Source: an uncultured Candidatus Saccharibacteria bacterium (lineage in GTDB: Bacteria > Patescibacteriota > UBA1384 > CAILIB01). Taken from it: 64,000 bases of DNA. The first letter of the stretch is position 1; the number at the start of each line of letters is the position of its first letter. Below are positions 1-64,000 of this stretch, piece by piece. The position numbers and the translations under genes were made by a program. The stretch is from NCBI GenBank assembly GCA_964593885.1, contig CAZQKK010000001.1, forward strand, positions 297,929 through 361,928, in the 5' to 3' direction. Below the pieces are notes generated by a model. The model had not been told where the DNA came from. It worked only from the letters and a program-made list of their open reading frames with translations, and made no database searches.

Positions 1-3000
1 ATTTCACCTGGGATGCCGATCCTTCGCTCAAGCAACGGGTCTCAATGCTTGAGAATACCCTCAATAAGCAGCTCAACGATCACAGTTTTGACCTGGCTGA
101 TATCCTTAGCCAGAACCTCCCTGCCAACCAGCTTGATACCATCCTCCTCAACAGGCTGAACCTCCTCACCGTAAGACCGGTAACCAAGAAGAGTAGTGCC
201 AACATCACCAAGTTTGAGCAGCAGTACAACGATCCAGCCTACAATGGCTGGCTCTTCCTCATCCAAGACTTGAGGCAGCGCCTCGATTGTAAGCTCACTA
301 ATGGTTACTACAGGGTTAAAGACGATAAGAAAGGAATGGAGTGCGCCCCTCGCCCTGGAGCTATTGAGGTACCTGAGGACGCGAAGTACGAAATCCAGGA
401 AGCAAAGCGCATCCTGGATAAGCTCTTTAAGCAACCTTGGGCACTGGTACAGAGCATCGTGAAGAGCCTCGAAACACGCACGTACAACGATCCAAGTGGT
501 TTTGTGAACCAGAGCGCTATGTCAGCCTCCATTGCCCTCTCCAGCGTGAAGTTTGCGGTTGATGAGAACCTGAGGTTCAAGCCTGAGACCATCTACAGCA
601 CCGATCTCGTACGTAGTCTCGTTGCTCCAAACGGGAAGGGGGTAGTACCACACAGCGCCTCAGTTGAAGCTTTCTTCAAACCTGACAGTAGCGGCAAGAG
701 CCTCTTGATGCGCTCAGGTATTGAGTACGCAGCCAAGAAGTTCAGTAACGACGCCCTTGGACAAGCAACCTTTGCGGCTCAGCTCAAGACAGACTTCGCC
801 GAAGTGGTAAGGATTAAAGATGATGTCGTAGACCTCTTTGATCTCGCTGAGAAAGACGCTGATGAGTACGGCTTTGACTATGAGAGCCTCGTAGAGAAGG
901 GGCTAGCCAACGATGACTTCATCAGGATCTTCCTCTTAGACCAGGCAAATGGGGTATTTGAACGTGTTGGTAAAGAGCAAGCACTCAGGGTTATTTGGCG
1001 AAAGAGCGGTGCAGCCGCCAAGATAAAGTCTTCTGAGCAGTACCAGAGCATCCTCAGGATTGCTCGTGAGAGCGTTAAGCAGCTTGAGTTCTATAAGAGT
1101 AGGCTCGATAGAATAAAAAGTCTCTCAGATGACCTGAGTGATAGAGTTGAGAGCCTCGGTGGTGACTTGTCACTCTTTGGTAGGCAGCTCAAGAAGGTGA
1201 ATGCATCAACGGATGTTGCCAACCTAGACAGCATCGAGCAGGTGCGGAAGCTCTCCAAGCGGTACGAGCCTACCCTCACCGCGATGACCAAGACGTTGAA
1301 GAGTGCGAACAGCAACGTACGTGATATCGCCCAGATTACCTACGAGATTCTCCACCTCACCCAGGAAATTGTTGCCGGAAGAGCGTTGCCACGTGATGAG
1401 AAGTTTGACACCAGCTACGTTTCGCTCAACCGCGCTCTGGAAGCAGGGGATCCTAGTAGGGCTAAAGACGGTTGCTTTGATAAAGCCACCTTACTCAGGT
1501 CACTCACAGGTTCAGGTGACCTTGGTCAGCGAATGTTTGACTTTGCAGTTGAGACCGGAACCTGCAGACTTGAGACGGGCCTTGGGCTTCCCAAGCAGTC
1601 AATCTTCCTCTGGTACAAGCTTGGCAGCCAAGAGTTTCCACCTACCAGGACTACAACGGTAACCTACCCTGAGGTAGTAGACGTAGAGACCGGCCTCCCA
1701 CTCACCGAGGCAACCTTCACCGTTGAAGAAACCTCCATCATGCCTCCGGCTGATACCAACCTGTTTGAGAAGCAACCTGACGGCAAGCTCAAGCCACTGG
1801 TTCCCACCTGGAACAAGAATCGTTGGTCAGCGGATAACCTGAAGCTTGCGGTGGGTATTGCCGATCAGATCCAGCGTAACCGTGACACCATCGATCCGGC
1901 TCAAGTTAGCCAATGGGCAGGACAACAAACGGCAGCCACTATTAACGACCTCATTAAAAAGGGGGAGCGGGTTCTTGCCGCCACGGCACTCTCAAAACTT
2001 GCCCAGATGATTCCGGGAGTTGGTAAGTTCCTCAAGCAGTACCAGATCACTGATAAGGAGTTGGTAGCCATCTTCCAGGGTAACTTCCAACCCCTCATTG
2101 CCAAGGTAGGTGGTGGATTCATTGACCAGGCCTTCAATCTACCTGCTGGAAGTGGAGCAGATCTCATCTACCCAGAGTGTAGCACCAACGATGGGAGGCG
2201 AGCCCCCTGTAACAAAGACCCAAACAATCCTCAGACAGATCCGGATAACGTAAGAATTAGGATTATTGCCGAAATTGGTCTCCAGAAGCTTGGTCTCACC
2301 ATGCCAAAGATTCCTCGCTACTTCAGCTTTAAATCTGGAGGTAACCTTGCTGAAAACTGGGGGAATGCCGCGGTGAGCGAGTACCTGAGAATCTCTCCAA
2401 ATAGCTTTAGGGGCAAGATGGTTGGAAGTAGCTACCAAGACACTCCTCTCGTTGATGAGTGTGAACAGCACGGCATACGGTGCATGAACACCTCAGGAAA
2501 CCTTGCCCGTGCATTTGGTTTTTCTTCTACCCCAACTGCCCGCAGCTTGGAGCGAATTAGGAGCGAGATTATGTACCAGTCTGATAAGCTCCTGACCACT
2601 GATGGCTACAGTATTGCGGATAATGCTTCGTTCTACCTCCAGAAAGCCTTGGAAGACTACTATGCCGCCGCAACCTTAGGTAGAGCTAGCAACGTTGAAG
2701 ATATCACCAACAAGAGGGGTTACTGGACCGATCTCAGTGCGCCGAGTGCCGCTGACAACGCGAGGCTTCTAGCAAATGCAGACGCCGACCCACAGGGTCC
2801 TTACCAAGCTGCCCTTGAAACAATCTGGGATTCGTTTGATGGTGGTATTTTCACCGCAGAGGTAAAATCTGCAATCCGGGCAATCATCCTCAGAAATCTT
2901 CCTGACAACATTGGCCCAGGGAGGGATGCTATCAATACCCTTCTCACCCCAGAGTACATTGATGGACTAGCTAGCGTTGAAGATTTCCCACTCTCTCTCA

Positions 3001-5792
3001 CTACACCAGGTGTTGCCCACCAAGATCTCTACCTCAGCTACATTAGGATCTTCCAAAAACGGCTCACCCAACTGAATACCACCTACTCGCTTAGTGATGA
3101 CCTCTTCCAGAAGTTCCTCCAGGGAACCATTGATGCCTCAGAAATTAGCAAGAAGGTAGGTATCTCACAGACTGCAGGAGCAATTCTCGGGGAGTACCTC
3201 GACAAGTGGATTGATGAAAATGCACCTTCCTGGCTGAAACAGCTCAACGATGCCTTCAAGTACGTAACTGCTGAGCAGTGTGGTGGTAAGCAGATTGGCC
3301 TCGGGACGTTCCTTACCCAGACAATCTCGGGTTCTGACGGCTGCTTTAAAGAGGTTGGTCTCTTCAGCATGAAAGATCTCATTTACGGTACTTCGGACAA
3401 CATGAAGAAGCTGCGTCGGATGCTCTTTGAGGAGTTCCTGGGCGGTATTTTCAGTAGGGAGCTTGAGCAGAAGATTGGCTTCAGACCTGGGGCATTCCTC
3501 AGAATTGTTGACGACCCAAAGCATGCGCGCCAGATTCTCGCTACAGAGGGCGTGCTGATGGTGGCAGATAAGATATTTGGAGCCCAGAACAAGAGCAACG
3601 CATGCCAGGCAAAAACCATACCTGATGCAAACTGTAGCCAAGCGACACTTGTGTCGATTGTGAAAGAAGCCTTCATTGCCGGGTTCTGTGAGGATTCGCG
3701 GCGAAATAAGTGCGACTTCACGTTCAGTAGCTCGCGCTCCCTCGCAAAGTTTAATGAAGAAGCAGGTAAGGCAATTGATAGGCAGTTGAGGCGAATTGGT
3801 AGGGAGTACCTTGGTGTTGAGATAACCCGTAAAGACCTCGCCATCCACCATGGGGATATGCGTGGCATTGCTATGCTTGGGATTCAGCTCATTGCAAATT
3901 CGCTCAACAACGCCCTCTACAAGGGTGACCCGCGCAGTCCGATGGCAAAGTTCTTCACCACCTACTACGACGATATCCGTATCGCCATGGGGTACGACGA
4001 GCCAGCAGGATGGGTACTCGGCATGTACCAGATCAGGGGTGGCATCGACAAAATGTATGAGGATACCTGTGGTGGCGAGAAACAAAAGACAAACCCAGCC
4101 TGTGCAGACAACTACGTTTCCTTTGATGAGTACGTTGACACCATCATGGCTGAAGGGAAGTGGACTGACAGGAATGTAGCAACACACATTGCTGAAACGC
4201 GAATGGAGGAGGCAGGAAAGACTGAGGCTCGTAACTACGCCAGTAACCGCAGGGCCCAATCGCTCCTCACCATTCAGTACGCCCTCCTGGATATTGTTGC
4301 TTTCAGTAAGGACAAGAACATTCCACCAAACTTCAGTAAGCGTCTCTTGAGTGGTACCTCCTCTGATAGGGTAAACGCCCTAGGTGAGTACCTCATGGGA
4401 AGTTTAATGAAACAGGATTCAGATCTTGGTAAGTTCCTTCGGACCGCTTGTGGGAGCCAAAACACCGGCACCCAATGCTACACACTCTTCAAGGACCTCT
4501 ACAACGCTATCAAGAGCGGCAAGGATGGCATGACTGCTTTCTTCGATAGCAAGCAGGGGAACTCCTTCATTAACCTCATTGATCGGGGAATCAACAACTG
4601 GTTCAAAGATCAATTTGGAATAGCCCTCCCTGATGACACTTTCAAGGGTATCTACGTCTGGGGTATGCGAGGATTTAAGGGAACCGACTTTAACCGAGAA
4701 GGGTTCTGTGATGGGTTCACCTTGGCTGAAATGGAAGCAGCAGGGAAGAAGTGCGTTGGCCCAATTGGAGTTCCAATTGGAAGAATCCTCCAAGACTTTG
4801 GCGAGAAGACCCTAACAGATTGGGCGGACAAGAACTTTGGCTTTAAACGGGGAACTAGTGCCAAGATCGTAAAAATTGCCGAGCTCATCATTGATAAGCA
4901 GAAGCTTGCGAAGATTGCTAAGGCTAAGGGCTGGACTGACGCCCAACTTGCTACAGCAAGGGTTAAGAATGCTGTAGCCATCGCCCAGCTCATTTCAGAG
5001 GTTGTGGTAAGCCTCTTTGAGCAAGAGTTTAATGAATTTGACAGATCTCTCGGGCTTCCTCCTGGAACCACCAGTATCATAGTTGGAGCCGCCGTTACCT
5101 ACGGAGCTGCAATTGCTATGGGGGTTAGTGGCTCTGCCGCTATGGCAGCGGCTTTCGGACCCGCCTTCTTCATTGCCCTTGGATTCAACCTCCTCTTTGG
5201 AGTTACAAAGGTGGTGGTAACCAGTAGGGCAACCGGTGATGGGTACTATCCTTTCTACTCGAGTGTTAACCGTCTCGGTACTGGCCCTGCATCAAAGTGT
5301 ATTGGTAAGTCTGCTGGAATGCTTGGTGGCTGTAAGGCAGAGGAGCCGTACCACCAGGTACTCATCCACGACCCTGCTACTGGTGAGTTTGACCCCACCT
5401 TTACCCCGGTGTACCGTGCTGGCCTCAAGCAGGTTGCGCGAGGAAAGGTAACCGGGCTCCTCAAGGATCTCTTGTTAATGCCAGGTACCGATTTCATCGA
5501 GAAGTCAGGCCTTGAGCCGCAAGAAATGCGTGTCAGTCAACTATTCACTTACGGTGGGATTGGTGCTGAGTACGATCCAACTACCAATAAGGTGGTGAGC
5601 GAACTCATGAATAGGAACCTCCCGCAAAACCAGCAGTACCCAGAATGGGGCTATGGGCAACCCGAAGATAGGTGCCAAACCATTACCCCTAGCGAGGATG
5701 GCCAAACTAACGTCTGTCACAGGAAACCAGGTTGGCTCATAGGATTCTACGGTCTCCCAACACTCACGGGGGCCATTCACATCAGGTGGTAG
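1..5792 (+). CDS. Giant hypothetical protein (>1915 aa, 5'-partial: reading frame open to window start); mostly alpha-helical, C-terminal hydrophobic/TM block (..IIVGAAVTYGAAIAMGVSGSAAMAAAFGPAFFIALGFNLLFGV..) and Cys/Gly-rich tail
   Basis: Uninterrupted 5.7-kb ORF in frame 3 with no stop back to position 3; strong RBS-spaced start of next gene 15 nt downstream; no recognisable catalytic motifs. Confidence 0.6.
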   Translation, partial: FTWDADPSLKQRVSMLENTLNKQLNDHSFDLADILSQNLPANQLDTILLNRLNLLTVRPVTKKSSANITKFEQQYNDPAYNGWLFLIQDLRQRLDCKLTNGYYRVKDDKKGMECAPRPGAIEVPEDAKYEIQEAKRILDKLFKQPWALVQSIVKSLETRTYNDPSGFVNQSAMSASIALSSVKFAVDENLRFKPETIYSTDLVRSLVAPNGKGVVPHSASVEAFFKPDSSGKSLLMRSGIEYAAKKFSNDALGQATFAAQLKTDFAEVVRIKDDVVDLFDLAEKDADEYGFDYESLVEKGLANDDFIRIFLLDQANGVFERVGKEQALRVIWRKSGAAAKIKSSEQYQSILRIARESVKQLEFYKSRLDRIKSLSDDLSDRVESLGGDLSLFGRQLKKVNASTDVANLDSIEQVRKLSKRYEPTLTAMTKTLKSANSNVRDIAQITYEILHLTQEIVAGRALPRDEKFDTSYVSLNRALEAGDPSRAKDGCFDKATLLRSLTGSGDLGQRMFDFAVETGTCRLETGLGLPKQSIFLWYKLGSQEFPPTRTTTVTYPEVVDVETGLPLTEATFTVEETSIMPPADTNLFEKQPDGKLKPLVPTWNKNRWSADNLKLAVGIADQIQRNRDTIDPAQVSQWAGQQTAATINDLIKKGERVLAATALSKLAQMIPGVGKFLKQYQITDKELVAIFQGNFQPLIAKVGGGFIDQAFNLPAGSGADLIYPECSTNDGRRAPCNKDPNNPQTDPDNVRIRIIAEIGLQKLGLTMPKIPRYFSFKSGGNLAENWGNAAVSEYLRISPNSFRGKMVGSSYQDTPLVDECEQHGIRCMNTSGNLARAFGFSSTPTARSLERIRSEIMYQSDKLLTTDGYSIADNASFYLQKALEDYYAAATLGRASNVEDITNKRGYWTDLSAPSAADNARLLANADADPQGPYQAALETIWDSFDGGIFTAEVKSAIRAIILRNLPDNIGPGRDAINTLLTPEYIDGLASVEDFPLSLTTPGVAHQDLYLSYIRIFQKRLTQLNTTYSLSDDLFQKFLQGTIDASEISKKVGISQTAGAILGEYLDKWIDENAPSWLKQLNDAFKYVTAEQCGGKQIGLGTFLTQTISGSDGCFKEVGLFSMKDLIYGTSDNMKKLRRMLFEEFLGGIFSRELEQKIGFRPGAFLRIVDDPKHARQILATEGVLMVADKIFGAQNKSNACQAKTIPDANCSQATLVSIVKEAFIAGFCEDSRRNKCDFTFSSSRSLAKFNEEAGKAIDRQLRRIGREYLGVEITRKDLAIHHGDMRGIAMLGIQLIANSLNNALYKGDPRSPMAKFFTTYYDDIRIAMGYDEPAGWVLGMYQIRGGIDKMYEDTCGGEKQKTNPACADNYVSFDEYVDTIMAEGKWTDRNVATHIAETRMEEAGKTEARNYASNRRAQSLLTIQYALLDIVAFSKDKNIPPNFSKRLLSGTSSDRVNALGEYLMGSLMKQDSDLGKFLRTACGSQNTGTQCYTLFKDLYNAIKSGKDGMTAFFDSKQGNSFINLIDRGINNWFKDQFGIALPDDTFKGIYVWGMRGFKGTDFNREGFCDGFTLAEMEAAGKKCVGPIGVPIGRILQDFGEKTLTDWADKNFGFKRGTSAKIVKIAELIIDKQKLAKIAKAKGWTDAQLATARVKNAVAIAQLISEVVVSLFEQEFNEFDRSLGLPPGTTSIIVGAAVTYGAAIAMGVSGSAAMAAAFGPAFFIALGFNLLFGVTKVVVTSRATGDGYYPFYSSVNRLGTGPASKCIGKSAGMLGGCKAEEPYHQVLIHDPATGEFDPTFTPVYRAGLKQVARGKVTGLLKDLLLMPGTDFIEKSGLEPQEMRVSQLFTYGGIGAEYDPTTNKVVSELMNRNLPQNQQYPEWGYGQPEDRCQTITPSEDGQTNVCHRKPGWLIGFYGLPTLTGAIHIRW

Positions 5793-5807
5793 TGGTACAA
5801 TAGCTCT

Positions 5808-7328
5808 ATGTCCACATCACTCGACGCAACCCTCAAGCGGATCAACCGCCAAACCGAAGAACAGGCCGCTGAACAGCTTGCTGCAAATATCGGCCTCTCG
5901 TATGCCAAACTTGACGACTACCCTTTCGGCCTTGAGGCACTGGGGATGCTGCCCCTTGAGATCATCCAAGAGAAACTCTACGCACCCTACGTGAGATCAG
6001 CCTCCAAGGTCCGCTTTGCCATCGTCCACCCTGAAAACCAGCTTGTACTAGATGAGGTTAGCCTCCTAGGCCGCGAGTGGGAGCTTGAAGTTGAGCTCAC
6101 GGTAGTTTCAGCCTCAAGTTTTGAGTACCTGATTGCCAGCTACACGAAGCTCCTCCAAGAAGAGGCACAGGCCAGGCAGGCTGAATTAGAGGCAGCCCGC
6201 CAACGTGCCGACCATGACTACTTCAACAAGATAAAGAGCCTTGATGACCTGCGGAACGAAATGAATCGTGCCAGTGTCACCGATATCATTGAGGCAATCA
6301 TTGCCGCAGCCTACAACCAGGGAGCTTCAGACATCCACCTAGAACCAGGGGAGACCAGCGTACAGGTGAGGTTTAGGATTGATGGAGTGCTCCAGAAAGT
6401 TATTGAACTCCCGTTACGTCACCACCACCAGATCATCTCTCGTATCAAGATGATGGCTTCGGTTAAGCTCGATCAGAACAGTCAGAGCCAGGACGGAAGG
6501 TTCTCCATGGCAGATAAGGGGATTGAGGCAGACTTCCGTGTTTCTATCGTCCCAACCGGGTATGGGCCTGGGGTAGTTATGCGTATCTTGAAGCAGAGCA
6601 CCGAGGCACTCCACATTGAGAAGCTAGGCTTCAGTACCCACAACTTTGAGCTCATTCAGAAGAGTATTAAGCGGCCTTACGGTCTGATTCTCGTAACCGG
6701 TCCAACAGGCTCTGGAAAATCCACAACGCTCTACTCAATTCTTGCAGCCCTTAACACCTCAGAGAAAAAGATTCTCACCCTTGAGGATCCAATTGAGTAT
6801 CGTTTAGCTGGCATCCAACAGAGCCAGGTAGACCCTGAAAAGGGGTATGGGTTTGCTGAAGGGTTGAAGGGAGCGCTCCGGCAAGACCCAGACATCGTAA
6901 TGGTAGGAGAGATTAGGGATCCAGAAACTGCCACAATCGCTCTCAATGCGTCTCTTACTGGTCACTTGGTACTTTCTACCCTCCACACCAACGACGCCGT
7001 TACTGCCCACACACGCTTCTTGGAGCTTGGGGTTGCACCTTTCCTACTCAGTGGGAGTATCCAGGCAATTATCGCCCAAAGGCTCGTTCGTAAACTTGTC
7101 CCAGGAAGCGACCCTGCAAACCCAGAGTACAAGGGGCGAATTATTATCTCAGAAGTCCTCTGCCCAAACCAGCAGTTTGAACAAGCGGTACTCCAAAAGG
7201 TAGACCAGGAAAGCTTACGTAGCCTGGCAGTTGCTGGGGGGATGGTTCCCATGGTTCAAGACGGCCTCGAGAAGGTCAAGCAGGGCCTCACCACCGAGCA
7301 AGAGGTCTACCGCGTTACGGCAGAGTAA
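5808..7328 (+). CDS. pilB: Type IV pilus / type II secretion assembly ATPase (GspE/PilB family)
   Basis: Walker A LILVTGPTGSGKSTT, Walker B/Asp box DPDIVMVGEIRD, His box LVLSTLHTNDA, T2SSE_N-like N-terminus. Confidence 0.85.
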   Translation: MSTSLDATLKRINRQTEEQAAEQLAANIGLSYAKLDDYPFGLEALGMLPLEIIQEKLYAPYVRSASKVRFAIVHPENQLVLDEVSLLGREWELEVELTVVSASSFEYLIASYTKLLQEEAQARQAELEAARQRADHDYFNKIKSLDDLRNEMNRASVTDIIEAIIAAAYNQGASDIHLEPGETSVQVRFRIDGVLQKVIELPLRHHHQIISRIKMMASVKLDQNSQSQDGRFSMADKGIEADFRVSIVPTGYGPGVVMRILKQSTEALHIEKLGFSTHNFELIQKSIKRPYGLILVTGPTGSGKSTTLYSILAALNTSEKKILTLEDPIEYRLAGIQQSQVDPEKGYGFAEGLKGALRQDPDIVMVGEIRDPETATIALNASLTGHLVLSTLHTNDAVTAHTRFLELGVAPFLLSGSIQAIIAQRLVRKLVPGSDPANPEYKGRIIISEVLCPNQQFEQAVLQKVDQESLRSLAVAGGMVPMVQDGLEKVKQGLTTEQEVYRVTAE

Positions 7329-8694
7329 GCTTCGCAAGCTCTTCTCGTACTACTACTCTGTCGTCCCACTTATCTGTTTTTCCCTGCAGAATAATACTCT
7401 GCTCTGCCCCCTTACCGGTAATGAGGACTACATCACCTTTTGTTGCGAGCGAAAGAGCTTTGCGGATACCCTCGCGCCTGTCGGGGATGGCAAAGAGGTT
7501 GGTGCCACGCACAGCTCCCGCTCTTTCAGCCGCAATGGCAATATCCTCAATAATGGGGAGGGGATCGTCGTCGTAGGAGTCTACGTTTGAAACAATGGTG
7601 TAATCTGCTTTTTCTGCGGAAAGCCTTCCCATAACTGGGCGCTTTTTTGTATCCCTACCACCACCCTCTGCGCCCAATAGGAAGATGACCTTTCCTTTTG
7701 ATCCAGCCAGCAGCCTTCCAGCTTCAAGAGCACCAGTAACACTTGCCTCTTCGTGGGCGTAATCAACGAACACAGCAAAATCTTTGGCTTCGGTAATTCG
7801 CTCCATCCTTCCAGGAATAACCGTAAGTTCTTTGAGACCCCTTGAGATTTGTTCCGGAGTGGCCTTGAGGAGCTTTGCTAGGGCAATAGCCGGCAGGGCG
7901 TTGTAGACGTTGAAGGTACCTGGAATGGTTGTCTCGTACGATTCTTCTCCCAGCATGAAAGATACCCCTGAACCTGTTGATTGCAGGTTTGATGCCTTTG
8001 TATCAGCGCTCTTTGTAATGCCAAAAGTTAGTTTTTGGTCTGCTTCAAATGAGAGGTAGTAGTCTGCGTGCTCACTATCGCTATTAGCGATAATAGTTTT
8101 AGGAAACACCTTGCCTCGGAGTTTCTTTTTGGGGGAACTCTTAAGTGTTGCGAATAGCTTTCCTTTAGCCTGTTTGTATTTTTCGAAGCTACCTCCGTGC
8201 GAGGGGAGGTGTTCAGGGGTGAGGTTTGTAAATACCGCACAATCGTAGGAGATGCCAATGTGGCGGTACTGCTTGAGGCCTTCAGAGGTGGTTTCAACAA
8301 CGCAGATTTCGCAGCCAGCTTTTCCCATCTGTTTGAGGAGATCCTGAATGGCAGACCTTCCTGGCATGGTCATGTGGTACTTATTGAGGAGCTGTTCATC
8401 ACCAATTCTGATGTTTGCAGTACTGATAATGCCTGTTTTATACCCTGAAGCAGTAAGTACCGACCAGATGTAGTTTGCTGCCGATGTTTTACCTTTAGTG
8501 CCAGTAACCCCAATAATAATCATATCTTTGGCGGGGAAACCGTACTTGAAGGCTGTGGCGTACGATCTACCTGCGTGGTAACCGAGAATCAACTGTTCTG
8601 GGAGGAGTTTGCGGAGGAGTTTTTTCATGTAGTCATGATAGCAAACTAGGGGCGCGTACCAATTATGAGTGGCAGACGCATTGTTGTGTTCCAA
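7315..8694 (-). CDS. Mur ligase family protein (MurE/MurT-like); alternative start at internal Met (8628)
   Basis: P-loop GVTGTKGKTSAA (GTNGKT-type), Mur ligase middle-domain motif TNLTPEHLPSHGGSFEKYKQAKGKLF; converges on pilB with 14-nt overlap. Confidence 0.6.
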   Translation of the reverse strand: MEHNNASATHNWYAPLVCYHDYMKKLLRKLLPEQLILGYHAGRSYATAFKYGFPAKDMIIIGVTGTKGKTSAANYIWSVLTASGYKTGIISTANIRIGDEQLLNKYHMTMPGRSAIQDLLKQMGKAGCEICVVETTSEGLKQYRHIGISYDCAVFTNLTPEHLPSHGGSFEKYKQAKGKLFATLKSSPKKKLRGKVFPKTIIANSDSEHADYYLSFEADQKLTFGITKSADTKASNLQSTGSGVSFMLGEESYETTIPGTFNVYNALPAIALAKLLKATPEQISRGLKELTVIPGRMERITEAKDFAVFVDYAHEEASVTGALEAGRLLAGSKGKVIFLLGAEGGGRDTKKRPVMGRLSAEKADYTIVSNVDSYDDDPLPIIEDIAIAAERAGAVRGTNLFAIPDRREGIRKALSLATKGDVVLITGKGAEQSIILQGKTDKWDDRVVVREELAKLTLP

Positions 8695-9410
8695 TTTACG
8701 CGATCAAAATCTTTTGAATACATAGCCGTAGAGGGTCCACCATCTAGGTTCACTACGGTAATTTGCTGTCCTTTAAATACTTGCATCTCTTTCAATACAG
8801 CCCCTAGTTGCAGTAAGGAAATGGGCGAGGTTGCAGTTCCAAAGACAAAGCTACCTGTTGATGTCTTTCCTAAGAACGTACGTTTGTAGCTACCCAATCC
8901 GTTAATAGAGTTGGATATCTCCTGATCCTCAATTACGCCATCTGTGAGAATCTGTGGTCCGGTTTGAAATGCAAAGTCGCTACCACCTGTGATGTACTCA
9001 TTAACCTTAGAAAATACTAATTTGTTTTCACTAGCACTATAAGAAACTATCCTTGTGAGTTGTTTGTCTTGTAATACCTGACTACTATTCACTCCCTCTT
9101 CTTGAAAGAATCCAGCCGGAGTTGCCTTATCGTAACTTCCCTTAAAGTACGTGCCATTTACCGAGACTAGGTAGTTTTGCAGCCTTGAACCATCTTCTAG
9201 CGATGGCCCGTCCGACCATGAGTTACTCAGTTCTAGTGGTGTCGTAAACACCGCAACCCACACACCTGCCCTGGAGTATTCATACGTAACACCCTGTATG
9301 GTTATTGGGTTGGTTTCAGTTTTTCTTTTGGTATGTACTACTACAAGAACAATGGTAATTGTAGTTAGTAGTACTGCTAGATAAATTGGGAGGCGATTGG
9401 TGTTTTTCAC
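8646..9410 (-). CDS. Hypothetical membrane-anchored (N-terminal TM) exported protein; possible phosphodiester-glycosidase (NAGPA/DUF2233)-like LDGGPS motif
   Basis: N-terminal hydrophobic helix LPIYLAVLLTTITIVLVVV; motif VVNLDGGPSTAMY; no strong family signature. Confidence 0.4.
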   Translation of the reverse strand: MKNTNRLPIYLAVLLTTITIVLVVVHTKRKTETNPITIQGVTYEYSRAGVWVAVFTTPLELSNSWSDGPSLEDGSRLQNYLVSVNGTYFKGSYDKATPAGFFQEEGVNSSQVLQDKQLTRIVSYSASENKLVFSKVNEYITGGSDFAFQTGPQILTDGVIEDQEISNSINGLGSYKRTFLGKTSTGSFVFGTATSPISLLQLGAVLKEMQVFKGQQITVVNLDGGPSTAMYSKDFDRVNWNTTMRLPLIIGTRP

Positions 9411-9452
9411 GAAACAAGTCTAGCGCTTCAAGCATAGCTTTACCACTCGGAG

Positions 9453-9470
9453 AGATAGGGATTCGTTTGT
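9453..9470 (-). repeat. 18-nt direct copy of tRNA-Ser 3' end (cggagagatagggattcg), also at 9579-9596
   Basis: Exact 18/18 match seen in sequence, 126 bp apart. Confidence 0.55.
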
Positions 9471-9540
9471 TTGAACACGCCCCGCGTGTTCACTAGCCTT
9501 CGGCAGAGAGGTACTCGAATCCCTTCTTACTTACTTCAAA

Positions 9541-9575
9541 GAAAAAAGCCCTACCTATGGTAGAACTTTTTTCTT
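9541..9575 (-). terminator. Rho-independent terminator downstream of tRNA-Ser (hairpin ctacc-tat-ggtag flanked by A-run/T-run, bidirectional)
   Basis: aaaaaagccctacctatggtagaacttttttc. Confidence 0.5.
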
Positions 9576-9665
9576 TGGCGGAGAGATAGGGATTCGAACC
9601 CTAGGTGCAGTTTCCCACACAACGCGTTTCGAGTGCGCCGCCTTCGACCACTCAGCCATCTCTCC
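9576..9665 (-). tRNA. tRNA-Ser (type II, long variable arm), anticodon CGA inferred
   Basis: Reverse complement GGAGAGATGGCTGAGTGGTCGAAGGCG...CTCGAAA...TAGGGTTCGAATCCCTATCTCTCCGCCA; 7-bp acceptor stem pairs, encoded CCA. Confidence 0.8.
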
Positions 9666-10514
9666 CTACGACTTTTTCCTAACCTTAACCGTTACGCCAT
9701 CCTTACCTTTTGCGGTTTTCTCCTCCATAATTTCTTTTTTCATCACTGGGGAGTGCTTAAAGCCTGGGTGCTTCTTATCTGCTTCCTCAACCACCTTTGT
9801 TAACCCGGTGAGAGCAAGATCCTGCTTATTTACCGACATCTGTTGAACTATCGAGAATGAGGTACTCACAATCCAGTAGAGTGCCACACCCGCTGGGAAC
9901 CTCCCCGCAATGAAGAGGGTGAGGAGAGGGAAGATGTAAGCCATTGTCTTCTGGCTGGCGACTGTGGGGTCTAGCTCGCCGTTTTTAGCAGGCTTCACCT
10001 TTGCAAGGGTGAGGCGCATCTGCCAAAACTGGAGTGCTGCGGCAATTCCTGGAAGTACAAAGGTTGTGTCTGGCTTTAAGAGATCGATACCAAAGAACAT
10101 AGTCTGCACACTCTCTGGGCGTGGCAGCCAGCTGTAGAGGTGAGGAGAATTACCCCCAATCCCATGGAGAATTGCGTAGTAGAGGATAAAGAGAATTGGC
10201 AGCTGAATCAGTGCAGTAATGCAGCTTGAGAAGGGATTAATACCGTTCTTCTTGTAGAGCTCCATCTGGGCAACTGAGAGACCCTGTCTATCTGTACCGT
10301 ACTCATCTTTCAATTCTTGGAGGAGGGGCGCCAATTCCATGGTACGGCGCTGAGACTCTGCCTGTTTCTTTGTGGGGACGTAGAGGGCAAACCTAACTAC
10401 AAGGGTAAGGAAAATAATTCCCCAGGCCACGTGGTGACCAGGAACTGCCCACACAAAAAAGGTGAGGAGGTTGAGGAATGGGTAGTAGAGAATGAATTTG
10501 ATCAGTTCAATCAT
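9666..10514 (-). CDS. yidC: Membrane protein insertase YidC/Oxa1 (short form)
   Basis: MELYKKNGINPFSSCITALIQLPILF motif, 5 TM segments, upstream of yidD-rnpA-rpmH. Confidence 0.85.
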   Translation of the reverse strand: MIELIKFILYYPFLNLLTFFVWAVPGHHVAWGIIFLTLVVRFALYVPTKKQAESQRRTMELAPLLQELKDEYGTDRQGLSVAQMELYKKNGINPFSSCITALIQLPILFILYYAILHGIGGNSPHLYSWLPRPESVQTMFFGIDLLKPDTTFVLPGIAAALQFWQMRLTLAKVKPAKNGELDPTVASQKTMAYIFPLLTLFIAGRFPAGVALYWIVSTSFSIVQQMSVNKQDLALTGLTKVVEEADKKHPGFKHSPVMKKEIMEEKTAKGKDGVTVKVRKKS

Positions 10515-10543
10515 ACCTGGCTATCCTACCAGAAGTTTTAGTC

Positions 10544-10777
10544 TTACGTTAGAGGGTCAGAGCCACCTTTTGACCATGGGTTACAGCGAAATACTCGCCA
10601 CAGCGCCTTTAACCCACCTTTAACCACCCCATACTTCTCTACCGCCTGGTAGCCATACTCACTACAGCTTGGGTAGTACCTACAGTAGCCATATGGGTAC
10701 TGCGCCTTCCTTGGACTGTGGTCAGGAGACCAGTACTTCTGGTACCACCGTATAACCCTCAAAACTACTTGTTTCAC
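10544..10777 (-). CDS. yidD: Membrane protein insertion efficiency factor YidD
   Basis: YPSCSEYGYQAVEKYGVVKG...GGSDP signature; position between yidC and rnpA. Confidence 0.8.
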   Translation of the reverse strand: MKQVVLRVIRWYQKYWSPDHSPRKAQYPYGYCRYYPSCSEYGYQAVEKYGVVKGGLKALWRVFRCNPWSKGGSDPLT

Positions 10778-11100
10778 TTTTGGGGACTCAGTTTTTTAAA
10801 GGCTTGGGAAAGTGAGTTTTTCAGTTCTGTGTAACTCAAAGTCTCCACCCCAGAATAACCTCTTACCACCACGAAACTCTGAGGGAGGGTGATAGTGTTA
10901 AGGATGGCTCGTATCTGTCGTTTCACCCGGTTTCGTTCTGTAGCCAACTTAGAAACCTTCTTATCAACAATTACCGTTATTTTAAGTTCACCCGTGGCAA
11001 TACTGTGGATGCGTATGGGGCCATTACGAATAACCTCACCGCGTCTAAACACAGTGAGGATGTCATTCGTGGTATGTAAGCGCTGCCTCTTTGGGAACAC
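10774..11100 (-). CDS. rnpA: Ribonuclease P protein component
   Basis: Starts MFPKRQRL; basic 108-aa protein immediately downstream of rpmH; 4-nt overlap with yidD. Confidence 0.8.
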   Translation of the reverse strand: MFPKRQRLHTTNDILTVFRRGEVIRNGPIRIHSIATGELKITVIVDKKVSKLATERNRVKRQIRAILNTITLPQSFVVVRGYSGVETLSYTELKNSLSQAFKKLSPQK

Positions 11101-11110
11101 AGCTTCTTAC

Positions 11111-11260
11111 TTAGTACTTTCGCTTATCGTCTGAGACGGTGAGCTTCTTGCGGCCTTTGAGTCTACGAGCTTTCAACACATTAATTGAGTTGAGCATTCG
11201 TGCACGAAAACCGTGAGTACGAACCCGCTTGCGCTTGTTGGGGTTGTAGGTTGGTTGCAT
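11111..11260 (-). CDS. rpmH: 50S ribosomal protein L34
   Basis: Manual translation [49 protein letters not shown] (not in ORF track, <60 aa). Confidence 0.85.
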
Positions 11261-11347
11261 GGTTCATATAGTAGCCTAGTTTTCAGGTTTAAACAAGTAC
11301 CCACAGTAGGGGCTGTGGAATACGTCAACCCTCGTAATCTTTACACT

Positions 11348-11356
11348 TGTGGATAA
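11348..11356. promoter_or_regulatory. Perfect DnaA box (TGTGGATAA = rc TTATCCACA) in rpmH-dnaA intergenic region
   Basis: 9/9 match to consensus seen in sequence, 21 nt upstream of dnaA ATG. Confidence 0.6.
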
Positions 11357-11376
11357 CTTTGTGTAGGCTAAGAACT

Positions 11377-12771
11377 ATGGCTGAACTCAACCTCCAGGAA
11401 CTGTGGCAGAAGGTAACCACCCCACTACTAGATACGTTTGATGCACGGGTTTTTAATCCCATCGTCAAACCAGGAAGTATTATTTCGCTCTCTGTAGAGG
11501 AGTTGAGAATTTCTGTGGATAACCCTATGGGAAAACAGTTCTTCAGGAAGTACTGCGAAACACGCGTTCTAGAGAATATTGAGAAGGAGACAGGTATTTC
11601 TCCAGCAAAAATTACCTATGTCGTTCGCCCCCTCAATAAAGAGAGGATGAAACCAACTATAGAAACAAGTGAACCTCAACTCTTTCGCCCATCAAAGGAG
11701 CGTGGGTACACAGGAGAGCTTGTGGGCAACTCTCAAATCACCTCAAACCTCAATACAAAATATACTTTCAGTAATTTCATTACGGGCACAAAAAATAGGC
11801 TAGCCTTTGCTGCTGCCCAAGCAGTTGCCGAGAGTCCAGGAAATCTCTACAACCCCCTCTACCTCTATGGTGGAGTTGGACTTGGGAAAACCCACATCAT
11901 GCAGGCGGTTGGTAACGCAATTATTGAGCGAGATCCTAACGCAAAAGTACTCTACGTTGCATGTGAGAGTTTCCTTAATGAATTTGTGAGCTCCATTAAG
12001 AAGGGGAGTCCAGACTCATTTAAGAAAAAGTACCGCAACATTGATGTATTCCTTGTTGATGATATCCAGTTTATTGGGGGGAAGGATGGTGTTCAGGAAG
12101 AGTTCTTCCACACATTTAATGAACTACATCAAGCAGGAAAACAGATTGTGATGACCTCTGATAAGAGGCCAAGTGAAATTAATGGATTAGAAGAAAGGCT
12201 TGCGAGTAGGTTTAGTATGGGAATGGTTACTGATATCCAACTCCCAGACCAATCCACACGTCTAGCCATCCTTCAAACAAAGTGTCAAGAAAAAGGAATT
12301 TCACTACCTGAAAACATTCTCCGTTTTGTGGCGGATGAAGTTGAGACAAATATTCGTGAGCTAGAGGGTGCACTAACCACCCTTGTAGCCCATCTCCATG
12401 CCCAACAAGGGGATCTAAGTATTGAAACCACCCGCAAGGTACTCCAGGGGATTATTTCGCAACACACAACACCACGGAAGAGTAAGGTAGATGTGCTCTG
12501 TGAGATTATCTGCACACAGTATGGGGTTCAGAAAGAAGCTGTACTTAGCTCAGCGCGCCAGAGAGAAATTGTGAGACCGCGTCAGGTACTGATGTACCTA
12601 CTGAAACATGAGGTTGGAATGACGTACCCAATGATTGGGAGAGAAATTGGTGGGAGAGACCATACCACAATCATGCATGGTGTTGAAAAGATTACTACTG
12701 AACTAAAGAAAAACCCTGAACTACTTGAAGAATTACAAGGAATCAAACTTTCGTTCTATGATTCTAAATAA
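11377..12771 (+). CDS. dnaA: Chromosomal replication initiator DnaA (start taken at MAELNLQELW; track start 11347 overlaps the DnaA box)
   Basis: AAA+ Walker A GGVGLGKTHIM, Walker B VFLVDDIQF, C-terminal DNA-binding domain GREIGGRDHTTIMHG. Confidence 0.9.
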   Translation: MAELNLQELWQKVTTPLLDTFDARVFNPIVKPGSIISLSVEELRISVDNPMGKQFFRKYCETRVLENIEKETGISPAKITYVVRPLNKERMKPTIETSEPQLFRPSKERGYTGELVGNSQITSNLNTKYTFSNFITGTKNRLAFAAAQAVAESPGNLYNPLYLYGGVGLGKTHIMQAVGNAIIERDPNAKVLYVACESFLNEFVSSIKKGSPDSFKKKYRNIDVFLVDDIQFIGGKDGVQEEFFHTFNELHQAGKQIVMTSDKRPSEINGLEERLASRFSMGMVTDIQLPDQSTRLAILQTKCQEKGISLPENILRFVADEVETNIRELEGALTTLVAHLHAQQGDLSIETTRKVLQGIISQHTTPRKSKVDVLCEIICTQYGVQKEAVLSSARQREIVRPRQVLMYLLKHEVGMTYPMIGREIGGRDHTTIMHGVEKITTELKKNPELLEELQGIKLSFYDSK

Positions 12772-13038
12772 TTGTAATAGTAGTAATAAGGGTTGGGGAA
12801 AAGTGGATAACTCCATAAAAATCTTTCCTATAAACAAAAAAGGCTACCTAAGTGCTTGGGGAAAACTTTGGGAAAGAATGGGGAGAACTAGTAGTAGTCC
12901 ACAACAACCACAAGGCTATGGGGAAACATTGTGGAAAACAAAAGAATATCCACAAAAACATCCACAACCACACACTAGATATAGAATAAGTTATTCACAT
13001 GTTTTCCCCACGTTATCCACACACAGAACGGGAGGTAT
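12772..13038. promoter_or_regulatory. Putative oriC: AT-rich dnaA-dnaN intergenic region with cluster of DnaA boxes (12802-12810 AGTGGATAA; 12946-12954 ATATCCACA; 12958-12966 ACATCCACA; 12991-12999 TTATTCACA; 13013-13021 TTATCCACA perfect)
   Basis: Boxes read directly; canonical position between dnaA and dnaN. Confidence 0.65.
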
Positions 13039-14151
13039 ATGAAATTTAGCTGCAACCGAGATATTCTTGATAGGCAACTCCAGTTTGTGAGTAGGGTGGT
13101 AACTACCCGCACGAGCATGCCAATTCTCTCCAACCTCCTCTTAGAGACAGATAAGGATTTTATTAGGATTAGTGCTACAGATTTAGAGCTTGCAATTGCA
13201 ACAACTGTTCCCGCCACAATTGAGCAGCAGGGAAGTTTTACAATACCTGCAAAGCTATTCCAAGACTTTGTCCACCAAAACCCAGATAGTGAGGTTGGAT
13301 TTCTCCTTACATCCTCAGAACTAACCTGTACTAGTGAGCAGGTTACCGCAACGATTCCTGGTATTGATCCTGAAGAGTACCCACCACTTCCAGTGGTTAA
13401 GGAAACTACTGAAGTAATCCTTAACCTACAAGAGGTGGTTGAGGCACTGAAGCAGGTGGTTATTGCGTGCGCCCAAGACCAAGGTAGGCCGGTTCTTACG
13501 GGGGTACTCATAAAATTTTCACCAAGCGGTACAACTTTTGCAGCCACTGATAGCTTTAGGTTGGTTGAGAGACACCTACCTTCAGCCGTTGTCTCAGAAG
13601 AGAGGGAGGTGCTCATTCCTATGAGAACTATTCAGGAACTGATCAGAATTGCTGGGCAACTATCTAACGAGAGTCAAATCACAATACTCTTGGCTGAAAA
13701 CCAACTCGTGATACAGGTTGGGGGAGTTGAAATGTACTCTAGGCTACTGATTGGCAACTTCCCAAAGTACCAATCAATTATTCCAAAAGATTTTCAGGCG
13801 AGACTCCATGTTTCGGTGGCTGAATTTAGCCAGGCACTCCGCCTAGCTACGGTATTCTCTACAAGTGGTATTACTAATGTAATTATTGATGTAGGTGAGG
13901 ATGGAAAGGTGACTCTCTCAAACTACGCAACTCAGAGGGGTGGGGCTAAGTACATCCTTAAAACTCAACTAGAGCCAGACTATAAGCCAGTGAAGGCTGC
14001 ATTCAACACGCGCTACCTACTAGATGCTCTAAGTGTAACTGGGGAGAGTGAAGTAGAGCTCCAGATTAGCGGTAAGACATCACCCCTCGTGGTATCAGTT
14101 GGCTCACCAGATTATACCCAGCTGGTAATGCCTATTCGTCTCGATGCCTAA
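13039..14151 (+). CDS. dnaN: DNA polymerase III beta subunit (sliding clamp)
   Basis: MKFSCNRDILDRQLQFV start typical of DnaN; ~370 aa; follows dnaA. Confidence 0.85.
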   Translation: MKFSCNRDILDRQLQFVSRVVTTRTSMPILSNLLLETDKDFIRISATDLELAIATTVPATIEQQGSFTIPAKLFQDFVHQNPDSEVGFLLTSSELTCTSEQVTATIPGIDPEEYPPLPVVKETTEVILNLQEVVEALKQVVIACAQDQGRPVLTGVLIKFSPSGTTFAATDSFRLVERHLPSAVVSEEREVLIPMRTIQELIRIAGQLSNESQITILLAENQLVIQVGGVEMYSRLLIGNFPKYQSIIPKDFQARLHVSVAEFSQALRLATVFSTSGITNVIIDVGEDGKVTLSNYATQRGGAKYILKTQLEPDYKPVKAAFNTRYLLDALSVTGESEVELQISGKTSPLVVSVGSPDYTQLVMPIRLDA

Positions 14152-15219
14152 ATGGCAAAACTACTCCTTCCAGAAATCAGCCTAGAGTCTTTTAGGAACC
14201 ACGAAAAGGAAAGCTTTTCACTGGGAGAGGTGACGGTAATTCTAGGAAATAACGGGTCGGGGAAAACTGCGATACTAGAAGCAATCTCCCTTCTCTCAGT
14301 TGCTGATTCATGGAAGACAGATAGAGATAGTGAGGTTGTGCAGTGGGAGAAACCCTTCTGTAGGGTGGTAGGGGGAAGTAGTGAAGTGGTGATTCAGGTG
14401 AGCCCCGGTTTAAAGCGGTACCGGATAGATGGGGTAAGTAAGCGCTTGGGGGATGTACTTGGAAGGATGCCAACGGTACTATTCCAACCTGACGACAGTA
14501 TGGTGATCCATGGCTCACCAGCAGGGAGGCGAGCCCTCGTAGATAGGCTGCTCTCACAGGTAGTACCTGGCTACGCGAAGAACCTCCAACTCCTCCAGAA
14601 GGTGCTGAAACAGCGAAATAAACTCCTTCGCCAAGTACAGGAAGGTGCTGCTTCACTTGAGGAGCTACCGTACTGGGATGGTGAGTTAATGAAACTCATT
14701 CTCCAGATCCAACCCGCGCGGGAAAAGGTGCTTAATGAAATAACCCCAACAATCACCGAGTTTTTTCATGAACTCATACCTGAGATTGGTCAGTTGGTAG
14801 TTCACTACCAAAAATCACCTAATACACCAGGAGAACTACCAGAGGACTTCTTTGAGCACCAGCGCCACAAGGAGGTTGCTGCGGGGATTACCTTGTATGG
14901 ACCCCACCGCGAAGACATTACACTTACCCTGGACGGACACTCCGCAGACGCCACCCTCTCGCGCGGACAAACGAGAGCCCTCGTGTTGGCGATAAAGCTT
15001 GCCGAGCTTACCTACATTGAGAAGGTGTCAGAGGTAAAACCAATACTCCTCCTTGATGATATTTTTGCTGAGTTTGACCAAGAGCGAAGAGCTAAAATAT
15101 TTTCACTCATTACCAAGTACCAAACGGTAATGACAGTAACAGACCTAGCTGGGGTAGAGGAGAACCTACCTAGAGAGGTGAAAATCATCCAGCTTGAGCC
15201 ACAAAAAAACACCCCATAA
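14152..15219 (+). CDS. recF: DNA replication and repair protein RecF
   Basis: Walker A GNNGSGKTAILEAI, Walker B LLLDDIFAEFD; dnaA-dnaN-recF synteny. Confidence 0.85.
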   Translation: MAKLLLPEISLESFRNHEKESFSLGEVTVILGNNGSGKTAILEAISLLSVADSWKTDRDSEVVQWEKPFCRVVGGSSEVVIQVSPGLKRYRIDGVSKRLGDVLGRMPTVLFQPDDSMVIHGSPAGRRALVDRLLSQVVPGYAKNLQLLQKVLKQRNKLLRQVQEGAASLEELPYWDGELMKLILQIQPAREKVLNEITPTITEFFHELIPEIGQLVVHYQKSPNTPGELPEDFFEHQRHKEVAAGITLYGPHREDITLTLDGHSADATLSRGQTRALVLAIKLAELTYIEKVSEVKPILLLDDIFAEFDQERRAKIFSLITKYQTVMTVTDLAGVEENLPREVKIIQLEPQKNTP

Positions 15220-15234
15220 CGGGGTGTTTTTTTA
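15203..15234. terminator. Bidirectional rho-independent terminator between convergent recF and rnj
   Basis: aaaaaaacaccccataacggggtgttttttt (perfect 7-bp stem, A-run and T-run). Confidence 0.7.
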
Positions 15235-15247
15235 CCTGAAGTATACG

Positions 15248-17332
15248 TTACACCTCAATAATCACAGGGATTACGATTGGTTCACGCTCAGTCTTGGTGT
15301 AGAGGTGCTTGCTTACCATGTCGCGTAGGTCAGACCTAATGGCGCCAAGATCTGCGTTTCCACCAGCTACCGCCTTGTTGAGGAAGTTCTTGATGTCATT
15401 TCGTACCTCGTTCACAAACTTCTCATTCTCACGCATGTAGATAAAGCCGCGTGAAATAATGTCTGGAGAGGTAACGAAAACCTTCTTCTTGGTGTCAAAA
15501 ACCGAGATGATAACGAAGATTCCATCTTGTGCCATGGCTTGGCGATCTCGCAGGACCACCTCTCCGATGTCACCAACACCAAGTCCATCAACGATAACGT
15601 AGCCAGCAGGTACTGCCTCTTCGGTAATGGTGACGTTGCCGCCATTATCCATTTCAAGAACAGATCCGTTGCTCGCAATGAGGATGTTGCTTGGGTTAAC
15701 TCCAACTTCCTGGACGATCTTGCCGTGGAGGATACGCCTTGCACGTTCACCGTGCAGCGGCATGAAGTACTTAGGCTTCATGAGAGCCGCCATCAGCTTG
15801 AGGTCTTCCTGGTAGGCGTGGCCTGAAGTGTGAACGTCATGGGTCTTGTTGTAGATTACGGTAGCGCCAGCTCTGTAGAGGTGCTCCATAACGTTCTGTA
15901 CCGACCTCTCATTTCCAGGAATAGGGGAGGCCGAAATGATAACGGTATCACCCTTCTTGATCTTGATGGTACGGTGTTCACCCTTTGCCATGCGGGTGAG
16001 GGCGGCACGCTCTTCTCCCTGAGCACCGGTTGCTAGGATGAGGAGCTGGTTGTCGTTGAAGCGCGCAACCTCTCTATCGCTAATGAGGGTGTTTTGGGGA
16101 ACATTGAAAGCTTTGAGCTCAACCGCCATGGTGAGGTTGTTCTGGAGACTTCGCCCAGCAGCAACCACCTTCCTTCCAGTCTTAGAGGCTGAGTTAACTG
16201 CCATCTGGACACGGTTCAGGTCTGAGGCGAAGCAGGCAATGATCACCCTTCCACTTGCCTCCTGGACACCTTGGAGGAGGGCAGCTTCAACAGTCTTTTC
16301 AGAGATTGAGTGACCTGGCCTGTCGGCGTTGGTAGAGTCTGAGAAGAGGAGGTCTACACCACGAGTTCCGATAGATGCGAGATCTCTGAAGTCTACGGGA
16401 TCACCAGATGCTGGGGTGTAGTCAAACTTCCAGTCTGTTGCGTAGACAATTCTTCCGTTTGGAGTCTCAATCTCGAGGCCAATACAGCCAGGAACTGAGT
16501 GGATGAGTCTGAAAGGCCTTACCCTGAAGGCACCAAGTTGGAGAACGTCCTTACCTGGCTCAATGGTAACAAGCTTATTTCTCCCAGTGAGGTTGAACTC
16601 CTCAAGGCGACCCTTAACCATACCGAGGGTGATTGGGGTTCCGTACATGGTAGGGAAGCCAAGTCTCTCGATGATGTAGGGGATGGCACCAATGTGGTCT
16701 AGGTGTCCGTGGGTAATGATGGCGCCGCGGATCTTGTGCTTTCGCTCAGCTAGGTAGGTTACATCTGGAATGATGTAGTCTACACCAAGCATTTCTGAGT
16801 CTGGGAAGAGGAATCCCATGTCGACGATGAAAATGTCATCACCATACTCAAAGGCTGTCATGTTCTTTCCAATTTCCTCAAGTCCTCCGAGTGGGATAAT
16901 TCTAACCTTCAACTCAGGCTTGTTGCTCTGAGGAAGTGGACGAATTGGCGCAGGGAACTGCTGTACCTGTGGTTGGTGTACTGCAGGCCTGTGTTGTGGG
17001 TGGGTTGGGTTTGGGATATTCCTCATACCAGGACCCTCAACAGGTTTTGCTACCGGACGTGCAATAGGTGGAGGCGTGAGCCTTCCAGGGCTTGCCTGGG
17101 TACGAGGGCGGGCTGCCTGGTAGAAAACCGTTTTGCTTGGCTGCTGTTGAGCTGGTTCAGCTGGTTTTTGAGGAGTTACTGGGGTGCCCGCAAGTGGGAT
17201 GCTTGCAATTTGTTGGCCTGCTGGAATTGGGAGCGGGCTTTTCTTAGGACGACCGCGACGCTTTTCTGCTGTTCGGCCTAGTTTTGATTGATTTTCGTCT
17301 GAGAAGACGTCTTTATTTGTAATGATGTTCAT
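15248..17332 (-). CDS. rnj: Ribonuclease J (metallo-beta-lactamase/beta-CASP) with ~140-aa Pro/Gln-rich N-terminal extension containing RRGRPKK (AT-hook-like)
   Basis: HGHLDHIG metal motif, beta-CASP region, 694 aa. Confidence 0.85.
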   Translation of the reverse strand: MNIITNKDVFSDENQSKLGRTAEKRRGRPKKSPLPIPAGQQIASIPLAGTPVTPQKPAEPAQQQPSKTVFYQAARPRTQASPGRLTPPPIARPVAKPVEGPGMRNIPNPTHPQHRPAVHQPQVQQFPAPIRPLPQSNKPELKVRIIPLGGLEEIGKNMTAFEYGDDIFIVDMGFLFPDSEMLGVDYIIPDVTYLAERKHKIRGAIITHGHLDHIGAIPYIIERLGFPTMYGTPITLGMVKGRLEEFNLTGRNKLVTIEPGKDVLQLGAFRVRPFRLIHSVPGCIGLEIETPNGRIVYATDWKFDYTPASGDPVDFRDLASIGTRGVDLLFSDSTNADRPGHSISEKTVEAALLQGVQEASGRVIIACFASDLNRVQMAVNSASKTGRKVVAAGRSLQNNLTMAVELKAFNVPQNTLISDREVARFNDNQLLILATGAQGEERAALTRMAKGEHRTIKIKKGDTVIISASPIPGNERSVQNVMEHLYRAGATVIYNKTHDVHTSGHAYQEDLKLMAALMKPKYFMPLHGERARRILHGKIVQEVGVNPSNILIASNGSVLEMDNGGNVTITEEAVPAGYVIVDGLGVGDIGEVVLRDRQAMAQDGIFVIISVFDTKKKVFVTSPDIISRGFIYMRENEKFVNEVRNDIKNFLNKAVAGGNADLGAIRSDLRDMVSKHLYTKTEREPIVIPVIIEV

Positions 17333-17343
17333 GAATATGTGGG

Positions 17344-17922
17344 TTAACTAACGGTCTCAGTGGTAATTTTATTGAGGAGCCGCGGGATTATTTGAAAGTC
17401 TTGTGTGAGAGTTTCGCGCATGGAGCCGTTATAGAGGGCAACTGCTGGGTGGTAGAGAGCGAGGTACACTTGGCCATGCAGTCGTTTGGGCTTTCCATGG
17501 ACCTCAGAGATTTTGAGATCGGGGAGAAAGTGGTTGAGTGCGTGTCTACCAAGGGTAACGATGAGTTTTGGTTTGATGATCGCCAACTGCCGGTCTAGGT
17601 ACGTGGTAGCGCATACCCCTTTTTCTTCTGGGAGCGGGTCACGATTGCCGGGTGGACGACACTTCACAATGTTAGTGATAAAAATGTCTTCTCGCTTCAA
17701 ACTGATAGTACTAAGGAGGCTATCAAGGAGGTTGCCGGATGCTCCGCAGAACGGAACACCTAGCTCATCTTCTTTCTTTCCTGGTCCCTCACCAATAAAT
17801 ACAATTTCAGCGTGAGGGTTTCCTGTGCCGGGCACAGCGTTGGTCCTGCCATGACAGAGAGAGCACTTAGTGCAGCCATGCACTTCGCTTGCAATGGACT
17901 CAAGCGTCACTGCGGGATCCAT
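17344..17922 (-). CDS. Uracil-DNA glycosylase, family 4 (Fe-S type)
   Basis: GEGPGKKEDELGVPFCGASG and HPAVALYN motifs; N-terminal Cys cluster CTKCSLCHGR. Confidence 0.8.
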   Translation of the reverse strand: MDPAVTLESIASEVHGCTKCSLCHGRTNAVPGTGNPHAEIVFIGEGPGKKEDELGVPFCGASGNLLDSLLSTISLKREDIFITNIVKCRPPGNRDPLPEEKGVCATTYLDRQLAIIKPKLIVTLGRHALNHFLPDLKISEVHGKPKRLHGQVYLALYHPAVALYNGSMRETLTQDFQIIPRLLNKITTETVS

Positions 17923-17971
17923 ACGGAGGAGAGGAGAAGAGAGAAGCGAAAGGTTTCACGATGATAGTAGC

Positions 17972-18256
17972 TTATTCAGTGGGAATAGTCAACCTGAAGC
18001 AGGTGGGATAGGGGAGGTTTTTTGCTGTGGCAAAAGCTTTTAGGTGGGCCAGTAACCTAGACTCTATAAGGGTAAATTTCAAACGGTTTGCGTGTGAGAC
18101 TTGTAGGTTCATTACCTCATTTTTGAGCGAGACTGCTCTGAAGAGTCCGGGGGCAAACTTCTCAGCCTCAAGGCACACAATACCAGCAGTCACCATGGGC
18201 GAGAGTCCCTGTGAAGCATGTTTGCTCGTAGTGATCTTACTGAGCTTATTCCACAT
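17972..18256 (-). CDS. Hypothetical small protein (94 aa)
   Basis: ORF fills gap between pbp2 and udg on same strand; no motifs. Confidence 0.25.
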   Translation of the reverse strand: MWNKLSKITTSKHASQGLSPMVTAGIVCLEAEKFAPGLFRAVSLKNEVMNLQVSHANRLKFTLIESRLLAHLKAFATAKNLPYPTCFRLTIPTE

Positions 18257-18264
18257 GTAGGAGC

Positions 18265-20313
18265 CTACCTTTCACCTGAAAACTCAGATGCAATAGCGCT
18301 GGTTTTGGCATCACTAGGCTCTGCAAAGAGCTTTTGACCTGGGGCCAAAGGTTCATTAAAGATTCCGCGAAGAATTTCTTCGGCTACAGGCACTGATGAC
18401 CAGTAGCTCTCTCCTCCACCCTCAACGAGAATGGCGTAGACGTACTCAGGGTTTTCGTAGGGGGCAAATCCAGTAAACCAGGCATGGGTGAGGCCCTGGT
18501 TTCCAAACTGGGCGGTTCCCGTTTTGCCAGCAGAAGTTACCTTGAGGTTCCTGAGGGGTTGAGCAGAACCAGAGAGTACCGCCTGTCGCATGCCCTCTCT
18601 TACTGTTCTCAGGTTATCGGCACTAATAATTCCCTTACGGGCAGCTTTTGGCTCCAGGGGTGTCTCGGAGAGATCCTCAGGGTTAATGAAAGATTTTACA
18701 ATTCTTGGTTCCCAAACGGTGCCACCATTTGCCACTGCTGCGGTACCAACAGCCATCTGGAGTGGGGTGGTAAGGAGGTACCCCTGACCAATAGAGCTCT
18801 GGTAGGTGTTACCGATGTACCACCTTTCATTAAACTGCTTCTGCTTCCAAGCATCATCAGGAAGGAGGCCAGGCATTTCTCCAGGAAGATCGATGCCTGT
18901 AGGTTTTCCAAGTCCAAAACTGGCAAGGTAGGCATTGAGCCTGTCTACCCCAAGTCCGGGGAGGTTCTTTTCTTCCCAACCACCACCAACAATGTAGAAG
19001 AAGACGTTGTTTGATTCAGCAATTGCTTTACGAGTATTTGTGAGTCCGTGGTACTTCCAGTCTGGGAACCTAAACTGCCCAATGGTAATGGCGGCGGGGG
19101 TGGTAAGGGTGGTGTCAGCAGTAATCACCCCAGCTTCTAGTCCTGCCGATGCCACGAGAGGCTTGAGGGTTGATCCTGGACTAAACTGACCCTGGATAGC
19201 GCGGTTGAGGAGGGGGTTGGCTGGGTCTGAGGTAAGCGCAGCGTAGCTATCCTTTGAAATTCCCTGTGAGAAGAGGTTGGTACTGTAGTCTGGGATGGAA
19301 ACCATTGCGCGAATAGCGCCGTCCCTAGGATCCATTACCACAACCGAGGCTCCAAGCTTTGGCAGTGGTCCGTACTTCTGGGTTCGCCTCACTAGCTCAT
19401 TCTTGAGTGCTGTAGCAACAATATCCTGTATTCGACTATCAATGTTGAGCTTGAGGGTCTTTCCTACCTCAGTCTTGCTGTTCTCAGAGCTAGAGATGAA
19501 CCTGACGATTTTACCTGAAGCATTTACCTCGGCGTGAATTTTTCCTGGGTTGCCGGTGAGCTCGTTGTTGTAGGTTTTTTCAATTCCAGTTTTACCAACC
19601 CTTTGGTTGAAGGCGAGTCCGTTCTGAACATCTTTTTCTGATACCGCACCAACGTACCCCATGAGGTGGGCGAGCGAGGGAAGTTCGGCGTAGCGGCGTA
19701 TGGGAAGTTCGGTGAATACTACACCTGGAGTATCGGTGAACCACTCTTGGTAGAGGAGGTTTTCTTCTTTAGTAAGACTTGTCTTTAGGGCGTAGAGTTC
19801 TGGGCTCTTGAGGTAGTTTGCCTCCAAGAAGGCAACATCCTCATCTTCAATGGCGTTATGGGCTTTGAGCTTCTCATATACTGCCTTACGCTCCTCTTCT
19901 TTACGGGGGAGGGTTTGAGGGTTGATGGCAATGCCAACACGTCTGTCGTTCTGGGCGAGAACCTTCCCGTTAAGGTCAACAATGAGACCTCTATCAGGTT
20001 GTTCGGTGAGAATTCTGACGCTATTTCCCTCAGCAGCAGCCCTGTTCTGCGAAGCACTGGTAATTTGGAGTTTGAAACACTGTAATCCAATAACCCCAAC
20101 AATAATGATGAGGAATGCATGGAAAGGGACGAAGTTACGCTTTGCGGGTACCTCATCTTCTATGCCAATGCCCTCAAGTTCGTCAGGGAATTCACTGAAG
20201 CCAGGATTGGTTGTCTCGAGGCTGTTTGAGACGTGGCGATTGTCGTTTGGGTTACCGAAGAGGTCACGGTCGCTCATGGTGGGTGGTGTATGTTGCGGTG
20301 TGCCAAATGGCAA
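18265..20313 (-). CDS. mrdA: Penicillin-binding protein 2 (class B transpeptidase, elongasome)
   Basis: SxxK SPGSTLKP, SxN ESNNVFF, KTG AGKTGTAQF; single N-terminal TM; follows mreBCD. Confidence 0.8.
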   Translation of the reverse strand: MPFGTPQHTPPTMSDRDLFGNPNDNRHVSNSLETTNPGFSEFPDELEGIGIEDEVPAKRNFVPFHAFLIIIVGVIGLQCFKLQITSASQNRAAAEGNSVRILTEQPDRGLIVDLNGKVLAQNDRRVGIAINPQTLPRKEEERKAVYEKLKAHNAIEDEDVAFLEANYLKSPELYALKTSLTKEENLLYQEWFTDTPGVVFTELPIRRYAELPSLAHLMGYVGAVSEKDVQNGLAFNQRVGKTGIEKTYNNELTGNPGKIHAEVNASGKIVRFISSSENSKTEVGKTLKLNIDSRIQDIVATALKNELVRRTQKYGPLPKLGASVVVMDPRDGAIRAMVSIPDYSTNLFSQGISKDSYAALTSDPANPLLNRAIQGQFSPGSTLKPLVASAGLEAGVITADTTLTTPAAITIGQFRFPDWKYHGLTNTRKAIAESNNVFFYIVGGGWEEKNLPGLGVDRLNAYLASFGLGKPTGIDLPGEMPGLLPDDAWKQKQFNERWYIGNTYQSSIGQGYLLTTPLQMAVGTAAVANGGTVWEPRIVKSFINPEDLSETPLEPKAARKGIISADNLRTVREGMRQAVLSGSAQPLRNLKVTSAGKTGTAQFGNQGLTHAWFTGFAPYENPEYVYAILVEGGGESYWSSVPVAEEILRGIFNEPLAPGQKLFAEPSDAKTSAIASEFSGER

Positions 20314-20719
20314 AAATCACACAGAAGATTGGGTAGGTAATGAGGAGGTAAACCTGACGTTTCCAGAAGCCGCTCGTACCAAAGAATAGGATATTGTACG
20401 TGGTAATAAGGACGAGCAGGGATAGCATAAACCTGTTAAGTGGAGCTGTAAAGCTCATCTTCTGCCTAAAAAGCGCGTAGGTAGTCAGTACCGCTGCTGC
20501 CAAAAGGGTTGCAGTGCCAGGGTGCTGACTTCCAAATACCTCTAGGGAAATGGTGAACCCAATAATAACTGGAAAAATAGGCACCTGCCGCTTTGAGAAG
20601 GTGGTGAGAAAGAGGAAGGCCCCCATGATGAGGGGGATGAGGTAGAAACTGAATTCACCAACAGCAGCGAGGAGGAGCAAACCAAGTATCGCCGATAGAA
20701 AGGCTATCAGTACTACCAT
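20264..20719 (-). CDS. mreD: Rod shape-determining protein MreD (polytopic membrane protein)
   Basis: Highly hydrophobic 151 aa between mreC and pbp2. Confidence 0.5.
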   Translation of the reverse strand: MVVLIAFLSAILGLLLLAAVGEFSFYLIPLIMGAFLFLTTFSKRQVPIFPVIIGFTISLEVFGSQHPGTATLLAAAVLTTYALFRQKMSFTAPLNRFMLSLLVLITTYNILFFGTSGFWKRQVYLLITYPIFCVIFAIWHTATYTTHHERP

Positions 20720-21519
20720 TAGGGCTGAACGGGAATGAGAAGGACGAGAACGTCCTCAATGCTGCCAGGATCTACGCCGAGGTTGAGCCTAAAACTCTGT
20801 TTAAGGTCGCTTGGGACAGAGAGAGAAGAAGAGATGCTCCCAATGGAGATCCCCCTCGGTAGGGAACCGGTAACACCCCCTGATAGGCCGCTGGTTTCAA
20901 CAAGCGAGTTTGGTTCAATCGCTACGCCCTGGTCAATTTCTCGCAGTGAAGCGGTATTTCCATCGCCAACAAGTATGCCAAGTTGCTGGTTTCCGGGTAG
21001 CCAAGCCTGAATGATAGATTTTGGCGAAACAACAGACCTCACAATGGAGCTGTCTTTCCTGACGGTAGTAACCCTCCCAACCAGGTAGCCCTGGTGTACC
21101 ACTGGTTGGCCTACAGCTATGCCCTGATTGCTACCAGCATCGATGGTAAAGCTCCTGTCGAGGGGGTCAGAACCCTGGAGCACAATCCTGGCAAACACCT
21201 TTTCAGTTTCCTTCACAACTCCGGTAACCCCGAGCTCCTTCCTGAGTGAAGCATTTTCCTGCTCGATATTTTCAAGTCTCGCTACTTCCTGTTGGAGTTT
21301 CAGTACCTCAGTCTGGAGAGCACTTCGGTCTGATCTGAGGGAACCAACCTGCGAGATGTTTTCAAAAAAACCACCAACTCCAAGGCGCTGCCGGTTAACG
21401 AAGCTTGTTACAGGAGATGTTGCCGAGATGACGCTGTTACGGACATCCTCAACAAGGGTAATTGGAAGGATTATGAGGAGTAAACCGATGACGGTGAGAG
21501 GAAGAATGCGCTTGAGCAT
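20719..21519 (-). CDS. mreC: Rod shape-determining protein MreC (start taken at MLKRILPLTV; track start 21606 overlaps mreB)
   Basis: N-terminal TM, coiled coil (LQTEVLKLQQEVARLENIEQENASLRKEL), beta-rich C-terminal domain. Confidence 0.7.
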   Translation of the reverse strand: MLKRILPLTVIGLLLIILPITLVEDVRNSVISATSPVTSFVNRQRLGVGGFFENISQVGSLRSDRSALQTEVLKLQQEVARLENIEQENASLRKELGVTGVVKETEKVFARIVLQGSDPLDRSFTIDAGSNQGIAVGQPVVHQGYLVGRVTTVRKDSSIVRSVVSPKSIIQAWLPGNQQLGILVGDGNTASLREIDQGVAIEPNSLVETSGLSGGVTGSLPRGISIGSISSSLSVPSDLKQSFRLNLGVDPGSIEDVLVLLIPVQP

Positions 21520-21524
21520 GTTCC

Positions 21525-22577
21525 TTAACGGTAAATGGTAGGGAGGAGGACTTCTTGGAGGTGGTCGAGGTTCTCGAGTACCTGTCCAGTACCACGCGCA
21601 ACGCAACTGAGGGGATCCTCAGCAATGTGAACGGGCATCCTGGTGGCATCGCGCAGTAAGAGGTCAAGACCGCGCAAGAGTGCGCCTCCACCTGCAAGCA
21701 CAATGCCTCTGTCCATAATGTCAGCGATGAGCTCTGGGGGTGTTTCCTCTACGGTGAGCTTTACGGCATCGACAATTTGGTTGACTGACTTGCTGAGGGC
21801 TTTCCTAATCTCTTCTTCAGTGACGATGATTTCTTTAGGAAGTCCTGAGACCAAATCTCTCCCACGCATTGGGCAGGTGAGCTTGTTTGCGGTAGGGTAG
21901 GCGCTACCTAGTGTAATCTTGATTTGCTCGGCAGTTCTTTCACCCAGGAGGAGGTTGTGGGTTTCCCTGGCGTAGGTAATGATGTCCTCGTTAAGTTCGT
22001 CCCCAGCAATTCTGAGGGAGCGAGAGGTAACAATGCCTCCAAGCGAGATAACGGCTACTTCGGTGGTACCGCCACCAATGTCTACCACCATGCAACCTGA
22101 AGCTTCCTGAACAGGTAGGTTTGCACCAATTGCCGCCGCCATTGGTTCCTCAATGAGAAATACCTGGCGTGCACCGGCTGAGATAACCGCCTCTTCTACG
22201 GCGCGTCTCTCCACCTCGGTAACTCCGTAGGGGATACCAACTACCACCCGGGGTCTTGGCACCAGCGAGAAGCGGCTTTTGTGCACCTTCTCAATGAAGT
22301 ACTTGAGCATTGCCTCGGTAACCTCAAAGTCTGAGACCACTCCGTCAACGAGGGGTCTGATGGCAACAATGTGGCCAGGGGTTCTCCCAACCATCTTTTT
22401 TGCCTCATCACCAATAGCGAGAACCTGGCGGGTCTTCTTGTTAATAGCCACAACTGAAGGCTCATTAATCACCACACCTCGACCCTTAACGTATACGAGG
22501 GAATACGCAGTTCCCAGGTCTATGCCAATGTCTTGTGAAATTCGGCTGCTGAATCTATCGAGAAATCTGAGGCGCAT
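21525..22577 (-). CDS. mreB: Rod shape-determining actin homologue MreB
   Basis: DLGTAYSLVYVKGRGVVINEPSVVAI, GGGTTEVAVIS; ~350 aa. Confidence 0.9.
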   Translation of the reverse strand: MRLRFLDRFSSRISQDIGIDLGTAYSLVYVKGRGVVINEPSVVAINKKTRQVLAIGDEAKKMVGRTPGHIVAIRPLVDGVVSDFEVTEAMLKYFIEKVHKSRFSLVPRPRVVVGIPYGVTEVERRAVEEAVISAGARQVFLIEEPMAAAIGANLPVQEASGCMVVDIGGGTTEVAVISLGGIVTSRSLRIAGDELNEDIITYARETHNLLLGERTAEQIKITLGSAYPTANKLTCPMRGRDLVSGLPKEIIVTEEEIRKALSKSVNQIVDAVKLTVEETPPELIADIMDRGIVLAGGGALLRGLDLLLRDATRMPVHIAEDPLSCVARGTGQVLENLDHLQEVLLPTIYR

Positions 22578-22637
22578 AGGGAAACACTACCAGATTAGAG
22601 GTGAGTGCTCAAGGAGCTCTCGGGTACCTACTGTGAG

Positions 22638-23441
22638 CTAGCGAAGTTTTGCCTCGTGTTCAGCGAGGGTTTTGGAGAGGAGAAGCTTTCCGTCTCTATG
22701 GGCAAAGTAGAGGTAGTCGTGTTTGGCTGGATTCTGTGCCGCGGCAATACTCTTGAGACCAGGGTTGGCTATGGGGCCTGGGGGTAGACCTGCATTCAGG
22801 TAGGTGTTGTAGGGCGAATTAACCCCCTTGTAGTCAGCTCTGGTGATAATTCCCCAGTAGCTGAAGTTCCGTACCTGTTTTGCCTCCTGGGTGTCTTTTG
22901 CGTACTGCACGGTGGGGTCGGCTTCTAGCTTCATACCACGGTTGATCCGGTTGGTGTAGACCCCTGAAATGGTTTCCCTTTCAGTGTCGTCAGTTGCCTC
23001 CCTCTCAATAATTGAGGCGAGGATAATCTGGTCATCAGTAGGGGCAAGTTCACGGGTTCGCTTAGCAAAGGTGGTGGTAAGAGCCTTTACTACCTCTGTT
23101 GCGGGGGTGTTGGGGAAGAACCTGTAGGTATCAGGAAACAGCTTTCCTTCCTTCCCACTACTTGCTGCGAGGAAGGCATCAGCTGAGCAAATACCGGCAC
23201 TCTCCATGCTATTAGCAATTTCTTCGCGCCGCTTACCCTCAACAATGGTTACTGAGACATCCTCACGTTTCTGGTTTTTCACCAGCTCGTTACGAGCATT
23301 GAGTTGGTCTCGGAGGTATACAGCGCCCATGCCAATACCCGCCAAGAGGGCAGCGATAACCACCAGAGATGCTATGGTTTTTCTACTCATGGTGGATGCT
23401 CTCAAGGTAAGAGGTGAGGATGGTGCACGCAGCAGCGGCAT
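22638..23441 (-). CDS. mltG: Endolytic murein transglycosylase MltG (YceG family)
   Basis: N-terminal TM, conserved YAHRDGKLLLSKTLAEH and GLPPGPIANPG motifs. Confidence 0.8.
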   Translation of the reverse strand: MPLLRAPSSPLTLRASTMSRKTIASLVVIAALLAGIGMGAVYLRDQLNARNELVKNQKREDVSVTIVEGKRREEIANSMESAGICSADAFLAASSGKEGKLFPDTYRFFPNTPATEVVKALTTTFAKRTRELAPTDDQIILASIIEREATDDTERETISGVYTNRINRGMKLEADPTVQYAKDTQEAKQVRNFSYWGIITRADYKGVNSPYNTYLNAGLPPGPIANPGLKSIAAAQNPAKHDYLYFAHRDGKLLLSKTLAEHEAKLR

Positions 23442-23826
23442 CTCGGTCTAGGTGGGGGTAGAGAACCTTACCATCCTGTGTGGAAGCAAACTCGTTTACC
23501 CTCACAATAGAGAGATGGGGAAAAGCTGTGGCTAGTGCCTGTTCCAACTGTGTGGTAACGCGGGAAGACCTTTCGCTCTGACTTGTTTCGCCCCCATCAG
23601 CGGAAAGTGGCACTCCAATTACGAGAGTTGCGACACCGTGAGAGCTGATGAGTTGAGAAACGCTGGCCAGGAGGCCATGGATGTGGGGGAGTTCCCACGC
23701 AATAGTTTGGAGGGGCTGTACGTCCAGTCCATTTGGTGAGAGTGCTGCCCCAGTTCGCTTCAACCCGATATCAAGCCCCAGAAGGGGGCTACTCATAGCT
23801 TGTCTTGATGCTGATACTGCCAGCAA
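23383..23826 (-). CDS. ruvX: Putative pre-16S rRNA nuclease / Holliday junction resolvase-like YqgF (RuvX)
   Basis: LLGLDIGLKRTGAALS N-terminus (RNase H-like); classic yqgF-mltG adjacency. Confidence 0.8.
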   Translation of the reverse strand: MLAVSASRQAMSSPLLGLDIGLKRTGAALSPNGLDVQPLQTIAWELPHIHGLLASVSQLISSHGVATLVIGVPLSADGGETSQSERSSRVTTQLEQALATAFPHLSIVRVNEFASTQDGKVLYPHLDRDAAAACTILTSYLESIHHE

Positions 23827-25648
23827 AGCGAGGGAACTGTTTCAGCGGCCACCAGCTAGGTGATTGGGTGATGGTAACGCTGCTGGCGGGCGTAGCCTCA
23901 GTTACCAGTGCTTGCCCTGAGGTTAGGCTCTTTCCTACGAGCTCGGCCGGGAGGTTCTCAGTGCTGAATACGGGGGTAATTTTACCGCTAGCCTTTGCAG
24001 CAAGGGTAATGGTTTGGGTTTCAAACGAAACCGCAGTTACCGTATTGCTGCTGCTTTCAACGAGACGTTTCTCAGTGGTTGTCTCCTTGCTCTTGAAGTA
24101 ACTCTCTACAGCTTGGGTGAAGGAGGCTTTATCGATGATGATGCGCTCCAGAGAACCCTTACTGGTAGCCAGGAAAGATTCTCCTTCGGCGTTAGCCTCA
24201 AGTGAGGTGGTGAATGTTACAGCTCCTAGGAGGTCTGAGCCATCCTGGAAAATGGTCTCACGGTTTGCGGTTGCTTCGTTGAGCTTGGTAACAAGACTGT
24301 CACGGAGCTGTTTGGCGAGGGTGTTCTTGGCATTGGTAATGTCAGATGCAGAGACTACCTTGAGTTCCTGGCTAGTACCACCAGTGGTGCTGTCAATCTG
24401 GGCGTAGAGTATGGTAGATGGGCTGGTAATATTTGCGATAAGATTACTGACATTACTTTCGCTCCCTACATTCTCAGCGGTAATACTCACACTTGCAGAG
24501 CCAGGGGTTTGTTTCCCAGGTTTTATGATTACGCCAGGGACAGTGACCGCCACATTGGTAGTAAATGACCTCCCATTTGCTTCCAGTCGTGCTCCAGCTG
24601 GAAGACTGACAGGATCACTATCCTGACTGTTAAAGATGGTGGCTGTGCCTTTTGCTGTAACTCCAATTTTCTTTGTTCCAGTGCTCTGAAAACTGGCGCT
24701 TACCTCTCCGTCCTGTTTTATCCTTTCGGCAGGAACTATGGTGCCGTCACTTGAGACGCTGGTGCTGGTAACGTTACCAGCAATGGTGAAGTCTTGATCC
24801 CATGGCTTTGCTTGAACGGTGAGTACTACTGTGGTTTTTGGGAGGAAGAAGAAGCTACACAGCAGGGCGATGATGAGCACTATGCCACCAATAAGGTAGA
24901 AGGGGCGAAGTTTATTGGTACCACCAGCATCAACCTTTGAAACTACTGGTGTGACAACAGGTTTAGAAGCCTTTACTACTACCTTTTCCTCTGGTGGGGT
25001 AGGTGCTTGCGTAGCAGGAGTCTTCACTTCGCTTTCGAGATCTTCTGGTGAAACTTCTTCTATAGATGCTTCAGGTACTGTGGTGCGCTTGAGGGGTTCT
25101 GACGGAACCTGTGGTTTAGCAACTGGTTTAGGTACCGGTTGCGGGGTGATTTCTACTGCAGGAGCCGCAACTGGCGGGGCAACAGCAGGAGCCTCTTGGA
25201 GGAGGTTTTTCGGGACGATGGCGGTAGCAGAAGCTGCAGTGGTAACCGTTGCGGCGGGGAGGGCATCAGCGTCGCCATCGGCAGGTTCAGCATCGGGGCC
25301 GTCGTAGTAGCGGTGGATTCTTACCCCAGCAATAACCGAGGCGTTCTCTTCGTCGCCGGCATCTCCTTCGCCACGCGCAACCCTGGCCACGTCTTTTTCG
25401 CTACTTGCTACGTTGATACCAACCTGGGCAGCAAGGTTTCTGCCAATTTTGTCGGTGGTGACGAGGATGAGGTCTTTCTCAGCGTCGCCGGCCGCCTTCT
25501 TCGCGAGCTTGAGGTTGACGATACTCTGGGTGAGAACGGCTCCTTTTGGAACCACGAGGGCAACTATCGGTTCGTGGGAGGCTTTGAGCCTCTCGATAAC
25601 CGAGGTAATTTCGTCGCTACTGTCGATGTAGATTGTCTCAATACTCAT
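23789..25648 (-). CDS. Hypothetical bitopic membrane protein (619 aa): ~100-aa N-terminal cytoplasmic domain, Pro/Ala-rich linker, one TM (FYLIGGIVLIIALLCSFFFL), ~350-aa Ser/Thr-rich extracytoplasmic domain; translationally coupled to ftsA (ATGA overlap)
   Basis: Topology read from sequence; no FtsZ GGGTGSG motif; no family recognised. Confidence 0.55.
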   Translation of the reverse strand: MSIETIYIDSSDEITSVIERLKASHEPIVALVVPKGAVLTQSIVNLKLAKKAAGDAEKDLILVTTDKIGRNLAAQVGINVASSEKDVARVARGEGDAGDEENASVIAGVRIHRYYDGPDAEPADGDADALPAATVTTAASATAIVPKNLLQEAPAVAPPVAAPAVEITPQPVPKPVAKPQVPSEPLKRTTVPEASIEEVSPEDLESEVKTPATQAPTPPEEKVVVKASKPVVTPVVSKVDAGGTNKLRPFYLIGGIVLIIALLCSFFFLPKTTVVLTVQAKPWDQDFTIAGNVTSTSVSSDGTIVPAERIKQDGEVSASFQSTGTKKIGVTAKGTATIFNSQDSDPVSLPAGARLEANGRSFTTNVAVTVPGVIIKPGKQTPGSASVSITAENVGSESNVSNLIANITSPSTILYAQIDSTTGGTSQELKVVSASDITNAKNTLAKQLRDSLVTKLNEATANRETIFQDGSDLLGAVTFTTSLEANAEGESFLATSKGSLERIIIDKASFTQAVESYFKSKETTTEKRLVESSSNTVTAVSFETQTITLAAKASGKITPVFSTENLPAELVGKSLTSGQALVTEATPASSVTITQSPSWWPLKQFPRFAGSISIKTSYE

Positions 25649-26922
25649 GATCTGAGGCCCTTGAGGAGCTTGTTCATTGTCTTGGTTGCCACAGGTTGGT
25701 GTCCAACAAGGTCTAGGGCGATGTTAGCAAGCGCCATGGGGGTAACATCTTGGGCACCCTGGAGGCTACCAGTTTTGTCGATGATGTTACTGACCTGTTC
25801 TGGTTTAATGTACTGCACCTCTGGAGCTTTCGCAAACGGGAGGCTATTCCACCACTTCTTACTCTCGAGAGCTTCCTTGAGGTCTGGCAGGAGACTTCCT
25901 CCGCCACAGAGGTAGATACGGTTAGGGAGGAGGGGGTTATCTTGGAACCTCTCAGAGCTCGTGAACTCCTCCAGGGCAAGCTCTACTCCTGACAACCAAA
26001 CACTGGTATCGCTGGTAATGATTTTTGAGATTTTCTCACGCTCATCTTTCTTGAGGGTGTCGTTTGAGTAGGCGAGCTTCTGCTGCTCGGCTTCTCTGAA
26101 TGGTAGCTTGAGCTCGGAGGCAATTCGTTTGGTGAAAGCCCTCCCACCAAGGGCAAACATCTTGGTTCCCTCAAGTCCTCCAGATCGAACCACCGCAATA
26201 TCGGTAGTGCCTCCACCAACATCAATGAAAATAGAGGAGATGTCTCCGGATTCTTCAGTGCCAAAGCAGCGGGCTACTGCGTAGGGCTCGGTAGCTATGG
26301 TGAGGAGATCAAGGTTGAGACCGTCTGCGATACTCTCGAGAGCCCCTACGTGAACACTTGGGGCGTAGGCGGTGTAGATGTTTACCTCAACTGACCTACC
26401 CTTGAAGCCAACAGGGTTGGTGACCGCGTAGCCATCAACCTTAACGTGTACAACAGCTGAGTTTACCAGCTGTACATCTATTTCGTTGTACCCCGTTTCC
26501 CAAGCCAGCTCTTTCCTGGAACTCTGGAGGATTTGTCGCTGAGCCTCAGTAATGATGTCTCGCAGTTCTCCCTGGGTAATGGGGTGCGAAGGATTCTTGC
26601 GGGTGAGGGTGGTGCTGGTGGTGTTTCCCTTAACCAGCTCTCCGGCAATCCCGATGATGGCCTGGTCAGCCTCAATTTTTGCTTCGTTGAAAGCTCGCTC
26701 AACTGCCTTTGCTGCAGTGTCGATAACGCCACTAATGTCGGTGACAGCTCCGCCGTGGATATCTGAGAGTCGCTGTCTTTCACGGCCGTGCCCAATAACT
26801 ACCCCATGCTCCTCAATCACCTCGAAGACGAGAGCTTTGACAAACTCGGTTCCGATATCGAGAGAGAGGGCAACGGTGCGGCGGGGTTTAGTCAAGAAGC
26901 GCATAGGTGTAGTGTACCACAT
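25645..26922 (-). CDS. ftsA: Cell division protein FtsA (actin-like ATPase)
   Basis: LDIGTEFVKALVFE phosphate-1, IDVGGGTTDIAVV phosphate-2, 425 aa (PilM would be shorter). Confidence 0.75.
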   Translation of the reverse strand: MWYTTPMRFLTKPRRTVALSLDIGTEFVKALVFEVIEEHGVVIGHGRERQRLSDIHGGAVTDISGVIDTAAKAVERAFNEAKIEADQAIIGIAGELVKGNTTSTTLTRKNPSHPITQGELRDIITEAQRQILQSSRKELAWETGYNEIDVQLVNSAVVHVKVDGYAVTNPVGFKGRSVEVNIYTAYAPSVHVGALESIADGLNLDLLTIATEPYAVARCFGTEESGDISSIFIDVGGGTTDIAVVRSGGLEGTKMFALGGRAFTKRIASELKLPFREAEQQKLAYSNDTLKKDEREKISKIITSDTSVWLSGVELALEEFTSSERFQDNPLLPNRIYLCGGGSLLPDLKEALESKKWWNSLPFAKAPEVQYIKPEQVSNIIDKTGSLQGAQDVTPMALANIALDLVGHQPVATKTMNKLLKGLRS

Positions 26923-26938
26923 TTGGTATACTTACATC

Positions 26939-27751
26939 ATGATTGAGGGGACCTGGTACACACAGCCACTACTTGCAGCAATTGCGGGTGCCCTCGGGGG
27001 CGCTCTCCTTACCGGCATCCTCATGCAGGGGAGTCTCAAGCGTTTTTTTGAAAGGCGCCTCAAAGAGAGTAAAGACAAGTTCATTGCCCTCGCCTCGCAC
27101 TACCTCCTCACCCCAATTACCATCATTCAAACCGCCCTCAGTAGGCTGCAGGAGTCTGATTCGTCCCTCACCATGGAGCAGCGTCTCAAGCTCTACGATG
27201 CCATTGGGATGGGGCAGCAGCGCCTCTGGATTATCGCCGAGCAACTAGTGCTCATTAACGAGATCGATCAGAACAACCTGAAGCCAAGGATGGATGTGAC
27301 AGACTTTGCGGAGGTAGTAGGTGGGGCGGTTTCTTCCATGGACATCTTTGCCCGCAACAAGCAGGTATCGCTCATGTTTGAGAATGCCATCCACGAGCCG
27401 GTGCAGGGGAGAATGGACGCCAGGCGAATCAAGCAGGCAGTCATCGCTGTTCTTGATAACGCCATCAAGTTTAGTATGGAGGGCACCCAGGTTAGGGCTC
27501 AGATAAGCATTGAAGAGGGAGACTTCATCCTCAGGGTTAAAGATCAGGGAATTGGGATGCCAGAAGAGGTGCTCCAGCACACTGGCGAGAGGTTCTACCG
27601 AGGTTCAAGCATCTACGAGTTTGACTACGAAGGTTTGGGACTGGGACTCCATATCGCCCAGGCAATTGTGACGCTCCACGGAGGGACGGTGAGGTTTGAC
27701 TCGCAACCGCGACTCGGGACCATTGCCACCTTGAGGTTTCCTCAGACCTAG
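26939..27751 (+). CDS. Small sensor histidine kinase (one N-terminal TM, HisKA + HATPase_c); start taken at MIEGTWYT (track ORF 26552 is an upstream extension overlapping ftsA)
   Basis: H-box ALASHYLLTPITIIQ, N-box VLDNAIKFS, G-boxes DQGIGMPEE / GLGLGLHIAQ. Confidence 0.75.
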   Translation: MIEGTWYTQPLLAAIAGALGGALLTGILMQGSLKRFFERRLKESKDKFIALASHYLLTPITIIQTALSRLQESDSSLTMEQRLKLYDAIGMGQQRLWIIAEQLVLINEIDQNNLKPRMDVTDFAEVVGGAVSSMDIFARNKQVSLMFENAIHEPVQGRMDARRIKQAVIAVLDNAIKFSMEGTQVRAQISIEEGDFILRVKDQGIGMPEEVLQHTGERFYRGSSIYEFDYEGLGLGLHIAQAIVTLHGGTVRFDSQPRLGTIATLRFPQT

Positions 27752-27772
27752 CTTTTTGCTAGCATTCCACCT

Positions 27773-29554
27773 ATGCAGTCCCAAGAAATTCGCAAGCGGT
27801 ACCTGAAGTTTTTTGCCGATCGTGGCCACACGGTCATTCCTTCAAGTTCGCTCATCCCTGAAAACGACCCCACGGTACTCTTTACCACAGCTGGCATGCA
27901 GCCCTTGGTTCCGTACCTCCTCGGCCAAATTCACCCAGGTGGCAGGAGGCTCACCAGCGTTCAGAAGTGTGTGAGAACGGGGGACATTGAGGAAGTTGGC
28001 GATAACCGCCACCTGACCTTCTTTGAGATGCTCGGCAACTGGTCACTTGGCGACTACTTCAAGAACGAGTCTATCCGCTGGAGCTTCGAGTTCCTCACCA
28101 GCAGCGAACATGGCCTTGGACTAGATCCAGCCAAGCTCTACGTCACCGTATTTGGGGGCGATAGTAACGCTCCAAAAGACGAAGAGTCCATTGGCATCTG
28201 GAAAGAGGTGTTTGCCTCAGTTGGGATTACCACTGGTGTAGATGTGCCACTTGCAGAGGGCGGGAGGATCTTCTCTCTGAGTGATAACTGGTGGGGGCCA
28301 GCCGGACAGTCTGGGCCATGCGGACCAGACACCGAGATTCACTACGATGTGGGTGGAGATGCGGTACTTACACTCCCAGACGGGATGCCAGATTTTGAGA
28401 GTGGGAGAATCATGGAAATCTGGAACAACGTTTTCATGCAGTACAACAAGAGTGTTACTGGAGAGTTCACCCCTCTCGAACAGAGCAACGTTGACACTGG
28501 TATGGGACTCGATAGAATCGCCCTCATCATGCAGGGTAAGACGGTACCATTTGAAACCGACCTCTTTACTAACCTCATCTTTGAGCTCCACGCCATCGCT
28601 CCAGACCTTACGGCTAATGAGAGCGCTACACGGGTGGTTGCTGACCACTTCAGGACAGCGGTGATGATGGTTGCAGATGGGGTAACTCCCTCAAACAAGG
28701 ATAGGGGCTACATCCTCAGGAGGCTCATAAGGCGGGCAACCCTCTACCTGGGACTACCTGGGACCGAATGGGTGGGATCGCTGGTTGCAGCGGTTGGGGG
28801 TATCTACAGAGAGCAGTACCCAGTAGTTGAGGAGCTCTACCCCGAGATTACAAAGTCAATTAGTGAAGAAGTCTCAAAGTTTCAGCGAACACTTGAAAAA
28901 GGAAAGCAGGAAATCGCAAAGCGCCAATCTCTCACCGGGAAAGACGCATTTGACCTCTACCAGAGCTACGGCTTCCCCCTAGAACTCACCAAGGAGTACG
29001 CAGCAAGTAAGGGAGTGACCTTTGACGAAAGAGAGTTTGAAACAGAGTTCCTCAAGCACCAAGAGCTCTCACGAACCGCATCTGCCGGACAGTTCTCATC
29101 AGGCCTCGCAGACCACTCAGAAGCCACTGTGGCGTACCATACGGCCACGCACCTCCTCCACCAGGCGCTCAGGAACATTCTCGGTCCTAGCGTCCAGCAG
29201 AAGGGGAGCAACATTACCCCCGAGAGACTGCGATTCGACTTTTCTTGGCCTGAGAAGATGACACCTGAACAAATTGCCGCCGTTGAAGCCGAGGTCAACG
29301 CCCAGATTGCAGCTGGCTTACCAGTATCTGTTGTAACCATGCATCCAGATGAAGCTCTCGCATCAGGAGCCATTGGGCTCTTTGGCCACAAGTATGGGGA
29401 CAGCGTTACCGTCTACAGCATGGGTGGTTACAGCAAAGAAATCTGTACCGGACCCCACGTTGAAAACACTAAGACACTCGGGAAATTCAGTATTTCAAAA
29501 GAGGAAGCGGTGAGCGCTGGAGTGAGGCGAATTAAGGCAGTGCTAACTCATTGA
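27773..29554 (+). CDS. alaS: Alanyl-tRNA synthetase, short form (catalytic + editing domains, lacks C-Ala domain)
   Basis: N-terminus MQSQEIRKRYLKFFADRGHTVIPSSSLIP...TTAGMQP; editing HxxxH (TATHLLHQAL) and CTGPH motifs; only 593 aa. Confidence 0.8.
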   Translation: MQSQEIRKRYLKFFADRGHTVIPSSSLIPENDPTVLFTTAGMQPLVPYLLGQIHPGGRRLTSVQKCVRTGDIEEVGDNRHLTFFEMLGNWSLGDYFKNESIRWSFEFLTSSEHGLGLDPAKLYVTVFGGDSNAPKDEESIGIWKEVFASVGITTGVDVPLAEGGRIFSLSDNWWGPAGQSGPCGPDTEIHYDVGGDAVLTLPDGMPDFESGRIMEIWNNVFMQYNKSVTGEFTPLEQSNVDTGMGLDRIALIMQGKTVPFETDLFTNLIFELHAIAPDLTANESATRVVADHFRTAVMMVADGVTPSNKDRGYILRRLIRRATLYLGLPGTEWVGSLVAAVGGIYREQYPVVEELYPEITKSISEEVSKFQRTLEKGKQEIAKRQSLTGKDAFDLYQSYGFPLELTKEYAASKGVTFDEREFETEFLKHQELSRTASAGQFSSGLADHSEATVAYHTATHLLHQALRNILGPSVQQKGSNITPERLRFDFSWPEKMTPEQIAAVEAEVNAQIAAGLPVSVVTMHPDEALASGAIGLFGHKYGDSVTVYSMGGYSKEICTGPHVENTKTLGKFSISKEEAVSAGVRRIKAVLTH

Positions 29555-29707
29555 CACCCAAAGTACTTCTGCCTATACTCAGGGCACTCAATTCCTTACC
29601 CGCAAAAGTAAGTATTTAGCGGAAACAATCTGGAGGTTTGCAAAGTGATTGTTCACCAAGCAAACCCTGCTATACTTTGTTCCGACATCAAATTAGATTA
29701 GTCAGCT

Positions 29708-30178
29708 ATGAAAGATATTCTACTCACCAAGGAGGGGATCGCGAAGCTCAAGGGTGAGCTCAAGACACTCATCGAGGTAGATCGCAAAGACATCATCAAG
29801 AAGATCAAAGAAACCCGTGAATACGGAGATCTTTCTGAGAATGCCGAGTACGATGCCGCTCGCAACCAGCAATCAATGATTGAGGGTCGTATTGAAGAAC
29901 TTGAGGCACTCCTCAAGAAGGCAAAGGTACTTGATGAGAAGAAGATCCAGGCAAACCACGATAAGGTTTCCATTGGTTCAGACGTACAGGTTGAAGTTGA
30001 GGGAGAGAAGGAAGAGATTACCCTCGTCAGTTCTGCAGAGTCAGACCCAACAACTGGACACATTTCAATTGAGTCACCACTCGGTAAAGCTATGGTTGGT
30101 GCTAAAGTAGGAGAGACGGTTACTTTCGAAACTCCGGACGGCGACAAAATCGCTTACAAGATTCTCAAGATCAACTAA
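29708..30178 (+). CDS. greA: Transcription elongation factor GreA
   Basis: LTKEGIAKLKGELKTL...EYGDLSENAEYDAAR signature. Confidence 0.85.
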   Translation: MKDILLTKEGIAKLKGELKTLIEVDRKDIIKKIKETREYGDLSENAEYDAARNQQSMIEGRIEELEALLKKAKVLDEKKIQANHDKVSIGSDVQVEVEGEKEEITLVSSAESDPTTGHISIESPLGKAMVGAKVGETVTFETPDGDKIAYKILKIN

Positions 30179-30192
30179 GAAAAAGGGGGAGA

Positions 30193-31710
30193 ATGGCGCA
30201 GTTTACGGATCTCGACCCGTTTGCTGCAAGGGCGGCAAAGCTTCAGGCACTTCGAGATGCCGGAGTAGAGCCGTACCCTCAACGCGTCCCAGCTCACGTT
30301 AGGATTGCTGAGGCGCGTGAGGCAGGTAGTACTGCTGGAGAGACACCAGAGGTAGAGGTAACGGTAGTGGGGAGGCTCAAGGCACTTCGTGGCCAGGGAG
30401 CCCTCTTTTTTGCAGACCTCTACGATGCCACAGGCAAGCTGCAGCTCCTCTTCAAGCAAGATGCCATTTCACCAGAAGAGTTTGAGAGACTCGATCTCCT
30501 AGACCTAGGGGACTTCATTGCTGCCTCCGGAAAACTCTTCATGAGCAGACGGGGCGAGCTAACCCTCCAGGTTGCTACCTGGCAGGTGCTCAGTAAAGCC
30601 ACCCACCCACTTCCAGATCTCTGGAAGGGTCTCCAGGACATCGAGCAACGCCAACGCCAGCGCTACGCAGAGCTCATCGTGAGCGAAGAGGCAATGGACA
30701 GGTTCCAGAAGCGAAGCATCCTCGTGGCGCGCATTCGCCAGTTCCTCCACGAGCACGCTTTTGTTGAGGTGGAAACACCAGTTTTGGAGCACACCCCCGG
30801 GGGCGCCGATGCCGAGCCATTCACCACCCACCACAACGCCCTCGATACAGACTTTTTCCTGAGGATTTCACTTGAGCTTCACCTGAAACGCCTAGTAGTT
30901 GGCGGATTTGACAGGGTGTTTGAGCTTGGGAAGGTGTTCAGGAACGAGGGGATGAGCCCCCAGCACCTCCAAGAGTTCACCATGCTCGAGTTCTACTGGG
31001 CTTACGCTTCCTACAAGGAGCTCATGCCTTTCATTCAGAGGATGTACCAAGAGGTAATTGAGGCAACTACCGGCACTCTCCAGATTGAGCGTGGCGAACA
31101 TGTCCTAGACTTTTCAGGTGAGTGGCCAGTGGTTTCTTACGTCCAGCTCCTCAAGGACTACGCTGGTATCGACATTCTTGAAGCCACCGATGAGCAGCTG
31201 GTTGAGAGCATCATCGCCCACGGCCTCAAAACCGGTCAGGGTGCTGATCAGAGTGCTAAACCTGAAGAGTTGGCAAAACTTGGGAGAGGTAGGCTGATTG
31301 ATATCCTCTACAAAAAAACTGCCAGACCACACCTTATCCAACCCCAGTTTGTCATTGATTTCCCGGTTGAGTTTTCACCTCTCACCAAGCAGAAACCTGA
31401 AGATCCACGCCTCACCGAGAGGGTAGTGGTACTCATTGATGGGATGGAGGTTGGAAACGGCTACACCGAGCTCAATGATCCAGAAGAGCAGCGCAAGAGG
31501 CTTGAGCAACAGGAGGTACTGAGGATTAAAGGAGATGCTGAAGCTCAGCGCATGGATGAAGATTTTATCACCTCGCTCTCGCACGGCATGCCACCAACAA
31601 CTGGCTTTGGGGTAAGTATTGATAGGCTCATGGTTGCTATTACAGGTGTTGATTCGGTAAGGGAAACCGTCTTGTTCCCAACCATGCGACCTGAGAAGAA
31701 GGGCGAGTAA
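30193..31710 (+). CDS. lysS: Lysyl-tRNA synthetase, class II
   Basis: Class II motifs: FLRISLELHLKRL, GKVFRNEG, MLEFYWAY, C-terminal GFGVSIDRL. Confidence 0.9.
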   Translation: MAQFTDLDPFAARAAKLQALRDAGVEPYPQRVPAHVRIAEAREAGSTAGETPEVEVTVVGRLKALRGQGALFFADLYDATGKLQLLFKQDAISPEEFERLDLLDLGDFIAASGKLFMSRRGELTLQVATWQVLSKATHPLPDLWKGLQDIEQRQRQRYAELIVSEEAMDRFQKRSILVARIRQFLHEHAFVEVETPVLEHTPGGADAEPFTTHHNALDTDFFLRISLELHLKRLVVGGFDRVFELGKVFRNEGMSPQHLQEFTMLEFYWAYASYKELMPFIQRMYQEVIEATTGTLQIERGEHVLDFSGEWPVVSYVQLLKDYAGIDILEATDEQLVESIIAHGLKTGQGADQSAKPEELAKLGRGRLIDILYKKTARPHLIQPQFVIDFPVEFSPLTKQKPEDPRLTERVVVLIDGMEVGNGYTELNDPEEQRKRLEQQEVLRIKGDAEAQRMDEDFITSLSHGMPPTTGFGVSIDRLMVAITGVDSVRETVLFPTMRPEKKGE

Positions 31711-31754
31711 TGCAGGAGCTGGAAGAAGGAGCATAAATCTGAAAGGATAGAGGT

Positions 31755-33032
31755 ATGTTAGATCCCAAAATTATTAGAGAACAGGCAGATGTTGTTAAAG
31801 CTGGGCTTGCCAAGAAGCACGGAGATACTCAGCTAGTAGATAGGTTCTTAGAGCTAGACCAGAAGCGAAGGTCTCTCCAGGGAGGTGTTGAACAGTTCCA
31901 AGCTGAGCTTAACCAGGCTTCAACTGAGATGGCAGCTTCAGCTCCCGAAGAGCGCGAGGCTAAGCGTGAGTCACTTCGTGAACTATCAGACAAGGTAAAG
32001 ACGGGAAGTGCAGCTCTCGCTGAGCTAGAAGCTGAGGTACTGCTCATCCACCGCCAGATTCCCAATCTCCCAGCAAGTGATGTTCCCGAAGGGGAGACCG
32101 ACAAAGAGAATGTGGTGGTGAAGACCGTGGGGAAGAAACCAGTATTCACCTTTGAGCCTAAAGACCACGAAGCCTTGACCGTCAACCTAAATCTCCTCGA
32201 TACAGAGAGGGGTACCAAGGTGGCAGGTTCCAAGTTCTACTACCTGAAAAACGAGCTTGTTATCCTTGAGCAGGCAGTTTTGAGATTTGCTCTGGACACC
32301 ATGAGGTCAAAGGGTTTCAACCTTCTGACCGTTCCTCATATGGCGAAGGTCGATGCTTTTTATGGAGCCGGCCACTTTGCTACCCCGGAAGATGCTGTAG
32401 AGGGTGATGCCTACCAGCTTGAGAGAGACAACCTCTACCTGGCTGGAACCGCAGAAGTGGGTCTCATCAACTACCACGCCGGCGAGGTTATCTCTGAAGA
32501 TCAACTACCTCTACGTTATGCTGGGATTTCTCCCTGCTACCGCAGAGAGGCAGGAACCTATGGCAAAGAGACGCGTGGACTCTACCGGGTACACCAGTTC
32601 AATAAGGTTGAGATGGTGAGCCTGGTCAAACCTGAAGACTCTGAAAAAGAGCACGAGATGCTCCTTGGCATCGCTGAAGAGCTCTTGCAGAAACTAGGAC
32701 TCTCCTACCAGGTTGTCCTCAACTGCGGTGGTGACCTTGGGCACCCTCAGGCAAAGAAGTGGGATATCGAAACCTGGCTTCCTGGGATGAACAAGTATGG
32801 TGAAACCCACTCCTGTTCAAACGATACTGACTGGCAGGCTCGCTCTCTAGGGATTCGCTCCAAGTCAGCTACTGGAGAGAGGTACTTTGTGCACACACTC
32901 AACAATACCGTTATCGCATCGCCTAGGATTCTGGTGGCACTCATTGAAAACTACCAGGAAGCGGATGGGAGTATTAGAATTCCAGATGTTTTAGTTAGCT
33001 ATACCGGATTTGATCGGATCTTTGCCAGTTAA
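31755..33032 (+). CDS. serS: Seryl-tRNA synthetase
   Basis: N-terminal coiled-coil arm, class II motifs (YRREAG, GETHSCSN), 425 aa. Confidence 0.9.
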   Translation: MLDPKIIREQADVVKAGLAKKHGDTQLVDRFLELDQKRRSLQGGVEQFQAELNQASTEMAASAPEEREAKRESLRELSDKVKTGSAALAELEAEVLLIHRQIPNLPASDVPEGETDKENVVVKTVGKKPVFTFEPKDHEALTVNLNLLDTERGTKVAGSKFYYLKNELVILEQAVLRFALDTMRSKGFNLLTVPHMAKVDAFYGAGHFATPEDAVEGDAYQLERDNLYLAGTAEVGLINYHAGEVISEDQLPLRYAGISPCYRREAGTYGKETRGLYRVHQFNKVEMVSLVKPEDSEKEHEMLLGIAEELLQKLGLSYQVVLNCGGDLGHPQAKKWDIETWLPGMNKYGETHSCSNDTDWQARSLGIRSKSATGERYFVHTLNNTVIASPRILVALIENYQEADGSIRIPDVLVSYTGFDRIFAS

Positions 33033-33108
33033 ACCTGAGAAAAACGCCTAATAGAGAGAAGCCTCTTGATTAGCAGGAGGCTTTTTGGAATAACAGTTCT
33101 AACCGCAA

Positions 33109-33459
33109 TTGTGCGGTGAGGATGTGTTTGTGAAGAGTTACGATTTACAGAGACTGACATACAACAGGGATGATGTCATTGTCACCCGCAACGGTAGGGG
33201 ACCTGGGAGGGTGGCCTACAACGGCAAATATGCCGGCGAAGTGGTACTGGGCAAAGGAGGTGTCCTTGAGTACCGACCAGTTCGTTGGGTGAGCAGGTGG
33301 GAGCACGAAAAGCTGGTGAGGGAGCGGGCAATTCTCCTCTACAAGCAGCAGCTTAGCCATTTCAACCAGCTCAGCAATCAGACCAAGAAGGTTAACGGTC
33401 GCCGCAAGAGGCGACGAAGGAGCTTTCGGGCAAAATCGCTCCAATATGCTACAAGCTAG
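33109..33459 (+). CDS. Hypothetical small basic protein with C-terminal GRRKRRRRSFR stretch
   Basis: ORF only; upstream of secA. Confidence 0.3.
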   Translation: MCGEDVFVKSYDLQRLTYNRDDVIVTRNGRGPGRVAYNGKYAGEVVLGKGGVLEYRPVRWVSRWEHEKLVRERAILLYKQQLSHFNQLSNQTKKVNGRRKRRRRSFRAKSLQYATS

Positions 33460-33567
33460 CAGTTTCTAACACTGGCAGACCGCCGGTGTTTTTTGTGGTT
33501 TCTCGTCCCAGACGAGACCATCTCTAGGGTAGATTACCTGGGGTATTCCAGCTATCATACCTTTGCT

Positions 33568-36153
33568 ATGCCAATCCTAGAAAAACTCCTCGGCGCCGAT
33601 CCTTCCAAGGCCTTTTTGCGTCGTCACCAGAAAACGGTTGAGAAAATTAATGCCCTCGAAGCTGAGCTCAAAGAGCTTTCAGACAAGGACCTTGCCGCCA
33701 AGACTCTCGAGTTCCGCAAGAAACTTGCAGAGCATGAGGTAAAGCGGAGCGAAGACCCGCTCGCCGCTCTTGAAGATGACCAGCAGCTCCACGACATCCA
33801 CGATAGAGCCAAAGAGAAGAAGCGCTACAACACGCTCCTCGCAACCATCTTGCCAGAGGCATTTGCGGTGGTGAGGGAAGCCTCAAGGCGCACCGTTGGG
33901 CAGCGCCACTTTGATGTCCAGCTCCTGGGAGGCATTGCCCTCCATGAAGGCTCGGTAGCGGAGATGAGAACAGGTGAAGGAAAGACCTTGGTTGCTACCC
34001 TCCCGCTCTACCTCAACTCACTGGTGGGGAAGGGTGTTCACCTGATTACCGTTAATGATTACCTCGCCAAGTACGCCGTAGAGGTGTACGGTCCGGTTTA
34101 CAGCTTCCTGGGGGTGACTGTGGGGGTGGTGGTACACGATACCGCCTTCAAGTACCAAGATGGCGAACTGGTGCCAGTAACCAGGCAGGAAGCCTACGGG
34201 TGCGATATTACCTACGGAACCAACAACGAGTTTGGTTTTGACTACCTCAGGGACAACATGGTGCAGGAAGCTCAGCAGCTGGTACAGCGAGAGCTCTTCT
34301 TTGCCATCGTTGACGAGGTAGACTCCATTCTCATCGATGAGGCGAGAACTCCACTCATTATCTCGGGTCCAGCCGAAGAGTCTTCAGATACCTACCAGCA
34401 GTTTGCCCGCCTCGTGCCACGGCTCAAGGTTGAGGTTGACTACACCGTAGACGAGAAAGATCGCGCTGTTTCGCTCACCCGTGAAGGTATCGCCCATATG
34501 GAGCAGCTTCTCGGGGTTGAGAACATCTACGGCGAAGAGGTGCAGCTTGCCTACCACCTAGAGGAATCACTCAAGGCTCAAATTCTCTACAAGCGCGATA
34601 AAGACTACGTTGTTCAGGATGGTGAGGTAGTGATTGTTGACGAGTTTACCGGCCGCCTGATGCCAGGAAGGCGCTACTCTGAGGGTCTCCACCAGGCTAT
34701 CGAGGCAAAAGAGGGGGTAAACGTTCAGCGTGAGTCAAACACCCTCGCCACCATTTCGTTCCAGAACCTCTTCAGAACCTACACCAAGCTTTCAGGTATG
34801 ACGGGAACGGCTGCTACCGAGGCTGAGGAGTTCCACAAGATCTATGGGCTTGATGTCATGGTTATCCCTACCAACCGAGACATGGTCAGGAAAGACCAGC
34901 CAGACCGTATCTACAAGAACGAGACTGGGAAGTTCAAGGCGGTTATCGCTGATATTAAGGCTATCCACGCCACAGGCCAGCCAATCCTCATTGGTACCAT
35001 TTCAGTTGAGAAGAACGAGCTGTTCAGTTCGCTCCTGAAGAATGCTGGTATCCCACACCAGATGCTCAACGCCAAGAACCACGCCAAAGAAGCAGAGATC
35101 ATCTCGCTTGCCGGTGTGAAGGGTGGGGTAACGCTCGCTACCAACATGGCAGGACGGGGAACTGACATCATGCTTGGTGGCGCCAAGCCATCTCACAGCG
35201 ATTTTGAGAACGACGCAGACTACGAGAAGGCACTTGCTGCATGGGAGAAGGCTCACGACGAGATTGTCTCGCTAGGTGGTCTCCACGTGGTAGGAACTGA
35301 GCGTCACGAGTCACGTCGTATTGATAACCAGCTACGAGGTAGGGCTGGACGTCAGGGTGACCCGGGTTCAAGCCAGTTCTACGTTTCAACAGACGATGAT
35401 CTCATGCGTATCTTTGGTGGGGAGCGAATGAAGACCCTCCTCCAGAGCCTTGGGGTGGCCGATGACGAGGCTATTGAGCACAAGATGATGAGTAGGTTCC
35501 TAGAAACCGCCCAGAAGCGGGTTGAGGGCCACAACTTCGATATCCGGAAGCGACTCATCCAGTATGATGATGTCCTCAACCGCCACCGTGAGGTTATCTA
35601 CAAGCGCCGTCGTAAGGTGCTGGTGAACCCTGATGACACCAAGTCCATTGAGGATGTGGTTGAGAACAGTGCCGCTGATGAAGCACGCCACCTGGTAAGT
35701 CTCCATGCCTCTGGCTTCCACCAGGAGTGGAACCTTCCACGCCTGACCAGAGACCTCGCCGCAATGCTCGGCCTCGCTGAGTCTGAGCGAATTGCCATTG
35801 AGGATGAACTTGGTAAGTTCCAGAGTGACGCCGCGGTAGAAGAGCACGTCGTGAACATCTTCAAGACCGCCATTGACGTGAAGCGCGAGCAGATGGGGAA
35901 GCTCTTTGGGCCGGTACTCAGAACCGTCTACCTCCAGAATACCGACATGCTCTGGGTTGAACACCTCAACGTCATGCAAGAGCTCCGTACCGGTATTGGG
36001 TTGAGGGGTTACGCTCAGACCGATCCTCTGGTAGCCTACAAGGCAGAGGGGTACCGTCACTTCCAGAACCTCATCAAGGCCATCGACCTGCAAACTACCC
36101 GTACCTTGCTTCGCATCGAGAAGGTAGAACAGGTTCCGGCACCTAAGGCGTAA
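33568..36153 (+). CDS. secA: Preprotein translocase ATPase SecA (start taken at MPILEKLLG)
   Basis: DEAD-like motor: MRTGEGKTLVATLP Walker A, DEVDSILIDEARTPLIISG, C-terminal helical scaffold. Confidence 0.9.
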   Translation: MPILEKLLGADPSKAFLRRHQKTVEKINALEAELKELSDKDLAAKTLEFRKKLAEHEVKRSEDPLAALEDDQQLHDIHDRAKEKKRYNTLLATILPEAFAVVREASRRTVGQRHFDVQLLGGIALHEGSVAEMRTGEGKTLVATLPLYLNSLVGKGVHLITVNDYLAKYAVEVYGPVYSFLGVTVGVVVHDTAFKYQDGELVPVTRQEAYGCDITYGTNNEFGFDYLRDNMVQEAQQLVQRELFFAIVDEVDSILIDEARTPLIISGPAEESSDTYQQFARLVPRLKVEVDYTVDEKDRAVSLTREGIAHMEQLLGVENIYGEEVQLAYHLEESLKAQILYKRDKDYVVQDGEVVIVDEFTGRLMPGRRYSEGLHQAIEAKEGVNVQRESNTLATISFQNLFRTYTKLSGMTGTAATEAEEFHKIYGLDVMVIPTNRDMVRKDQPDRIYKNETGKFKAVIADIKAIHATGQPILIGTISVEKNELFSSLLKNAGIPHQMLNAKNHAKEAEIISLAGVKGGVTLATNMAGRGTDIMLGGAKPSHSDFENDADYEKALAAWEKAHDEIVSLGGLHVVGTERHESRRIDNQLRGRAGRQGDPGSSQFYVSTDDDLMRIFGGERMKTLLQSLGVADDEAIEHKMMSRFLETAQKRVEGHNFDIRKRLIQYDDVLNRHREVIYKRRRKVLVNPDDTKSIEDVVENSAADEARHLVSLHASGFHQEWNLPRLTRDLAAMLGLAESERIAIEDELGKFQSDAAVEEHVVNIFKTAIDVKREQMGKLFGPVLRTVYLQNTDMLWVEHLNVMQELRTGIGLRGYAQTDPLVAYKAEGYRHFQNLIKAIDLQTTRTLLRIEKVEQVPAPKA

Positions 36154-36156
36154 CCC

Positions 36157-36837
36157 ATGGCATTCGTCCACTTGGATCAAGCAGCTCGGCAGGTTGGTAA
36201 GTCTGAGGTAACCGTCAGACGCTTGGTAAAGGCGGGAAAAATTTCGCACCGCAAGGAAAAGACTCTCACCGGGTTTATCTACCTGGTAGACCCCACCGAA
36301 ATCTCCCACTACTACGGCGACAGGGGGAGTAGCTCAGAAGACTTCGCCCAGCAGCTGCGTGAAGCAGGTGCTGAGGTTGTTGAAGAGGTGAGGGTGCACC
36401 ACGCAAAGCCCCTTGAGAGTAGTACAGAAGATCACGGGGAACAGGCCCAAGCTGAATCTGGTTCAACCCGCCAGATTAGGGTTGCTGTAGCTAGTGAGTC
36501 AGGAAACCTCAGCGAGTACTGGCAGAAGCGAGCTGAAACCTACGAAAATCGCTACCACCAAACCCTTGAAACTCAATCAAAGCTCCGAGAAGAGCTAGGT
36601 GTTTGGCGTGGAAGAGCCGAGCAGGCACAGAACATGCTCGTAAAGCTCCTGCCTGCCCCTGCAGCTCCTACCTCAACTCCAGAGCCTGAGAAGGAACCGG
36701 AGAAACCTGTTGAGCCAAAGAAAGCTGAAAAGCCAGAGAACTCATCAGGTACCTGGGTAGTTGCCCTCCTAGCCGTCATTGCTGGTCTCTTTGCCGTAGC
36801 CCTTACTGCCGCTGCCTTCTACGTTCTCTCTCGGTAG
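36157..36837 (+). CDS. Hypothetical protein: N-terminal HTH (excisionase/MerR-like), coiled coil, PEPEKEPEKP low-complexity, C-terminal TM anchor; 3 nt downstream of secA
   Basis: MAFVHLDQAARQVGKSEVTVRRLVKAGKISHRKE HTH-like; C-terminal WVVALLAVIAGLFAVALTAAAFYVL. Confidence 0.5.
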   Translation: MAFVHLDQAARQVGKSEVTVRRLVKAGKISHRKEKTLTGFIYLVDPTEISHYYGDRGSSSEDFAQQLREAGAEVVEEVRVHHAKPLESSTEDHGEQAQAESGSTRQIRVAVASESGNLSEYWQKRAETYENRYHQTLETQSKLREELGVWRGRAEQAQNMLVKLLPAPAAPTSTPEPEKEPEKPVEPKKAEKPENSSGTWVVALLAVIAGLFAVALTAAAFYVLSR

Positions 36838-36848
36838 CACCAGGGCTT

Positions 36849-38390
36849 TTAGGAGTGCACCAGCTTGAGGAGCCAGCCGTTAAAGACAAAGAGCTCCAAG
36901 AGGCCGATTACCGAGATAATCGCCACAAAGGCGAGGCTGTGCCAGATTACCCGTTTGAGGATGAGCGCCTCGTGCCCGGTTTCGCCCACTACGCCTGCGG
37001 CAATTGAGATACTCTGTGGCGAAATCATCTTCCCGCTTACACCGCCGCTACTTCCGGTAGCCACAATAATCTCGGGAGAGAGGTTGAGTTTTGTGGCGGC
37101 TGTTTTCTGTAAGCCCCCAAATAGCGCGCCAGAGGCAGTATCGCTCCCAGTGACAAAGACTCCCAGCCAGCCAATGAGGGGCGAAACTACCGGGTAGGCA
37201 AAACCAATGCCTGCAAGTCCGGCTCCGAGGGTAGTGAGCATGCCGCTGTTTCCCGCCACAAAGGCGAAGCTCAAGATGAACACAATGGTCAGGATGGGGC
37301 GATAGAGATCTTTTACGGCAGTGAGGGCAACTCCACCCGCGTCCCGCAGGGTGATTTTGAGGATGGGGAGGCTCAAGAGCGCGGCAATGAAGATGGCAGT
37401 CCCTGGTGAGCCTAGCCAGTTAAAGTGGTAGGTGCTAGGAGAGCCGGGGATGTGGAGGTGGAGGGTTAGTGAAGACAGGACGTGCTCTACTGTAGGTACG
37501 CTCCAGGTGACCGCAAAGATGATGAGTAAGACGTAGGGTGCCCAGGCGCGGAAGAGCTCTGGCTTAGTGCGGTTGGGAACGTGGTGCAGGGTGCTGTCAT
37601 CAGGGAATCGCCAAACCGGCTTTGGCTTCGCTACCTTGAGGTACCAAACCGTTGCCACAATTGCCACACAGGCTGCAATGATGTTGGGGAGGTTTGGGCC
37701 GAAGAACCAGGCAACCACCAGCATCGTGATGCTGTATGAGAGGCCCGCTACGGTGAGTACCGGCCAGATTTCCAGCATCTTCTTTCGCCCCGCTACTACC
37801 CAGATGAGCCAAAAAGGAACCAGAGCAGCTAGGAGGAAGAGCTGGAACGAAATAATGCGTGCCAGGAGACCTGCATCAATACCGGTAACCGTGGCTGTAG
37901 TGATGACAGGAATCCCGATACCTCCAAAAGCAACAGGGGCAGCGTTAGCAATGAGGCAGACGATGGCGGCAGTCATAGGTCTGAAACCAATCCCCAAGAG
38001 GATTGCCGAGGTGATGGCTACCGGTGCACCAAACCCGGTAGCACCCTCAAGGAAGGCACCAAAGCAGTAGGCGATGAGGATGGTTTGGATCCTTCTGTCG
38101 TGGCTAATACCCCCAATCTGTTCCTTGAGGACGGTGAAGGAGCCGCTCTTCTCAGAAAGTCGGTACACCAGGATTGCAGCAAAGACTATCCAGACAATGG
38201 GGAAGAGAGCTGTGAGTGATCCGTAGGCTATCGAGCCAAAAATGGTGGTAAGCGACGTATCAAAAGCGACGTACGCTAGTACTGAAGCTACCACCAGAAC
38301 CGTTAGGGCAGCCCTGTGGCTGGCTGCATGCCGTACCGCAAGCGCAAAAAAGAAGAAGGCGATTGGGAAGAGGGCGAGAAAGAAGAGCAT
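36849..38390 (-). CDS. lctP: L-lactate permease family transporter (LctP)
   Basis: LFPIVWIVFAAILVYRLSEKSGSF...DRRIQTILIAYCFGAFLEGATGFGAPVAI matches LctP signature region; ~13 TM. Confidence 0.75.
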   Translation of the reverse strand: MLFFLALFPIAFFFFALAVRHAASHRAALTVLVVASVLAYVAFDTSLTTIFGSIAYGSLTALFPIVWIVFAAILVYRLSEKSGSFTVLKEQIGGISHDRRIQTILIAYCFGAFLEGATGFGAPVAITSAILLGIGFRPMTAAIVCLIANAAPVAFGGIGIPVITTATVTGIDAGLLARIISFQLFLLAALVPFWLIWVVAGRKKMLEIWPVLTVAGLSYSITMLVVAWFFGPNLPNIIAACVAIVATVWYLKVAKPKPVWRFPDDSTLHHVPNRTKPELFRAWAPYVLLIIFAVTWSVPTVEHVLSSLTLHLHIPGSPSTYHFNWLGSPGTAIFIAALLSLPILKITLRDAGGVALTAVKDLYRPILTIVFILSFAFVAGNSGMLTTLGAGLAGIGFAYPVVSPLIGWLGVFVTGSDTASGALFGGLQKTAATKLNLSPEIIVATGSSGGVSGKMISPQSISIAAGVVGETGHEALILKRVIWHSLAFVAIISVIGLLELFVFNGWLLKLVHS

Positions 38391-38393
38391 GGC

Positions 38394-39098
38394 TTACGCC
38401 AGCGGGGAGCTTGAGTTGAGGTCCTCAGGCGGGAGGCCTCCGCCATCTTGCTGGTTTCGGGCGAAGTCTGGGAGGTCAGCAGGTGGCACAGAGTAAGGTG
38501 CAGGGACTGCGGGAACTGCTGGAGCAACAGGGGCTGCGGCAGGCGCTGTGGAGGTAAGCGGGGCGCTACCAGGCATGGTTGGAACTGCTGGAGGCGTTGG
38601 CACTACAGGAGTGCTTGGGGCAGGAGGGAGTACTGGAGCTGGGCTTGCGAAAGGCACGGGTGAGGGAGCTTGGAATACCGGAGATGGTGCTGGAGCATCT
38701 TCTAAGACATCGTTGCCAGGAAAATCTGGGAGGTCTGGAAGCTGTGGGAGGGGGGTAACTTCTGGAGCCGCCGCCATTAGGGATGGTGCTGCAGGCACCT
38801 CAGGTGTGTCTGGTTGCTCGGGTGCAGGAGTGGGTTCTGGTGAAACTGGCTCTGGGAAAACAGGGGCATCGGCTTTAGGAGCTGCTGGAAGTACCTGTCT
38901 ACCAGTGAGTCCTTCAAGTTGCGCTACGGCAATGAGAGCCACTGCTGGCTGGTTGTTGCGGGTTACCACCACAATCTGGTCACTACCATCAACCTGGGCA
39001 ATTAGTTCGCCAATCTTAGCTGTAGCCTCAGATTCGCTCAAAATATTCTCTAGTTCGATGTGGAGCATTGGGGGCGAATTACCACTAGGTGTTCCCAA
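38394..39098 (-). CDS. Hypothetical protein: N-terminal Phd/YefM antitoxin-like domain fused to ~170-aa Pro/Ala-rich disordered tail
   Basis: IELENILSESEATAKIGELIAQVDGSDQIVVVTRNNQPAVALIAVAQLEGL resembles Phd/YefM fold; stop 3 nt before lctP start; opposite-strand ORF 38548..39129 is a low-complexity artefact. Confidence 0.45.
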   Translation of the reverse strand: MGTPSGNSPPMLHIELENILSESEATAKIGELIAQVDGSDQIVVVTRNNQPAVALIAVAQLEGLTGRQVLPAAPKADAPVFPEPVSPEPTPAPEQPDTPEVPAAPSLMAAAPEVTPLPQLPDLPDFPGNDVLEDAPAPSPVFQAPSPVPFASPAPVLPPAPSTPVVPTPPAVPTMPGSAPLTSTAPAAAPVAPAVPAVPAPYSVPPADLPDFARNQQDGGGLPPEDLNSSSPLA

Positions 39099-39179
39099 TA
39101 AGTCTACAGGAGCCTACCTGGTGGGGTAAAGGAGTACCTGGTATAGTAATCAGGAACAACCACTCTAGCAGCACCCGCC

Positions 39180-40472
39180 ATGTCCCTAGATCACCACATC
39201 GAGCACCGCATCCTCTCAAACGGCATCTCTGTGGTGAGCGTGCCACTGCCGAATACCGAGGCAGTCACCCTCATGGTTTTCATGGGAGTAGGATCGCGCT
39301 TCGAGAGGGACGACCAACAGGGTCTCGCCCACTTCACCGAGCACATGGTTTTCAAAGGTGGCGTGAGGTACAAATCTACCCGGGAAATCTCAGAGGCGCT
39401 TGACGCAGTAGGGGGCGAATTCAACGCCTACACCTCCCACGAGTACACCGTTTTCTACACCAAAACCGGTGCTCCCTACCTCACCCTTGGGCTTGATGTC
39501 ATCTCTGACATGCTCCTCAATGCCACCTTCCCGCCAGCGGAGCTTGAGAAGGAGAAAGGCGTCATTGTTGAAGAGATCAACATGTACGAAGATATGCCAA
39601 TGCGAAAAGTGGATCAGCTCCTCGGAGAGCTCCTCTTTGGCGATACCGGCATGGGAAGGCCAATTATTGGAACTAAGGAGAGCGTCACCGCTTTCACCGA
39701 CAAAGACTTCCACGCCTACCTCAAGGAGAAGTTTGTCGGCAGCCAGTGCACCATCGTGGTAGCGGGTGCCGTAGGCGGGGACGAAGTTGCTCAGCAGATT
39801 GAGAGCTACTTTGGAAACATGCCAAAAGGAGAGAGCTACAAGCCGGCTCCAGCCGTGATGCTCACCCCAGAGAGCAAGGTAAAGATTGAGCACAAAACCT
39901 CTGAGCAGAGCCACCTCATGCTCTCACTTGAAGCATTTCCAAACACCGATCCACGCAGAATGGCACTGCGGGTACTGGCAACCATACTTGGTGGCAACAT
40001 GAGCTCGCGTCTCTTCGCCCACGTCAGAGAAGAGCAGGGCCTGTGCTACTACGTCAGGGCAATGACAGATACCTACGTAGACGCAGGCTTCCTTGTAGCT
40101 TCAGCAGGTGTAGATAACACCAGGCTTACCCAAGCGGTGAAGGCAATCATGGATCAGCTGAGGCTCATCAAGAAAGAGGGGATTACTGAAGCCGAGCTCA
40201 CGAGAGCCAAACAGTACCTTACCGGGAAAACCCTCCTCGCCATGGAAGACTCTGAGAGCGTGGCAGAGTACTACGCGGCACAAGATAGGCTTGAGGGGAA
40301 GCGCGAGACTCCTGCAGAGGTACTCAAGCAGCTTGATGATGTGACCATGGCAGACGTCAGAAACGTCACCAACGACCTCTTCGTTGATGAGACCCTGAGG
40401 TTAGCAATTATCGGACCTCAAGAGGGTAAACAGCAAGAGCTTGAAGCTCTCCTAACATTTTCAAGTAACTAG
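39180..40472 (+). CDS. Zinc metallopeptidase, M16 (pitrilysin/insulinase) family
   Basis: Inverted zinc motif HFTEHMVF (HxxEH), ~430 aa two-lobed. Confidence 0.8.
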   Translation: MSLDHHIEHRILSNGISVVSVPLPNTEAVTLMVFMGVGSRFERDDQQGLAHFTEHMVFKGGVRYKSTREISEALDAVGGEFNAYTSHEYTVFYTKTGAPYLTLGLDVISDMLLNATFPPAELEKEKGVIVEEINMYEDMPMRKVDQLLGELLFGDTGMGRPIIGTKESVTAFTDKDFHAYLKEKFVGSQCTIVVAGAVGGDEVAQQIESYFGNMPKGESYKPAPAVMLTPESKVKIEHKTSEQSHLMLSLEAFPNTDPRRMALRVLATILGGNMSSRLFAHVREEQGLCYYVRAMTDTYVDAGFLVASAGVDNTRLTQAVKAIMDQLRLIKKEGITEAELTRAKQYLTGKTLLAMEDSESVAEYYAAQDRLEGKRETPAEVLKQLDDVTMADVRNVTNDLFVDETLRLAIIGPQEGKQQELEALLTFSSN

Positions 40473-40494
40473 TAAGTAACCAACCAAGGAGCCC

Positions 40495-41118
40495 ATGGCA
40501 AAGTACACCACCCATCCCATCCCAACCGAGCGTACCTTCGTCATGCTGAAACCAGATGCCGTAATGCGTGGCCTCATTGGTGAGGTTATCAAGAGGTTTG
40601 AACAGCGCGGCCTCAAGGTTATCGCTCTCAAGATGGTGCATGCCGATGAAGCTCACGTTGATGCTTTCTACCCAAAGGACCTCGATTGGATCAAGCGCCT
40701 CGGTGAGAAGGGCCTCAAAACCTTTGCCGAGTACGGTATCGATCCAAAGAAGGAAATGGGAACCGATGACCCAGAGAAAATTGGGGTGAAGGTTCGCGAA
40801 AACCTCATCAGTTTCATAGCTATGGCGCCAGTAGTACCCATGGTACTTGAAGGCATCCACGCAGTGAGCCTCTGTCGAAAGCTCATTGGTTCAACCCTCC
40901 CAGTTTTTGCAGATCCGGGCACCATTAGAGGTGACTACTCCCACGACGCTCCAACGGCAGCAAACCTGGAGCAGCGCTCAATTTTCAACCTTGTCCACGG
41001 TTCAGAAACCCTCGAGGAAGCCAAGAAAGAAATCTCTCACTGGTTCTCTGAGAGCGAAATGTGGGACTACGACAGAGCCGACCATGTGATCATGTTTGGC
41101 GATAAGCGAAACATCTAG
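40495..41118 (+). CDS. ndk: Nucleoside diphosphate kinase (long variant, 207 aa)
   Basis: ERTFVMLKPDAVMRGLIGEVIKRFEQRGLKV, NLVHGSETLEEAKKEISHWF (catalytic His). Confidence 0.8.
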   Translation: MAKYTTHPIPTERTFVMLKPDAVMRGLIGEVIKRFEQRGLKVIALKMVHADEAHVDAFYPKDLDWIKRLGEKGLKTFAEYGIDPKKEMGTDDPEKIGVKVRENLISFIAMAPVVPMVLEGIHAVSLCRKLIGSTLPVFADPGTIRGDYSHDAPTAANLEQRSIFNLVHGSETLEEAKKEISHWFSESEMWDYDRADHVIMFGDKRNI

Positions 41119-41134
41119 CCCGAGATACCTCGCA

Positions 41135-42274
41135 ATGGTACTGCAACCCTACGGACTGAGCCTTCTCAATCGCTACCCAGAGTGGTTGGCGGTATTCCTG
41201 ATGGTCCTAGGTGGCTCAATGGCACTCACTGGGGTGTTCTACCTTGCTGCAAAGCGGATGAAGCTCCTCCCAAGTATTAGGGGGAGAGACGTCCACACCG
41301 AGAGGAAGCCTCGAGTTGGCGGTGCGGCAATTCTCACCACCATTCTCATCTCAATTCTCACCATCGCCACGGTTGCTCCCGAGAAGCTTTCGTTTGGGGG
41401 CGAAATGTTCTGGGGGATAGATAGGTCTCTCCTCGGCGTACTCTTTGGGATGGGAATTCTGCTCATTTTTGGGCTGATTGATGACGTGAAAAGCCTCAAG
41501 CCATGGGTGCAGCTCCTTGGACAGTTCCTCGCGGCTAGCGCGGTAATCTGGGGAGGGGTGCAGGCTGAGTACATCAACCTCCCGCTCGGCGATGCAACTA
41601 TCTACCTCAATAAGGTTGCCTGGGAGATCCCCCAGTGGCTTGGCGGAGGTATTGTTTGGCCGTGGGCGGCACTCTTCAGCTACATCTGGGTAATTCTGAT
41701 GATTAACGTGATGAATTTCTTTGATGGTCTAGATGGCTTAGCGGGTAGCGTTGGTACCACAGGTGCTGCCATTCTCTTCTTTGTCTGCCTGAGGCTTGAG
41801 CTCATTGCTCCAGCTACCCTTGCACTCATTCTCGGGGCAGCAGTGCTTGGCTTCCTCCCGTGGAACTGGCACCCTTCAAAAATTTTCATGGGTACGGTTG
41901 GCTCACAGCTCCTAGGCTTCATGCTTGGGGTAGTGGCCATCATCTCTGGGGCGAAGGTAGCTACAGCAGTCCTCGTCCTTGGTATCCCACTCTTGGATGC
42001 CCTGGTGGTGATTGTGAGGAGGCTAGCGGCAGGGAAGAGTCCCTTCCAGGCAGATCAGCGTCACCTGCACCACAGGCTTCTCCACATTGGGCTCTCCACA
42101 CCAAAGGTAGTCTTGGTTATTACCGCCATCTCCCTGGTATTTGGATTGTTTTCGCTCCGTACCCAGGACGCTAGTGGGAAAGGGTTGCTCACCGTACTCC
42201 TCGCCATTGCGATGGTAGTTTTCATTGCCGTAACCTACGCCCTTGAACAGAGGGCACAACGAAAGGTACACTGA
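41135..42274 (+). CDS. Polyprenyl-phosphate N-acetylhexosamine-1-phosphate transferase (MraY/WecA/TagO, GT4 family)
   Basis: VHTERKPRVGGAAI, NVMNFFDGLDGLAGS, 10-11 TM. Confidence 0.7.
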   Translation: MVLQPYGLSLLNRYPEWLAVFLMVLGGSMALTGVFYLAAKRMKLLPSIRGRDVHTERKPRVGGAAILTTILISILTIATVAPEKLSFGGEMFWGIDRSLLGVLFGMGILLIFGLIDDVKSLKPWVQLLGQFLAASAVIWGGVQAEYINLPLGDATIYLNKVAWEIPQWLGGGIVWPWAALFSYIWVILMINVMNFFDGLDGLAGSVGTTGAAILFFVCLRLELIAPATLALILGAAVLGFLPWNWHPSKIFMGTVGSQLLGFMLGVVAIISGAKVATAVLVLGIPLLDALVVIVRRLAAGKSPFQADQRHLHHRLLHIGLSTPKVVLVITAISLVFGLFSLRTQDASGKGLLTVLLAIAMVVFIAVTYALEQRAQRKVH

Positions 42275-42280
42275 CATCAT

Positions 42281-42811
42281 ATGGAACCAGAGAACACCCA
42301 GCCAGTAGCGCCACTCAGTACAGACGTACCACAGTCAGCAATGCCTCAACCAGAGGTAGCGGCTGCTCCAGTACCCGCTCCTGTGCCAACTCCTGTAGTT
42401 GATCCCACAGCTCCAGGTCAGCACACCATCTTGATTGTTGAGGACGATAAGGTGCTCCAAGAGCTCTACTACGACAGGTTTACCGCTGCAGGGCTAACCG
42501 TGGTACAGGCCTTTGACGGTCTCCAGGCTCTCGATAGGATGGAGTCTCACCCAGAGGTACAGCTGGTACTCCTAGACCTCATGCTTCCTAAAATGTCTGG
42601 TTACGACGTACTCGCCCAGCTCAAACGAAGCGCCGATAAGCGCGATATCCCTGTCATTATTGTTTCAGCTCTCGCCGACGTTGATGACCAAGCGAGGGGG
42701 TTGCAGCTTGGTGCTGCCGAGTACATCACAAAGGGAGAGATGCTGCCTGGTGTAGTGATTGAAAAGATCAAGGCGTATGTCCTATCAGTTCCAGGGACAG
42801 CGGCCGTCTGA
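42281..42811 (+). CDS. Stand-alone response regulator receiver (CheY-like) with Pro/Ala-rich N-terminal extension
   Basis: ILIVEDDKVLQEL, phospho-acceptor LVLLDLMLPKMSG, T/K positions conserved. Confidence 0.75.
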   Translation: MEPENTQPVAPLSTDVPQSAMPQPEVAAAPVPAPVPTPVVDPTAPGQHTILIVEDDKVLQELYYDRFTAAGLTVVQAFDGLQALDRMESHPEVQLVLLDLMLPKMSGYDVLAQLKRSADKRDIPVIIVSALADVDDQARGLQLGAAEYITKGEMLPGVVIEKIKAYVLSVPGTAAV

Positions 42812-43286
42812 GGACGTCCTCGTTGTCTGCCGTCAGCACCCTTTTGTTCTCCTCCACCGTATTCTCTGGTCAGTAGCGGCTTTTCTCATACCCTTCGCAG
42901 CATGGGTATTCCTGAGCGTTGGGACCGTCTTTGCGGTGCTCATCATCCTTGGAATCTTGCTGGGATCTTTCATGCTCTACGTTGCCTGGTACTCGTGGAG
43001 CCACACCATGCTCCTGGTAACCAATGAACGGTTGGTATTCCTTGAGCAACGGGGGATTTTCCAGCGTGAGCTGGTTGAGTGTGGCCTCGAGAGTATCCAG
43101 CAGGTTTCGCACCACGTGCACGGCATTCTCCACACGGTTCTCGGGTACGGCAACATCTCCATCTACACGGGTGGATCTCAGCAGCCAATCCTCATTGCTC
43201 ACATGCCTGATCCGTACGGTCTCCAGCAGGCAATCCTCGCCTCAAAGAGCGGGGAGCCGGTAGAATCTGGCGAAGTTCTCGAGTAG
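42759..43286 (+). CDS. Membrane protein with bacterial PH (bPH_2/YdbT-like) domain
   Basis: Two N-terminal TM helices then NERLVFLEQRGIFQRELVECGLESIQQVSHHVHGILHTVLGYGNISIYTGG. Confidence 0.5.
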   Translation: MKRSRRMSYQFQGQRPSEDVLVVCRQHPFVLLHRILWSVAAFLIPFAAWVFLSVGTVFAVLIILGILLGSFMLYVAWYSWSHTMLLVTNERLVFLEQRGIFQRELVECGLESIQQVSHHVHGILHTVLGYGNISIYTGGSQQPILIAHMPDPYGLQQAILASKSGEPVESGEVLE

Positions 43287-43599
43287 GGCTGCAATACTTG
43301 CAGATTTTTGCTAGTATTTTTTTGTGACCTAAATGCCACATTCGCATCATTTCAGGTTGCTGCTTGAGCTATGCCGAAGGCACAGCTTTCTCAGTAACCA
43401 AGATTGCTTCATTCTCTGTTGTAGGCTGTTCGCGCTGGCGGGGTACTACCAGTCACTCGGCTTCCACAATCTGGCGCAGCAGATCCGCGAGCTCCTGTTC
43501 TACATCTGGAGGCTACGCTTCCCAGGGGTTGGACTCGACGGTCTGCCACTTGAGCGAGCTCAACGTCCTAAACCACTCCATCCTGAAGTGGTTTTTTTG

Positions 43600-46500
43600 T
43601 TAGAGCTGAATTCTGTCTCTCCCAAGTAGGTTGATCAGCTTTCCGAAGAGCTCATCTGAAAACTTCACCCGCTGGGTGATCTTCAGTGCCTGCTCTCCTT
43701 CCATGGTTGGGAGGAGGAGGGTTACCGGAATGCGGCCGGGGTGCTGTTCTAGGTAGGTTTTGATGCGTTGCAAGAGCTCTCGGTCACCATCTTCGGGGAT
43801 GGAGAGGATCAGTTTGGTTACCTTGTGTTCAGGAACACCCTCCTGCTCAGAGATGGTTACCACCCGGTCTGCCAACACCTTGCTCTCAAGTACCTCGCCA
43901 CCATCCCTTCCTTCCTTCTTGCTCACCTTGCCTTCAACGTACACGGCGGCACCCTCAATGAGGACTGATTCACAGGTGGTCCAAATTTTAGGGAAAACCA
44001 CCAACTCTGAAGGCCCTGTTTCGTCTTCAATGGCGACGAATGCCATGTTCTGGTTCTTTTTGGTGAGGATTTTCCTCACGCTCATTACTACTCCGCACAC
44101 TTTAACCGGGGCGTCGTCTAGTTGCTCGGGGAGCTCAATGAGGGGCACCCTATCTGAGGGGAGGTAACGTAAGAAAGGGCTCATCGGGTGGTCCGAGATG
44201 TAGATACCCAAGAGCTCTCGTTCCCAGGCCAGGCGCTGTTTGGCACTGGTTGGGGTGGCTTTCGCGAAGGTCAGCTGGAAGCGTGAGGCATGGTTGTCCT
44301 CGGTGGCCTCGCCAAATAACCCAATTTGGATGGAATTTTTTTCCTTGGTAATCCTGGCAAGGTAGGCAAGGATTCCCTCTAGGTTTTCCAAAATTTCCTG
44401 CCTCTCAGCGAGGCTATCCAAGGCTCCTGCCATGGCGAGGTTTTCAATCACCTTCTTGTTGAGAATAGGGGCGCACCTCTCAACAAAATCCGTGAAGGTG
44501 GCGAAGGTTCCGTGCTGTTTACGCTCCTCAACAATTCCTTCAGCAGGTGTGTGTCCCACGTTCTTAATCGCCCCTAAGCCAAACCGAATGTAGCTGTCGC
44601 GCTGCTTGCCCGGGGTACCTTCAGGGTAGAAGAGGGCACCAAACTCAACGAAAGATTCGTTTACATCCGGCTGGAGTACCTCAATTCCCATCTCGCGACA
44701 CTCGGCAATCTCGATGCTAATGCGATCTAGGTTGTTGGCATCAGAGGTGAGGAGAGAGGCCATGAACTCCACGGGGAAGTTTGCCTTGAGGTAGGCAGTT
44801 TGGTAGGCGATCATGGCGTAGCAGACGGCGTGAGCACGGTTGAATCCGTAGCGGGCGAAAGGCTCAACGAAGTCCCAGACCTTCACTGCCGTGAGCTTGT
44901 CTACCTTCATGACAGTCACAGCACCGTTGATGAACTTATCGCGCTGCTCGTCTAAGAGGGCCTTAATTTTTTTACCCACAGCTTTTCGCAACACATCTGC
45001 CTGGCCGTAGGAGAAGCCAGCAAACTTCCTCGCCACCTCAAGTACCTGGTCTTGAGTAACAATGACCCCGTACGAGTCTTTCAAAATTGGCTCCAAAATA
45101 GGGTGTAAGAAGGTTACCGCTTTCCGGCCGTGCTTCGCCTCAATGAAATCTGGAATGGCGTCCATGGGACCGGGGCGATACAGCGCCACCATTGCCACGA
45201 TGTCCTCAAACTGGGTTGGCTTGAGCTCTTTTAGGTAGCGCTTCATGCCAGCAGACTCTAGCTGGAAGACCCCGGTAGATTCCGCCCTAGCGAGGAGCTC
45301 GTAGGAAGGGGCGTTATCCAAAGGGAGGTTCTCAAGGTCTATAGTCACTCCACGGGTTTTCCTAATCACCCTGAGGGCCTGCTGGATGATGTTCAAGTTT
45401 GAGAGTCCCAGGAAGTCAATTTTGAGGAGCCCAATGTGGTCCACCTGGTTCATCGCGTACTGCGTCACAATGGCGTTGGTGTCCTTGGCGGCGCGTTGGA
45501 TGGGGACGTACTCCGTAAGGGGGTCACGGGTCACCACAACACCTGCAGCGTGTACCGAGGTGTGCCGTGCCACACCTTCCAACCGGCTGGCAATGTCCAG
45601 GAGCTTGGCAAACTGTTCGTTTGACTTGTAGAGAGCTGAGAGCTCGGAGATGTTTTCCAGTGCCTCCTTGATGGTCATGCCTCCAGGGCCTGAGGGGATG
45701 AGCTTAGCGATGTAGTCACAGTCTTTGTAGGCAACCCCGAGGGCTCGTCCCACGTCTCTCACCGCGTTGCGGGCTGCCATGGTTCCAAAGGTAATAATCT
45801 GGGCAACGTGGTCGGCGCCGTACCTCTCACGAACGTAGGCGATAACTTCGTCACGTCTGGCATCCTCAATGTCATTATCGATATCTGGCATCGAGACACG
45901 TTCAGGGTTGAGGAACCTCTCAAAGATGAGGTTGTGGAAGAGGGGATCAACGTTGGTGATGTGGAGGAGGTACCCCACAATTGAGCCAGCGGCTGACCCG
46001 CGGCCAGGCCCAATCATGATGTTCTGCTCGCGCGCCCAGTTGATGAAGTCTTGGGTGATCAGGAAGTACGACTCAAACCCCATGGTTTCGATAACCGAGA
46101 GCTCGTACTCAACCCGGGCTTTTGCTCGCTCTTCTATGGGAACAGAAAAGTCGTTGAGGGGCGAAGCGAGAATCTCGCCGTCTGCCCTGGAATCGTCACA
46201 GGTGTAATCCACGCCGTACCTCTCCTTCATACCAATGCCACATAGGTGCCTGAGGAAGGCGCGGTCTCGCTTAGTTTTATCTTTTCCCGGCACCACGAAG
46301 TCTTCAGGAATGGGGAAGATTGGCATGATGCTCACACCAAGTGGGATCTCAACCTTGCACCTCTCGGCAAGCTTCACCGTGTTGGTGAGAGCCTCGGGGA
46401 TATCTGAGAACCACTCCGCCATTTCTGCGGGAGTTTTCATGCTGATATCAGAGTCCAGCATGTTCAGACGGTTGGGATCGTTCACCGTCTTACCCGAGCT

Positions 46501-47211
46501 TACGCAGACCAGCACATCCTGAGCTTCGGCGTCATCTGGGGAGAGGTAGTGCACGTCGTTAGTGCAGATCATCGGGACGTTGTACTGCTTCGCCAGCTTC
46601 CTCAGCTGCTGGTTACTGAGCGTTACATCCTCATCGTTGGGGTGGTGCTGAATCTCGATGTAGAAGTTGTCCTTCCCAAAGATGTCCAGGTACTCTTCAA
46701 GTGCCTTGCAGCCATCGTCCCAGTTCTCCATGAGCCTTCTTGGGATCTCGCCGTTGAAGCAGCTTGAGGTGCCAATGAGACCTTTTGCGTGTTTACGGAG
46801 CAACTCCTTATCAATTCGGGGCTTGTAGTAGACACCATCCAGGTGGGCGATACTGGTGAGCTTGATCAGGTTCTTGTAGCCCTCGTAGGTTTCCGCCAGG
46901 AGAATCTGGTGGTATGACTTCGCGTCTAGCTTGTGGTCTCTGTCGGTGTGGCTGCGCTTGGCCATGTAGGCCTCAACTCCCAAGATTGGCCTGATACCCT
47001 CCTTGAGACAGGCCTCGTAGAAATCAATGATCCCGTACATCGCCCCGTGGTCGGTGAGAGCACAGGCATCCATACCCAACTCCTTCACCCGCTTAACCAG
47101 CGCTCCAATCTGAGCCGCTCCATCAAGGAGCGAGTAAGTGGAGTGGACGTGGAGGTGAACGAAGGGAGCGGTGAGGGGGGCGAATTCAAGCTTGGCACTC
47201 ATACCCTGCAT
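43600..47211 (-). CDS. dnaE: DNA polymerase III alpha subunit
   Basis: PHP domain FVHLHVHSTYSLLDGA, polymerase core, OB fold; 1203 aa. Confidence 0.9.
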   Translation of the reverse strand: MQGMSAKLEFAPLTAPFVHLHVHSTYSLLDGAAQIGALVKRVKELGMDACALTDHGAMYGIIDFYEACLKEGIRPILGVEAYMAKRSHTDRDHKLDAKSYHQILLAETYEGYKNLIKLTSIAHLDGVYYKPRIDKELLRKHAKGLIGTSSCFNGEIPRRLMENWDDGCKALEEYLDIFGKDNFYIEIQHHPNDEDVTLSNQQLRKLAKQYNVPMICTNDVHYLSPDDAEAQDVLVCVSSGKTVNDPNRLNMLDSDISMKTPAEMAEWFSDIPEALTNTVKLAERCKVEIPLGVSIMPIFPIPEDFVVPGKDKTKRDRAFLRHLCGIGMKERYGVDYTCDDSRADGEILASPLNDFSVPIEERAKARVEYELSVIETMGFESYFLITQDFINWAREQNIMIGPGRGSAAGSIVGYLLHITNVDPLFHNLIFERFLNPERVSMPDIDNDIEDARRDEVIAYVRERYGADHVAQIITFGTMAARNAVRDVGRALGVAYKDCDYIAKLIPSGPGGMTIKEALENISELSALYKSNEQFAKLLDIASRLEGVARHTSVHAAGVVVTRDPLTEYVPIQRAAKDTNAIVTQYAMNQVDHIGLLKIDFLGLSNLNIIQQALRVIRKTRGVTIDLENLPLDNAPSYELLARAESTGVFQLESAGMKRYLKELKPTQFEDIVAMVALYRPGPMDAIPDFIEAKHGRKAVTFLHPILEPILKDSYGVIVTQDQVLEVARKFAGFSYGQADVLRKAVGKKIKALLDEQRDKFINGAVTVMKVDKLTAVKVWDFVEPFARYGFNRAHAVCYAMIAYQTAYLKANFPVEFMASLLTSDANNLDRISIEIAECREMGIEVLQPDVNESFVEFGALFYPEGTPGKQRDSYIRFGLGAIKNVGHTPAEGIVEERKQHGTFATFTDFVERCAPILNKKVIENLAMAGALDSLAERQEILENLEGILAYLARITKEKNSIQIGLFGEATEDNHASRFQLTFAKATPTSAKQRLAWERELLGIYISDHPMSPFLRYLPSDRVPLIELPEQLDDAPVKVCGVVMSVRKILTKKNQNMAFVAIEDETGPSELVVFPKIWTTCESVLIEGAAVYVEGKVSKKEGRDGGEVLESKVLADRVVTISEQEGVPEHKVTKLILSIPEDGDRELLQRIKTYLEQHPGRIPVTLLLPTMEGEQALKITQRVKFSDELFGKLINLLGRDRIQL

Positions 47212-47270
47212 TCTAGCAAAAGAAAAAACCTCTGCGAGGGCTAACCTGTTAGCAACCTGAAAAATATGGT

Positions 47271-48476
47271 ATGGTGCTAGGCGAAATGTCTACCTCCTAC
47301 GCATTCATCTTTGGTCGCAACCCCGAGCTCTCACACCTCGAGCTTGTTGCAGTTGCGCCCCGTTTTGGCCTTACCGTTGGCAAGATGATTGAGACCGAGA
47401 TCATGCAGGTGACAACTCCAGAGGTACTATCGCCCCAAAAACTGAAGGAAATACAAAACTATCTTGGTGGAACTGTCAGAATTGCCGAGCTTGTATCTGA
47501 AACCCCAGAGCGTCAGGGAATTGTCTCATGTGCTGCTGGTGTGGTGAGTAGCCAGATGCGTGAAGAGGGGAAGCTCTTGGTGGGAATTAGCACTTGGGCT
47601 GAAACCGGCAGGCCGTACCCAGCTTTTAGGATCTCAAAAGAGCTCAAGCCACTCCTTACAAAGCAGGGACGAAGTGTCAGGATGGTAACCCCAAATGCCC
47701 CGAGGTTTCACCTGGACGCACCTCAAATCATTCACAACAAGCTGGTAGAGAAGGGTGTTGACCTGGTTTGCATCTGGACCGGCGGCGCGTGGCGGGTAGG
47801 GGTTACCCGGACGGTGCAAGATATCTCAGACTACACCAAACGTGACTTTGGCATTCCCAAGCCAAACGCATTTTCAGGGATGCTCCCGCCAAAACTGGCG
47901 CAAACCATGATTAACTTAGTGGTTGGTTCTCGGGACGATGTCGCCATCTACGACCCTTTCTGTGGCAATGGCAGGCTGCTCCTTGAGGGTGCCCTCCTCA
48001 ACCTCCAGGTGTACGGGAGCGATATCTCAGAGCGCCAGGTGGAAGATAGTGTTACCAATCTGGAGTGGCTCCGTAACACTTACGGCCAGGCAACCAGGGA
48101 TGAGCAGGTTTGGGTTGCAGATGCCACCAAGGGCCCTGGGAGGAACATCCCTGAGAAATTCATGATTGTGAGCGAACCATTCTTGGGTAAACCACTGCGA
48201 AACCCGCTCAGGCGCGACCAGAAAGATGCCTGGGTTTCAGAGCTCTCACAGATGTACCTTTCCTTCTTTAGCTACTGGGCTACGGCTCCTCAAAAACCTG
48301 AACAAATGCTCGTAGTATTCCCTAAGGCGATGGCGGCTGAAGGCGGAAGTATCAGCCTGTTTGCCCACCTCGTTGACAGGTTACACGAGATTGGTTATAG
48401 TGCGAAGGTACTTTTCTCCTACAGCCGGCCGGACAGCCTCGTGCACCGCGACCTGGTTCAAATCACCGTTAGATAA
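47271..48476 (+). CDS. Putative SAM-dependent RNA methyltransferase (UPF0020 / RlmL-Trm-like)
   Basis: Motif I DPFCGNGRLLLEGA; degenerate motif IV VSEPFLG. Confidence 0.55.
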   Translation: MVLGEMSTSYAFIFGRNPELSHLELVAVAPRFGLTVGKMIETEIMQVTTPEVLSPQKLKEIQNYLGGTVRIAELVSETPERQGIVSCAAGVVSSQMREEGKLLVGISTWAETGRPYPAFRISKELKPLLTKQGRSVRMVTPNAPRFHLDAPQIIHNKLVEKGVDLVCIWTGGAWRVGVTRTVQDISDYTKRDFGIPKPNAFSGMLPPKLAQTMINLVVGSRDDVAIYDPFCGNGRLLLEGALLNLQVYGSDISERQVEDSVTNLEWLRNTYGQATRDEQVWVADATKGPGRNIPEKFMIVSEPFLGKPLRNPLRRDQKDAWVSELSQMYLSFFSYWATAPQKPEQMLVVFPKAMAAEGGSISLFAHLVDRLHEIGYSAKVLFSYSRPDSLVHRDLVQITVR

Positions 48477-48485
48477 GATTTAGAC

Positions 48486-48770
48486 ATGGCACATAAGAAA
48501 GCCGCCGGCTCCACCCGGTTAGGGCGCGATAGTAACGCACAGCGCCTCGGCGTCAAGATTTTTGGTGACCAGTTTGCAAAAGCTGGAAACATCGTCATCC
48601 GTCAGCGTGGTAGCAAGTTTACCGCAGGTGATGGTATGGGTGTTGGTAAAGATGACACCCTCTACGCCCTCAAGGATGGCCTCGTATCATTCAAGAAAGT
48701 GATGAAGCGGAAGTTTACTGGCTCGCTCAGAGCTACCCGTGTAGTCAGCATTAAGCCACACGCTAAGTAA
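48486..48770 (+). CDS. rpmA: 50S ribosomal protein L27
   Basis: [29 protein letters not shown]...[12 protein letters not shown]. Confidence 0.9.
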
Positions 48771-48775
48771 CTCCC

Positions 48776-49354
48776 ATGCTTCGTACTGATGTAGCAGAGC
48801 TCCTGCTTAAAAAATATGGTAAGAACAACGCTCCTGTACTTCGCGCAGGGGATACCGTTAAAATTCACCAGAAGATCAAAGAAGGTGACAAAGAGCGCGT
48901 ACAGATTTTTGAAGGTCTCGTTATCGCTGTTAAGCACGGTCACGGCCTAGACGGTACCTTCACCGTTCGTAAGGTTGCAACTGGTGGCGTTGGTGTAGAG
49001 CGTACCTACCCACTCCACTCACCTATGATTCTCAAGGTTGAGAGGACAAAGACTGCCGATGTTAACCGTGCCAAGCTCTACTACATGCGCGATCGTATGG
49101 GTAAGAACGCTCGCTTCAAGCACGAGGACAAAACTGGTGCTACCACCTGGATTGAGAATGAGGTAGTTATCCCAGAAGCTGAAGAAGTTCAGATGGATGC
49201 TCCAGATACCACCCAAGAGGTTGAGGAAGCAGTTCTTGAAGTAGCTGAGGCACAGGAAGTAGCAGAAGCTGCTACCGAGGCCGTAGAAGCTCAGGTTGCT
49301 GAAGAAGTAGCCATTGCTGCTGAACAGGAAGAGGTAGAAATCGCTAAGTCCTAA
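48776..49354 (+). CDS. rplS: 50S ribosomal protein L19 with acidic Glu/Ala-rich C-terminal extension
   Basis: [43 protein letters not shown]. Confidence 0.85.
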
Positions 49355-49383
49355 GCGATACCCTGATTTCAAATCAAGAAACA

Positions 49384-49416
49384 GGCCGTCTGGGCGAAGC
49401 TCAGGCGGCTTTTTTC
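49384..49416 (+). terminator. Rho-independent terminator after rplS
   Basis: gccgtctgggcgaagctcaggcggc + tttttt (imperfect stem). Confidence 0.5.
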
Positions 49417-49431
49417 TTACAGAAGTGTGGC

Positions 49432-49716
49432 ATGGAGCTACTGGGGACTAACCTCAGGTACAGGGCGGGGGAGGTAGATCTCCTGATGCGTGATACCGAC
49501 GGCACCATAGTCCTGGTAGAGGTAAAGGCGCTCAGTGCACCAGGAGCCTATGATCCAGCTACGAAGCTTGGCCCACTGAAGCTCAGAAAGCTCTCACTCC
49601 TCTCACGATTTGTTGAAGCACAGTATCCAGAGCAGAATATCCGGGTTGATGCGGTTGCGCTATACTGGGAATCTGGAGAGGCACACATCACCCACTACAA
49701 AAACATCACAAGCTAG
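49432..49716 (+). CDS. YraN/UPF0102 family endonuclease (likely N-terminally longer, non-ATG start)
   Basis: RYRAGEVDLLMRDTDGTIVLVEVKA matches YraN core. Confidence 0.6.
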   Translation: MELLGTNLRYRAGEVDLLMRDTDGTIVLVEVKALSAPGAYDPATKLGPLKLRKLSLLSRFVEAQYPEQNIRVDAVALYWESGEAHITHYKNITS

Positions 49717-49719
49717 AAT

Positions 49720-51186
49720 ATGAGTAACGTACGCGTCAGGTTCGCCCCAAGTCCAACTGGAGACCCTCACCTCGGTAACATTAGAACCGCTGTTTTTGAC
49801 TACCTTTTTGCTAGGGCCACCGGCGGAACCTTCATCCTGCGGGTAGAGGACACCGACCGTGCACGGCTTAATGATGGCAGCTTGGAGCGTATGTATGAAG
49901 CTCTCGCGTGGCTAGGAATTGAGCCAGATGAGGGGGTGTACGTAGACGGTCAAGGTAATATTTGCCAGCGTGGAGACGTTGGTCCGTACATCCAATCTGA
50001 GCGAAAAGAGATCTACGGCCGTTACGCAAAAGAGCTTCTGGAAGCCGGGAAAGCCTATCGCTGCTTCGCTACCTCAGAGGAGCTAGATGTCATGAGGAAG
50101 GAACAGCAGGCGGCTGGTTTGCCACCTCGCTACGACAGACGTTTCCGTGACCTCCCACGTGAAGAGAGTGACTCGCGCGCCGCTGCGGGTGACCCATTTG
50201 TCATACGCCAAGCAATGCCATTGACGGGCGAGGTACTAGTTCACGATGTCATCCGAGGCGATGTTTCGTTCCAGTGCCCAGACCTTGATGACCACGTCCT
50301 GCTTAAGGCAGATGGCTACCCAACCTACCAGTTTGCCAACGTGGTTGACGATTACCTCATGGAGATTACCCATGTCCTGAGGGGAGAGGAGTACGTTTCC
50401 TCGGCTCCTAAGAATGTTCTCCTGTACCAAGCATTTGGTTGGGAAGCTCCAACCTGGGCTCACCTCCCACTCATCGTTGGTGCGGATAAAGCAAAGCTTT
50501 CAAAGCGTCACGGTGCTGAAACGGTGCTAGCTTACAGAGATAAGGGCTACCTACCTGAGGCGATACTCAACACCCTCGCCTTCATTGGCTGGAACCCAGG
50601 CACTGAAGAAGAGTTCTTCAGCAAAGAGCAGTTGGCAGAGAGGTTTACGCTGGAGCGAATCCAGAAAGCTGCAGCAGTGTTCAACCCTGAAAGGTTAGAT
50701 TTCGTGAATGGTCACTACATCCGTCAGATGACTGATGAGGTTGTAGCCGAGCATATGCTCCCATGGCTTGAGAGAGATGGTATCCAGGTATCAGACAGAG
50801 GCTACCTGGTAAAGGTAGCGGCACTCCTGAAGGAGCGTTTCAAACACTTCGACGAAACCTCAGGTTTCACCTGGTTCTTCTTCAAACGCCCCGAGGTAAC
50901 TGACGCGCTTCGAGAACTTGTCGTACCCAAAAAGCTTACCTATGAGCAGGTTCAGGAGAACCTCAGGTTTGCGGTAGAAATCCTTGAAGAACTTGAGGAC
51001 TGGAGTCAGGACTCGCTTCATACCACTCTCATGGAAGCTATTGCAGAGGCAAGTAAGAAGAACGGCGAGGTACTCTGGCCAATCCGGGCTGCTCTCACTG
51101 GTGAGCCTGCTTCGCCTGGTGCATTTGAGATGCTTGAGGTGCTTGGTAAAGCTGAGAGCCTTGAGAGGTTGCGTCCGCTGCTCTAG
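49720..51186 (+). CDS. gltX: Glutamyl-tRNA synthetase
   Basis: HIGH-type PSPTGDPHLGNIRTA, KLSKRHG (KMSKS). Confidence 0.9.
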   Translation: MSNVRVRFAPSPTGDPHLGNIRTAVFDYLFARATGGTFILRVEDTDRARLNDGSLERMYEALAWLGIEPDEGVYVDGQGNICQRGDVGPYIQSERKEIYGRYAKELLEAGKAYRCFATSEELDVMRKEQQAAGLPPRYDRRFRDLPREESDSRAAAGDPFVIRQAMPLTGEVLVHDVIRGDVSFQCPDLDDHVLLKADGYPTYQFANVVDDYLMEITHVLRGEEYVSSAPKNVLLYQAFGWEAPTWAHLPLIVGADKAKLSKRHGAETVLAYRDKGYLPEAILNTLAFIGWNPGTEEEFFSKEQLAERFTLERIQKAAAVFNPERLDFVNGHYIRQMTDEVVAEHMLPWLERDGIQVSDRGYLVKVAALLKERFKHFDETSGFTWFFFKRPEVTDALRELVVPKKLTYEQVQENLRFAVEILEELEDWSQDSLHTTLMEAIAEASKKNGEVLWPIRAALTGEPASPGAFEMLEVLGKAESLERLRPLL

Positions 51187-51244
51187 GTGATTGCTAATCT
51201 GGTGGTTTCTGGTACACTTTCCCTGTTCTCGAGGGATTATACAC

Positions 51245-51505
51245 ATGTCATCTGAAGGAATCATTCACGCCAAGATTGGCGAGCCGCTCGTTGTTGAGAT
51301 TGAAGGAGCGATACTCACCATTGAGTGTGTTCCTTCTAGATCTGGTGGAAAGGATGTGAGGATTACGGTTGAAAACCTTGATCCGAATATGGGTTTTGCC
51401 TACATCATCAAGGGGTGTGACGGTACCAAGCGTTCAAGTGGTGGGTCGTCTCCCCAAGCTCTTGTTGAGGGAAATGGCGAACGAACACCAGCACTCCCTG
51501 ATTAG
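51245..51505 (+). CDS. Hypothetical small protein, weak CsrA-like resemblance
   Basis: AKIGEPLVVEIEGAILTIEC...KDVRITVE vs CsrA RRVGETLMIGDEVTVTV..VRIGVNAP; inference only. Confidence 0.3.
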   Translation: MSSEGIIHAKIGEPLVVEIEGAILTIECVPSRSGGKDVRITVENLDPNMGFAYIIKGCDGTKRSSGGSSPQALVEGNGERTPALPD

Positions 51506-51518
51506 CTCACCAGTTTCC

Positions 51519-51542
51519 AAACGCCCACATCGGGCGTTTTTT
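51519..51542 (+). terminator. Rho-independent terminator
   Basis: acgcccacatcgggcgttttt. Confidence 0.6.
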
Positions 51543-51598
51543 CGTGGGAATTTTATGTACACTAGTACGTACACCGGCATGATGCCGGGTGGTGGAAT

Positions 51599-52246
51599 AT
51601 GAAGTGGATTCTGACGTTCCTCGTAGTTGTGCTGGGTTTCCAGCGAGTTGATAGCGCGCCGTTTGTGGCTGAGGTGTTTGCGAAACCTGCCAGGTACTCG
51701 TTTGCCGATGTGAAGTTTCACGTGAGCTACGTGCCCGGGGGAGTTCCTAGGGCAAAGCTTGCGGCGAAGTACCCGGAGGTGAGTGGGTTTCTCGACGCCA
51801 TTCCAGGTGGGTACTTCTCCCCGGAGAGTAACCCAATAAGGAACGTAGACTACACGCTCAAAGGCTCCCAGTTGCTGGTTCCGTACCTTTCAGAGAGGCA
51901 GCGCCCAGTGATTCTCTTCTCTGAAAGGGGAGCAAGGATTGCCTGGCCTGAAAAGGGTAAAGGGGGATTTACCCGATCTGTAGACGAGACCGAGGGATTG
52001 GCCGGTGACAACCACTGCCAGAAGCCTGGCAAATCGCTCCTGCGAACCATTGTGGGCGTGACCAAGTCAACCCTGACGGTGTACCTGGTGAGGGGAACTG
52101 AGCATCAGTGCCACAAGTTCATGGCGACGGAGCAGTACCAGCACAAGCAGTACCTGTTCATGGATGGGGGCGATTCAGTGCTCCCAACCACCCCCATGCC
52201 CTCGCATATCGTCATCTTCAGGAAGACGAGACAGGCATTTCAGTAA
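51599..52246 (+). CDS. Hypothetical secreted protein (signal peptide MKWILTFLVVVLGFQRVDSA)
   Basis: Signal peptide; FMDGGDS motif loosely like the LDGGPS motif of 8646-9410 protein. Confidence 0.45.
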   Translation: MKWILTFLVVVLGFQRVDSAPFVAEVFAKPARYSFADVKFHVSYVPGGVPRAKLAAKYPEVSGFLDAIPGGYFSPESNPIRNVDYTLKGSQLLVPYLSERQRPVILFSERGARIAWPEKGKGGFTRSVDETEGLAGDNHCQKPGKSLLRTIVGVTKSTLTVYLVRGTEHQCHKFMATEQYQHKQYLFMDGGDSVLPTTPMPSHIVIFRKTRQAFQ

Positions 52247-52270
52247 GCACCCGCCTGGGTGCTTTTTTTG
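52246..52270 (+). terminator. Rho-independent terminator
   Basis: agcacccgcctgggtgcttttttt. Confidence 0.6.
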
Positions 52271-52326
52271 AACCTGGTTTTCTGGTACAGTAGCGGAAGC
52301 GAAAAAGGCAGAGACAAACAGCGTAT

Positions 52327-52401
52327 TGCCCGGTGGCCAAGTGGTAAGGCGCCTGATTCTGGATCAGGTTACCGTAGGTTCGAATCCTACCCGGGCAGCC
52401 A
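52327..52401 (+). tRNA. tRNA-Gln (anticodon CTG)
   Basis: TGCCCGG/CCGGGCA acceptor, anticodon arm CCTGA-TTCTGGA-TCAGG, T-arm GTAGGTTCGAATCCTAC, encoded CCA. Confidence 0.8.
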
Positions 52402-52402
52402 A

Positions 52403-52437
52403 AGAAAAAGAACAGACAATGTCTGTTCTTTTTCTTT
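52403..52437. terminator. Hairpin terminator after tRNA-Gln (agaacagaca-atg-tctgttct, A-run/T-run)
   Basis: Read from sequence. Confidence 0.5.
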
Positions 52438-52562
52438 GCTTATCTCGAGAGGATTCGAACCTACGGAGTAGGTGAGAATCCTATAGTCATGCATTTTGCA
52501 TGACTATCACGAGTGTCATATTCAGGTGAGCACAGTGAACCTGACTTGATACGAAGTATGGA

Positions 52563-52576
52563 GGGCAGCCAAAGAA
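52563..52576 (+). repeat. Direct copy of tRNA-Gln 3' end plus flank (gggcagccaaagaa; first copy 52394-52407)
   Basis: 14/14 identical, 16/18 with flank. Confidence 0.5.
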
Positions 52577-52662
52577 TAAGAAGCCCTTCTGGGTGTTTTT
52601 TGATAATTCTATAAGATTCAGGCTTGGCGACAATTCTTAGTAATCAGTAACATCTAGTACAT

Positions 52663-54477
52663 TTATTTATCAGGCAATACCTCTTGGAACCTCAGGATAT
52701 CTTCATAGCAATAGCCATCTGAAGTCTGATTAGCACGATTGATAATTGATGTAATAGGTAGCTTATTTCGCTTCGCAAAAGTTATAATTCCACTATAATG
52801 TAGTCCAGTTTTTTGACCGATAGCCAGTGCGCTCGCCCAATGTTTGCCATTTTTATCTGTATAGAATCCCGCCCATTCACCCGAGGTCTCAACTCTATTT
52901 TCTTCTGAAAGACGCCGTTTGATTGGCTCATAATCCAGTACATCCTCAAGACAGTAGGCAGTTGAAGTTCGGTGGCTTTTTACAGATCGTGTAGGCAAGT
53001 TACTTTCAGAAAGAAGTTTATGGGTGTTACTCGTATCAAGGTTAAGTTTTTTTGCAATTACGGAAGAACTTCCCCAGTGCCTTCCTTCTTCATCAACATA
53101 GAATCCCGCCCATTCACCCGAAGTCTCAACGTTGAGGGAACTGCGCTCAGTAAGGTATTCTTCTGGTACGAGGGGAATGAGTTGCTCTAAGCAGTACCCA
53201 ACTGTAACTCTATTGAGCAGATCTTTGATTGTTCTTGTAGTAAGTATCGAATTGTTGCTCTTTATAACTTGTTCAAGTTGACTCGGGTTGATCCCGATCT
53301 GTTTTGCAAGAGTATTTTTAGTGCTCCAGTGATTATACTCCTCATCTTCCCAGAAACCCTTGAAGGGATCTGAATCAGCTACTGAGACCTCTGGGGTCAC
53401 GAATTCCTGTTTGATTTCCTCCAATTGCTGCACATCCTCAATACAGTAGGCATCGTATATTGAGCCACGAATAGAGCGAATTTTTTGTGTAGTGAGCTGG
53501 TTATTATCCCTGAGAATAGACTCGAATTTCCCTTGTTTGATACCGAGTTTATTCCTAATTGCAGCTTGCGTTCCCCAGTGCTTACCAGCTTCATCTGTGT
53601 GAAACCCTTTCCATGGATCTAAATCATCGACGGAAGCTACAACGTAATCAGGTTCACCTTCGATATGTTCTGATGACCTTTCTTGCACTTGCATCGGTGC
53701 AAGTAGATACGTACTCATTACCTCTCGCCAAGCAGGCTGCTGGATAACCCTCATCCCAATCCCAGGAAGCTCCGCAATAATCGCATTTAAATCTTCTTTT
53801 GAAGCGTGGTCTAGCAAAGTGAGCTCAACGCCGATTTCACCAAGTAGCCCGGTGTCGAAAATATAGGAAGCGTTACCTTCTTCTTCACACACATACACCG
53901 CTCTCTCTAGTGAGGGGACTTCAACTCGGTAGTATGGCTCTTCTCTAAACCACCGTTCATCTACTTCTCCCCGAGTAATACCTATCTCCTCTGGGTTGAT
54001 GTCGCAATCAGATTCAAGTAAGAAGAGGAGCGTCTTGAGGCGGGGGATGATGTCTTTTTCGGTAAATGTGGACTCACCATTCCCGAGGGCCAAGGGTTGC
54101 GATCCGGGTGGGATGAGAAATGCATCTGATTCTCCAATAGCCGTTTCTGAAATACGTTCTTGTATGTCAAGTATTGTTTGCTGTATCTCTTGCGCTCGTT
54201 CCAGGGCACTACCAATACTGGATAGGCCAAAGAGCTCGTAAGCAGAATTTTCTAAGGCATCATCTGTGAGATTTGCTGTAGTGACCCCTGTCTCTTTGTA
54301 AGCAGTAGTAACTTCATCTGTAAGTTCAATCAGTGCATCCAAGACAGCATCCGCATACGTGTCTATGTTTTCTAGTGAAACATTCGTATGGAGAATGCTT
54401 TCAAGTTGATTCTGAAATAACTCCTGTTTTCTTGGAGTGTCAGGTCTAGTATGTGACGGCGGAAAATTCTCACTCAT
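52663..54477 (-). CDS. Hypothetical protein with four tandem ~75-aa repeats (W-x-G-F-x-D-E-x-G-x-HW ... G-Y-C-x-E-D) after a ~280-aa N-terminal domain
   Basis: Repeats DPWKGFHTDEAGKHWGT.., DPFKGFWEDEEYNHWST.., GEWAGFYVDEEGRHWGS.., GEWAGFYTDKNGKHWAS.. read directly. Confidence 0.6.
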   Translation of the reverse strand: MSENFPPSHTRPDTPRKQELFQNQLESILHTNVSLENIDTYADAVLDALIELTDEVTTAYKETGVTTANLTDDALENSAYELFGLSSIGSALERAQEIQQTILDIQERISETAIGESDAFLIPPGSQPLALGNGESTFTEKDIIPRLKTLLFLLESDCDINPEEIGITRGEVDERWFREEPYYRVEVPSLERAVYVCEEEGNASYIFDTGLLGEIGVELTLLDHASKEDLNAIIAELPGIGMRVIQQPAWREVMSTYLLAPMQVQERSSEHIEGEPDYVVASVDDLDPWKGFHTDEAGKHWGTQAAIRNKLGIKQGKFESILRDNNQLTTQKIRSIRGSIYDAYCIEDVQQLEEIKQEFVTPEVSVADSDPFKGFWEDEEYNHWSTKNTLAKQIGINPSQLEQVIKSNNSILTTRTIKDLLNRVTVGYCLEQLIPLVPEEYLTERSSLNVETSGEWAGFYVDEEGRHWGSSSVIAKKLNLDTSNTHKLLSESNLPTRSVKSHRTSTAYCLEDVLDYEPIKRRLSEENRVETSGEWAGFYTDKNGKHWASALAIGQKTGLHYSGIITFAKRNKLPITSIINRANQTSDGYCYEDILRFQEVLPDK

Positions 54478-54513
54478 ATCTTCCTCTAGTATAACTCATG
54501 ATACGATACCTAT

Positions 54514-54825
54514 ATGCTAACCAAACCAATCTCAGGTGGAACTTTCCACAAGCTTCCCGCAGACCTGCGTGATGCCCTCGTGGCGAAGCCAAAGGCACTC
54601 AAGGCGTGGGAGAGTCTCACCCCGCTAGCGCGTAACGAGTGGATTTGCTGGACAATCTCGGTCCAACAACAGAAGACTCGCGACCACCACATCAAGCGTG
54701 CGGTCACCGAGCTCCAGGAGGGGAAACGGCGGCCGTGCTGTTGGATTGGCTGCATCCATAGGACTGATAAAGCTATAAGTCCGTCAATTCGGGGCATACT
54801 TGCAAAACGGGGGAAGGCAAAGTAG
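54514..54825 (+). CDS. YdeI/OmdA-family (bacteriocin-protection-like) small protein
   Basis: LTPLARNEWICWTISVQQQKTRDHHIKRAVTELQEGKRRPC pattern. Confidence 0.5.
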   Translation: MLTKPISGGTFHKLPADLRDALVAKPKALKAWESLTPLARNEWICWTISVQQQKTRDHHIKRAVTELQEGKRRPCCWIGCIHRTDKAISPSIRGILAKRGKAK

Positions 54826-54832
54826 CTGTAGT

Positions 54833-55456
54833 ATGATTCGCAAAGTTTCTGGAACAACTGTCAGCTACAGAGATAGTCACCAAGGCACAATATTGGGCTG
54901 CATCGCCATTGCGGCAATTCCATTTTTTTATGGAATTCTTGACCTGGTTGATCATGGAACGGGGTTCAGTTTATTCAAGAGTACAGCTCCTCCATTCTTT
55001 GCGTTCGCACTCTTCCTCTATGCTGTAAAACGGTCGATAGATTTGAGAATTCAATCAGATGGAACGGTCACGTACCGAATGTCGCGTTTTGGGCTGGGGA
55101 AAACCTCCCAATTCACCAAGAAAGATATTACCGAAGTAGTGGTAGCCGCCCATATTGATGATCGTAGAGTTGTGGCACAGCTGAGACAGGTGAGGGGTAA
55201 GTCTGTTCCTAATCTCGAACCCATGACAGCGTGGGGTTGCTGGGTAATCACTGGAGAAAGAGAGCTGTTTCTCAGCCTACTTGGCTACACTAAGGGGGAC
55301 CCTGAAAAGTTTTTTGAAGATGAGAGCTATAGAGATGTGTATTCTCTGCCACAGGGATTGGCTCAGGAGCTAGGCGTACCCCTGAAACTAATGACGCGGC
55401 AGAAGGGATTTCTAGAAGAACTAGTAGTTACTAAGGGAGAACCTGAGTCAAAGTAG
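54833..55456 (+). CDS. Hypothetical membrane protein (2 N-terminal TM + soluble domain)
   Basis: ORF + hydrophobicity only. Confidence 0.4.
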   Translation: MIRKVSGTTVSYRDSHQGTILGCIAIAAIPFFYGILDLVDHGTGFSLFKSTAPPFFAFALFLYAVKRSIDLRIQSDGTVTYRMSRFGLGKTSQFTKKDITEVVVAAHIDDRRVVAQLRQVRGKSVPNLEPMTAWGCWVITGERELFLSLLGYTKGDPEKFFEDESYRDVYSLPQGLAQELGVPLKLMTRQKGFLEELVVTKGEPESK

Positions 55457-55474
55457 CTGTACCATCGCCCCCAA

Positions 55475-55502
55475 CAAAAAAGCACCCTTTCGGGTGCTTT
55501 TT
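55475..55502. terminator. Bidirectional rho-independent terminator
   Basis: aaaaaagcaccctttcgggtgcttttt. Confidence 0.65.
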
Positions 55503-55503
55503 C

Positions 55504-55698
55504 CTAACCTACCAATCCGGCTTGCTTGAGTAGCCAGATGAAAACCCCAATTGAGATGATGAACAGCCCGAGACCAATAGGTGATCCCCAACTGAACCAC
55601 GATCCCCATGCCCGCCAGTGCTGAGCTGGCCAGGGCTCCCACTTGTAGTCAATGTCCTGAATGTTCACTTCAGGTGACTTCTTTTTCTCTACTAGCAT
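55504..55698 (-). CDS. Hypothetical small Trp-rich membrane protein (64 aa)
   Basis: Ends right at terminator; single TM LGLFIISIGVFIWLL. Confidence 0.35.
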   Translation of the reverse strand: MLVEKKKSPEVNIQDIDYKWEPWPAQHWRAWGSWFSWGSPIGLGLFIISIGVFIWLLKQAGLVG

Positions 55699-55923
55699 AC
55701 GATGGCCCTTCTACTAAGTTGTAAAGATTGCCTTCGCCACCGACCCGGCGTCGGCGCTTGTTGATGATTGAAACCACGAGGCCTATTGGTGTCGTAAGCT
55801 GCGACTAGGCTTGCAGGGTGGATTTACTTCACAGGTATGGTAGCAGAAGTTTGTGCTCACATCGACACATTAGTTGACCCACCCAACATCTTTCCCTAAA
55901 GTTCACAAGGGTTTCAAAAAATA

Positions 55924-56232
55924 GTGACGGAAAGAACGAGCTACTGCGGTTACCTGGGAATCACGGTTCTCCATCGTCTCGATGGCAAGCCCTTTGACAG
56001 GGAAGTTGCCCAAGAAATAAAAAGTACCTGCGGAGTGGACGTGTTTCTCTCCCGTACGCAAGTTCATCGCTCAACCTGTGTCCTCGCCTCAAAGTCTGTG
56101 GCGGCGGTTACTTTAGAGGAGGTAAAGCCTTGCCTGACAGGAGTAGAGGTGAGCGCTACCTACTACCGCGGCGGGCTCTACAACCCCACCATGTCCTGCG
56201 AGATACGGGAGTTTGATGAGCTCGACGACTAA
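55924..56232 (+). CDS. Hypothetical protein (102 aa)
   Basis: ORF only. Confidence 0.35.
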   Translation: MTERTSYCGYLGITVLHRLDGKPFDREVAQEIKSTCGVDVFLSRTQVHRSTCVLASKSVAAVTLEEVKPCLTGVEVSATYYRGGLYNPTMSCEIREFDELDD

Positions 56233-56319
56233 CATCTTTTTCTCCCACGCCAATGGCGTGGGACTTTTCGTTACAGAGCTTGGAATACGCAACTTTTCTG
56301 GTATATTCACCACAAGATC

Positions 56320-56736
56320 TTGATACGTGAGTTCTGGGATATAGCCATGGGATTCCTAGGAATTGGAAACAAGAAGGACGGCGCCGCACCTGCGGCAAAT
56401 GACGGTCAGGCAAAGAAGGATAGCCTGCTTGCGGGCATCTTCGGGAAGTTCAAGAAGAAGGACGGCGGCGGTGCTTCGGCACAGAGCTCCAGCCCTTCCT
56501 ACGGCGGCGGCAACGCGGCAGGTTCGTCCCAACTTGGGGTAACCGTGAACGGGCAGTACTACTACTCCGGCGGCTTCCTCAAGGTTGGAGTGTCCTGCGA
56601 AGTCTGCAAGAAGCCTGCTGAATCGATGTTCAAGTTCAAGGGCGGCGCGCCTCACTACGCCTGCAACAGGCAGAAGTGCATGCACACTGCGTGCTCTGCG
56701 GCCATCAAGGAGTACAACCCTAACGCCGCGGCCTAG
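56320..56736 (+). CDS. Hypothetical protein, Gly/Ala-rich disordered N-terminus and C-terminal Cys cluster (CEVCKK...HYACNRQKCMHTAC)
   Basis: ORF and Cys spacing only. Confidence 0.35.
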   Translation: MIREFWDIAMGFLGIGNKKDGAAPAANDGQAKKDSLLAGIFGKFKKKDGGGASAQSSSPSYGGGNAAGSSQLGVTVNGQYYYSGGFLKVGVSCEVCKKPAESMFKFKGGAPHYACNRQKCMHTACSAAIKEYNPNAAA

Positions 56737-56804
56737 CGCCCGCCAACCAACCAGTCTCTGTCGTCACCAAGGTGGCGACTTTTTTGTTGCTATACTCACT
56801 ACAT

Positions 56805-57767
56805 ATGAAAGCAATTATCACCCCTTCCTACGGCCCTGCTGAACTCCAGCAGCTCAGAGAAGTACCTAAGCCATCGCCTAGCAAAGGTCAGGTGCTCATT
56901 AAGGTGCATGCGACTACGGTGAATCGGACCGATACCGGACTCCGTTCCGCACAGTACGTTGTCTCAAGGCTATTTACCGGCCTCCTGAAACCTCGCTTCA
57001 AAACCTTTGGGAGCGAATTTGCCGGGGAGGTGGTAGGTCTGGGTGAAGGAGTTACTGAGTTTGCTGTTGGTGACAGGATTTTTGGCTTCAACGACACCAT
57101 GTGCGGTGCGCATGCTGAGTACATGGTCACACCTGCCGCTGGTGCCATCGCCCCAATTCCCAAGGGGTTGAGTTACCTTGAAGCGGCGCCACTGGGTGAG
57201 GGGGCACAGTACGCACTCAACAACATTCGAGCAGCCGGCGTGAAAAAGGGTGATACGGTTCTGGTGTACGGGGCTAGCGGGGCAATTGGCTCGGCAGCGG
57301 TACAGATTTGCAAGTACCTGGGAGCAAGGGTGACTGCTGTATGCGGAACGAAGCACGTTGATCTTATCAAAACGTTCAAGCCAGATAGAGTAGTTGATTA
57401 CCAGCAGGAAGATTTCACCGATACCACAGAGCGGTATACCTTCATCTTTGATGCGGTGGGGAAGAGTACCTTTGGTGTGTGTAAGAAGTTGCTGCTCCCG
57501 GGGGGATCGTACTCATCTACTGAGCTGGGACCTCGAGGAGAGAATGTGTACCTGGCGCTCTGGTTTGCCCTCATCCGCAAGAAGACGCTACTCTTTCCTA
57601 TCCCGCAAGCAACCAGGGAAAAGGTTGAGTACATCAAAATGCTCGTGGAAAATGGCGATTTTACGCCACTTGTTGATAAGACCTACCCACTCAACCAGAT
57701 TGTAGAGGCAACCAAGTACGTAGAGAGCGGCCAAAAGGTAGGGAACGTGATTATCAAAGTTTTGTAA
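56805..57767 (+). CDS. NAD(P)H-dependent quinone oxidoreductase / zinc-type alcohol dehydrogenase superfamily (MDR)
   Basis: GroES-like N-term, Rossmann GASGAIGSAAVQICKYLGARV. Confidence 0.8.
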   Translation: MKAIITPSYGPAELQQLREVPKPSPSKGQVLIKVHATTVNRTDTGLRSAQYVVSRLFTGLLKPRFKTFGSEFAGEVVGLGEGVTEFAVGDRIFGFNDTMCGAHAEYMVTPAAGAIAPIPKGLSYLEAAPLGEGAQYALNNIRAAGVKKGDTVLVYGASGAIGSAAVQICKYLGARVTAVCGTKHVDLIKTFKPDRVVDYQQEDFTDTTERYTFIFDAVGKSTFGVCKKLLLPGGSYSSTELGPRGENVYLALWFALIRKKTLLFPIPQATREKVEYIKMLVENGDFTPLVDKTYPLNQIVEATKYVESGQKVGNVIIKVL

Positions 57768-57776
57768 CAAAAAGAG

Positions 57777-57805
57777 GCTCCACCCGGAGCCTCTTGGGTA
57801 ACCGA
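57777..57805 (-). terminator. Hairpin terminator serving minus-strand gene 57809-58114
   Basis: agaggctcc-accc-ggagcctct preceded by A-run on + strand. Confidence 0.5.
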
Positions 57806-57808
57806 TCC

Positions 57809-58114
57809 CTACATTGGCGCAGTCTCGTACACGTTTACAGAGCAGCCTGGGGTATTAGCCATTGGGCAGGTCATTGCCATTTCTACGGCCTTCTTCAGGT
57901 CTGTAGCCTTCACAACGGTGTAGCCGGCAGCGGTGGTTCTGTCCATGGTCACGACGCCATTCTTGATCTGAGCCTCTGCATCTGGTGCGAAGGGATTTCC
58001 GCCATCAACAACGGCATCGCCGAGACTATCAAACCATGTGCCCCAAGCGGCATTGCTTTCGTCGGTATCAGTAGTAGCGGTCTCAACGTGGAAAATGTAC
58101 ACGAAGTTCTTCAT
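57809..58114 (-). CDS. Hypothetical small protein, possibly dimeric alpha/beta-barrel (YciI/Dabb-like)
   Basis: Size and hydrophobic pattern only. Confidence 0.35.
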   Translation of the reverse strand: MKNFVYIFHVETATTDTDESNAAWGTWFDSLGDAVVDGGNPFAPDAEAQIKNGVVTMDRTTAAGYTVVKATDLKKAVEMAMTCPMANTPGCSVNVYETAPM

Positions 58115-58124
58115 TGTAGCCTTT

Positions 58125-58469
58125 CTACCCTTGCGGGTGCTGGTTAGTTAAACGGTTAATGTGGTTTTCAAGGGTCTCTTGGTCGCTACCCCAGTGGGCA
58201 TTGAATAGTGAGATCCAATCTTTTGCTCCCTGGAGCGATGTCCTGCCAATGGCGACAAAGTTTGTTCGCCCCACCTTCTTGCGCTGGATCAGACCAGCTT
58301 CTTCCAAGATCCTCACGTGCTTGTGCATGGCGGGGAGTGAGATGCTATGCTCCCTTGCGAGGCTTCCTACGGTTTCGGGACGAAACGAGAGGCTCAGGAG
58401 CATGCTGCGGCGCTTGCTGTGGCTGAGCGCTGCGAAGATGACATCGAGTTTCTCTGGGGAAGATGGCAT
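58125..58469 (-). CDS. ArsR/SmtB-family transcriptional regulator
   Basis: LDVIFAALSHSKRRSMLLSL...VGSLAREHSISLPAMHKHVRILEEAGLIQRKKVGR wHTH. Confidence 0.75.
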   Translation of the reverse strand: MPSSPEKLDVIFAALSHSKRRSMLLSLSFRPETVGSLAREHSISLPAMHKHVRILEEAGLIQRKKVGRTNFVAIGRTSLQGAKDWISLFNAHWGSDQETLENHINRLTNQHPQG

Positions 58470-58558
58470 GGAGAGATAGTTAACTCACAAGTTAACTATA
58501 GGCTATATTTACCCAACGTCAAGTACTACGATTAGCCTATAATCTGTAAGCTACCCGT

Positions 58559-58972
58559 ATGGAAATCAGCATCTGGGGAGTTGTTGCGGCGACAATTGTG
58601 CAGTTCATAGTAGGGATGATCTGGTACACCGGGATCTTTGGCAAGATTTGGGGTGAGATGCACGGTTTCGACAAGCTGAGTAAGGAGAAGCAGAAGGAAA
58701 TGATGGGCCAGATGGCGCCGTTCTACGGGTTCCAGCTAGCGGTCACCATCCTAACTGCAGTGGTGCTGGCTAAGCTCATGGTGGTACTCCCAGAGTACTC
58801 TCTCTACAGCCTAGCGGTTATGGTCTGGATTGGTTTTGTCGTTCCAACCCAGTACTCCGCGGTGGCTTTTGGTGGCACTGAGCCAAAGTGGATTGTGAAG
58901 AAGATGCTCGTGATGACACTTGGAACCCTCGCTTGCCTCTTGGCTGGTGCGTGGGTGCTCCAAATGGTGTAA
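58559..58972 (+). CDS. DUF1761 family membrane protein
   Basis: MEISIWGVVAATIVQFIVGMIWYTGIFGKIW; divergent from ArsR. Confidence 0.55.
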   Translation: MEISIWGVVAATIVQFIVGMIWYTGIFGKIWGEMHGFDKLSKEKQKEMMGQMAPFYGFQLAVTILTAVVLAKLMVVLPEYSLYSLAVMVWIGFVVPTQYSAVAFGGTEPKWIVKKMLVMTLGTLACLLAGAWVLQMV

Positions 58973-58981
58973 GGAGGAAGT

Positions 58982-59215
58982 ATGGAGCGAGTCTACTCAT
59001 CTCCAGATTTGGGTGAGGTTACAAAGATTGCCTCGGTACTTGAAGAGGCTGGTATTCCGGTGGTGGTTGGCAACAGCGCGTTGCCAGGTTCTGGGCTTGG
59101 TGCACACTTTGGGGTGGCTAGCTGGCCAGAGGTGAGGCTACAGCGCCCCGAAGACCTGGCAAGAGCCCAGGAAATCATCTCAGATTGGACTGATGATAGA
59201 GAGATAGAGGACTAG
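58982..59215 (+). CDS. DUF2007-like small protein
   Basis: MERVYSSPDLGEVTKIASVLEEAGIPVVV. Confidence 0.4.
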   Translation: MERVYSSPDLGEVTKIASVLEEAGIPVVVGNSALPGSGLGAHFGVASWPEVRLQRPEDLARAQEIISDWTDDREIED

Positions 59216-59216
59216 C

Positions 59217-59247
59217 AAAAAAGCTCCCCGGCCGGGGAGCTTTTTTT
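59217..59247. terminator. Bidirectional rho-independent terminator (perfect 10-bp palindromic stem)
   Basis: aaaaaagctccccggccggggagcttttttt. Confidence 0.7.
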
Positions 59248-59250
59248 GTG

Positions 59251-59613
59251 CTACTTTGCGCGGTACTCGTTCACCCTGAACCTCACCATTTCCGTAATCA
59301 GGGGAATGGGGAGGGGTTTGCTGTTGGGAAACTTTGCGGTAGCTACACCACTCTTGTACGCAGTAACCTCAGGTAGGTGCTCCTCCATCTCTCTCGTGAT
59401 GGGAAAGATGCTTAGGTGCTTGCTGAAGGCAGCAAAGCAGACCATGTTCCCGTTGAGGACGAAGGTTGGCATGTCGTACTTGATTGCTTCAACTGCTTCG
59501 GGTGCTTCTTTTGTTACGATACCTCGTATCGCTAGCAGTTTTTCCTGTACTTCCTTAGGAAATGAGGCGATGTACTGATCAATAGATGTAGCAACAGGCT
59601 TACCTTTTTCCAT
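59251..59613 (-). CDS. DUF1801 (YdhG-like) domain protein
   Basis: SIDQYIASFPKEVQEKLLAIRGIVTKEAPEAVEAIKYDMPTF. Confidence 0.55.
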   Translation of the reverse strand: MEKGKPVATSIDQYIASFPKEVQEKLLAIRGIVTKEAPEAVEAIKYDMPTFVLNGNMVCFAAFSKHLSIFPITREMEEHLPEVTAYKSGVATAKFPNSKPLPIPLITEMVRFRVNEYRAK

Positions 59614-59616
59614 ATG

Positions 59617-60042
59617 CTACTTGCTAGAGATGTTTACCATCCAATCAATGCCAAACCTGTCAGTAAGGGTACCAAAGGTATCTCCCCATGATTCAACCTG
59701 CAGTGGAGAGGTAACGGTTCCGCCTTCAGATAGCTTCTTGAAAACGGCGGTAATGCTTTCACTATCAGTTCCGTTGAGCGAAAGGGAGATGCAGCTCATT
59801 TCGTAGGGGGTTGTCCTGGTGCTATCGCACCCCATGAGGTTAATTTCGCCGCCAGATAGGTCGGCGTGCATAATACCGCCACTTCCGTTTGGAGAAGTGA
59901 CAAGCTTACCGCCAAAAACATCTTTGTAGAATTCCATTGCCTGTGCGCAGGTTCCTGGGAAGAACAGGTAGGGGTGGAGGTGCATAGGTACGAACTTAGG
60001 ATACGTGTTGCTATGAGTATAGCGAAACAAAGACGCCAGCAT
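59617..60042 (-). CDS. VOC/glyoxalase-superfamily protein (PhnB-like)
   Basis: HPYLFFPGTCAQAMEFYKDVFGG...LMGCDS pattern. Confidence 0.55.
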   Translation of the reverse strand: MLASLFRYTHSNTYPKFVPMHLHPYLFFPGTCAQAMEFYKDVFGGKLVTSPNGSGGIMHADLSGGEINLMGCDSTRTTPYEMSCISLSLNGTDSESITAVFKKLSEGGTVTSPLQVESWGDTFGTLTDRFGIDWMVNISSK

Positions 60043-60070
60043 CTGGCGTCTTTGTTTAGTGAAGAGCTAC

Positions 60071-60487
60071 CTACATGAACCAGCCAAGGATCAATCCCAT
60101 CAAGAGCATGGTGACGAGCAGGTTTCCAGAGGTGATAATGAGTACCTTACGATCCCTCGTTTCCATGGTGCCAGTGGTAACAATGCTAGTGAGCGCAAAC
60201 CCAAGCCAGAGCCAGAAGGCGGTGGTGAGGCCTAGCTCAATGCCAGTAGTTCCAGTGCTATTGGAAGCGTAGTTCATGAAGTGGGCGAGTACGTACGCCA
60301 TTACCAGGGACATCACGCCAATGGTTGCCATGTTCTTGACCATGTTCCTCTGCATATCAGCTTCGGTTGTCCCAGTAATCTTCATCCAAGATTTCAGGAA
60401 CATTGACGGACTGTACCAGAATCCACCAACCACGAATGACGAGACTGCAGCCAAGAGTACACCGGGGAGAGAAATGGTTGTCTCCAT
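60071..60487 (-). CDS. DUF1761 family membrane protein (paralogue of 58559-58972)
   Basis: LLAAVSSFVVGGFWYSPSMFLKSWMKITG. Confidence 0.55.
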   Translation of the reverse strand: METTISLPGVLLAAVSSFVVGGFWYSPSMFLKSWMKITGTTEADMQRNMVKNMATIGVMSLVMAYVLAHFMNYASNSTGTTGIELGLTTAFWLWLGFALTSIVTTGTMETRDRKVLIITSGNLLVTMLLMGLILGWFM

Positions 60488-60566
60488 GGGTATTGTTACG
60501 AGTATGACTTGATGGTACAGGCTGGTGTAACCGTCTACAAGTAGCTTTCTTTGGTATACTTACCGC

Positions 60567-60968
60567 ATGGAAAACTACACCCAACCAACAGATTCGGAGT
60601 GGCGAGAGGTCCTCGACAGTGAAAGGTACCGCGTACTGAGAGAGGCGGGTACAGAGCCTGCGTTTCAGAACGAGTATTGGGATAACCACCTAGAAGGCAC
60701 CTACCTGTGTGGGGGGTGTGGACAGGTGCTATTCAGCTCAACCGCAAAGTACGATTCAGGCACCGGCTGGCCGAGCTTTTTTGACACTATTTCGCCCGAA
60801 GTTGTGGAGCTTGCGGGTGATACATCGCATGGAATGGTGAGGGACGAGGTATTATGCTCCAGGTGTAAATCTCACTTAGGTCACGTTTTTGACGATGGTC
60901 CGCTACCAACGCGTAAACGCTACTGCATGAACTCACTGGCTCTGCAGTTTGTCCCGGAGGGTGAGTGA
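60567..60968 (+). CDS. msrB: Peptide-methionine (R)-S-oxide reductase
   Basis: CGGCGQVLFSSTAKYDSGTGWPSF...RCKSHLGHVFDDGP (Zn CxxC pairs). Confidence 0.9.
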   Translation: MENYTQPTDSEWREVLDSERYRVLREAGTEPAFQNEYWDNHLEGTYLCGGCGQVLFSSTAKYDSGTGWPSFFDTISPEVVELAGDTSHGMVRDEVLCSRCKSHLGHVFDDGPLPTRKRYCMNSLALQFVPEGE

Positions 60969-61501
60969 ACCTGGAGGTTATCACCCTCGGTGGCGGTTGC
61001 TTCTGGTGCATTGATGCCATCCTCGTTGACCTCAAGGGTGTTGAGAGGGTGGTTTCCGGCTACGCCGGTGGCACGGTAGCTAACCCAACCTACGAGCAGG
61101 TGGTGAGGGGAACTACCGGTCATGCCGAAGTTGTACAGGTTTACTACGATACATCGACCATCACTACCAAAGAGCTACTGCGCGTATTTTTTACCCTCCA
61201 TAATCCCACCACAAAAGACCGGCAGGGCGCTGACGTTGGAAGTCAGTACCGTTCAATGGTACTGACGAGCAATGATGCGCAAGAACGTGACGCACGCGAG
61301 GTAATGGCGGAGGTTGAGGCTGAGCATATGTGGGGGGCTCCACTGGTTACGGAGCTGAAACCACTCGAGGCCTTCTACCCAGCTGAAAACTACCACCAAG
61401 ATTTCTATGCCCAGAACACGCTCCACCCATACTGCCAGGTTGTCATTGAGCCTAAGGTAGCAAAACTGCGCACAATGTACCGAGAGAAGCTTAAAAAGTG
61501 A
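60965..61501 (+). CDS. msrA: Peptide-methionine (S)-S-oxide reductase
   Basis: LGGGCFWCIDAI active site; 4-nt overlap with msrB. Confidence 0.9.
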   Translation: MNLEVITLGGGCFWCIDAILVDLKGVERVVSGYAGGTVANPTYEQVVRGTTGHAEVVQVYYDTSTITTKELLRVFFTLHNPTTKDRQGADVGSQYRSMVLTSNDAQERDAREVMAEVEAEHMWGAPLVTELKPLEAFYPAENYHQDFYAQNTLHPYCQVVIEPKVAKLRTMYREKLKK

Positions 61502-61508
61502 GCGAGGG

Positions 61509-62288
61509 TTACTTCAACAAGAGACGTTTCCAGCGGCGTTGTAGGGCATTCTGTGAGCTTTCAGCGCTATTCCACAGGGTGGTTATGAGTGACCGGTAGC
61601 TGGCAACCATCTCGGGGATATCACTGAGTAGCCAACCTTCAGCTGTTTTCAGGCAAACGGTTGTGTTGGTGAGGAGAATTTCTGGGTGTACCCCTAGTTC
61701 TGAACTATCAAAGTACCGTACGTCTGTTCCGTAGATTCTCTCTTCACTGGCGTATGTAGAGGCGTTTTCAGGTGTGATCGGGGTAAGGGCGTGGAGGGTA
61801 ATCTTTCGTCGCTGGCACTCACGGGGGAGTGAGGTGGTCCCACTGCTTGGGTTGCTAGGGCGCAGGTGGAGTACCTCTCTTGAGGGAGAATGGAAAACAG
61901 TGTCCTGTACGTGCTTTGCCCCCTCAGCATGTTCAAACTGTCTAATTGTTCCGGTGTTACCTCGAGAAAACTGCAGGAGAGAAGGGATGAGAGATTCCAG
62001 GAAAAGTGAGCGTTCTTGTGCAGCTAGCTGATCTGCGGCAACGAGATCACGGAGCTTTGTAGGGTGCGATACCTTGAAACCCTGGCTTTTGCCAAGTTCT
62101 GTTACCAATCCTTGCGAAACGAGGTACCTCAGGTGTGGGTAGATATTGGTCCTCCCGATACCAGATTGCTTTGACAGCTCTGTAGCAGTGAGGCTCCCGT
62201 TCTGTAGAAGGAGCGAATACAGCACAGCCTCACTGGAGTTGAGTCCTACTTTTTCAAGATTTGCGGTGAGATTGCTTGATATGTCCAT
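61509..62288 (-). CDS. TrmB-family transcriptional regulator (N-terminal wHTH + C-terminal sensor-like domain)
   Basis: LEKVGLNSSEAVLYSLLLQNGSLTATELSKQSGIGRTNIYPHLRYLVSQGLV. Confidence 0.55.
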   Translation of the reverse strand: MDISSNLTANLEKVGLNSSEAVLYSLLLQNGSLTATELSKQSGIGRTNIYPHLRYLVSQGLVTELGKSQGFKVSHPTKLRDLVAADQLAAQERSLFLESLIPSLLQFSRGNTGTIRQFEHAEGAKHVQDTVFHSPSREVLHLRPSNPSSGTTSLPRECQRRKITLHALTPITPENASTYASEERIYGTDVRYFDSSELGVHPEILLTNTTVCLKTAEGWLLSDIPEMVASYRSLITTLWNSAESSQNALQRRWKRLLLK

Positions 62289-62380
62289 GTAGAATTATAC
62301 AAAATATTAATCAGTAATATTCTACTTTGTATATTCATGTATGTACATATTATTTGTACCTACCAGGTTGCTACCAACCA

Positions 62381-63181
62381 CTATAAAACCTTACCAAGCG
62401 TCACAAAGTTCTTACTTTCACGTTGCTTTGCTCCAGACTCAACGTTGCCATAGTTTGGGTAGACGAAAGACTCACCTGAGCAGGTAAAAGGATCTGCGTC
62501 TCGTGTCTGACGAGAGATGGTGAAGTTTTGCGGGGAGCCTCCACCTCTCCCAGCGTAGTTGCTGATGAAGAGATTTTCACCTAGGAGTGAGGTGTAGGGG
62601 ACGAGAACACTGCCGTTCTTGATTGTCGCAACCTCAACGGCTACATCTACCACCTGACTTGGTAGCTTGCTGCCAATCCTCTCGCCTGGGGCAACCTTTT
62701 GCCCAGCTGAAACTTCACTGAGGGGGAAGATATGGAAGAGCTTGAAGGTGTAAGCCTGGTGTTCAGATGACCTGATTGTGATCTGCTTTCCCAGGTTAGA
62801 CTGCTCTGATTGTACCTTGGTAATGGTGCCGGCGACTGGGCTGTAGACAGGGACGTTTGTTGCGGGATCGATATCACTAGGGGGAGTGGCATTCCCATCA
62901 AAGAACCCAGACTCGGTTGGGGGCATGAAGTACTGTTTCATACTCCTACAGGTTTCATCTCCTGAGGTGTAACTGTGGCCATAGCCAGATCGGAAACGCG
63001 AGACAGAACCTATAGCGGTCGGGTCTAAGATGTCATGGGTCACAAACCTCGGTAGGTTGGTCTCGTCAACGCTGAGTACTGGCCTGAAATAGGCAAGCGC
63101 GCTGGCGCCTGCAACTACCAGTCCTGTTAGAGATACTCCGATGTAGGTTAGAACTCGCCTTCTTGCTTTAGATGTACGCAT
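62381..63181 (-). CDS. Hypothetical exported protein (signal-anchor), possible degenerate LytM/M23-like beta domain
   Basis: N-terminal RRRVLTYIGVSLTGLVVAGASALA; no intact HxH. Confidence 0.4.
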   Translation of the reverse strand: MRTSKARRRVLTYIGVSLTGLVVAGASALAYFRPVLSVDETNLPRFVTHDILDPTAIGSVSRFRSGYGHSYTSGDETCRSMKQYFMPPTESGFFDGNATPPSDIDPATNVPVYSPVAGTITKVQSEQSNLGKQITIRSSEHQAYTFKLFHIFPLSEVSAGQKVAPGERIGSKLPSQVVDVAVEVATIKNGSVLVPYTSLLGENLFISNYAGRGGGSPQNFTISRQTRDADPFTCSGESFVYPNYGNVESGAKQRESKNFVTLGKVL

Positions 63182-63332
63182 GCATCCAGTGTACGTGGTG
63201 AGGTGTCACTTGAGCAAAAAACCAAGGCAAAGGATTCTCAATTATTGAAGCAATTATAACTACCAGAGCCTTTTTCTTTAGTTCAAATCTGCTATAGTAC
63301 GACATACAGTAACAACGTAGCACCTCTCCCGT

Positions 63333-63758
63333 ATGCGTAATGCAATTATCCTCATCGTACTCGCACTCGTCTTCTTCGCTGCAGGGTGGACAATCTACCG
63401 TTTTGTGACCAAGCGGTCAGAAGAGATTAAGGTTACGGTAAATAACGCGCCGGCTCTCCAGCAGGCACCTACCGCTACTCCAAACACTACTAACCCAGCG
63501 GTTAAGAGTACACCTACACCGCTACCTACCGCTGTTGCCACCGCTACACCCAAGGCAACAACGCCAAAAGTTGGGGGGACAACCGTTGCTAAGGCTACCG
63601 CTACTCCAGCAGCAGGTGGCAAGCTCCCAACTACGGGACCTGGCGAAGTCTCGCTAGTTGTCGTTAGTGCAATGGGACTTGTTGGTGCGATGGCAGGCAG
63701 GCGAGTACAGCTCAAGCGGGGGATTGCTGCAGCGTACCGGTCACAGGGAAAACTGTAG
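63333..63758 (+). CDS. Small Thr/Pro/Ala-rich surface protein with LPXTG sortase-sorting signal (LPTTG + hydrophobic + RRVQLKR)
   Basis: C-terminus GGKLPTTGPGEVSLVVVSAMGLVGAMAGRRVQLKRG. Confidence 0.55.
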   Translation: MRNAIILIVLALVFFAAGWTIYRFVTKRSEEIKVTVNNAPALQQAPTATPNTTNPAVKSTPTPLPTAVATATPKATTPKVGGTTVAKATATPAAGGKLPTTGPGEVSLVVVSAMGLVGAMAGRRVQLKRGIAAAYRSQGKL

Positions 63759-64000
63759 AAATCCTTCAACACTATTTCTTCTGGTTGGACTAGTGCGTAG
63801 TTGCACTAGTCCTTTTTGTTTGAGTGTGCAAACACCATTTCTAGGTATGCTGATGGCTGATTTTGCTGCTCGTAAACCTGGGGAGTACCGAGAAAACTAA
63901 GTTTTTTTGAAATGCGCTACTAGAGCGCACGTCTAGCGGGTGACAGGTTCCAACAGGTTGACTTTGGTTGGTCTCGCTCAGGTATACTAGCTACGTGAAG

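Follow-up and report, generated by a model that had tools for sequence, protein, structure and literature searches.

The window analyzed here is a 64-kb stretch (64,000 nucleotides) of Patescibacteria DNA. It begins with a giant reading frame that is cut by the window edge and is followed closely by a gene for a secretion ATPase of the PilB/GspE family. The question raised by this locus is what the giant protein is and which machine the two genes serve. A first-pass annotation of the sequence had placed the giant gene beside type IV pilus machinery in a small-genome bacterium. The bacterium was as described. The setting was not, since 17 of 23 homologous loci proved to be a VirB4 type IV secretion system (T4SS) operon and no pilus genes were present in any of the 23.

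The Giant Gene Is Truncated but Authentic

3..5792, + strand: giant envelope protein gene, 1929 C-terminal codons and stop; 5' end cut by the window edge, no upstream stop
5793..5807, + strand: intercistronic spacer between the giant gene and the ATPase gene, 15 nt; ATPase ATG at 5808

The frame was stop-free from base 3 to the TAG at 5790-5792 (1929 codons) and open to the window edge, in agreement with the single 5'-truncated ORF first reported. The first ATG in this frame was at base 45, where the ORF listing starts. Full-length homologues ranged in size from 2848 to 3158 aa. Against a 91%-identical homologue of 2914 aa, the window protein covered approximately residues 986-2914, so ~985 N-terminal residues are absent from the window copy. 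The window holds the C-terminal two-thirds of the reading frame for a structural envelope protein of ~2900 aa.

Compared with the 91%-identical homologue, the giant gene had a dN/dS of 0.044 at a dS of 1.26, similar to DnaN (0.036). Values were between 0.03 and 0.08 in each 300-codon block, indicating uniform purifying selection. The giant ORF is a real gene under strong purifying selection. An assembly chimera, pseudogene or spurious long ORF was suggested by the window-edge truncation and by nothing else. It was refuted by that dN/dS and by collinear full-length homologues from many independent assemblies (ENA, JGI, Logan, and NCBI), leaving it virtually no probability.

The superfamily comprised 184 representative clusters, mostly of giant proteins, and the match was always at the extreme C-terminus. 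The ATPase gene started 15 nt past the giant stop, as previously noted. The spacer was identical in length in loci L001 and L002 and was 12-37 nt in other loci, while the two genes overlapped as TGATG in L008. Translational coupling of the giant and ATPase genes is plausible.

Architecture of the Giant Protein

1581..1601, + strand: 'LGLPKQS', internal copy of the recurring LGLP.[GNQ][ST] motif
5049..5069, + strand: 'LGLPPGT' motif directly before the membrane hairpin, conserved as LGL[VP]PG[ST]
5076..5219, + strand: hydrophobic helical hairpin, residues 1692-1739; two membrane helices and a short Gly/Pro turn (Kyte-Doolittle segments)
5220..5789, + strand: conserved 190-aa Gly/Pro-rich C-terminal tail ending AIHIRW (composition); two Cys pairs
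5235..5258, + strand: 'GDGYYPFY' motif directly after the second membrane helix, invariant in alignments A1-A4

The giant protein consists of an N-terminal signal-anchor, an all-alpha region (the probable ectodomain) of ~2600 aa with paired Cys, a conserved C-terminal membrane hairpin, and a conserved tail of ~190 aa. The signal-anchor was of the Sec type, its residues lying outside the window. AlphaFold2 tiles were all-alpha; the central one had about 60% helix and 4% strand. They bore out the mostly alpha-helical protein described earlier, though at low confidence (pLDDT 59-61). The 24 Cys in the window part formed 12 consecutive pairs 7-30 residues apart, a pairing reproduced by 0 of 200,000 random placements. 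By their placement the pairs look like disulfides.

Pfam, NCBIfam, and PHROGs searches with the giant protein gave no match and no known domain or fold was found, consistent with the earlier statement that it carries no catalytic motifs. Pfam also gave no match in 20 other members of the superfamily. RHS/YD repeats and toxin domains were absent from the giant protein (Pfam and NCBIfam) and from the 20 further members (Pfam). No LPXTG-type anchor was seen in the giant protein. Its lack of a known family still stands, together with its conserved linkage to a pilB-family ATPase.

The hairpin and its flanks (LGLPPGT...GDGYYPFY) were the most conserved part of the superfamily. The LGLP.[GNQ][ST] motif was present in 2-3 copies per protein at conserved positions, where shuffles expect about 0.02. 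LGL[VP]PG[ST] preceded the first hydrophobic helix across the superfamily, and [AG]DG[YFW][YFW]P was found in 82 of 132 long members. The C-terminal hydrophobic block of the first-pass annotation corresponded to the two-helix hairpin. In 84 family members, the uncharged block of this hairpin spanned a median of 42 residues and the P/G turn was conserved. The tail had been termed Cys/Gly-rich, which was roughly right (Gly 12.6%, Pro 7.9%, and 4 Cys in 190 aa). Across the family the tail contained 0, 2, or 4 Cys only. The terminal ...H[IVL]RW was conserved even in distant classes. The tail would be extracytoplasmic and outward-facing.

A Dedicated PilB/GspE-Like ATPase

5808..7328, + strand: 506-aa GspE/PilB-family hexameric secretion ATPase (PF00437 2.8e-110; MshEN 23.6 bits)
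6699-6725, + strand: ATPase Walker A
6780-6797, + strand: ATPase Asp box
6885-6920, + strand: ATPase Walker B
6957-6989, + strand: ATPase His box

The ATPase had been called a canonical PilB. Its place in the GspE/PilB family (PF00437) was upheld, but it scored below both the TIGR02533 and TIGR02538 equivalog cut-offs, lacked the Cys4 zinc subdomain (CxxC...CxxC), and belonged to a separate orthologous group. A single Cys was present in the whole protein. PDB GspE/PilB alignments ended at about residue 434. The orthologous group was bounded, comprised about 70 clusters at at least 53% identity, and was distinct from the Cys4-bearing PilB located near yidC in related lineages. The ATPase retains the GspE/PilB-type N1 domain, the usual partners of which are GspL/PilM; GspL/PilM genes were absent from the operon.

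In each of the 11 loci of the clade, a gene of this ATPase subfamily shared the cluster with the giant, and a search started from the ATPase recovered the same linkage. The tight linkage of the giant gene to the downstream PilB-family ATPase gene, raised in the first pass, is conserved. The two most distant ATPase members looked up (53 and 59% identity) had giants, P0031 and P0039, immediately upstream. Cluster-linked ATPases were 505-510 aa in the nine loci compared, and 501 and 506 aa in L022 and L023. They shared 52-97% identity with the window copy and had 0-2 Cys each. In this clade, the giant gene is always found with an ATPase from a dedicated PilB-family group that lacks Cys4.

Gene Neighborhood

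9666..15219, mixed strands: replication-origin region, with the four genes below (all Pfam, NCBIfam)
9666-10514, - strand: yidC
11347-12771, + strand: dnaA
13039-14151, + strand: dnaN
14152-15219, + strand: recF
25645-26922: FtsA/PilM-fold gene, scores better as FtsA

VirB4 lies outside the window, and the operon membership of the window genes was deduced from the 91%-identical homologue and the other loci. VirB4 was followed within 10 kb by the giant gene in 17 of 23 homologous loci; in the remaining 6, the upstream sequence was too short to show VirB4. These 17 included nearer loci (L001, L002, L003, L004, L005, L007, and L008) and distant relatives (L010, L011, L013-L015, and L017-L021). 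A TrsD/TraC-like gene was present in all 17 and PrgI/VirB3 in 16. The operon order in the window clade was PrgI/VirB3, TrsD/TraC-like, VirB4, VirB2-like pilin, bitopic beta-propeller protein, cell-wall hydrolase(s), giant, and ATPase. In L001 the operon was tightly packed (intergenic gaps of -4 to 20 nt). Its membrane proteins were PrgI (2 TM), the pilin, and three single-pass proteins, with no polytopic VirB6-like protein. The distant relative L010 carried a TrbL_3/VirB6-like gene of 982 aa alongside the giant gene. The cluster was equally origin-proximal in L001-L004, L007-L010, L014, and L017-L023.

No pilC/gspF, pilM/N/O, type IV pilin, or prepilin peptidase gene was found in the 64-kb window or in any of the 23 loci. 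The reported absence of pilC and pilin from the window was thus correct. For pilM it needs qualifying, as the single FtsA/PilM-fold gene is present. Judged from the homologous loci, the giant gene is part of an oriC-proximal, Gram-positive-like Patescibacteria VirB4 operon for type IV secretion and not of a type IV pilus locus. The pilus-associated adhesin first suggested survives in part: the giant is probably an envelope or surface protein, but the machine is a T4SS. OriC-proximal, Gram-positive-like T4SSs have been described for Patescibacteria (PMC12102498, PMC10633639). The surveyed clusters were MPF-FATA-like, near dnaA, and without relaxase, with VirB2-like pilins, and no PrgB-like adhesin was detected in them by the authors (PMC12102498).

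Proposed Role and Alternative Explanations

The reading preferred here, with somewhat better than even confidence, is that the giant serves the T4SS as a module that spans the envelope or contacts the host, with the ATPase as an added VirB11-like motor. The giant would be exported via Sec and anchored by its hairpin in the epibiont membrane beside the VirB3/VirB4 translocon, with the ectodomain and tail both facing outward. It may make the envelope-crossing or host-contacting portion of the machine, a role comparable to that of PrgB-type surface adhesins in other monoderm T4SSs or the outer-membrane core in diderms. The co-transcribed PilB-like hexameric ATPase would be an extra cytoplasmic motor, VirB11-like and not a type IV pilus motor. 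Its possible tasks are pilin extraction or assembly of pilus and channel. Life on their hosts requires the T4SS in these bacteria.

A type IV pilus would make the ATPase the extension motor PilB and the giant a pilus-associated adhesin or pilus-dependent secretion substrate. The ATPase unambiguously falls in the GspE/PilB family; its N-terminal domain is of the T2SSE_N/MshEN type and its motifs are intact. Such pili are well documented in Patescibacteria, and the pilus genes may sit elsewhere in the genome. This reading is nevertheless rather improbable given the missing pilus genes, the VirB4, VirB3, TrsD, and VirB2-like pilin neighbors in homologous loci, and an orthologous group apart from the Cys4-bearing PilB. 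The giant could also be a substrate of the T4SS that reaches the host cell as an effector or polymorphic toxin. The operon has no relaxase or coupling protein, and a protein-export role was proposed for such a T4SS (PMC10633639). The protein is very large, its conserved extreme C-terminus (...HIRW) could serve as a recognition signal, and its hairpin could enter a target membrane. A secretion substrate, also considered in the first pass, is quite unlikely because of the Sec-type signal-anchor, the conserved membrane hairpin, the disulfide-like Cys pairs all along the protein, and the uniform purifying selection. A polymorphic toxin would be expected to be variable at the C-terminus, which is the most conserved part here. 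RHS/YD repeats, toxin domains, and a small immunity-like gene downstream were all absent.

The giant might be the channel component of this T4SS variant in the membrane, where through its hairpin and flanks it would functionally replace the polytopic VirB6/TrbL or a PilC-like platform for the ATPase. The L001 operon without a VirB6-like protein and the strong conservation of this region favor such a channel, and 'extended VirB6' proteins with large hydrophilic domains are known from other T4SSs (PMC12857230). It is unlikely, as L010 has both genes and hence no replacement, the window clade may have a VirB6 gene at another site, and both giant ends are predicted outside, leaving no cytoplasmic domain for ATPase docking. 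Apart from the signal-anchor, the giant has only two membrane helices, against at least five in VirB6 proteins. A cell-wall-remodeling enzyme or tape-measure-like protein, with an LAS/M15-type peptidoglycan peptidase as N-terminal domain, is very unlikely. The N-terminal consensus, outside the window, was 'H..GQAVDISEID' in one subgroup and 'SAH.YD...AVDI.EID' in another, each of them similar to the VanY/M15 zinc-ligand signature. The giant gene is in all cases flanked by hydrolase genes, and a Southlakia protein of 1114 aa adjoining VirB4 has a Hedgehog/DD-peptidase fold. However, the one VanY match, in a single superfamily member, was weak and not significant (E = 0.18), and the window's own clade has 'SSYY...VMIDQID' at the corresponding site, with the putative zinc ligands substituted. 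Nothing was obtained from a PDB profile search or from hhalign against the cluster's own M15_4 hydrolase, and PHROGs gave no tape-measure match. Such a domain would account for <10% of the giant protein.

Comparison With Known Systems

The best sequence matches of the window ATPase were PilB/GspE proteins (PDB 4KSS, 3JC8, and 5TSG; about 1e-92). They share N1 (T2SSE_N/MshEN-type), N2, and a C-terminal ATPase domain with Walker A, Asp box, Walker B, and His box. Unlike them, the window ATPase has no CxxC...CxxC subdomain, falls below the TIGRFAM cut-offs, and is encoded with VirB4-cluster genes, not with PilC/GspF or PilM/GspL. VirB11, the traffic ATPase of diderm T4SSs, is of the same superfamily (PF00437) and is a hexameric cytoplasmic motor encoded with VirB4 in the T4SS operon, a role that the window ATPase may share. 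Orthology to VirB11 was rejected (NCBIfam VirB11 models 22-39 bits against cut-offs of 250-461). VirB11 was absent among the PDB matches of the window ATPase at 1e-20 and lacks the GspE-type N1 domain that the window ATPase has. VirB11 is normally missing from monoderm T4SSs (PMC12102498).

PrgB/aggregation substance (pCF10) and 'extended VirB6' are also large extracytoplasmic proteins from T4SS operons, which mediate or stabilize target-cell contact or extend the channel. The giant has no sequence or domain similarity to them (no Pfam match in the window protein and 20 members). It differs in its internal C-terminal helical hairpin anchor, all-alpha content, and 2-3 times larger size. Multi-thousand-residue membrane-associated proteins with a proposed role in host attachment occur in other host-dependent CPR/ultrasmall bacteria, Vampirococcus lugosii (PMC8080830) and Omnitrophota (bioRxiv 10.1101/2023.11.21.568195). 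Those giants carry PKD, integrin, fibronectin, and WD40 adhesion domains and are not reported as fixed VirB4-operon components, whereas the window family sits at a fixed genomic position and carries no known domain.

A close parallel is the T4SS of the cultivated model Southlakia epibionticum (SEML1_0006-0019, Wang et al., 2023, PMC10633639; survey Quinonero-Coronel et al., 2025, PMC12102498), which is essential for epibiotic growth (PMC10633639). It is likewise chromosomal and beside dnaA/dnaN/recF. The Southlakia/Patescibacteria T4SS and the window clade share VirB4, PrgI/VirB3, a TrsD-like protein, VirB2-like pilin(s), and hydrolases right after virB4. Both are without relaxase or coupling protein and are of monoderm, Gram-positive-like ancestry. 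The Southlakia cluster has no protein >1114 aa and no T2SSE-family ATPase, so the giant is not universally required. It has two VirB6-like proteins of ~1000 aa and a six-gene pilin array, in contrast to one pilin and no VirB6 in the window clade operon. A giant gene or PilB/GspE ATPase in the T4SS cluster is mentioned in neither PMC10633639 nor PMC12102498. The extra ~2900-aa hairpin-anchored protein of the window clade and its dedicated PilB-like ATPase appear to be an undescribed conserved part of the T4SS machine in small-genome Patescibacteria.

The giant gene and its relatives

The window opens inside a stop-free frame of 1929 codons, running from base 3 to a TAG at 5790-5792. The first ATG is at base 45, and with no stop in the 14 codons ahead of it the frame stays open up to the window edge. 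A spacer of 15 nt separates the stop from the ATG of a 506-aa ORF.

3-5792, plus strand, C-terminal part of the giant gene
5808-7328, plus strand, 506-aa GspE/PilB-family ATPase

A word-indexed search of 5.8 billion protein clusters returned full-length relatives of 2848-3158 aa. The closest, protein cluster P0001, has 2914 aa and is 91% identical to the window giant, which aligns to about residues 986-2914 of it. Approximately 985 N-terminal residues are therefore missing from the window. The open frame, the homologue lengths and the spacer confirm the first-pass annotation, which had described a 5'-truncated giant ORF in front of an ATPase.

Compared to the P0001 gene, the giant gene had a dN/dS of 0.044 at a dS of 1.26, with values of 0.03-0.08 in each 300-codon block. 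Comparable values were obtained for DnaN (0.036) and the downstream ATPase (0.019). Numerous assemblies of independent origin (ENA, JGI, Logan and NCBI) contained collinear homologues of the giant. The overall dN/dS and these homologues rule out a pseudogene or chimera. An artefactual gene is refuted, and its probability is virtually nil.

To assess the breadth of the superfamily, a profile built from the C-terminal 1199 residues was run exhaustively with HMMER against 1.84 billion representative proteins. At E <= 1e-3 it matched 184 clusters, of which 129 also passed E <= 1e-10. Around four-fifths of the best 150 of the 184 matches were 1400-3280 aa in length, and the long members among these 150 matched at their extreme C-terminus. 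A subclass of approximately 2300 aa showed homology over its whole length, with the N-terminal motif 'WDAPK.D.R.L.TL.YLVTP...GGAGRE' and the terminal motif '...H[ILV]RW' in common.

Features of the long superfamily members (N = 132)
N-terminal hydrophobic segment: 100
Hydrophobic segment 130-230 residues before the C-terminus: 122
[AG]DG[YFW][YFW]P directly after that C-terminal segment: 82

Architecture of the giant protein

In full-length giants, residues 15-37 or so form an N-terminal hydrophobic signal-anchor. The window part contains 24 Cys forming 12 consecutive pairs, with 7-30 residues within a pair and 18-377 residues between pairs. None of 200,000 random placements matched this all-paired pattern, and five of the pairs are invariant in nine homologues. 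Judged from sequence, the pairing is a signature of local disulfides in a putative extracytoplasmic protein.

A conserved order of elements is present near the C-terminus: an amphipathic helix, LGL[VP]PG[ST], hydrophobic helix 1, a short Pro/Gly turn, hydrophobic helix 2 (...NLFGVYKV) and [CT]ADGYYP. At a median of 42 residues, the uncharged block is of a size expected for a helical hairpin. The tail that follows in the window is 190 aa (Gly 12.6%, Pro 7.9%) and ends in HIRW, without an LPXTG-TM-basic arrangement. Across the family the tail has 0, 2 or 4 Cys and never an odd count, which would place it on the outer side of the membrane with the ectodomain. With one N-terminal segment and a two-helix hairpin, the giant has fewer than the five or more transmembrane helices used as the VirB6/TrbL criterion.

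The motif LGLP.[GNQ][ST] recurs two to three times per giant at conserved positions (approximately 0.02 expected by chance), and one copy always immediately precedes the membrane hairpin. The recurrence may reflect a helical module present in several copies. Two copies are in the window giant.

1581-1601, plus strand, LGLP.[GNQ][ST] copy
5049-5069, plus strand, LGLP.[GNQ][ST] copy

No match to the window part, or to the N-terminal third taken from L001 (the homologous locus with the closest giant), was found in Pfam, NCBIfam or PHROGs. Twenty diverse relatives carried no Pfam families and no recognisable adhesin domains. The hallmarks of PrgB-like or LPXTG adhesins, adhesin domains or a sortase signal, were thus not found. 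AlphaFold2 models of two tiles, built from alignments of 8-9 sequences, had pLDDT 59-61 and pTM 0.31-0.38. Foldseek comparison of these tiles with the PDB gave best E-values of 0.4 and 1.3, and no fold was assigned.

The N-terminal third of the giants, outside the window, contains a conserved domain with the 'WDAPK' motif of the 2300-aa subclass. It is followed by 'H..GQAVDISEID' or 'SAH.YD...AVDI.EID', similar to the VanY/M15 (LAS) zinc-ligand signature.

L022, 3398-4420, N-terminal domain motifs
L014/L017-L019/L021, 9911-10900, N-terminal domain motifs
L001, 10451-11500, N-terminal domain motifs

A motif resembling the signature H-x-x-G-x-A-x-D occurs in two giant subgroups; in the window clade, other residues replace the putative ligands ('SSYY...VMIDQID'). 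A VanY match at E = 0.18 in one of 11 members is the only statistical support for the resemblance, and no support for the fold came from the PDB or hhalign. Three tests of an LAS/M15 peptidase identity for this domain gave no support.

The ATPase

The 506-aa protein matches T2SSE (PF00437) at E = 2.8e-110 over residues 153-502. Its motifs are intact: Walker A GPTGSGKST, Asp box LEDPIE, Walker B DPDIVMVGEIRD and His box TGHLVLSTLHT. The N1 domain is borderline (MshEN, PF05157, 23.6 bits compared to a cut-off of 23.1, residues 29-113), and PDB PilB alignments begin at residue 15-24. The best solved relatives are GspE, PilB and PilF at approximately 1e-92. The GspE/PilB alignments end at about residue 434, where the zinc subdomain of those proteins starts. 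A CxxC...CxxC zinc site is absent since the protein has a single Cys, at 452; orthologues have 0-2 Cys. Scores were below the NCBIfam equivalog cut-offs for GspE (TIGR02533, 447.4 compared to 630.25 bits) and PilB (TIGR02538, 442 compared to 675.65 bits). The curated cut-offs, the end of the alignment and the missing Cys4 site led to rejection of a canonical PilB. VirB11 was absent from the PDB matches at 1e-20 and its models were also under cut-off (TIGR02788, 39 compared to 249.95 bits; PRK13851, 30 compared to 461; PRK13900, 22 compared to 389).

A homology search was evaluated on the best 120 of 7977 matches. Among the matches listed, the orthologous group is a dedicated and sharply bounded subfamily of approximately 70 clusters with at least 53% identity and lengths of 501-515 aa. 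Outside it, identity falls to approximately 44% for generic Patescibacteria PilB/GspE proteins among the same matches. Within the window clade, the ATPases linked to the cluster share 52-97% identity with the window copy, and those of the closest clade have 505-510 aa. In L007, an NCBI MAG labelled Candidatus Berkelbacteria, the ATPase (60% identity to the window) is better conserved than DnaN (49%). The annotation on record, among the matches listed, is 'type IV pilus assembly protein PilB' or 'GspE', and such labels will mislead pilus and T2SS inventories in CPR genomes.

T2SSE proteins of 700-880 aa were also among the matches listed (P0233, P0237-P0243, P0245, P0247, P0270), from Paceibacterota, Moranbacteria and other Patescibacteria. 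They had high scores with only approximately 71-75% of the query aligned, and many extra P-loop family matches. From these alignments they may be extended or fused secretion ATPases.

Gene content of the window

Downstream of the ATPase are a convergent murE, a phosphodiester glycosidase, tRNA-Ser, yidC, dnaA, dnaN and recF; the stretch from yidC to recF is the replication-origin region. The remaining 50 kb or so is housekeeping in nature and encodes RNase J, UDG, PBP2, MreBC, MltG, AlaRS, GreA, LysRS, SerRS, SecA, lactate permease and DnaE, among others.

7315-8694, minus strand, murE
10515-11346, yidC-dnaA spacer, 832 bp
12772-13038, dnaA-dnaN spacer, 267 bp
23789-25648, minus strand, 619-aa ORF with no Pfam match
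25645-26922, minus strand, FtsA/PilM-fold gene
51599-55456, three ORFs without Pfam match (215, 604 and 218 aa) flanking tRNA-Gln
52327-52401, tRNA-Gln

The 3' ends of the ATPase gene and murE overlap by 14 nt (7315-7328), leaving no room for a terminator between them. The two spacers beside dnaA form a GC-poor stretch (0.43-0.46) and are the probable oriC. In relatives, rnpA and rpmH are located between yidC and dnaA. The region at 51599-55456 has the lowest GC content of the right half of the window (0.45-0.48 compared to about 0.52) and may be a small island. The actin-fold gene matches FtsA (1.9e-15) better than PilM_2 (1.5e-6). It overlaps the downstream 619-aa ORF by 4 nt, and the pair is near mreB-mreC-PBP2.

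The cluster in relatives

Neighbourhoods were obtained for nine family members by exact protein look-up and for one locus from a scan of species-representative genomes. Further loci came from a metagenome scan with an alignment of the 2300-aa subclass. L001 served as proxy for the sequence upstream of the window, where the VirB4 cluster would lie, beyond the 5' edge. L001, L002, L003 and L008 have one tightly packed operon in common, with intergenic gaps of -4 to 20 nt in L001, and tblastn supports most of the series in L007.

Genes of the common operon, in order
1, PrgI (VirB3-like)
2, TraC-like, PF26593
3, VirB4 ATPase of approximately 598 aa (DUF87/AAA_10/P-loop_TraG)
4, VirB2-like pilin of approximately 140 aa
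5, single-pass protein of approximately 419 aa, beta-propeller hints
6, single-pass protein of approximately 660 aa, Peptidase_C39_2 in relatives
7, single-pass protein of approximately 400 aa
8, giant gene
9, ATPase of 505-510 aa

The TraC-like protein is probably the TrsD-type protein of PMC12102498. No protein of the L001 operon has more than three hydrophobic segments, and a polytopic VirB6/TrbL is absent from it. The operon is followed by yidC, rnpA, dnaA, dnaN and recF in L001, L002, L007 and L008; the flank of L003 reaches yidC only. Gene order is shuffled and the gene set kept in L004-L006: L004 and L005 have the pilin and an approximately 417-aa gene between the giant and the ATPase, and in L006 the ATPase is two genes upstream of the giant.

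In the distant loci the giant is the last gene of the cluster. The order in L010 is TrbL_3, a 451-aa gene, PrgI, TraC-like, VirB4, a beta-propeller protein, a glucosaminidase, an M23 peptidase and the giant, with recF, dnaN and dnaA approximately 2 kb beyond. L010 is the only cluster examined with a TrbL_3 protein. In the metagenome-scan loci the giant follows VirB4 and TraC-like in 9 of 11, eight of the nine having PrgI and seven a beta-propeller homologue, and it adjoins recF-dnaN-dnaA where there is enough flank.

Overall, 17 of 23 loci have VirB4 upstream of the giant at a distance of no more than 10 kb, and the other six have no upstream sequence; no counter-example was found among loci with enough flank. 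The giant is a member of this cluster. PrgI (PF12666) and TraC-like (PF26593) are on record in L001-L005, L008 and L010. T4SS_pilin (PF18895) is on record in L002, L004, L008 and L023, and matched at E = 8.3e-5 in L001. The PrgI, TraC-like and pilin set is supported beside virB4 by tblastn in L007, L011, L013-L015 and L017-L021. The window and most loci are origin-proximal, with dnaA, dnaN, recF and yidC within 10 kb. Pfam families for relaxases or T4CPs are not on record around any of the giants.

PilC/GspF, PilM/N/O, GspL/M, type IV (pseudo)pilins and prepilin peptidase were found neither in the 64-kb window nor in the 20-kb neighbourhoods of the 23 loci. The earlier remark that the window has no pilC or pilin was borne out, and extends to the prepilin peptidase. 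The genomic context in relatives is the decisive evidence, and the machine is a T4SS and not a type IV pilus.

Linkage of giant and ATPase

The giant and the ATPase without Cys4 share a cluster in all 11 window-clade loci and are directly adjacent in eight. In L008 the giant stop and the ATPase start overlap as TGATG. The linkage was also found starting from the ATPase. Among the matches listed, the two most distant members of its group on long contigs (53 and 59% identity) have a giant of 2345 and 2315 aa immediately upstream, with a gap of 12-16 nt. These giants, P0031 and P0039, had been found independently by the HMMER search. Genes for a hydrolase, a beta-propeller homologue and a VirB2-like pilin lie in front of them, and they adjoin yidC, rnpA and dnaA. 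The linkage is clade-specific and reciprocal, which answers the proposal to examine co-conservation of the giant and pilB.

In the distant group L009, L010, L014 and L017-L019, the nearest T2SSE gene encodes a different protein, approximately 40% identical to the window ATPase. The L009 and L010 copies have 548-551 aa, and those of L014 and L017-L019 are 57-65% identical to the one in L009. The L009 copy has CxxC...CxxC (C426/C429/C475/C478). The gene lies across oriC, after yidC, with jag/R3H between in L010.

Cys4 PilB/GspE gene after yidC in the distant group
L009, 16301-17947
L010, 27988-28868
L014, 24747-26390
L017, 25573-27204
L018, 26763-28190
L019, 24551-26194

The Cys4 gene is conserved where the giant gene has no following ATPase, with oriC between it and the T4SS cluster. 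In L009 it has no adjacent pilC. The gene may encode a functional partner retained across the origin, or its position may only reflect conserved synteny.

Interpretation

It is very probable that the giant is a conserved component of the T4SS cluster. A specific role as adhesin or stalk is possible but somewhat doubtful. The best explanation overall, which is moderately favoured, is that the giant is an envelope or host-contact part of the T4SS that works with a PilB-like motor. Export of the giant would be by Sec, and its hairpin would hold it in the membrane next to the VirB3/VirB4 translocon. It would make up the portion of the machine outside the cell that crosses the envelope or contacts the host. 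The PilB-like hexamer would be an additional cytoplasmic motor with a VirB11-like role. Of the first-pass interpretation, the conserved linkage and the envelope role stand; the type IV pilus does not, given the VirB4 cluster and the lack of pilus genes in the loci examined.

A type IV pilus adhesin is very unlikely, as every locus examined is free of pilus genes and the ATPase is atypical. Similarly small is the probability that the giant is a T4SS substrate or toxin. The signal-anchor, hairpin, disulfide pairs and conserved C-terminus argue against this, and no RHS/YD repeats or toxin domain were matched in Pfam or NCBIfam, the next gene being the ATPase. The RHS/polymorphic toxin identity considered earlier was likewise not found, the C-terminus being the most conserved region of the protein. 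The lack of VirB6 in the window clade's operon could be explained if the giant were a VirB6 or platform substitute. This is quite improbable, as the giant has only two transmembrane helices and is found alongside VirB6 in L010. A peptidoglycan peptidase or tape-measure-like protein has a very slim chance. The 'H..GQAVDISEID' motif outside the window is tantalising, but the resemblance is not significant and the motif is degenerate in the window clade. No PHROGs tape-measure family matched the window giant, the L001 N-terminal part or P0031.

A more elaborate form of the favoured T4SS explanation is unlikely. The machine would be a hybrid of a monoderm VirB4/VirB3/VirB2-pilin core, an ATPase of the type IV-pilus/T2SS class and a giant of approximately 2900 aa as the extracellular conduit or docking stalk. 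The ATPase would have been recruited as an extension ATPase and have lost its zinc subdomain, and the giant would be an all-alpha, disulfide-stapled new fold family with a C-terminal hairpin anchor. The epibiont would contact its host cell through the stalk and exchange material. If so, the 184-cluster family would represent a core structural subunit that had gone unrecognised in the essential T4SS of Patescibacteria.

Few machines have been shown to be indispensable to Patescibacteria living as epibionts, and the T4SS is one of them (PMC10633639). At stake are its cargo and how a monoderm, pilin-bearing T4SS reaches the host cell. If the giant is the extracellular part, it would be an obvious target for cryo-ET, for work on host range and for understanding host specificity. 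Should a PilB-type motor indeed operate together with VirB4, this would be a new case of module mixing between secretion-ATPase systems.

Comparison with known systems

The Pam pilus and the Vampirococcus giant proteins were checked and are unrelated systems. The Patescibacteria VirB4 clade is MPF-FATA-related, widespread and origin-proximal (Quinonero-Coronel et al. 2025, PMC12102498). That study detected no PrgB-like adhesins and listed many unannotated virB4 neighbours, and a 2025 review repeats the same picture (PMC12857230). In the accessible part of the PMC12102498 supplementary text, no T2SSE/PF00437 was found near virB4. Neither a giant gene nor a PilB/GspE-type ATPase in the T4SS cluster is mentioned in PMC10633639, PMC12102498 or PMC12857230. 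Within an incomplete coverage of the literature, nothing closer was found on giant proteins with the Patescibacteria T4SS.

In Southlakia, the cluster SEML1_0006-0019 adjoins dnaA-dnaN-recF and was shown by Tn-seq to be essential for growth on the host (Wang et al. 2023, PMC10633639). Pilins are present and relaxase and coupling protein are absent. Unlike the clusters described here, it lacks the giant gene and the PilB/GspE-type ATPase, its largest protein being 1114 aa. The Patescibacteria T4SS itself is already published. Provisionally, two conserved and apparently undescribed partners are added to it: a superfamily of giant envelope proteins that are anchored by a hairpin and lack a recognisable fold and, in one large clade, a dedicated PilB-family ATPase without the zinc site.

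Follow-up and report, generated by a model that had tools for sequence, protein, structure and literature searches.

A conserved two-gene module pairing an FtsA-like actin-fold protein with a bitopic membrane protein in a Saccharibacterial genome

Two overlapping genes in the 64-kb stretch of Saccharibacterial DNA analysed here (the window) form what we consider, with a probability of roughly 60%, a conserved two-protein module distinct from FtsA–FtsZ and most plausibly engaged in wall or envelope growth and morphogenesis. The first gene encodes a 425-aa protein that represents a third lineage within the FtsA/PilM branch of the actin superfamily, with an FtsA fold and intact nucleotide-binding motifs; the second encodes a 619-aa membrane protein that is its probable dedicated partner (Table 1). 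Our literature search found no paper characterising this pair.

Table 1. Coordinates of the gene pair, its domains and neighbouring genes within the window
Feature	Position	Strand	Basis
FtsA-like actin-fold ATPase paralog, 425 aa	25645..26922	-	family scores, AF2 model, Foldseek, motifs, clade
C-terminal helix of FtsA-like protein, residues 411-424, ...TKTMNKLLKGLRS	25651..25692	-	AF2 model, conservation, hydrophobic moment
ATGA stop/start overlap (FtsA-like gene TGA, partner ATG)	25645..25648	-	read from sequence
Partner gene, 619-aa bitopic membrane protein, N-terminus inside	23789..25648	-	AF2, family searches, synteny
Partner: cytoplasmic N-terminal alpha/beta domain, residues 1-92 (folded to about 95)	25373..25648	-	AF2, conservation
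Partner: cytoplasmic motif (V/I)(I/V)xG(V/I)(K/R)(I/V)HRYY, residues 105-116	25301..25336	-	conservation in window's subclade
Partner: disordered cytoplasmic linker, Pro/Ala/acidic-rich, residues 96-245	24914..25363	-	pLDDT mostly <50; Pro+Ala 32%
Partner: single transmembrane helix, residues about 249-268	24845..24904	-	Kyte-Doolittle 19-residue maximum 2.68 at residue 251
Partner: extracytoplasmic beta-rich domain, residues 271-619	23792..24838	-	AF2, Foldseek, Pfam
ruvX (YqgF), directly downstream of partner	23383..23826	-	PF03652 E 9e-17; position shared by relatives
mltG (YceG family endolytic transglycosylase)	22638..23441	-	PF02618 E 8e-62; TIGR00247 140.7 bits, cutoff 103.4
mreB	21525..22577	-	PF06723, 493.6 bits
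mreC	20719..21606	-	PF04085, 98.6 bits
Putative mreD, 151-aa ORF	20264..20719	-	position between mreC and pbp2
pbp2/mrdA	18265..20313	-	TIGR03423 516.7 bits, cutoff 455
Small histidine kinase, divergent from FtsA-like gene	26939..27751	+	HATPase_c E 1.4e-24, weak HisKA match
alaS, short 593-aa form, upstream neighbour of pair	27773..29554	+	NF002436 713.7 bits

An actin-like protein apart from canonical FtsA

The initial annotation had read the actin-like gene as ftsA, with another protein in the slot usually held by ftsZ. The 425-aa protein does match the Pfam FtsA family (PF14450, 57.7 bits), but its score against TIGR01174 (ftsA), 104.3 bits, lies under the equivalog cutoff of 175.85. No match to PF02491 (SHS2_FTSA) was reported in the Pfam and NCBIfam profile searches; the canonical FtsA of Southlakia, a cultivated Saccharibacterium, has one (PMC10633639). 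Matches to PilM profiles are weak, with 29.3 bits for TIGR01175 (cutoff 133) and 27.8 bits for PF11104, which barely passes the Pfam cutoff of 27. The AF2 model (pLDDT 84.8, pTM 0.82) was matched by Foldseek to FtsA structures with a TMq of 0.64-0.74 and a TMt of 0.72-0.83 (E 1e-31), to PilM structures second best (TMq 0.57-0.63), and to MreB below 0.5; the modelled fold is accordingly nearer FtsA than PilM. The nucleotide-binding motifs DIGTE (residue 22), DVGGGTTD (234) and CGGGS (339) are near-invariant among 46 orthologs. Since most homologs align from M7 (26904) rather than from the listed start at 26922, the gene may begin there.

The protein ends in a helix that the AF2 model places apart from the core with low pLDDT; its sequence is kept among FtsA-like orthologs, and the 6-8 residue linker preceding it is variable. 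Its hydrophobic moment is 0.57-0.68, against 0.40 for the tail of Southlakia canonical FtsA and 0.57 for that of E. coli FtsA. This predicted amphipathic helix is a candidate for membrane targeting or for binding the partner.

Separation from canonical FtsA was also recovered in a simple neighbor-joining tree, without support values and holding no PilM sequences, of 30 FtsA-like proteins and 87 canonical FtsAs (42 Patescibacterial, 45 from other phyla). Both groups are monophyletic, and identity between them is 20.7-22.7% (20.7% against the canonical Patescibacterial FtsAs). The canonical Patescibacterial sequences cluster instead with FtsAs of other phyla, to which they are 32% identical, and away from the window's clade. 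In other phyla, ftsZ comes after canonical ftsA at 44 of 50 loci; for loci of Patescibacterial metagenomes the tally is 45 of 55, the remaining 10 contigs stopping before that point. Because the TIGR01174 score is below cutoff and the protein falls in its own clade at about 21% identity, we reject the 'ftsA' label: judged from sequence, the window's gene belongs to an orthogroup of its own and not to canonical divisome ftsA. As first reported, the 619-aa protein has no tubulin motif, and a six-frame scan for GGG[TSA]G[STA]G over the whole window, 64 kb of a 497-kb contig, found none either. Most likely the true ftsA-ftsZ pair lies elsewhere in this genome, as it does in Southlakia.

A bitopic partner with a baseplate-like ectodomain

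The partner belongs to a very large family without a model of its own in either Pfam or NCBIfam, searches of which gave no match for the 619-aa protein. With a profile search the family came to 7,871 clusters at E<=1e-30, and to 12,222 once the limit was relaxed to E<=1e-10; almost all are 520-680 aa long, and 77 clusters are close relatives. The architecture originally proposed, namely a cytoplasmic domain, a Pro/Ala-rich linker, one transmembrane helix and a Ser/Thr-rich outside domain, agrees with the AF2 model (pLDDT 82), hydropathy and charge bias. There is only one strongly hydrophobic segment by Kyte-Doolittle analysis, modelled as a helix at 249-266, and across 190 family members the 15 residues before it carry a net charge of +4.3, versus +0.4 after it. 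This positive-inside bias supports an N-terminus inside and a C-terminus outside.

The N-terminal domain is modelled with pLDDT >92 and a beta-alpha-beta-alpha-beta-alpha-beta-alpha topology, and is kept in homologs from Chloroflexota, Dormiibacterota, Natroniella and Saccharibacteria. Profile searches gave it no significant sequence relative (PIN_4 at E 0.004-0.1, the Nmd4 PIN protein at E 0.14); in the parse of Wang et al., its Southlakia counterpart is ECOD SpoIIaa-like (probability 0.888; PMC10633639). No other part of the partner is as well conserved as this domain and the motif at residues 105-116. Within that motif G108, H112, R113 and Y114 are near-invariant in the window's subclade (A1), to which the motif is specific; it is missing from the Saccharibacteria, Chloroflexota and Natroniella homologs compared. 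The linker that follows differs among homologs in both length and sequence, and bears a basic patch just before the membrane helix.

The ectodomain (27% Ser+Thr, pLDDT >90) closes with the motif P.(W/F)W(P/V)...(F/V/I)P, which is conserved. Foldseek matched it in the PDB to the GlxA beta-barrel domain (E 5e-7) and to the baseplate wedge proteins 9euf_C, 8v3w, 8fqc and 9rku (E 5e-6 to 5e-4), and in BFVD the top matches were Baseplate J-like proteins (E 3e-7 to 1e-5); these matches are local, covering about 105-180 residues, with low overall TM scores. A PDB profile search also returned GlxA (E 3.5e-5), and Pfam recognised PF21110 in 11 and PF04865 in 7 of 43 family members. One ectodomain segment is similar to the filamentous-phage G3P domain that binds pili (4eo0, E 0.04), and the ECOD parse of the Southlakia protein likewise has a G3P pilus-binding-like segment (PMC10633639). 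On these models, the ectodomain appears to be assembled from phage baseplate wedge-like (gpJ/gp47/gp6) domains.

Conservation of the pair and its neighborhood

The proposal that a membrane protein partners the actin-like one is supported by synteny. In 29/29 non-redundant evaluable loci the same strand carries, downstream, an ORF of the partner family (E 1e-19 to 1e-201), immediately so in 28, with one intervening gene in the other (L031). In addition, 33 pairs of FtsA-like and partner clusters match in their contig-length fingerprint. The evaluable genomes belong to Patescibacteria, Chloroflexota, Dormiibacterota and one Halanaerobiales Firmicute (Natroniella). The ATGA overlap, confirmed by direct reading, is consistent with translational coupling, and in relatives the junction is tight or leaves a gap of a few to about 35 nt. 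FtsZ was not found at any of the 33 loci, and no dcw genes adjoin the FtsA-like gene in them.

In all four of these groups the pair is bracketed by alaS upstream and ruvX-mltG downstream; alaS is present upstream in most loci, divergent in the window and co-directional in most other lineages. Firmicutes share a block of alaS, ruvX, DUF1292, mltG, O-methyltransferase, U32 and udk. Judged from gene order, alaS, ruvX and mltG constitute an ancient Terrabacterial synteny block enclosing the pair. The same-strand continuation into ruvX-mltG and the elongasome genes is present as first described, with ruvX, mltG, mreB, mreC, the mreD-position ORF and pbp2 separated by overlaps or gaps of at most about 60 nt (mreB-pbp2, 18265..22577). 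The functional link drawn from it is weaker than it appears, since the pair sits inside this ancient block: the ruvX-mltG adjacency is largely inherited synteny, the same block existing in Firmicutes, and the mre adjacency is limited to some lineages. The mreBCD-pbp2 genes are adjacent in L001-L003, about 4 kb further off on the P0065 contigs, and in L026 mreB is about 7 kb away; at the remaining Saccharibacteria, Chloroflexota and Natroniella loci, downstream sequence reaching to about 10 kb at most showed no mreB. On the other side, L001-L003 share the same histidine kinase neighbor; in the window its ORF is listed from 26552, with the first 129 codons lying opposite the FtsA-like gene on the other strand, and translation likely begins at the in-frame ATG at 26939.

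The complete genome of Southlakia holds both gene sets: canonical ftsA-ftsZ (SEML1_0174/0175), which are essential, and a second set of alaS, 'PilM', 'baseplate J/gp47', RuvX and MltG (SEML1_0657 to 0653) (PMC10633639, Tables S1/S2). SEML1_0656 and SEML1_0655 are taken as orthologs of the window's genes from their synteny, their size and the way their domains are parsed. Published Tn-seq shows insertions in the second set to be costly to fitness, with normalised reads going from 2427 to 660 to 221 for SEML1_0656 (NE/NE/GD) and from 373 to 34 to 24 for SEML1_0655 (NE/ES/ES), although depletion in the latter could be partly polar on the essential ruvX just downstream (PMC10633639). Both are flagged as core, Patescibacteria-enriched families (PMC10633639).

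Proposed role and alternatives

In the module we envisage, the actin-like ATPase would sit at the inner membrane face, held by its own C-terminal helix, by the cytoplasmic domain of the partner, or by both, and the partner's transmembrane helix would link it to a baseplate-like ectodomain acting in the envelope. Such an arrangement follows the same logic as PilM-PilN, FtsA-FtsN and MreB-RodZ. Coupling in the cytoplasm is indicated indirectly by the ATGA overlap and by conservation: mean identity to the window's partner is 59% in the N-terminal domain versus 33% in the ectodomain, the former paralleling the FtsA-like protein (55-91%). The process served would more probably be cell-wall or envelope growth and morphogenesis than Z-ring anchoring.

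An alternative, unlikely but the best placed, is that the actin-like protein is a working or accessory FtsA and binds the C-terminal peptide of FtsZ, with ftsZ elsewhere and the partner a lineage-specific analog of FtsN, FtsQ or ZipA. FtsA is the closest solved structure, the amphipathic C-terminal helix is FtsA-like, and the Southlakia ortholog is filed by KEGG under K03590, the FtsA KO (PMC10633639); the unusual polar budding of Saccharibacteria (PMC10633639) could, moreover, need extra division factors. Patescibacteria, however, already have a canonical FtsA beside FtsZ, essential in Southlakia, where insertions in the FtsA-like gene are far better tolerated than those in ftsA or ftsZ (GD/ES/ES; PMC10633639). 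The clade also lies outside all canonical FtsAs and, across the 33 loci, never beside ftsZ or dcw genes.

Next in order, and rather improbable, is an envelope or surface assembly (for host contact or S-layer anchoring) formed by ectodomains oligomerising outside the cell and placed by an actin-like filament. T4 gp6 and P2 gpJ are oligomerising structural units of phage baseplates, and the ectodomain is predicted to consist of domains of this kind. The family is Patescibacteria-enriched, as are the envelope-associated genes that make up most of the enriched essential set in Southlakia (PMC10633639). But the fold matches are local, and free-living Chloroflexota and Dormiibacterota and one Firmicute carry the pair, which is therefore not specific to an epibiotic lifestyle.

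We consider it quite doubtful that the pair serves a pilus, competence or secretion-type machine as its inner-membrane platform, with the partner in the role of PilN or PilO. Type IV pili are central in Patescibacterial biology, PilM structures are the second-best fold matches, and both the weak PilM profile scores and the G3P-like segment would fit. The initial annotation's PilM/PilN option, however, holds only as a label, 'pilus assembly protein PilM', given by Prokka to the Southlakia ortholog, whose genome encodes a genuine PilM/PilN-like pair elsewhere (SEML1_0104/0105) (PMC10633639). The TIGR01175 score is far below cutoff and the fold nearer FtsA; the partner lacks any PilN or PilO match in Pfam or NCBIfam and its cytoplasmic part includes a folded domain some 90 aa long, where PilN has a short N-terminal peptide. 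No pilO/P/Q, pilin, ATPase or platform genes adjoin the pair in the 33 loci, and it occupies the same housekeeping block in Chloroflexota and Dormiibacterota.

That the partner is a prophage, contractile-injection or defence remnant lying beside the actin-like gene by chance, as the 'baseplate J/gp47 family protein' label of some sources and the PF04865 matches might suggest, is effectively refuted by the alaS-ruvX position kept across phyla; its surroundings lack genes for a tail, sheath, tube, spike or integrase, the partner has a transmembrane helix and a cytoplasmic domain, unlike virion baseplate proteins, and the locus is housekeeping DNA beside the replication origin with unremarkable GC (0.516-0.532 at 22-28 kb).

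The actin-like protein and its locus

The two genes of the pair encode a 425-aa FtsA-like protein, labeled ftsA in the initial annotation, and a bitopic membrane protein of 619 aa, here called the partner. They have an ATGA in common, which holds both the TGA stop of the former and the ATG start of the latter. Every feature that had been described at the locus is present: the two ORFs, their overlap, the four parts of the partner, and the lack of a tubulin signature, which holds for all frames of the 64-kb window. On the same strand, 3' of the pair, lie ruvX, mltG, mreB, mreC, a 151-aa ORF in the position of mreD, and pbp2. A promoter and terminator scan of the region from 17.8 to 27.9 kb returned fewer sites than shuffled sequence and therefore says nothing on operon structure.

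Features of the FtsA-like/partner locus, in window coordinates or partner residues
Feature	Position	Strand	Description
FtsA-like ORF	25645..26922	-	425 aa, stop TGA
Partner ORF	23789..25648	-	619 aa, start ATG within shared ATGA
Partner N-terminal domain	residues 1-92	-	confidently folded, pLDDT above 92
Partner linker	residues 96-245	-	disordered, 32% Pro+Ala
GV(K/R)IHRYY motif	25301..25336	-	partner residues 105-116, in otherwise disordered cytoplasmic linker
Partner TM helix	residues ~249-268	-	sole hydrophobic segment of the protein
Partner C-terminal region	residues 271-619	-	beta-rich, confidently modeled, 27% Ser+Thr
Genuine mreB	21525..22577	-	in downstream string

A histidine-kinase ORF (26552..27751, +) is over-extended, its first 129 codons being antisense to the FtsA-like gene; an in-frame ATG at 26939, the likely true start, yields a HisKA/HATPase kinase of 271 aa whose N-terminus is hydrophobic and whose gene begins just 16-34 bp from the divergent start of the FtsA-like gene. 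The divergent kinase is kept in the closest relatives of the window (loci L001-L003), and phmmer matches to "HK" within FtsA-like genes are artifacts of the ORF extension.

The AF2 model of the FtsA-like protein (pLDDT 84.8, pTM 0.82) finds its best Foldseek matches in FtsA structures (E 1e-31, TMq 0.64-0.74, TMt 0.72-0.83), over ~395-425 aligned columns, and model and matches alike show an inserted subdomain of the FtsA type (1C) where the fold would otherwise have 1B. PilM structures rank second (TMq 0.57-0.63), with MreB (TMq 0.44-0.49) and Hsp70 well behind. In profile searches it scores 104.3 bits against the FtsA equivalog TIGR01174, below its cutoff of 175.85, as are the orthologs from Natroniella (127.4 bits) and Limnocylindrales (111.6 bits), and gives no match to PF02491 (SHS2_FTSA) in Pfam at E<=0.01. 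Against other models it scores 26 bits for TIGR00904 (MreB/Mbl; cutoff 365.75), 29.3 bits for TIGR01175 (PilM; cutoff 133), and a borderline 27.8 bits for the PilM family PF11104 (cutoff 27). The phosphate-1, phosphate-2, and adenosine motifs are essentially invariant across 46 orthologs. A conserved amphipathic helix at the C-terminus (hydrophobic moment 0.57-0.68), detached in the model after a flexible linker, is a candidate membrane-targeting element, although binding to a protein would explain its conservation equally well.

The gene for canonical FtsA, the divisome protein, stands beside ftsZ where the dcw cluster ends, and the protein uses its subdomain 2B to bind the conserved peptide at the C-terminus of FtsZ. 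In a neighbor-joining tree of 117 sequences, computed without support values and with no PilM sequences included, 30 FtsA-like and 87 canonical FtsA sequences were reciprocally monophyletic, the FtsA-like clade showing 20.7-22.7% identity to canonical FtsAs. Patescibacterial canonical FtsAs share 32% identity with those of other phyla, and only 20.7% with the FtsA-like clade. The actin-like protein has an FtsA fold but, by profile score, tree, and gene neighborhood, is not the divisome FtsA. One apparent "fusion" of the FtsA-like protein, the 682-aa P0122, was rejected as an upstream mis-extension with no domain fusion.

Anatomy and family of the partner

In 190 homologs, net charge is +4.3 over the 15 residues that precede the TM helix and +0.4 past it, which places the N-terminus in the cytoplasm and the large domain outside. 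The family is extensive: a profile search recovered 7,871 clusters (50% identity) at E<=1e-30, almost all of 520-680 aa and matching end to end. The partner in the window itself has no Pfam (E<=0.01) or NCBIfam match, while 7 of 43 family members match PF04865 (Baseplate_J) and 11 match PF21110 (GlxA beta-barrel). A profile search of the PDB relates the partner to GlxA (E 3.5e-5), and Foldseek returns local matches of the ectodomain to baseplate wedge proteins (E 5e-6 to 5e-4) and the GlxA barrel in the PDB, and, as the top matches in BFVD, to Baseplate J-like proteins (E 3e-7 to 1e-5). At the fold level, then, the ectodomain is predicted to be composed of baseplate-wedge-like (gpJ/gp6-like) domains. 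The likeness to baseplate gpJ/gp47/gp6 proteins and to the GlxA barrel (4UNM) is one of ectodomain folds, with weak but significant profile matches in a minority of the family; unlike a phage baseplate protein, which is a soluble part of the virion, the partner is anchored in a cell membrane by its TM helix, has a domain in the cytoplasm, and is encoded in a housekeeping operon, and no phage tail genes were found near the pair in the loci examined. Folds are shared with phage baseplate J proteins, but neither context nor architecture.

The N-terminal domain, predicted to be alpha/beta, is the most conserved part of the protein, with a mean identity of 59%; the ectodomain averages 33%, and linker and TM helix ~20%. 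It is discernible in homologs from Chloroflexota, Dormiibacterota, Natroniella, and Saccharibacteria, and has no significant sequence relative in profile searches of the PDB and Pfam, where PIN-like hints were sub-threshold only. Within the linker, the GV(K/R)IHRYY motif is near-invariant in the subclade of the window and missing from homologs in Saccharibacteria, Chloroflexota, and Natroniella, a pattern suggestive of a short linear motif peculiar to that lineage. A role as a universal actin-binding peptide was rejected, the motif being confined to that subclade.

In overall plan the partner resembles RodZ: a folded domain in the cytoplasm leads through a Pro-rich linker and one TM helix to a beta domain outside. 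In the window the pair stands in a single same-strand string with mltG and mreBCD-pbp2. However, the N-terminal domain of RodZ is an MreB-binding helix-turn-helix, whereas that of the partner is alpha/beta, and no helix-turn-helix or RodZ match was obtained from Pfam or NCBIfam even at E<=10 for the isolated domain. The actin of the pair is FtsA-like, not MreB-like, and the partner has no sequence or Pfam tie to RodZ. The initial annotation had also allowed that the partner might prove to be an FtsQ/DivIB-like or PilN/O protein; no POTRA/FtsQ or PilN/PilO domain, nor the SPOR domain of FtsN, was detected among 43 family members (E<=0.01) or in the fold matches. By the tests run, the pair falls outside the FtsA, PilM, MreB, RodZ, PilN, and FtsQ families.

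Linkage across phyla and counterparts in Southlakia

A genome scan with the alignment of FtsA-like orthologs recovered two sharply separated sets of loci, every ORF of which was put through local profile searches. The first comprises 30 loci, at 35-54% identity, from Patescibacteria (Howlett-, Sacchari-, Peri-, and Dojkabacteria), Chloroflexota (Limnocylindrales and Chloroflexia), Dormiibacterota, and the Firmicute Natroniella; the second comprises 50 loci from other phyla, at 21-31% identity. Among the 29 evaluable non-redundant loci of the first set, the window and its closest relatives (L001-L003) included, a gene of the partner family follows downstream in the same orientation in all 29 and immediately so in 28. 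The only locus with a non-adjacent pair (L031, from Candidatus Nanosyncoccus, 2105-8029) has a 516-aa ORF with weak kinase-like similarity inserted on the opposite strand. In three Chloroflexia MAGs from long-read "MFD" assemblies (L024, L028, L033), the FtsA-like and partner genes are split into several ORFs, most likely through assembly frameshift errors and not as pseudogenes. Source names are attached to only a few homolog clusters, and these read "Patescibacteria group bacterium".

Profile searches found no FtsZ within ~10 kb in 33 orthogroup loci, and no dcw genes lay beside the FtsA-like gene in the orthogroup loci examined. In the second set, by contrast, ftsA is followed directly by ftsZ in 44 of 50 loci. 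As a Saccharibacterial reference for canonical FtsA, we used a fragment taken from a published knockout construct of Southlakia epibionticum, a cultivated Saccharibacterium; this fragment, the last 90 aa of the protein, returned only five short fragments in a homolog search, and 55 Patescibacterial loci in a metagenome scan. FtsZ directly follows canonical ftsA in 45 of these, and the contig ends first in the other 10. In Chloroflexota, too, ftsA-ftsZ is found within or beside the dcw cluster (PMC10608941). The proposal that a membrane protein replaces ftsZ after ftsA fails accordingly: the actin-like gene, at 104 bits, in a separate clade, and with no FtsZ in 33 loci, is not canonical ftsA. 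By profile score and neighborhood it is not pilM either, with 29.3 bits against a TIGR01175 cutoff of 133 and a lack of pilN/O/P/Q or other pilus genes near the pair in the loci examined.

The pair holds the same slot between alaS and ruvX in Patescibacteria, Chloroflexota, Dormiibacterota, and Natroniella (L008, L011, L012, L023, L024, L025, L028, L033), and mreBCD-pbp2 stands beside it in some lineages only. In Natroniella (L025:4670-17715) the flanking genes, alaS ... ruvX, DUF1292, mltG, O-methyltransferase, U32, and udk, form a classic Firmicute region. The common slot indicates either common Terrabacterial ancestry or block transfer. As a pointer to an envelope or cell-wall role, we weight the genomic context lightly, because alaS, ruvX, and mltG are an old Terrabacterial block and adjacency to mre genes is confined to some lineages. 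The alaS of the window (27773..29554, +) is short, at 593 aa; alaS ORFs in the other loci (L004-L033) measure 588-723 aa in Patescibacteria, and 856-940 aa in Chloroflexota, Dormiibacterota, and Natroniella loci with the same pair.

The published tables for Southlakia epibionticum (Tables S1/S2) list three separate gene sets (Wang et al., 2023; PMC10633639), and it is on these tables that we base the co-occurrence of canonical ftsA-ftsZ and the pair in one genome. Canonical ftsA-ftsZ are SEML1_0174/0175, the FtsA with an SHS2_FTSA match, and SEML1_0104/0105 are a genuine PilM of the type IV pilus and its PilN-like neighbor (PMC10633639). The third set is the string alaS (0657), "PilM" (0656), "baseplate J/gp47" (0655), RuvX (0654), and MltG (0653) (PMC10633639). 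SEML1_0656, of 427 aa, is called "pilus assembly protein PilM" by Prokka, assigned KO K03590, and described as "FtsA domain-containing"; SEML1_0655, of 556 aa, is named "baseplate J/gp47 family protein", and its ECOD parse gives a SpoIIaa-like N-domain, a beta-barrel, a G3P-like domain, and gp6 C-terminal domain III (PMC10633639). Order, sizes, and ECOD parse match the window pair and the Saccharibacterial loci analyzed; on these grounds, and not by alignment, SEML1_0655/0656 are most likely the same orthologous pair. Both are flagged as core, Patescibacteria-enriched families (PMC10633639, after Meheust et al., 2019).

Transposon sequencing in the same study saw normalized reads drop from 2427 through 660 to 221 for SEML1_0656 (NE/NE/GD) and from 373 through 34 to 24 for SEML1_0655 (NE/ES/ES), with GD/ES/ES for both SEML1_0174 and SEML1_0175 (PMC10633639); we take NE, GD, and ES as non-essential, growth defect, and essential. 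The FtsA-like gene is thus much less essential than canonical ftsA in Southlakia, and the depletion of insertions in SEML1_0655 may be partly polar on the essential ruvX directly downstream. The main text of that study mentions none of FtsA, FtsZ, MreB, MltG, or cell division (PMC10633639), and our literature searches (FtsA-like, CPR, Patescibacteria, Saccharibacteria, Chloroflexi, baseplate J, actin-like) retrieved no paper characterizing the pair.

Possible function, significance, and the surrounding window

The two genes are distinct, tightly linked, and often translationally coupled; the nucleotide site of the FtsA-like protein is intact, and the partner crosses the membrane a single time, N-terminus inside. 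The FtsA-like protein would act at the cytoplasmic face of the membrane and engage the conserved cytoplasmic domain of the partner, an engagement that would couple it to the baseplate-like ectodomain within the envelope. By analogy, we infer the design to be that of the known modules that join an actin-family ATPase to a bitopic partner, such as PilM-PilN, FtsA-FtsN, and MreB-RodZ, and the most economical guess is a role in the envelope or cell wall. A more far-reaching reading, to which we give a probability of only about 0.3, is that the pair represents a third ancient functional lineage of the FtsA/PilM actin family, hard-wired to a protein with a domesticated baseplate-wedge-like ectodomain; it would constitute a hitherto unrecognized transmembrane cytoskeletal module of envelope morphogenesis, inherited from an ancestor of Patescibacteria, Chloroflexota, and Dormiibacterota. 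Such a module might, for example, position wall remodeling in elongation or polar budding.

Other readings are possible. The pair may be an accessory divisome factor: the FtsA-like protein is like FtsA (TIGR01174, PF14450 and PF02491; 1E4G, 4A2A, 7Q6D/F/I) in fold and in its subdomain at the 1C position, and has in common with it the nucleotide motifs and the flexible linker to a C-terminal amphipathic helix, but it scores below the equivalog cutoff, lies outside the canonical clade, and is never beside ftsZ or dcw genes in the loci examined. Alternatively, it may be a PilM-like platform. As in PilM-PilN (TIGR01175, PF11104; 2YCH, 5EOU), the gene for an FtsA-family ATPase lies directly 5' of that for a bitopic, N-inside membrane protein, whose cytoplasmic N-terminus would, on that analogy, be the binding side. 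PilN, however, consists of a short peptide and a ferredoxin-like domain, whereas in the partner the cytoplasmic part is a folded domain of 90 aa and the baseplate-like ectodomain measures 350 aa; the pair is without nearby pilO/P/Q, and a separate, genuine PilM/PilN-like pair exists in Southlakia. The pair may also be a surface assembly, built on the predicted wedge-like domains of the partner outside the membrane. That the partner is a phage remnant is effectively excluded by conserved housekeeping synteny across phyla.

The pair is a catalogued unknown, already in databases and in Patescibacteria-enriched core lists, and is not new as to its existence, since the genes are catalogued under generic or misleading names, as in the Meheust et al. 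(2019) families that Wang et al. (2023; PMC10633639) drew on. What is new is that the pair is recognized as an FtsA-family lineage of its own that has an obligate partner, that it occurs beyond Patescibacteria, and how the partner is built. The genes regularly carry wrong names (FtsA, PilM, "rod shape-determining protein", or "baseplate J"), and recognizing a separate module averts false inferences on division genes, of the kind "ftsA without ftsZ", where genomes are reduced.

A very large part of the bacterial diversity that is still uncultivated belongs to Patescibacteria, and for most of their conserved, lineage-enriched genes no function is known. The pair is among the most widespread of these lineage-enriched genes, with ~7,900 clusters in the partner family alone, and insertions in it are costly to fitness in the one genetically tractable species. 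It is worth experimental follow-up, and offers cytoskeleton researchers a new FtsA-family system that is testable in Southlakia. The pair is also a possible gene-order marker tying Patescibacteria to Chloroflexota and Dormiibacterota; if the third-lineage reading is true, it would in addition be a shared derived character of that grouping.

The remaining window, with yidC, dnaA, dnaN, recF, RNase J, several aminoacyl-tRNA synthetases, secA, dnaE, and a PilB-type ATPase, is ordinary housekeeping DNA surrounding a replication origin. Directly 5' of the PilB-type T2SSE secretion/pilus ATPase (5808..7328, +) lies a 1915-aa ORF (45..5792, +) without a Pfam match, which may encode a large surface or pilus-associated protein. 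The stretch at ~51.6-54.5 kb may be acquired DNA, since its GC content is lower (0.454 vs ~0.52 around it) and two sizeable ORFs without Pfam matches (51599..52246, +; 52663..54477, -) lie beside a tRNA-Gln gene (52327..52401). Finally, a 234-aa protein (38394..39098, -) adjoining an L-lactate permease has an N-terminal Phd/YefM antitoxin-like domain that scores 26.5 bits, below the Pfam cutoff of 29.8.

Follow-up and report, generated by a model that had tools for sequence, protein, structure and literature searches.

Genomic islands and prophages integrated in tRNA genes are bordered by att-type repeats that are partial copies of the tRNA (Islander, PMC4383910). In the tycheposon islands of Prochlorococcus, partial tRNAs are scattered through the island and new elements push the older ones inward, giving stacked elements with degenerate remnants; most of the island DNA is without an integrase (bioRxiv 10.1101/2020.12.28.424599).

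Repeats of tRNA ends also occur as trailers. Escherichia coli K-12 has three 178-nt units after tyrV, each ending in 19 nt of the tRNA-Tyr 3' end. The units of this tyrT-tyrV locus contain a T-loop-like inverted repeat (TTCGACCAAGGTTCGA) and hairpins with GCA or GAA loops, and the first of them is annotated as the ncRNA RttR. The corresponding Rfam family is RtT (RF00391). Finally, the CIMEs (cis-mobilizable elements) described in streptococci are remnants of integrative elements that are flanked by att sites and lack recombination genes; known examples span kilobases and can be traced to identifiable ICEs whose integrase is known.

Here, we describe a repeat of the tRNA 3' end downstream of a tRNA-Gln gene in a window of 64 kb (the whole stretch of DNA that was analysed). 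The original prediction for this locus had read the duplicated end as an att site left by site-specific integration, at the border of a block of accessory genes. The 170-bp stretch between the two copies is one "trailer unit" of a lineage-specific family. Judging from sequence comparisons, we give about an even chance to its being a recombination-junction unit, in which the repeated core would be the site of insertion or exchange and the window would carry a cargo-less unit beside a variable slot. The exchange of accessory and defence genes in very small genomes with few recognisable mobile elements is poorly understood, and here the genomes of a lineage diverge exactly at a copied tRNA tail that is set in a compact, hairpin-bearing unit, with no integrase in sight.

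The unit downstream of tRNA-Gln

The gene content of the window is that of a cellular chromosome, neither phage nor plasmid: rpmH-rnpA-yidD-yidC adjoin dnaA-dnaN-recF, and there are also mreBC, a PBP, secA, four aminoacyl-tRNA synthetases, dnaE, L27/L19 and a lactate permease. The tRNA-Gln locus is close to the replication origin (dnaA is at 11347), and the genes on its 5' side are gltX, a short ORF (~77-104 aa) and one encoding a 215-aa protein. The features of the locus, and those of a similar unit at a second tRNA gene, are collected in Table 1.

Table 1. Features of the tRNA-Gln and tRNA-Ser loci, in coordinates of the window.
Feature	Position	Strand	Basis
Unit at tRNA-Ser(CGA): tRNA, terminator, inverted T-loop piece GGGATTCGA, hairpins, 3'-part copy	9445..9665	-	sequence comparison
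tRNA-Gln(CTG), CCA encoded	52327..52401	+	ARAGORN; Rfam RF00005, 68.8 bits
47-nt inverted repeat, axis at the terminator loop	52372..52466	.	repeat search; 83% complementary, gap-free
Two-way intrinsic terminator: A-tract, 18-bp stem, loop AAU, T-tract	52400..52438	.	fold; -23.7 kcal/mol, z -9.3
Inverted copy of the variable-loop/T-arm segment CCGTAGGTTCGAATCCT, 17/17	52450..52466	-	pattern search
Hairpin H1: GGATTC-GAA-CCTAC-GGA-GTAGG-TGA-GAATCC	52450..52482	+	fold; -18.5 kcal/mol, z -5.8
Direct altered T-arm copy GTAGGTgaGAATCCTA, 14/16	52468..52483	+	local alignment
Perfect palindrome, 11-bp arms, 3-nt loop: ATAGTCATGCA-TTT-TGCATGACTAT	52483..52507	.	-14.0 kcal/mol, z -6.7
Hairpin S: CAGGT-GAGCACAGTGA-ACCTG	52523..52543	+	fold; conserved loop motif GAGCnnAGYGA
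Hairpin ATAC-GAA-GTAT, directly before the 3'-end copy	52549..52559	+	hairpin scan
Direct copy of tRNA 3' end and trailer GGGCAGCCAAAGAAtAAGAA, 19/20; candidate recombination core	52563..52582	+	repeat search
Weak terminator-like hairpin GCCC-TTCT-GGGT, then T6	52583..52601	+	sequence; -6.6 kcal/mol, z -1.8
Strain-variable accessory gene, 604 aa, outside the repeats	52663..54477	-	ORF; comparison with L082

The terminator hairpin predicted after tRNA-Gln is present, and its loop is the axis of a much longer inverted repeat whose two arms (52372-52418 and 52420-52466) are in register. The first arm consists of the T-arm, the 3' end of the tRNA and the terminator, the second of the terminator, a spacer and the inverted T-arm, such that 52365-52470 can be folded as a single hairpin (-61.8 kcal/mol, z -10.4). 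In the acceptor-strand part of this repeat, 8 of 12 positions are mismatched, while pairing is perfect over the 17 and 18 nt that flank it. The inverted T-arm fragment that had originally been noticed is the outer part of this repeat: it is real and lies within 2 nt of where it had been placed, but it spans 17 contiguous nt (52450-52466 is the reverse complement of 52372-52388) and not 16. The same segment has no other match in the 64 kb, even allowing three mismatches, with 0.14 expected. Among 71 tRNAs at unrelated loci, a direct repeat of the 3' end of at least 11 nt within 450 nt was found in two, and a downstream inverted repeat of the 3' end in none. This background, together with shuffled sequences, rules out chance as the source of the repeats at tRNA-Gln.

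The direct repeat of the tRNA 3' end (GGGCAGCCAAAGAA, at 52563) is exact, as had been claimed, and the match extends to 19 of 20 nt (52393-52412 versus 52563-52582). The accessory block had been placed immediately after this module. In the window the two copies enclose only the 170-bp unit, whose sole ORF (70 aa) overlaps the tRNA and which contains no credible gene. Its first hairpin, H1, is made of the inverted T-arm copy paired with the direct one. The palindrome that follows is perfect, but its stem is of 11 bp and its loop of 3 nt, rather than 12 and 4: the string first proposed had one T too many, and T52482 and C52508 are unpaired. The weak hairpin after the distal copy occupies a position analogous to that of the terminators that follow 3'-end copies in three relatives (L082, L117 and L119). 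On the whole, every element of the original prediction was found at its position or at most 2 nt away. The 47-nt inverted repeat, the direct T-arm copy, two of the hairpins and the unit at tRNA-Ser had been missed. As a candidate dif/Xer-like site the palindrome was set aside, since by eye it has no resemblance to dif and the locus is near the replication origin. The palindrome has no match in viral contigs (exact scan), in phage and plasmid collections or in a JGI metagenome scan.

Related loci and the variable slot

The best GltX match among the GTDB species genomes is only 48% identical (Patescibacteria are among the best matches), and this collection is thus without a close relative. Given these matches, and no close DNA relative in the phage, plasmid or E. 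coli collections, the window probably belongs to an uncultivated bacterium of CPR/Patescibacteria type. Relatives were retrieved in two ways, by exact look-up of either the 215-aa protein encoded upstream or homologues of GltX (59-93% identity to that of the window), and by a metagenome scan for the tRNA-Gln 3' end; one extra context look-up gave a scaffold ending 700 nt past gltX. This resulted in ten syntenic loci, with gltX, sometimes one or two small genes, and then tRNA-Gln. They share a common order: tRNA, terminator, T-loop-like hairpin, further hairpins and 3'-end copy. The same style of terminator followed by the T-loop-like hairpin is present in all ten, and in most of them a copy of the 3' end of the local tRNA closes the run of hairpins 117-166 nt downstream. 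A terminator of this style stands after the intact tRNA in 10/10 loci, and likewise after roughly half of the 3'-end copies further downstream. The architecture is kept down to GltX identities of 59-67%. Even between deeply diverged relatives the proximal unit is retained, whereas the cargo distal to it is variable.

Within this common order, the units are mosaics of different blocks and not one conserved structure. H1 is identical over 30 nt to L099 (8929-8958), has a short form, GGATTCGAAGAATCC, in L082 and L111/L121, and reads GATTCGAAGAATC in L099; the stems of the palindrome are identical in L082 and L091, with a different loop in the latter. Unit number varies too: L082 has two tandem units (an extra one of 151 nt) that share ~71 nt at 89%, and in L117 3'-end copies lie at +141 and +648, both with a terminator of their own. 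In L119 there is a single copy, and the genome's own acceptor variant (CCCAGGCAGCCA) is present in both the tRNA and the copy (22 nt identical), which shows that the 3'-end copy tracks the local tRNA. One type of terminator (AAGACAGCT...AGCTGTCTT) is found after the tRNA in L089, after the second copy in L119 and after the third in L117. Such rising positions fit a process in which older ends are pushed outward by insertions between the tRNA body and an older 3' end. Five relatives also have partial 5' tRNA copies upstream of the tRNA gene, for which our main model has no explanation.

The units are rich in small hairpins. In 13 units we counted 35 perfect hairpins with 3-nt loops, where shuffled sequences gave 6.5 +/- 2.5 and random segments taken from these loci 8.4 +/- 3.1; the counts are not fully independent, since some of the hairpins are homologous copies. 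Loops of the form G-N-A were found 20 times on the tRNA-sense strand and once (as T-N-C) on the opposite strand. The loops are kept while the stems change between units: around GAGCnnAGYGA, hairpin S has the stem CAGGT/ACCTG in the window and TTCGT/ACGAG in L110, which by eye amounts to two double (compensatory) changes. The hairpin just before the core has counterparts in ATCGC-GAA-GCGAT (L099, L110), GACC-GYA-GGTC (L082, L091) and ATCCC-GCA-GGGAT (L117), and at least five different stems across units. Triloops of the type C(GNA)G form unusually stable DNA mini-hairpins and are better known in DNA than in RNA. Such stability in DNA may point to the sense strand having a role when single-stranded. 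The strand bias of the G-N-A loops and the compensatory changes are unlike what is expected of a passive scar.

An analogous unit is present at tRNA-Ser(CGA) (9576-9665, minus strand), where the 18 nt CGAATCCCTATCTCTCCG are copied exactly at 9448-9465. L209, a relative with the same L34 protein, has a degenerate tRNA-Ser unit and is without the 254-aa gene that follows the copy in the window. The 18-nt sequence from the 3' part of tRNA-Ser occurs in 84 IMG/VR viral contigs, often near the contig end, and at least four of the contigs have it twice in the same orientation. These numbers, end positions and pairs suggest that the sequence plausibly serves as a prophage att core elsewhere.

Beyond the unit of tRNA-Gln, the gene just past the copy differs in every genome. 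The cargo at this slot includes a type IIG restriction-modification enzyme, an AAA ATPase, an FecR/fn3 protein, toxin-antitoxin genes and uncharacterised genes. In the window it is a gene for a 604-aa protein with no match in Pfam, PHROG, PADLOC or NCBIfam, in a region with a GC content of 0.44-0.47 (~0.52 in the flanks). Its homologues sit in other variable regions, with neither a tRNA nor an integrase nearby. At the same slot, the gene of L082 is on the plus strand and encodes a ResIII helicase that weakly matches type IV restriction. The homology between the window and L082 stops at 52567 and that with L091 at 52560, both within the core copy or at its border. From 54514 onwards the window is again syntenic with L082, from which we conclude that the adjacent accessory segment is a single gene, and synteny with relatives is found again at 57760 and beyond. 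Hence, nothing suggests an island running past the end of the 64 kb, as had been envisaged. Neither a third copy of the core nor any distal repeat was found in the window. The comparison with related genomes nevertheless bore out the expected polymorphism, judged between species: unit number differs, breakpoints fall at the core and different genes lie beyond it. The att-site reading therefore stands in part. The 3'-end copy behaves like a recombination junction, in that homology ends there, but no integrase was found and the repeats of the window enclose no cargo.

Some of the relatives carry arrays of such junctions. A conserved arm of ~50 nt (CCAGTATTTACyCTGTTCCAGCACCGTCCGAACTTTTCCAGGAT) is mostly followed by the core CGGGCAGCCA, degenerate in two cases, and usually then by an A/T-tract terminator. 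Arm and core are always in the orientation of the tRNA and come after gene segments of ~1-6 kb. There are two in L099, four in L111/L121, two in L091 and one in L117 (nhmmer E 1e-33 to 7e-10). In L121, the core copy at 8580 and an arm with a degenerate core (CGGGGCAGTCA) at 11482-11604 have a type IIG restriction-modification gene between them. In L099, the last arm and core (8818-8883) are followed by a complete second unit, as expected from insertion at the tRNA core, and it is the H1 of this second unit that shares 30 nt with the window. The window itself aligns weakly with these arms (52500-52605). By eye, the arm and core repeats of the relatives have only a short stem, YCCGA...TYGGG. Read from these sequences, the array pattern is the apparent trace of repeated insertions at the tRNA core, like that described for the tycheposons of Prochlorococcus.

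The integrase expected for the accessory region did not turn up. Pfam gave no integrase or recombinase domain in the scanned ORFs of the window (at least 180 aa), and there was no integrase or recombinase in the gene tables of ~10 related loci, roughly 150 kb in all (the Pfam search downstream of tRNA-Gln covered L082, L091, L099, L107, L110, L111, L117 and L119). Upstream of the tRNA, neither gltX nor the short ORF nor the gene of the 215-aa protein has a recombinase domain, as an intI would. The 215-aa protein, considered as a candidate recombinase, was set aside, its hydrophobic N-terminus looking by eye like a secretion signal and the protein having no domain match. A cmscan of 50000-55000 with all Rfam families (E <= 1) returned only the tRNA and chance matches of microRNA type, the RtT covariance model giving no match at this threshold, and the whole window at the gathering threshold gave two tRNAs only. 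Exact scans of viral contigs with two versions of the tRNA-Gln 3' end and with the arm and core of the relatives gave no match. Likewise, nothing was found by sensitive blastn of the 261-nt unit (52402-52662) against phage and plasmid collections, by megablast of 50500-55500 against a phage collection or by megablast of 52300-52680 against E. coli genomes.

A proposed recombination junction and rival explanations

In the reading that we favour, the repeated 3'-end sequence (core ~CCCGGGCAGCCA, here GGGCAGCCAAAGAA) would be a recombination site, and DNA would be inserted or exchanged at a copy of it. Each event would leave a tRNA 3' end and a terminator beside the tRNA body and push the earlier copy downstream. 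With repeated events displacing older 3'-end copies in this way, the region after tRNA-Gln would become a hotspot where short gene segments, often of defence type, are gained and lost. The unit of the window would then be a cargo-less mini-element, or the remnant left after cargo loss, with the 604-aa gene just past its distal core. We infer that the enzyme acting on these sites is a site-specific recombinase encoded elsewhere, and not RecA with the units serving as portable homology. The G-N-A hairpins of the sense strand would likewise belong to the site and act when single-stranded. A simple model, with the most recent insertion always closest to the tRNA, predicts the opposite of what is seen, namely a conserved proximal unit and variable distal cargo. 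A bolder version, which we consider improbable, is that tRNA genes of this small-genome lineage seed an integron-like capture platform. Short gene segments would enter and leave at the repeated 3'-end cores, units folded as single strands (with C-GNA-G mini-hairpins on one strand alone) would be used by a recombinase encoded elsewhere or by a host enzyme, and the unit of the window would be an empty landing pad.

The main rival, rather unlikely in our estimation, is that the unit is a functional trailer element like rtT/RttR. A read-through transcript, or single-stranded sense DNA, would fold into hairpins; enzymes of tRNA-end processing could release or trim the unit thanks to its terminal 3'-end copy and the T-arm-like hairpin that precedes it; and the repeats would be kept for function and copied by unequal crossing-over, not by integration. 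The excess of hairpins over expectation, the G-N-A bias and the loops kept in hairpin S and in the pre-core hairpin while their stems vary all fit such an element, as does the fact that the tRNA-Gln and tRNA-Ser units each copy their own 3' end and that the tyrV units of E. coli K-12, the first of which is RttR, have the same layout. The whole unit of the window folds well (z -5.4), but the other units do so modestly (z -0.5 to -2.8) and they are mosaic. Moreover, a very strong terminator separates the tRNA from the unit, and with only ~12 nt between this terminator and H1 there is no room for a promoter. The lack of a match to RtT or another Rfam family at E <= 1 and the fact that DNA, more than RNA, is where C(GNA)G triloops are known also weigh against a trailer element, which would in addition leave unexplained why homology breaks in the core and why gene segments are separated by cores. 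Abundant processed RNA ending in ...GGGCAGCCA would favour it. The trailer element and the recombination junction are compatible, and one does not exclude the other.

The recombination junction must also be weighed against origins by copying error or decay. The repeats could be by-products of replication errors at the terminator palindrome, template switching producing the inverted copy and slippage or unequal crossing-over the direct ones, with the turnover of the neighbouring genes being unrelated. Such errors would account for an inverted copy in exact register about the terminator axis, with 47-nt gap-free arms, and for the ~71 nt shared by the two units of L082, as in tandem duplication; besides, the T-loop core TTCGAA is itself palindromic, so that inverted and direct copies arise easily. 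We nevertheless hold this to be an improbable account: a mismatched acceptor part between perfect flanks is not neutral decay, the architecture persists at the lowest GltX identities and at a second tRNA, the hairpin loops have a strand bias, and breakpoints and cassette boundaries coincide with core copies. A decayed minus-strand tRNA gene that converges on tRNA-Gln and uses the same terminator is very improbable. Read from 52466 to 52440, the sequence does give a T-arm, then 13 nt and then the terminator, and a loose cloverleaf is possible in which the palindrome takes the place of the D-arm (minus-strand fold z -4.8). Yet neither ARAGORN nor the Rfam tRNA model recognises a tRNA on the minus strand of 52440-52600, the putative acceptor pairing CTCG/CGAG is lost in L091 and L082, other relatives have the piece reduced to the palindrome GGATTCGAAGAATCC, and the G-N-A loops are on the plus strand. 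We rejected the minus-strand tRNA or tRNA-like cloverleaf because the pairing is not conserved. A plain decaying scar, finally, is probably too simple an explanation, given a unit that is found across the lineage and at a second tRNA, that has strand-specific G-N-A hairpins and that resembles tyrT/RttR.

The implications depend on which of these readings is right. Were the units active recombination sites, hotspots of gene flux could be located by this simple marker in metagenome-assembled genomes, and the units would point to a recombination system that has gone unrecognised. Were they processed RNAs instead, the old and unexplained puzzle of E. coli rtT would be extended to a distant phylum. 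If they are neither, this is an ordinary att-type scar.

Comparison with described systems

The locus resembles the islands seeded by tRNA genes in having an intact tRNA and, further on in direct orientation, a displaced 3'-end copy, as well as several co-oriented partial copies in the variable region that adjoins the tRNA. As in these islands and in tycheposons, the cargo is rich in defence-type genes and the genome is small and streamlined. It differs from them in that no integrase was found at any locus, the repeat pair of the window encloses 170 bp without a credible gene, and the proximal unit is conserved while the distal cargo is variable. Strand-specific G-N-A hairpins and the partial 5' copies upstream in some relatives are further differences. 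A short segment between two att-type repeats, with no integrase and a second attachment site for incoming elements (accretion), also recalls CIMEs, although a segment of 170 bp with no cognate element known is unlike theirs. With integron arrays, the relatives share segments of one to three genes, each followed by a co-oriented site-like repeat with hairpin potential. Unlike in integrons, however, no IntI gene adjoins the array, the sites consist of a tRNA 3'-end core and a terminator and not of the R''-L''/L'-R' of attC, and the segments are larger, with genes in both orientations.

The likeness to tyrT/RttR lies in the unit itself. In both cases, units of ~170-180 nt start after CCA, end in a copy of the tRNA 3' end and can be in tandem, and both have a T-loop-like inverted repeat and hairpins with GCA or GAA triloops. 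In contrast to the window, the E. coli units are near-identical with a fixed 178-nt period, no intrinsic terminator precedes them, and the first also carries the small tpr gene; the tyrT repeats are not taken for att sites, nor are they known as borders of variable genes. Att-type partial-tRNA repeats and tRNA trailer repeats are both known kinds of element, and what is new here is a compact, structured variant of them.

The unit at tRNA-Ser(CGA)

A unit analogous to the one downstream of tRNA-Gln(CTG), a ~170-bp hairpin-rich stretch that closes with a copy of the tRNA 3' end, lies downstream of tRNA-Ser(CGA). It contains a two-way terminator, an inverted piece of the T-loop (GGGATTCGA) and two hairpins, GCC-GAA-GGC and GAACACGC-GGG-GCGTGTTC, together with an exact 18-nt repeat of the tRNA's own 3' part, and this 18-mer was found in 84 IMG/VR viral contigs, frequently close to the contig ends. 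Directly past the 3' copy is a gene for a protein of 254 aa with a phosphodiester glycosidase (NAGPA) domain. This gene is lacking in L209, a related locus from a different genome with an identical L34 protein, where a Mur ligase gene comes next instead.

The tRNA genes at 9576-9665 and 52327-52401 are both directed away from the dnaA region (dnaA at 11347), and the cumulative GC skew climbs from ~10 kb onward in the window. If the origin is near dnaA, the strand with the small perfect 3-nt-loop (G-N-A) hairpins would serve as template for the lagging strand at both tRNAs.

Coordinates of the features (in the window, or in the related locus named)
Feature	Location	Strand
tRNA-Ser(CGA) unit	window 9445-9665	-
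18-nt tRNA-Ser repeat	window 9448-9465	
254-aa NAGPA-domain gene	window 8646-9410	-
Partial 5' tRNA-Gln copies	L082 10721-10837	
	L089 12560-12670	
	L091 2870-2927	
	L099 1650-1707	
	L121 8270-8383	
604-aa cargo gene	window 52663-54477	-
218-aa ORF	window 54800-55456	
16-nt direct repeat	window 54815-54830, 55446-55461	
Terminator pair	window 52245-52275, 55480-55510	
Zinc alcohol dehydrogenase gene	window 56772-57767 (segment 56789-57759)	
1915-aa ORF	window 45-5792	
619-aa ORF	window 23789-25648	

The tRNA-Gln locus in relatives

Five relatives carry a partial copy of the 5' part of tRNA-Gln (TGCCCGGTGGCC, in some cases running on to AAGTGG) 55-57 nt upstream of the tRNA start, and L082 has one also at 113 nt. 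A small hairpin comes after each copy, together with a segment complementary to that copy. No such copies were found upstream of tRNA-Gln in the window or in the related loci L117 and L119.

Several assemblies (L081, L210, L087 and L088) are broken at or near this locus: L081 ends at a position equal to 52596 of the window, and the L210 scaffold stops ~700 nt past gltX, a gene upstream of the tRNA. Such breaks are as expected if the assembler was confused by repeats or by strain variants.

Variation between tRNA-Gln and ~58 kb

Compared with L082, the window has an insertion of 631 bp that holds an ORF of 218 aa, which matched no family. The insertion is bordered by a 16-nt direct repeat (AGGCAAAGTAGCTGTA / AGTCAAAGTAGCTGTA), present in one copy in L082. 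L082 lacks the zinc alcohol dehydrogenase gene, which both L089 and L091 carry, so the region between the tRNA and ~58 kb is flexible in several places. Two terminators are 77% identical over 31 nt, bases past the T-run included (common sequence AAGCACCC....GGGTGCTTTTT..AACCT), and the distal one is kept in L082. The pair may represent a terminator typical of the lineage or an old duplication.

The 604-aa cargo protein and other ORFs

Neither the 1915-aa ORF, which adjoins a type II/IV secretion ATPase gene, nor the 619-aa ORF matched Pfam or NCBIfam. The 604-aa cargo protein is a member of a rare family of 10 clusters (identities of 28-40%), in which a conserved N-terminal domain of ~290 aa is joined to 3-6 repeats of ~80 aa with the motif GEWxGFxTDxxGxHWG...KLG...YCYED. 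In its AlphaFold model (pLDDT 78), these repeats match winged helices of the BldC/Xis/RacA type only weakly, with E-values of at least 0.36.
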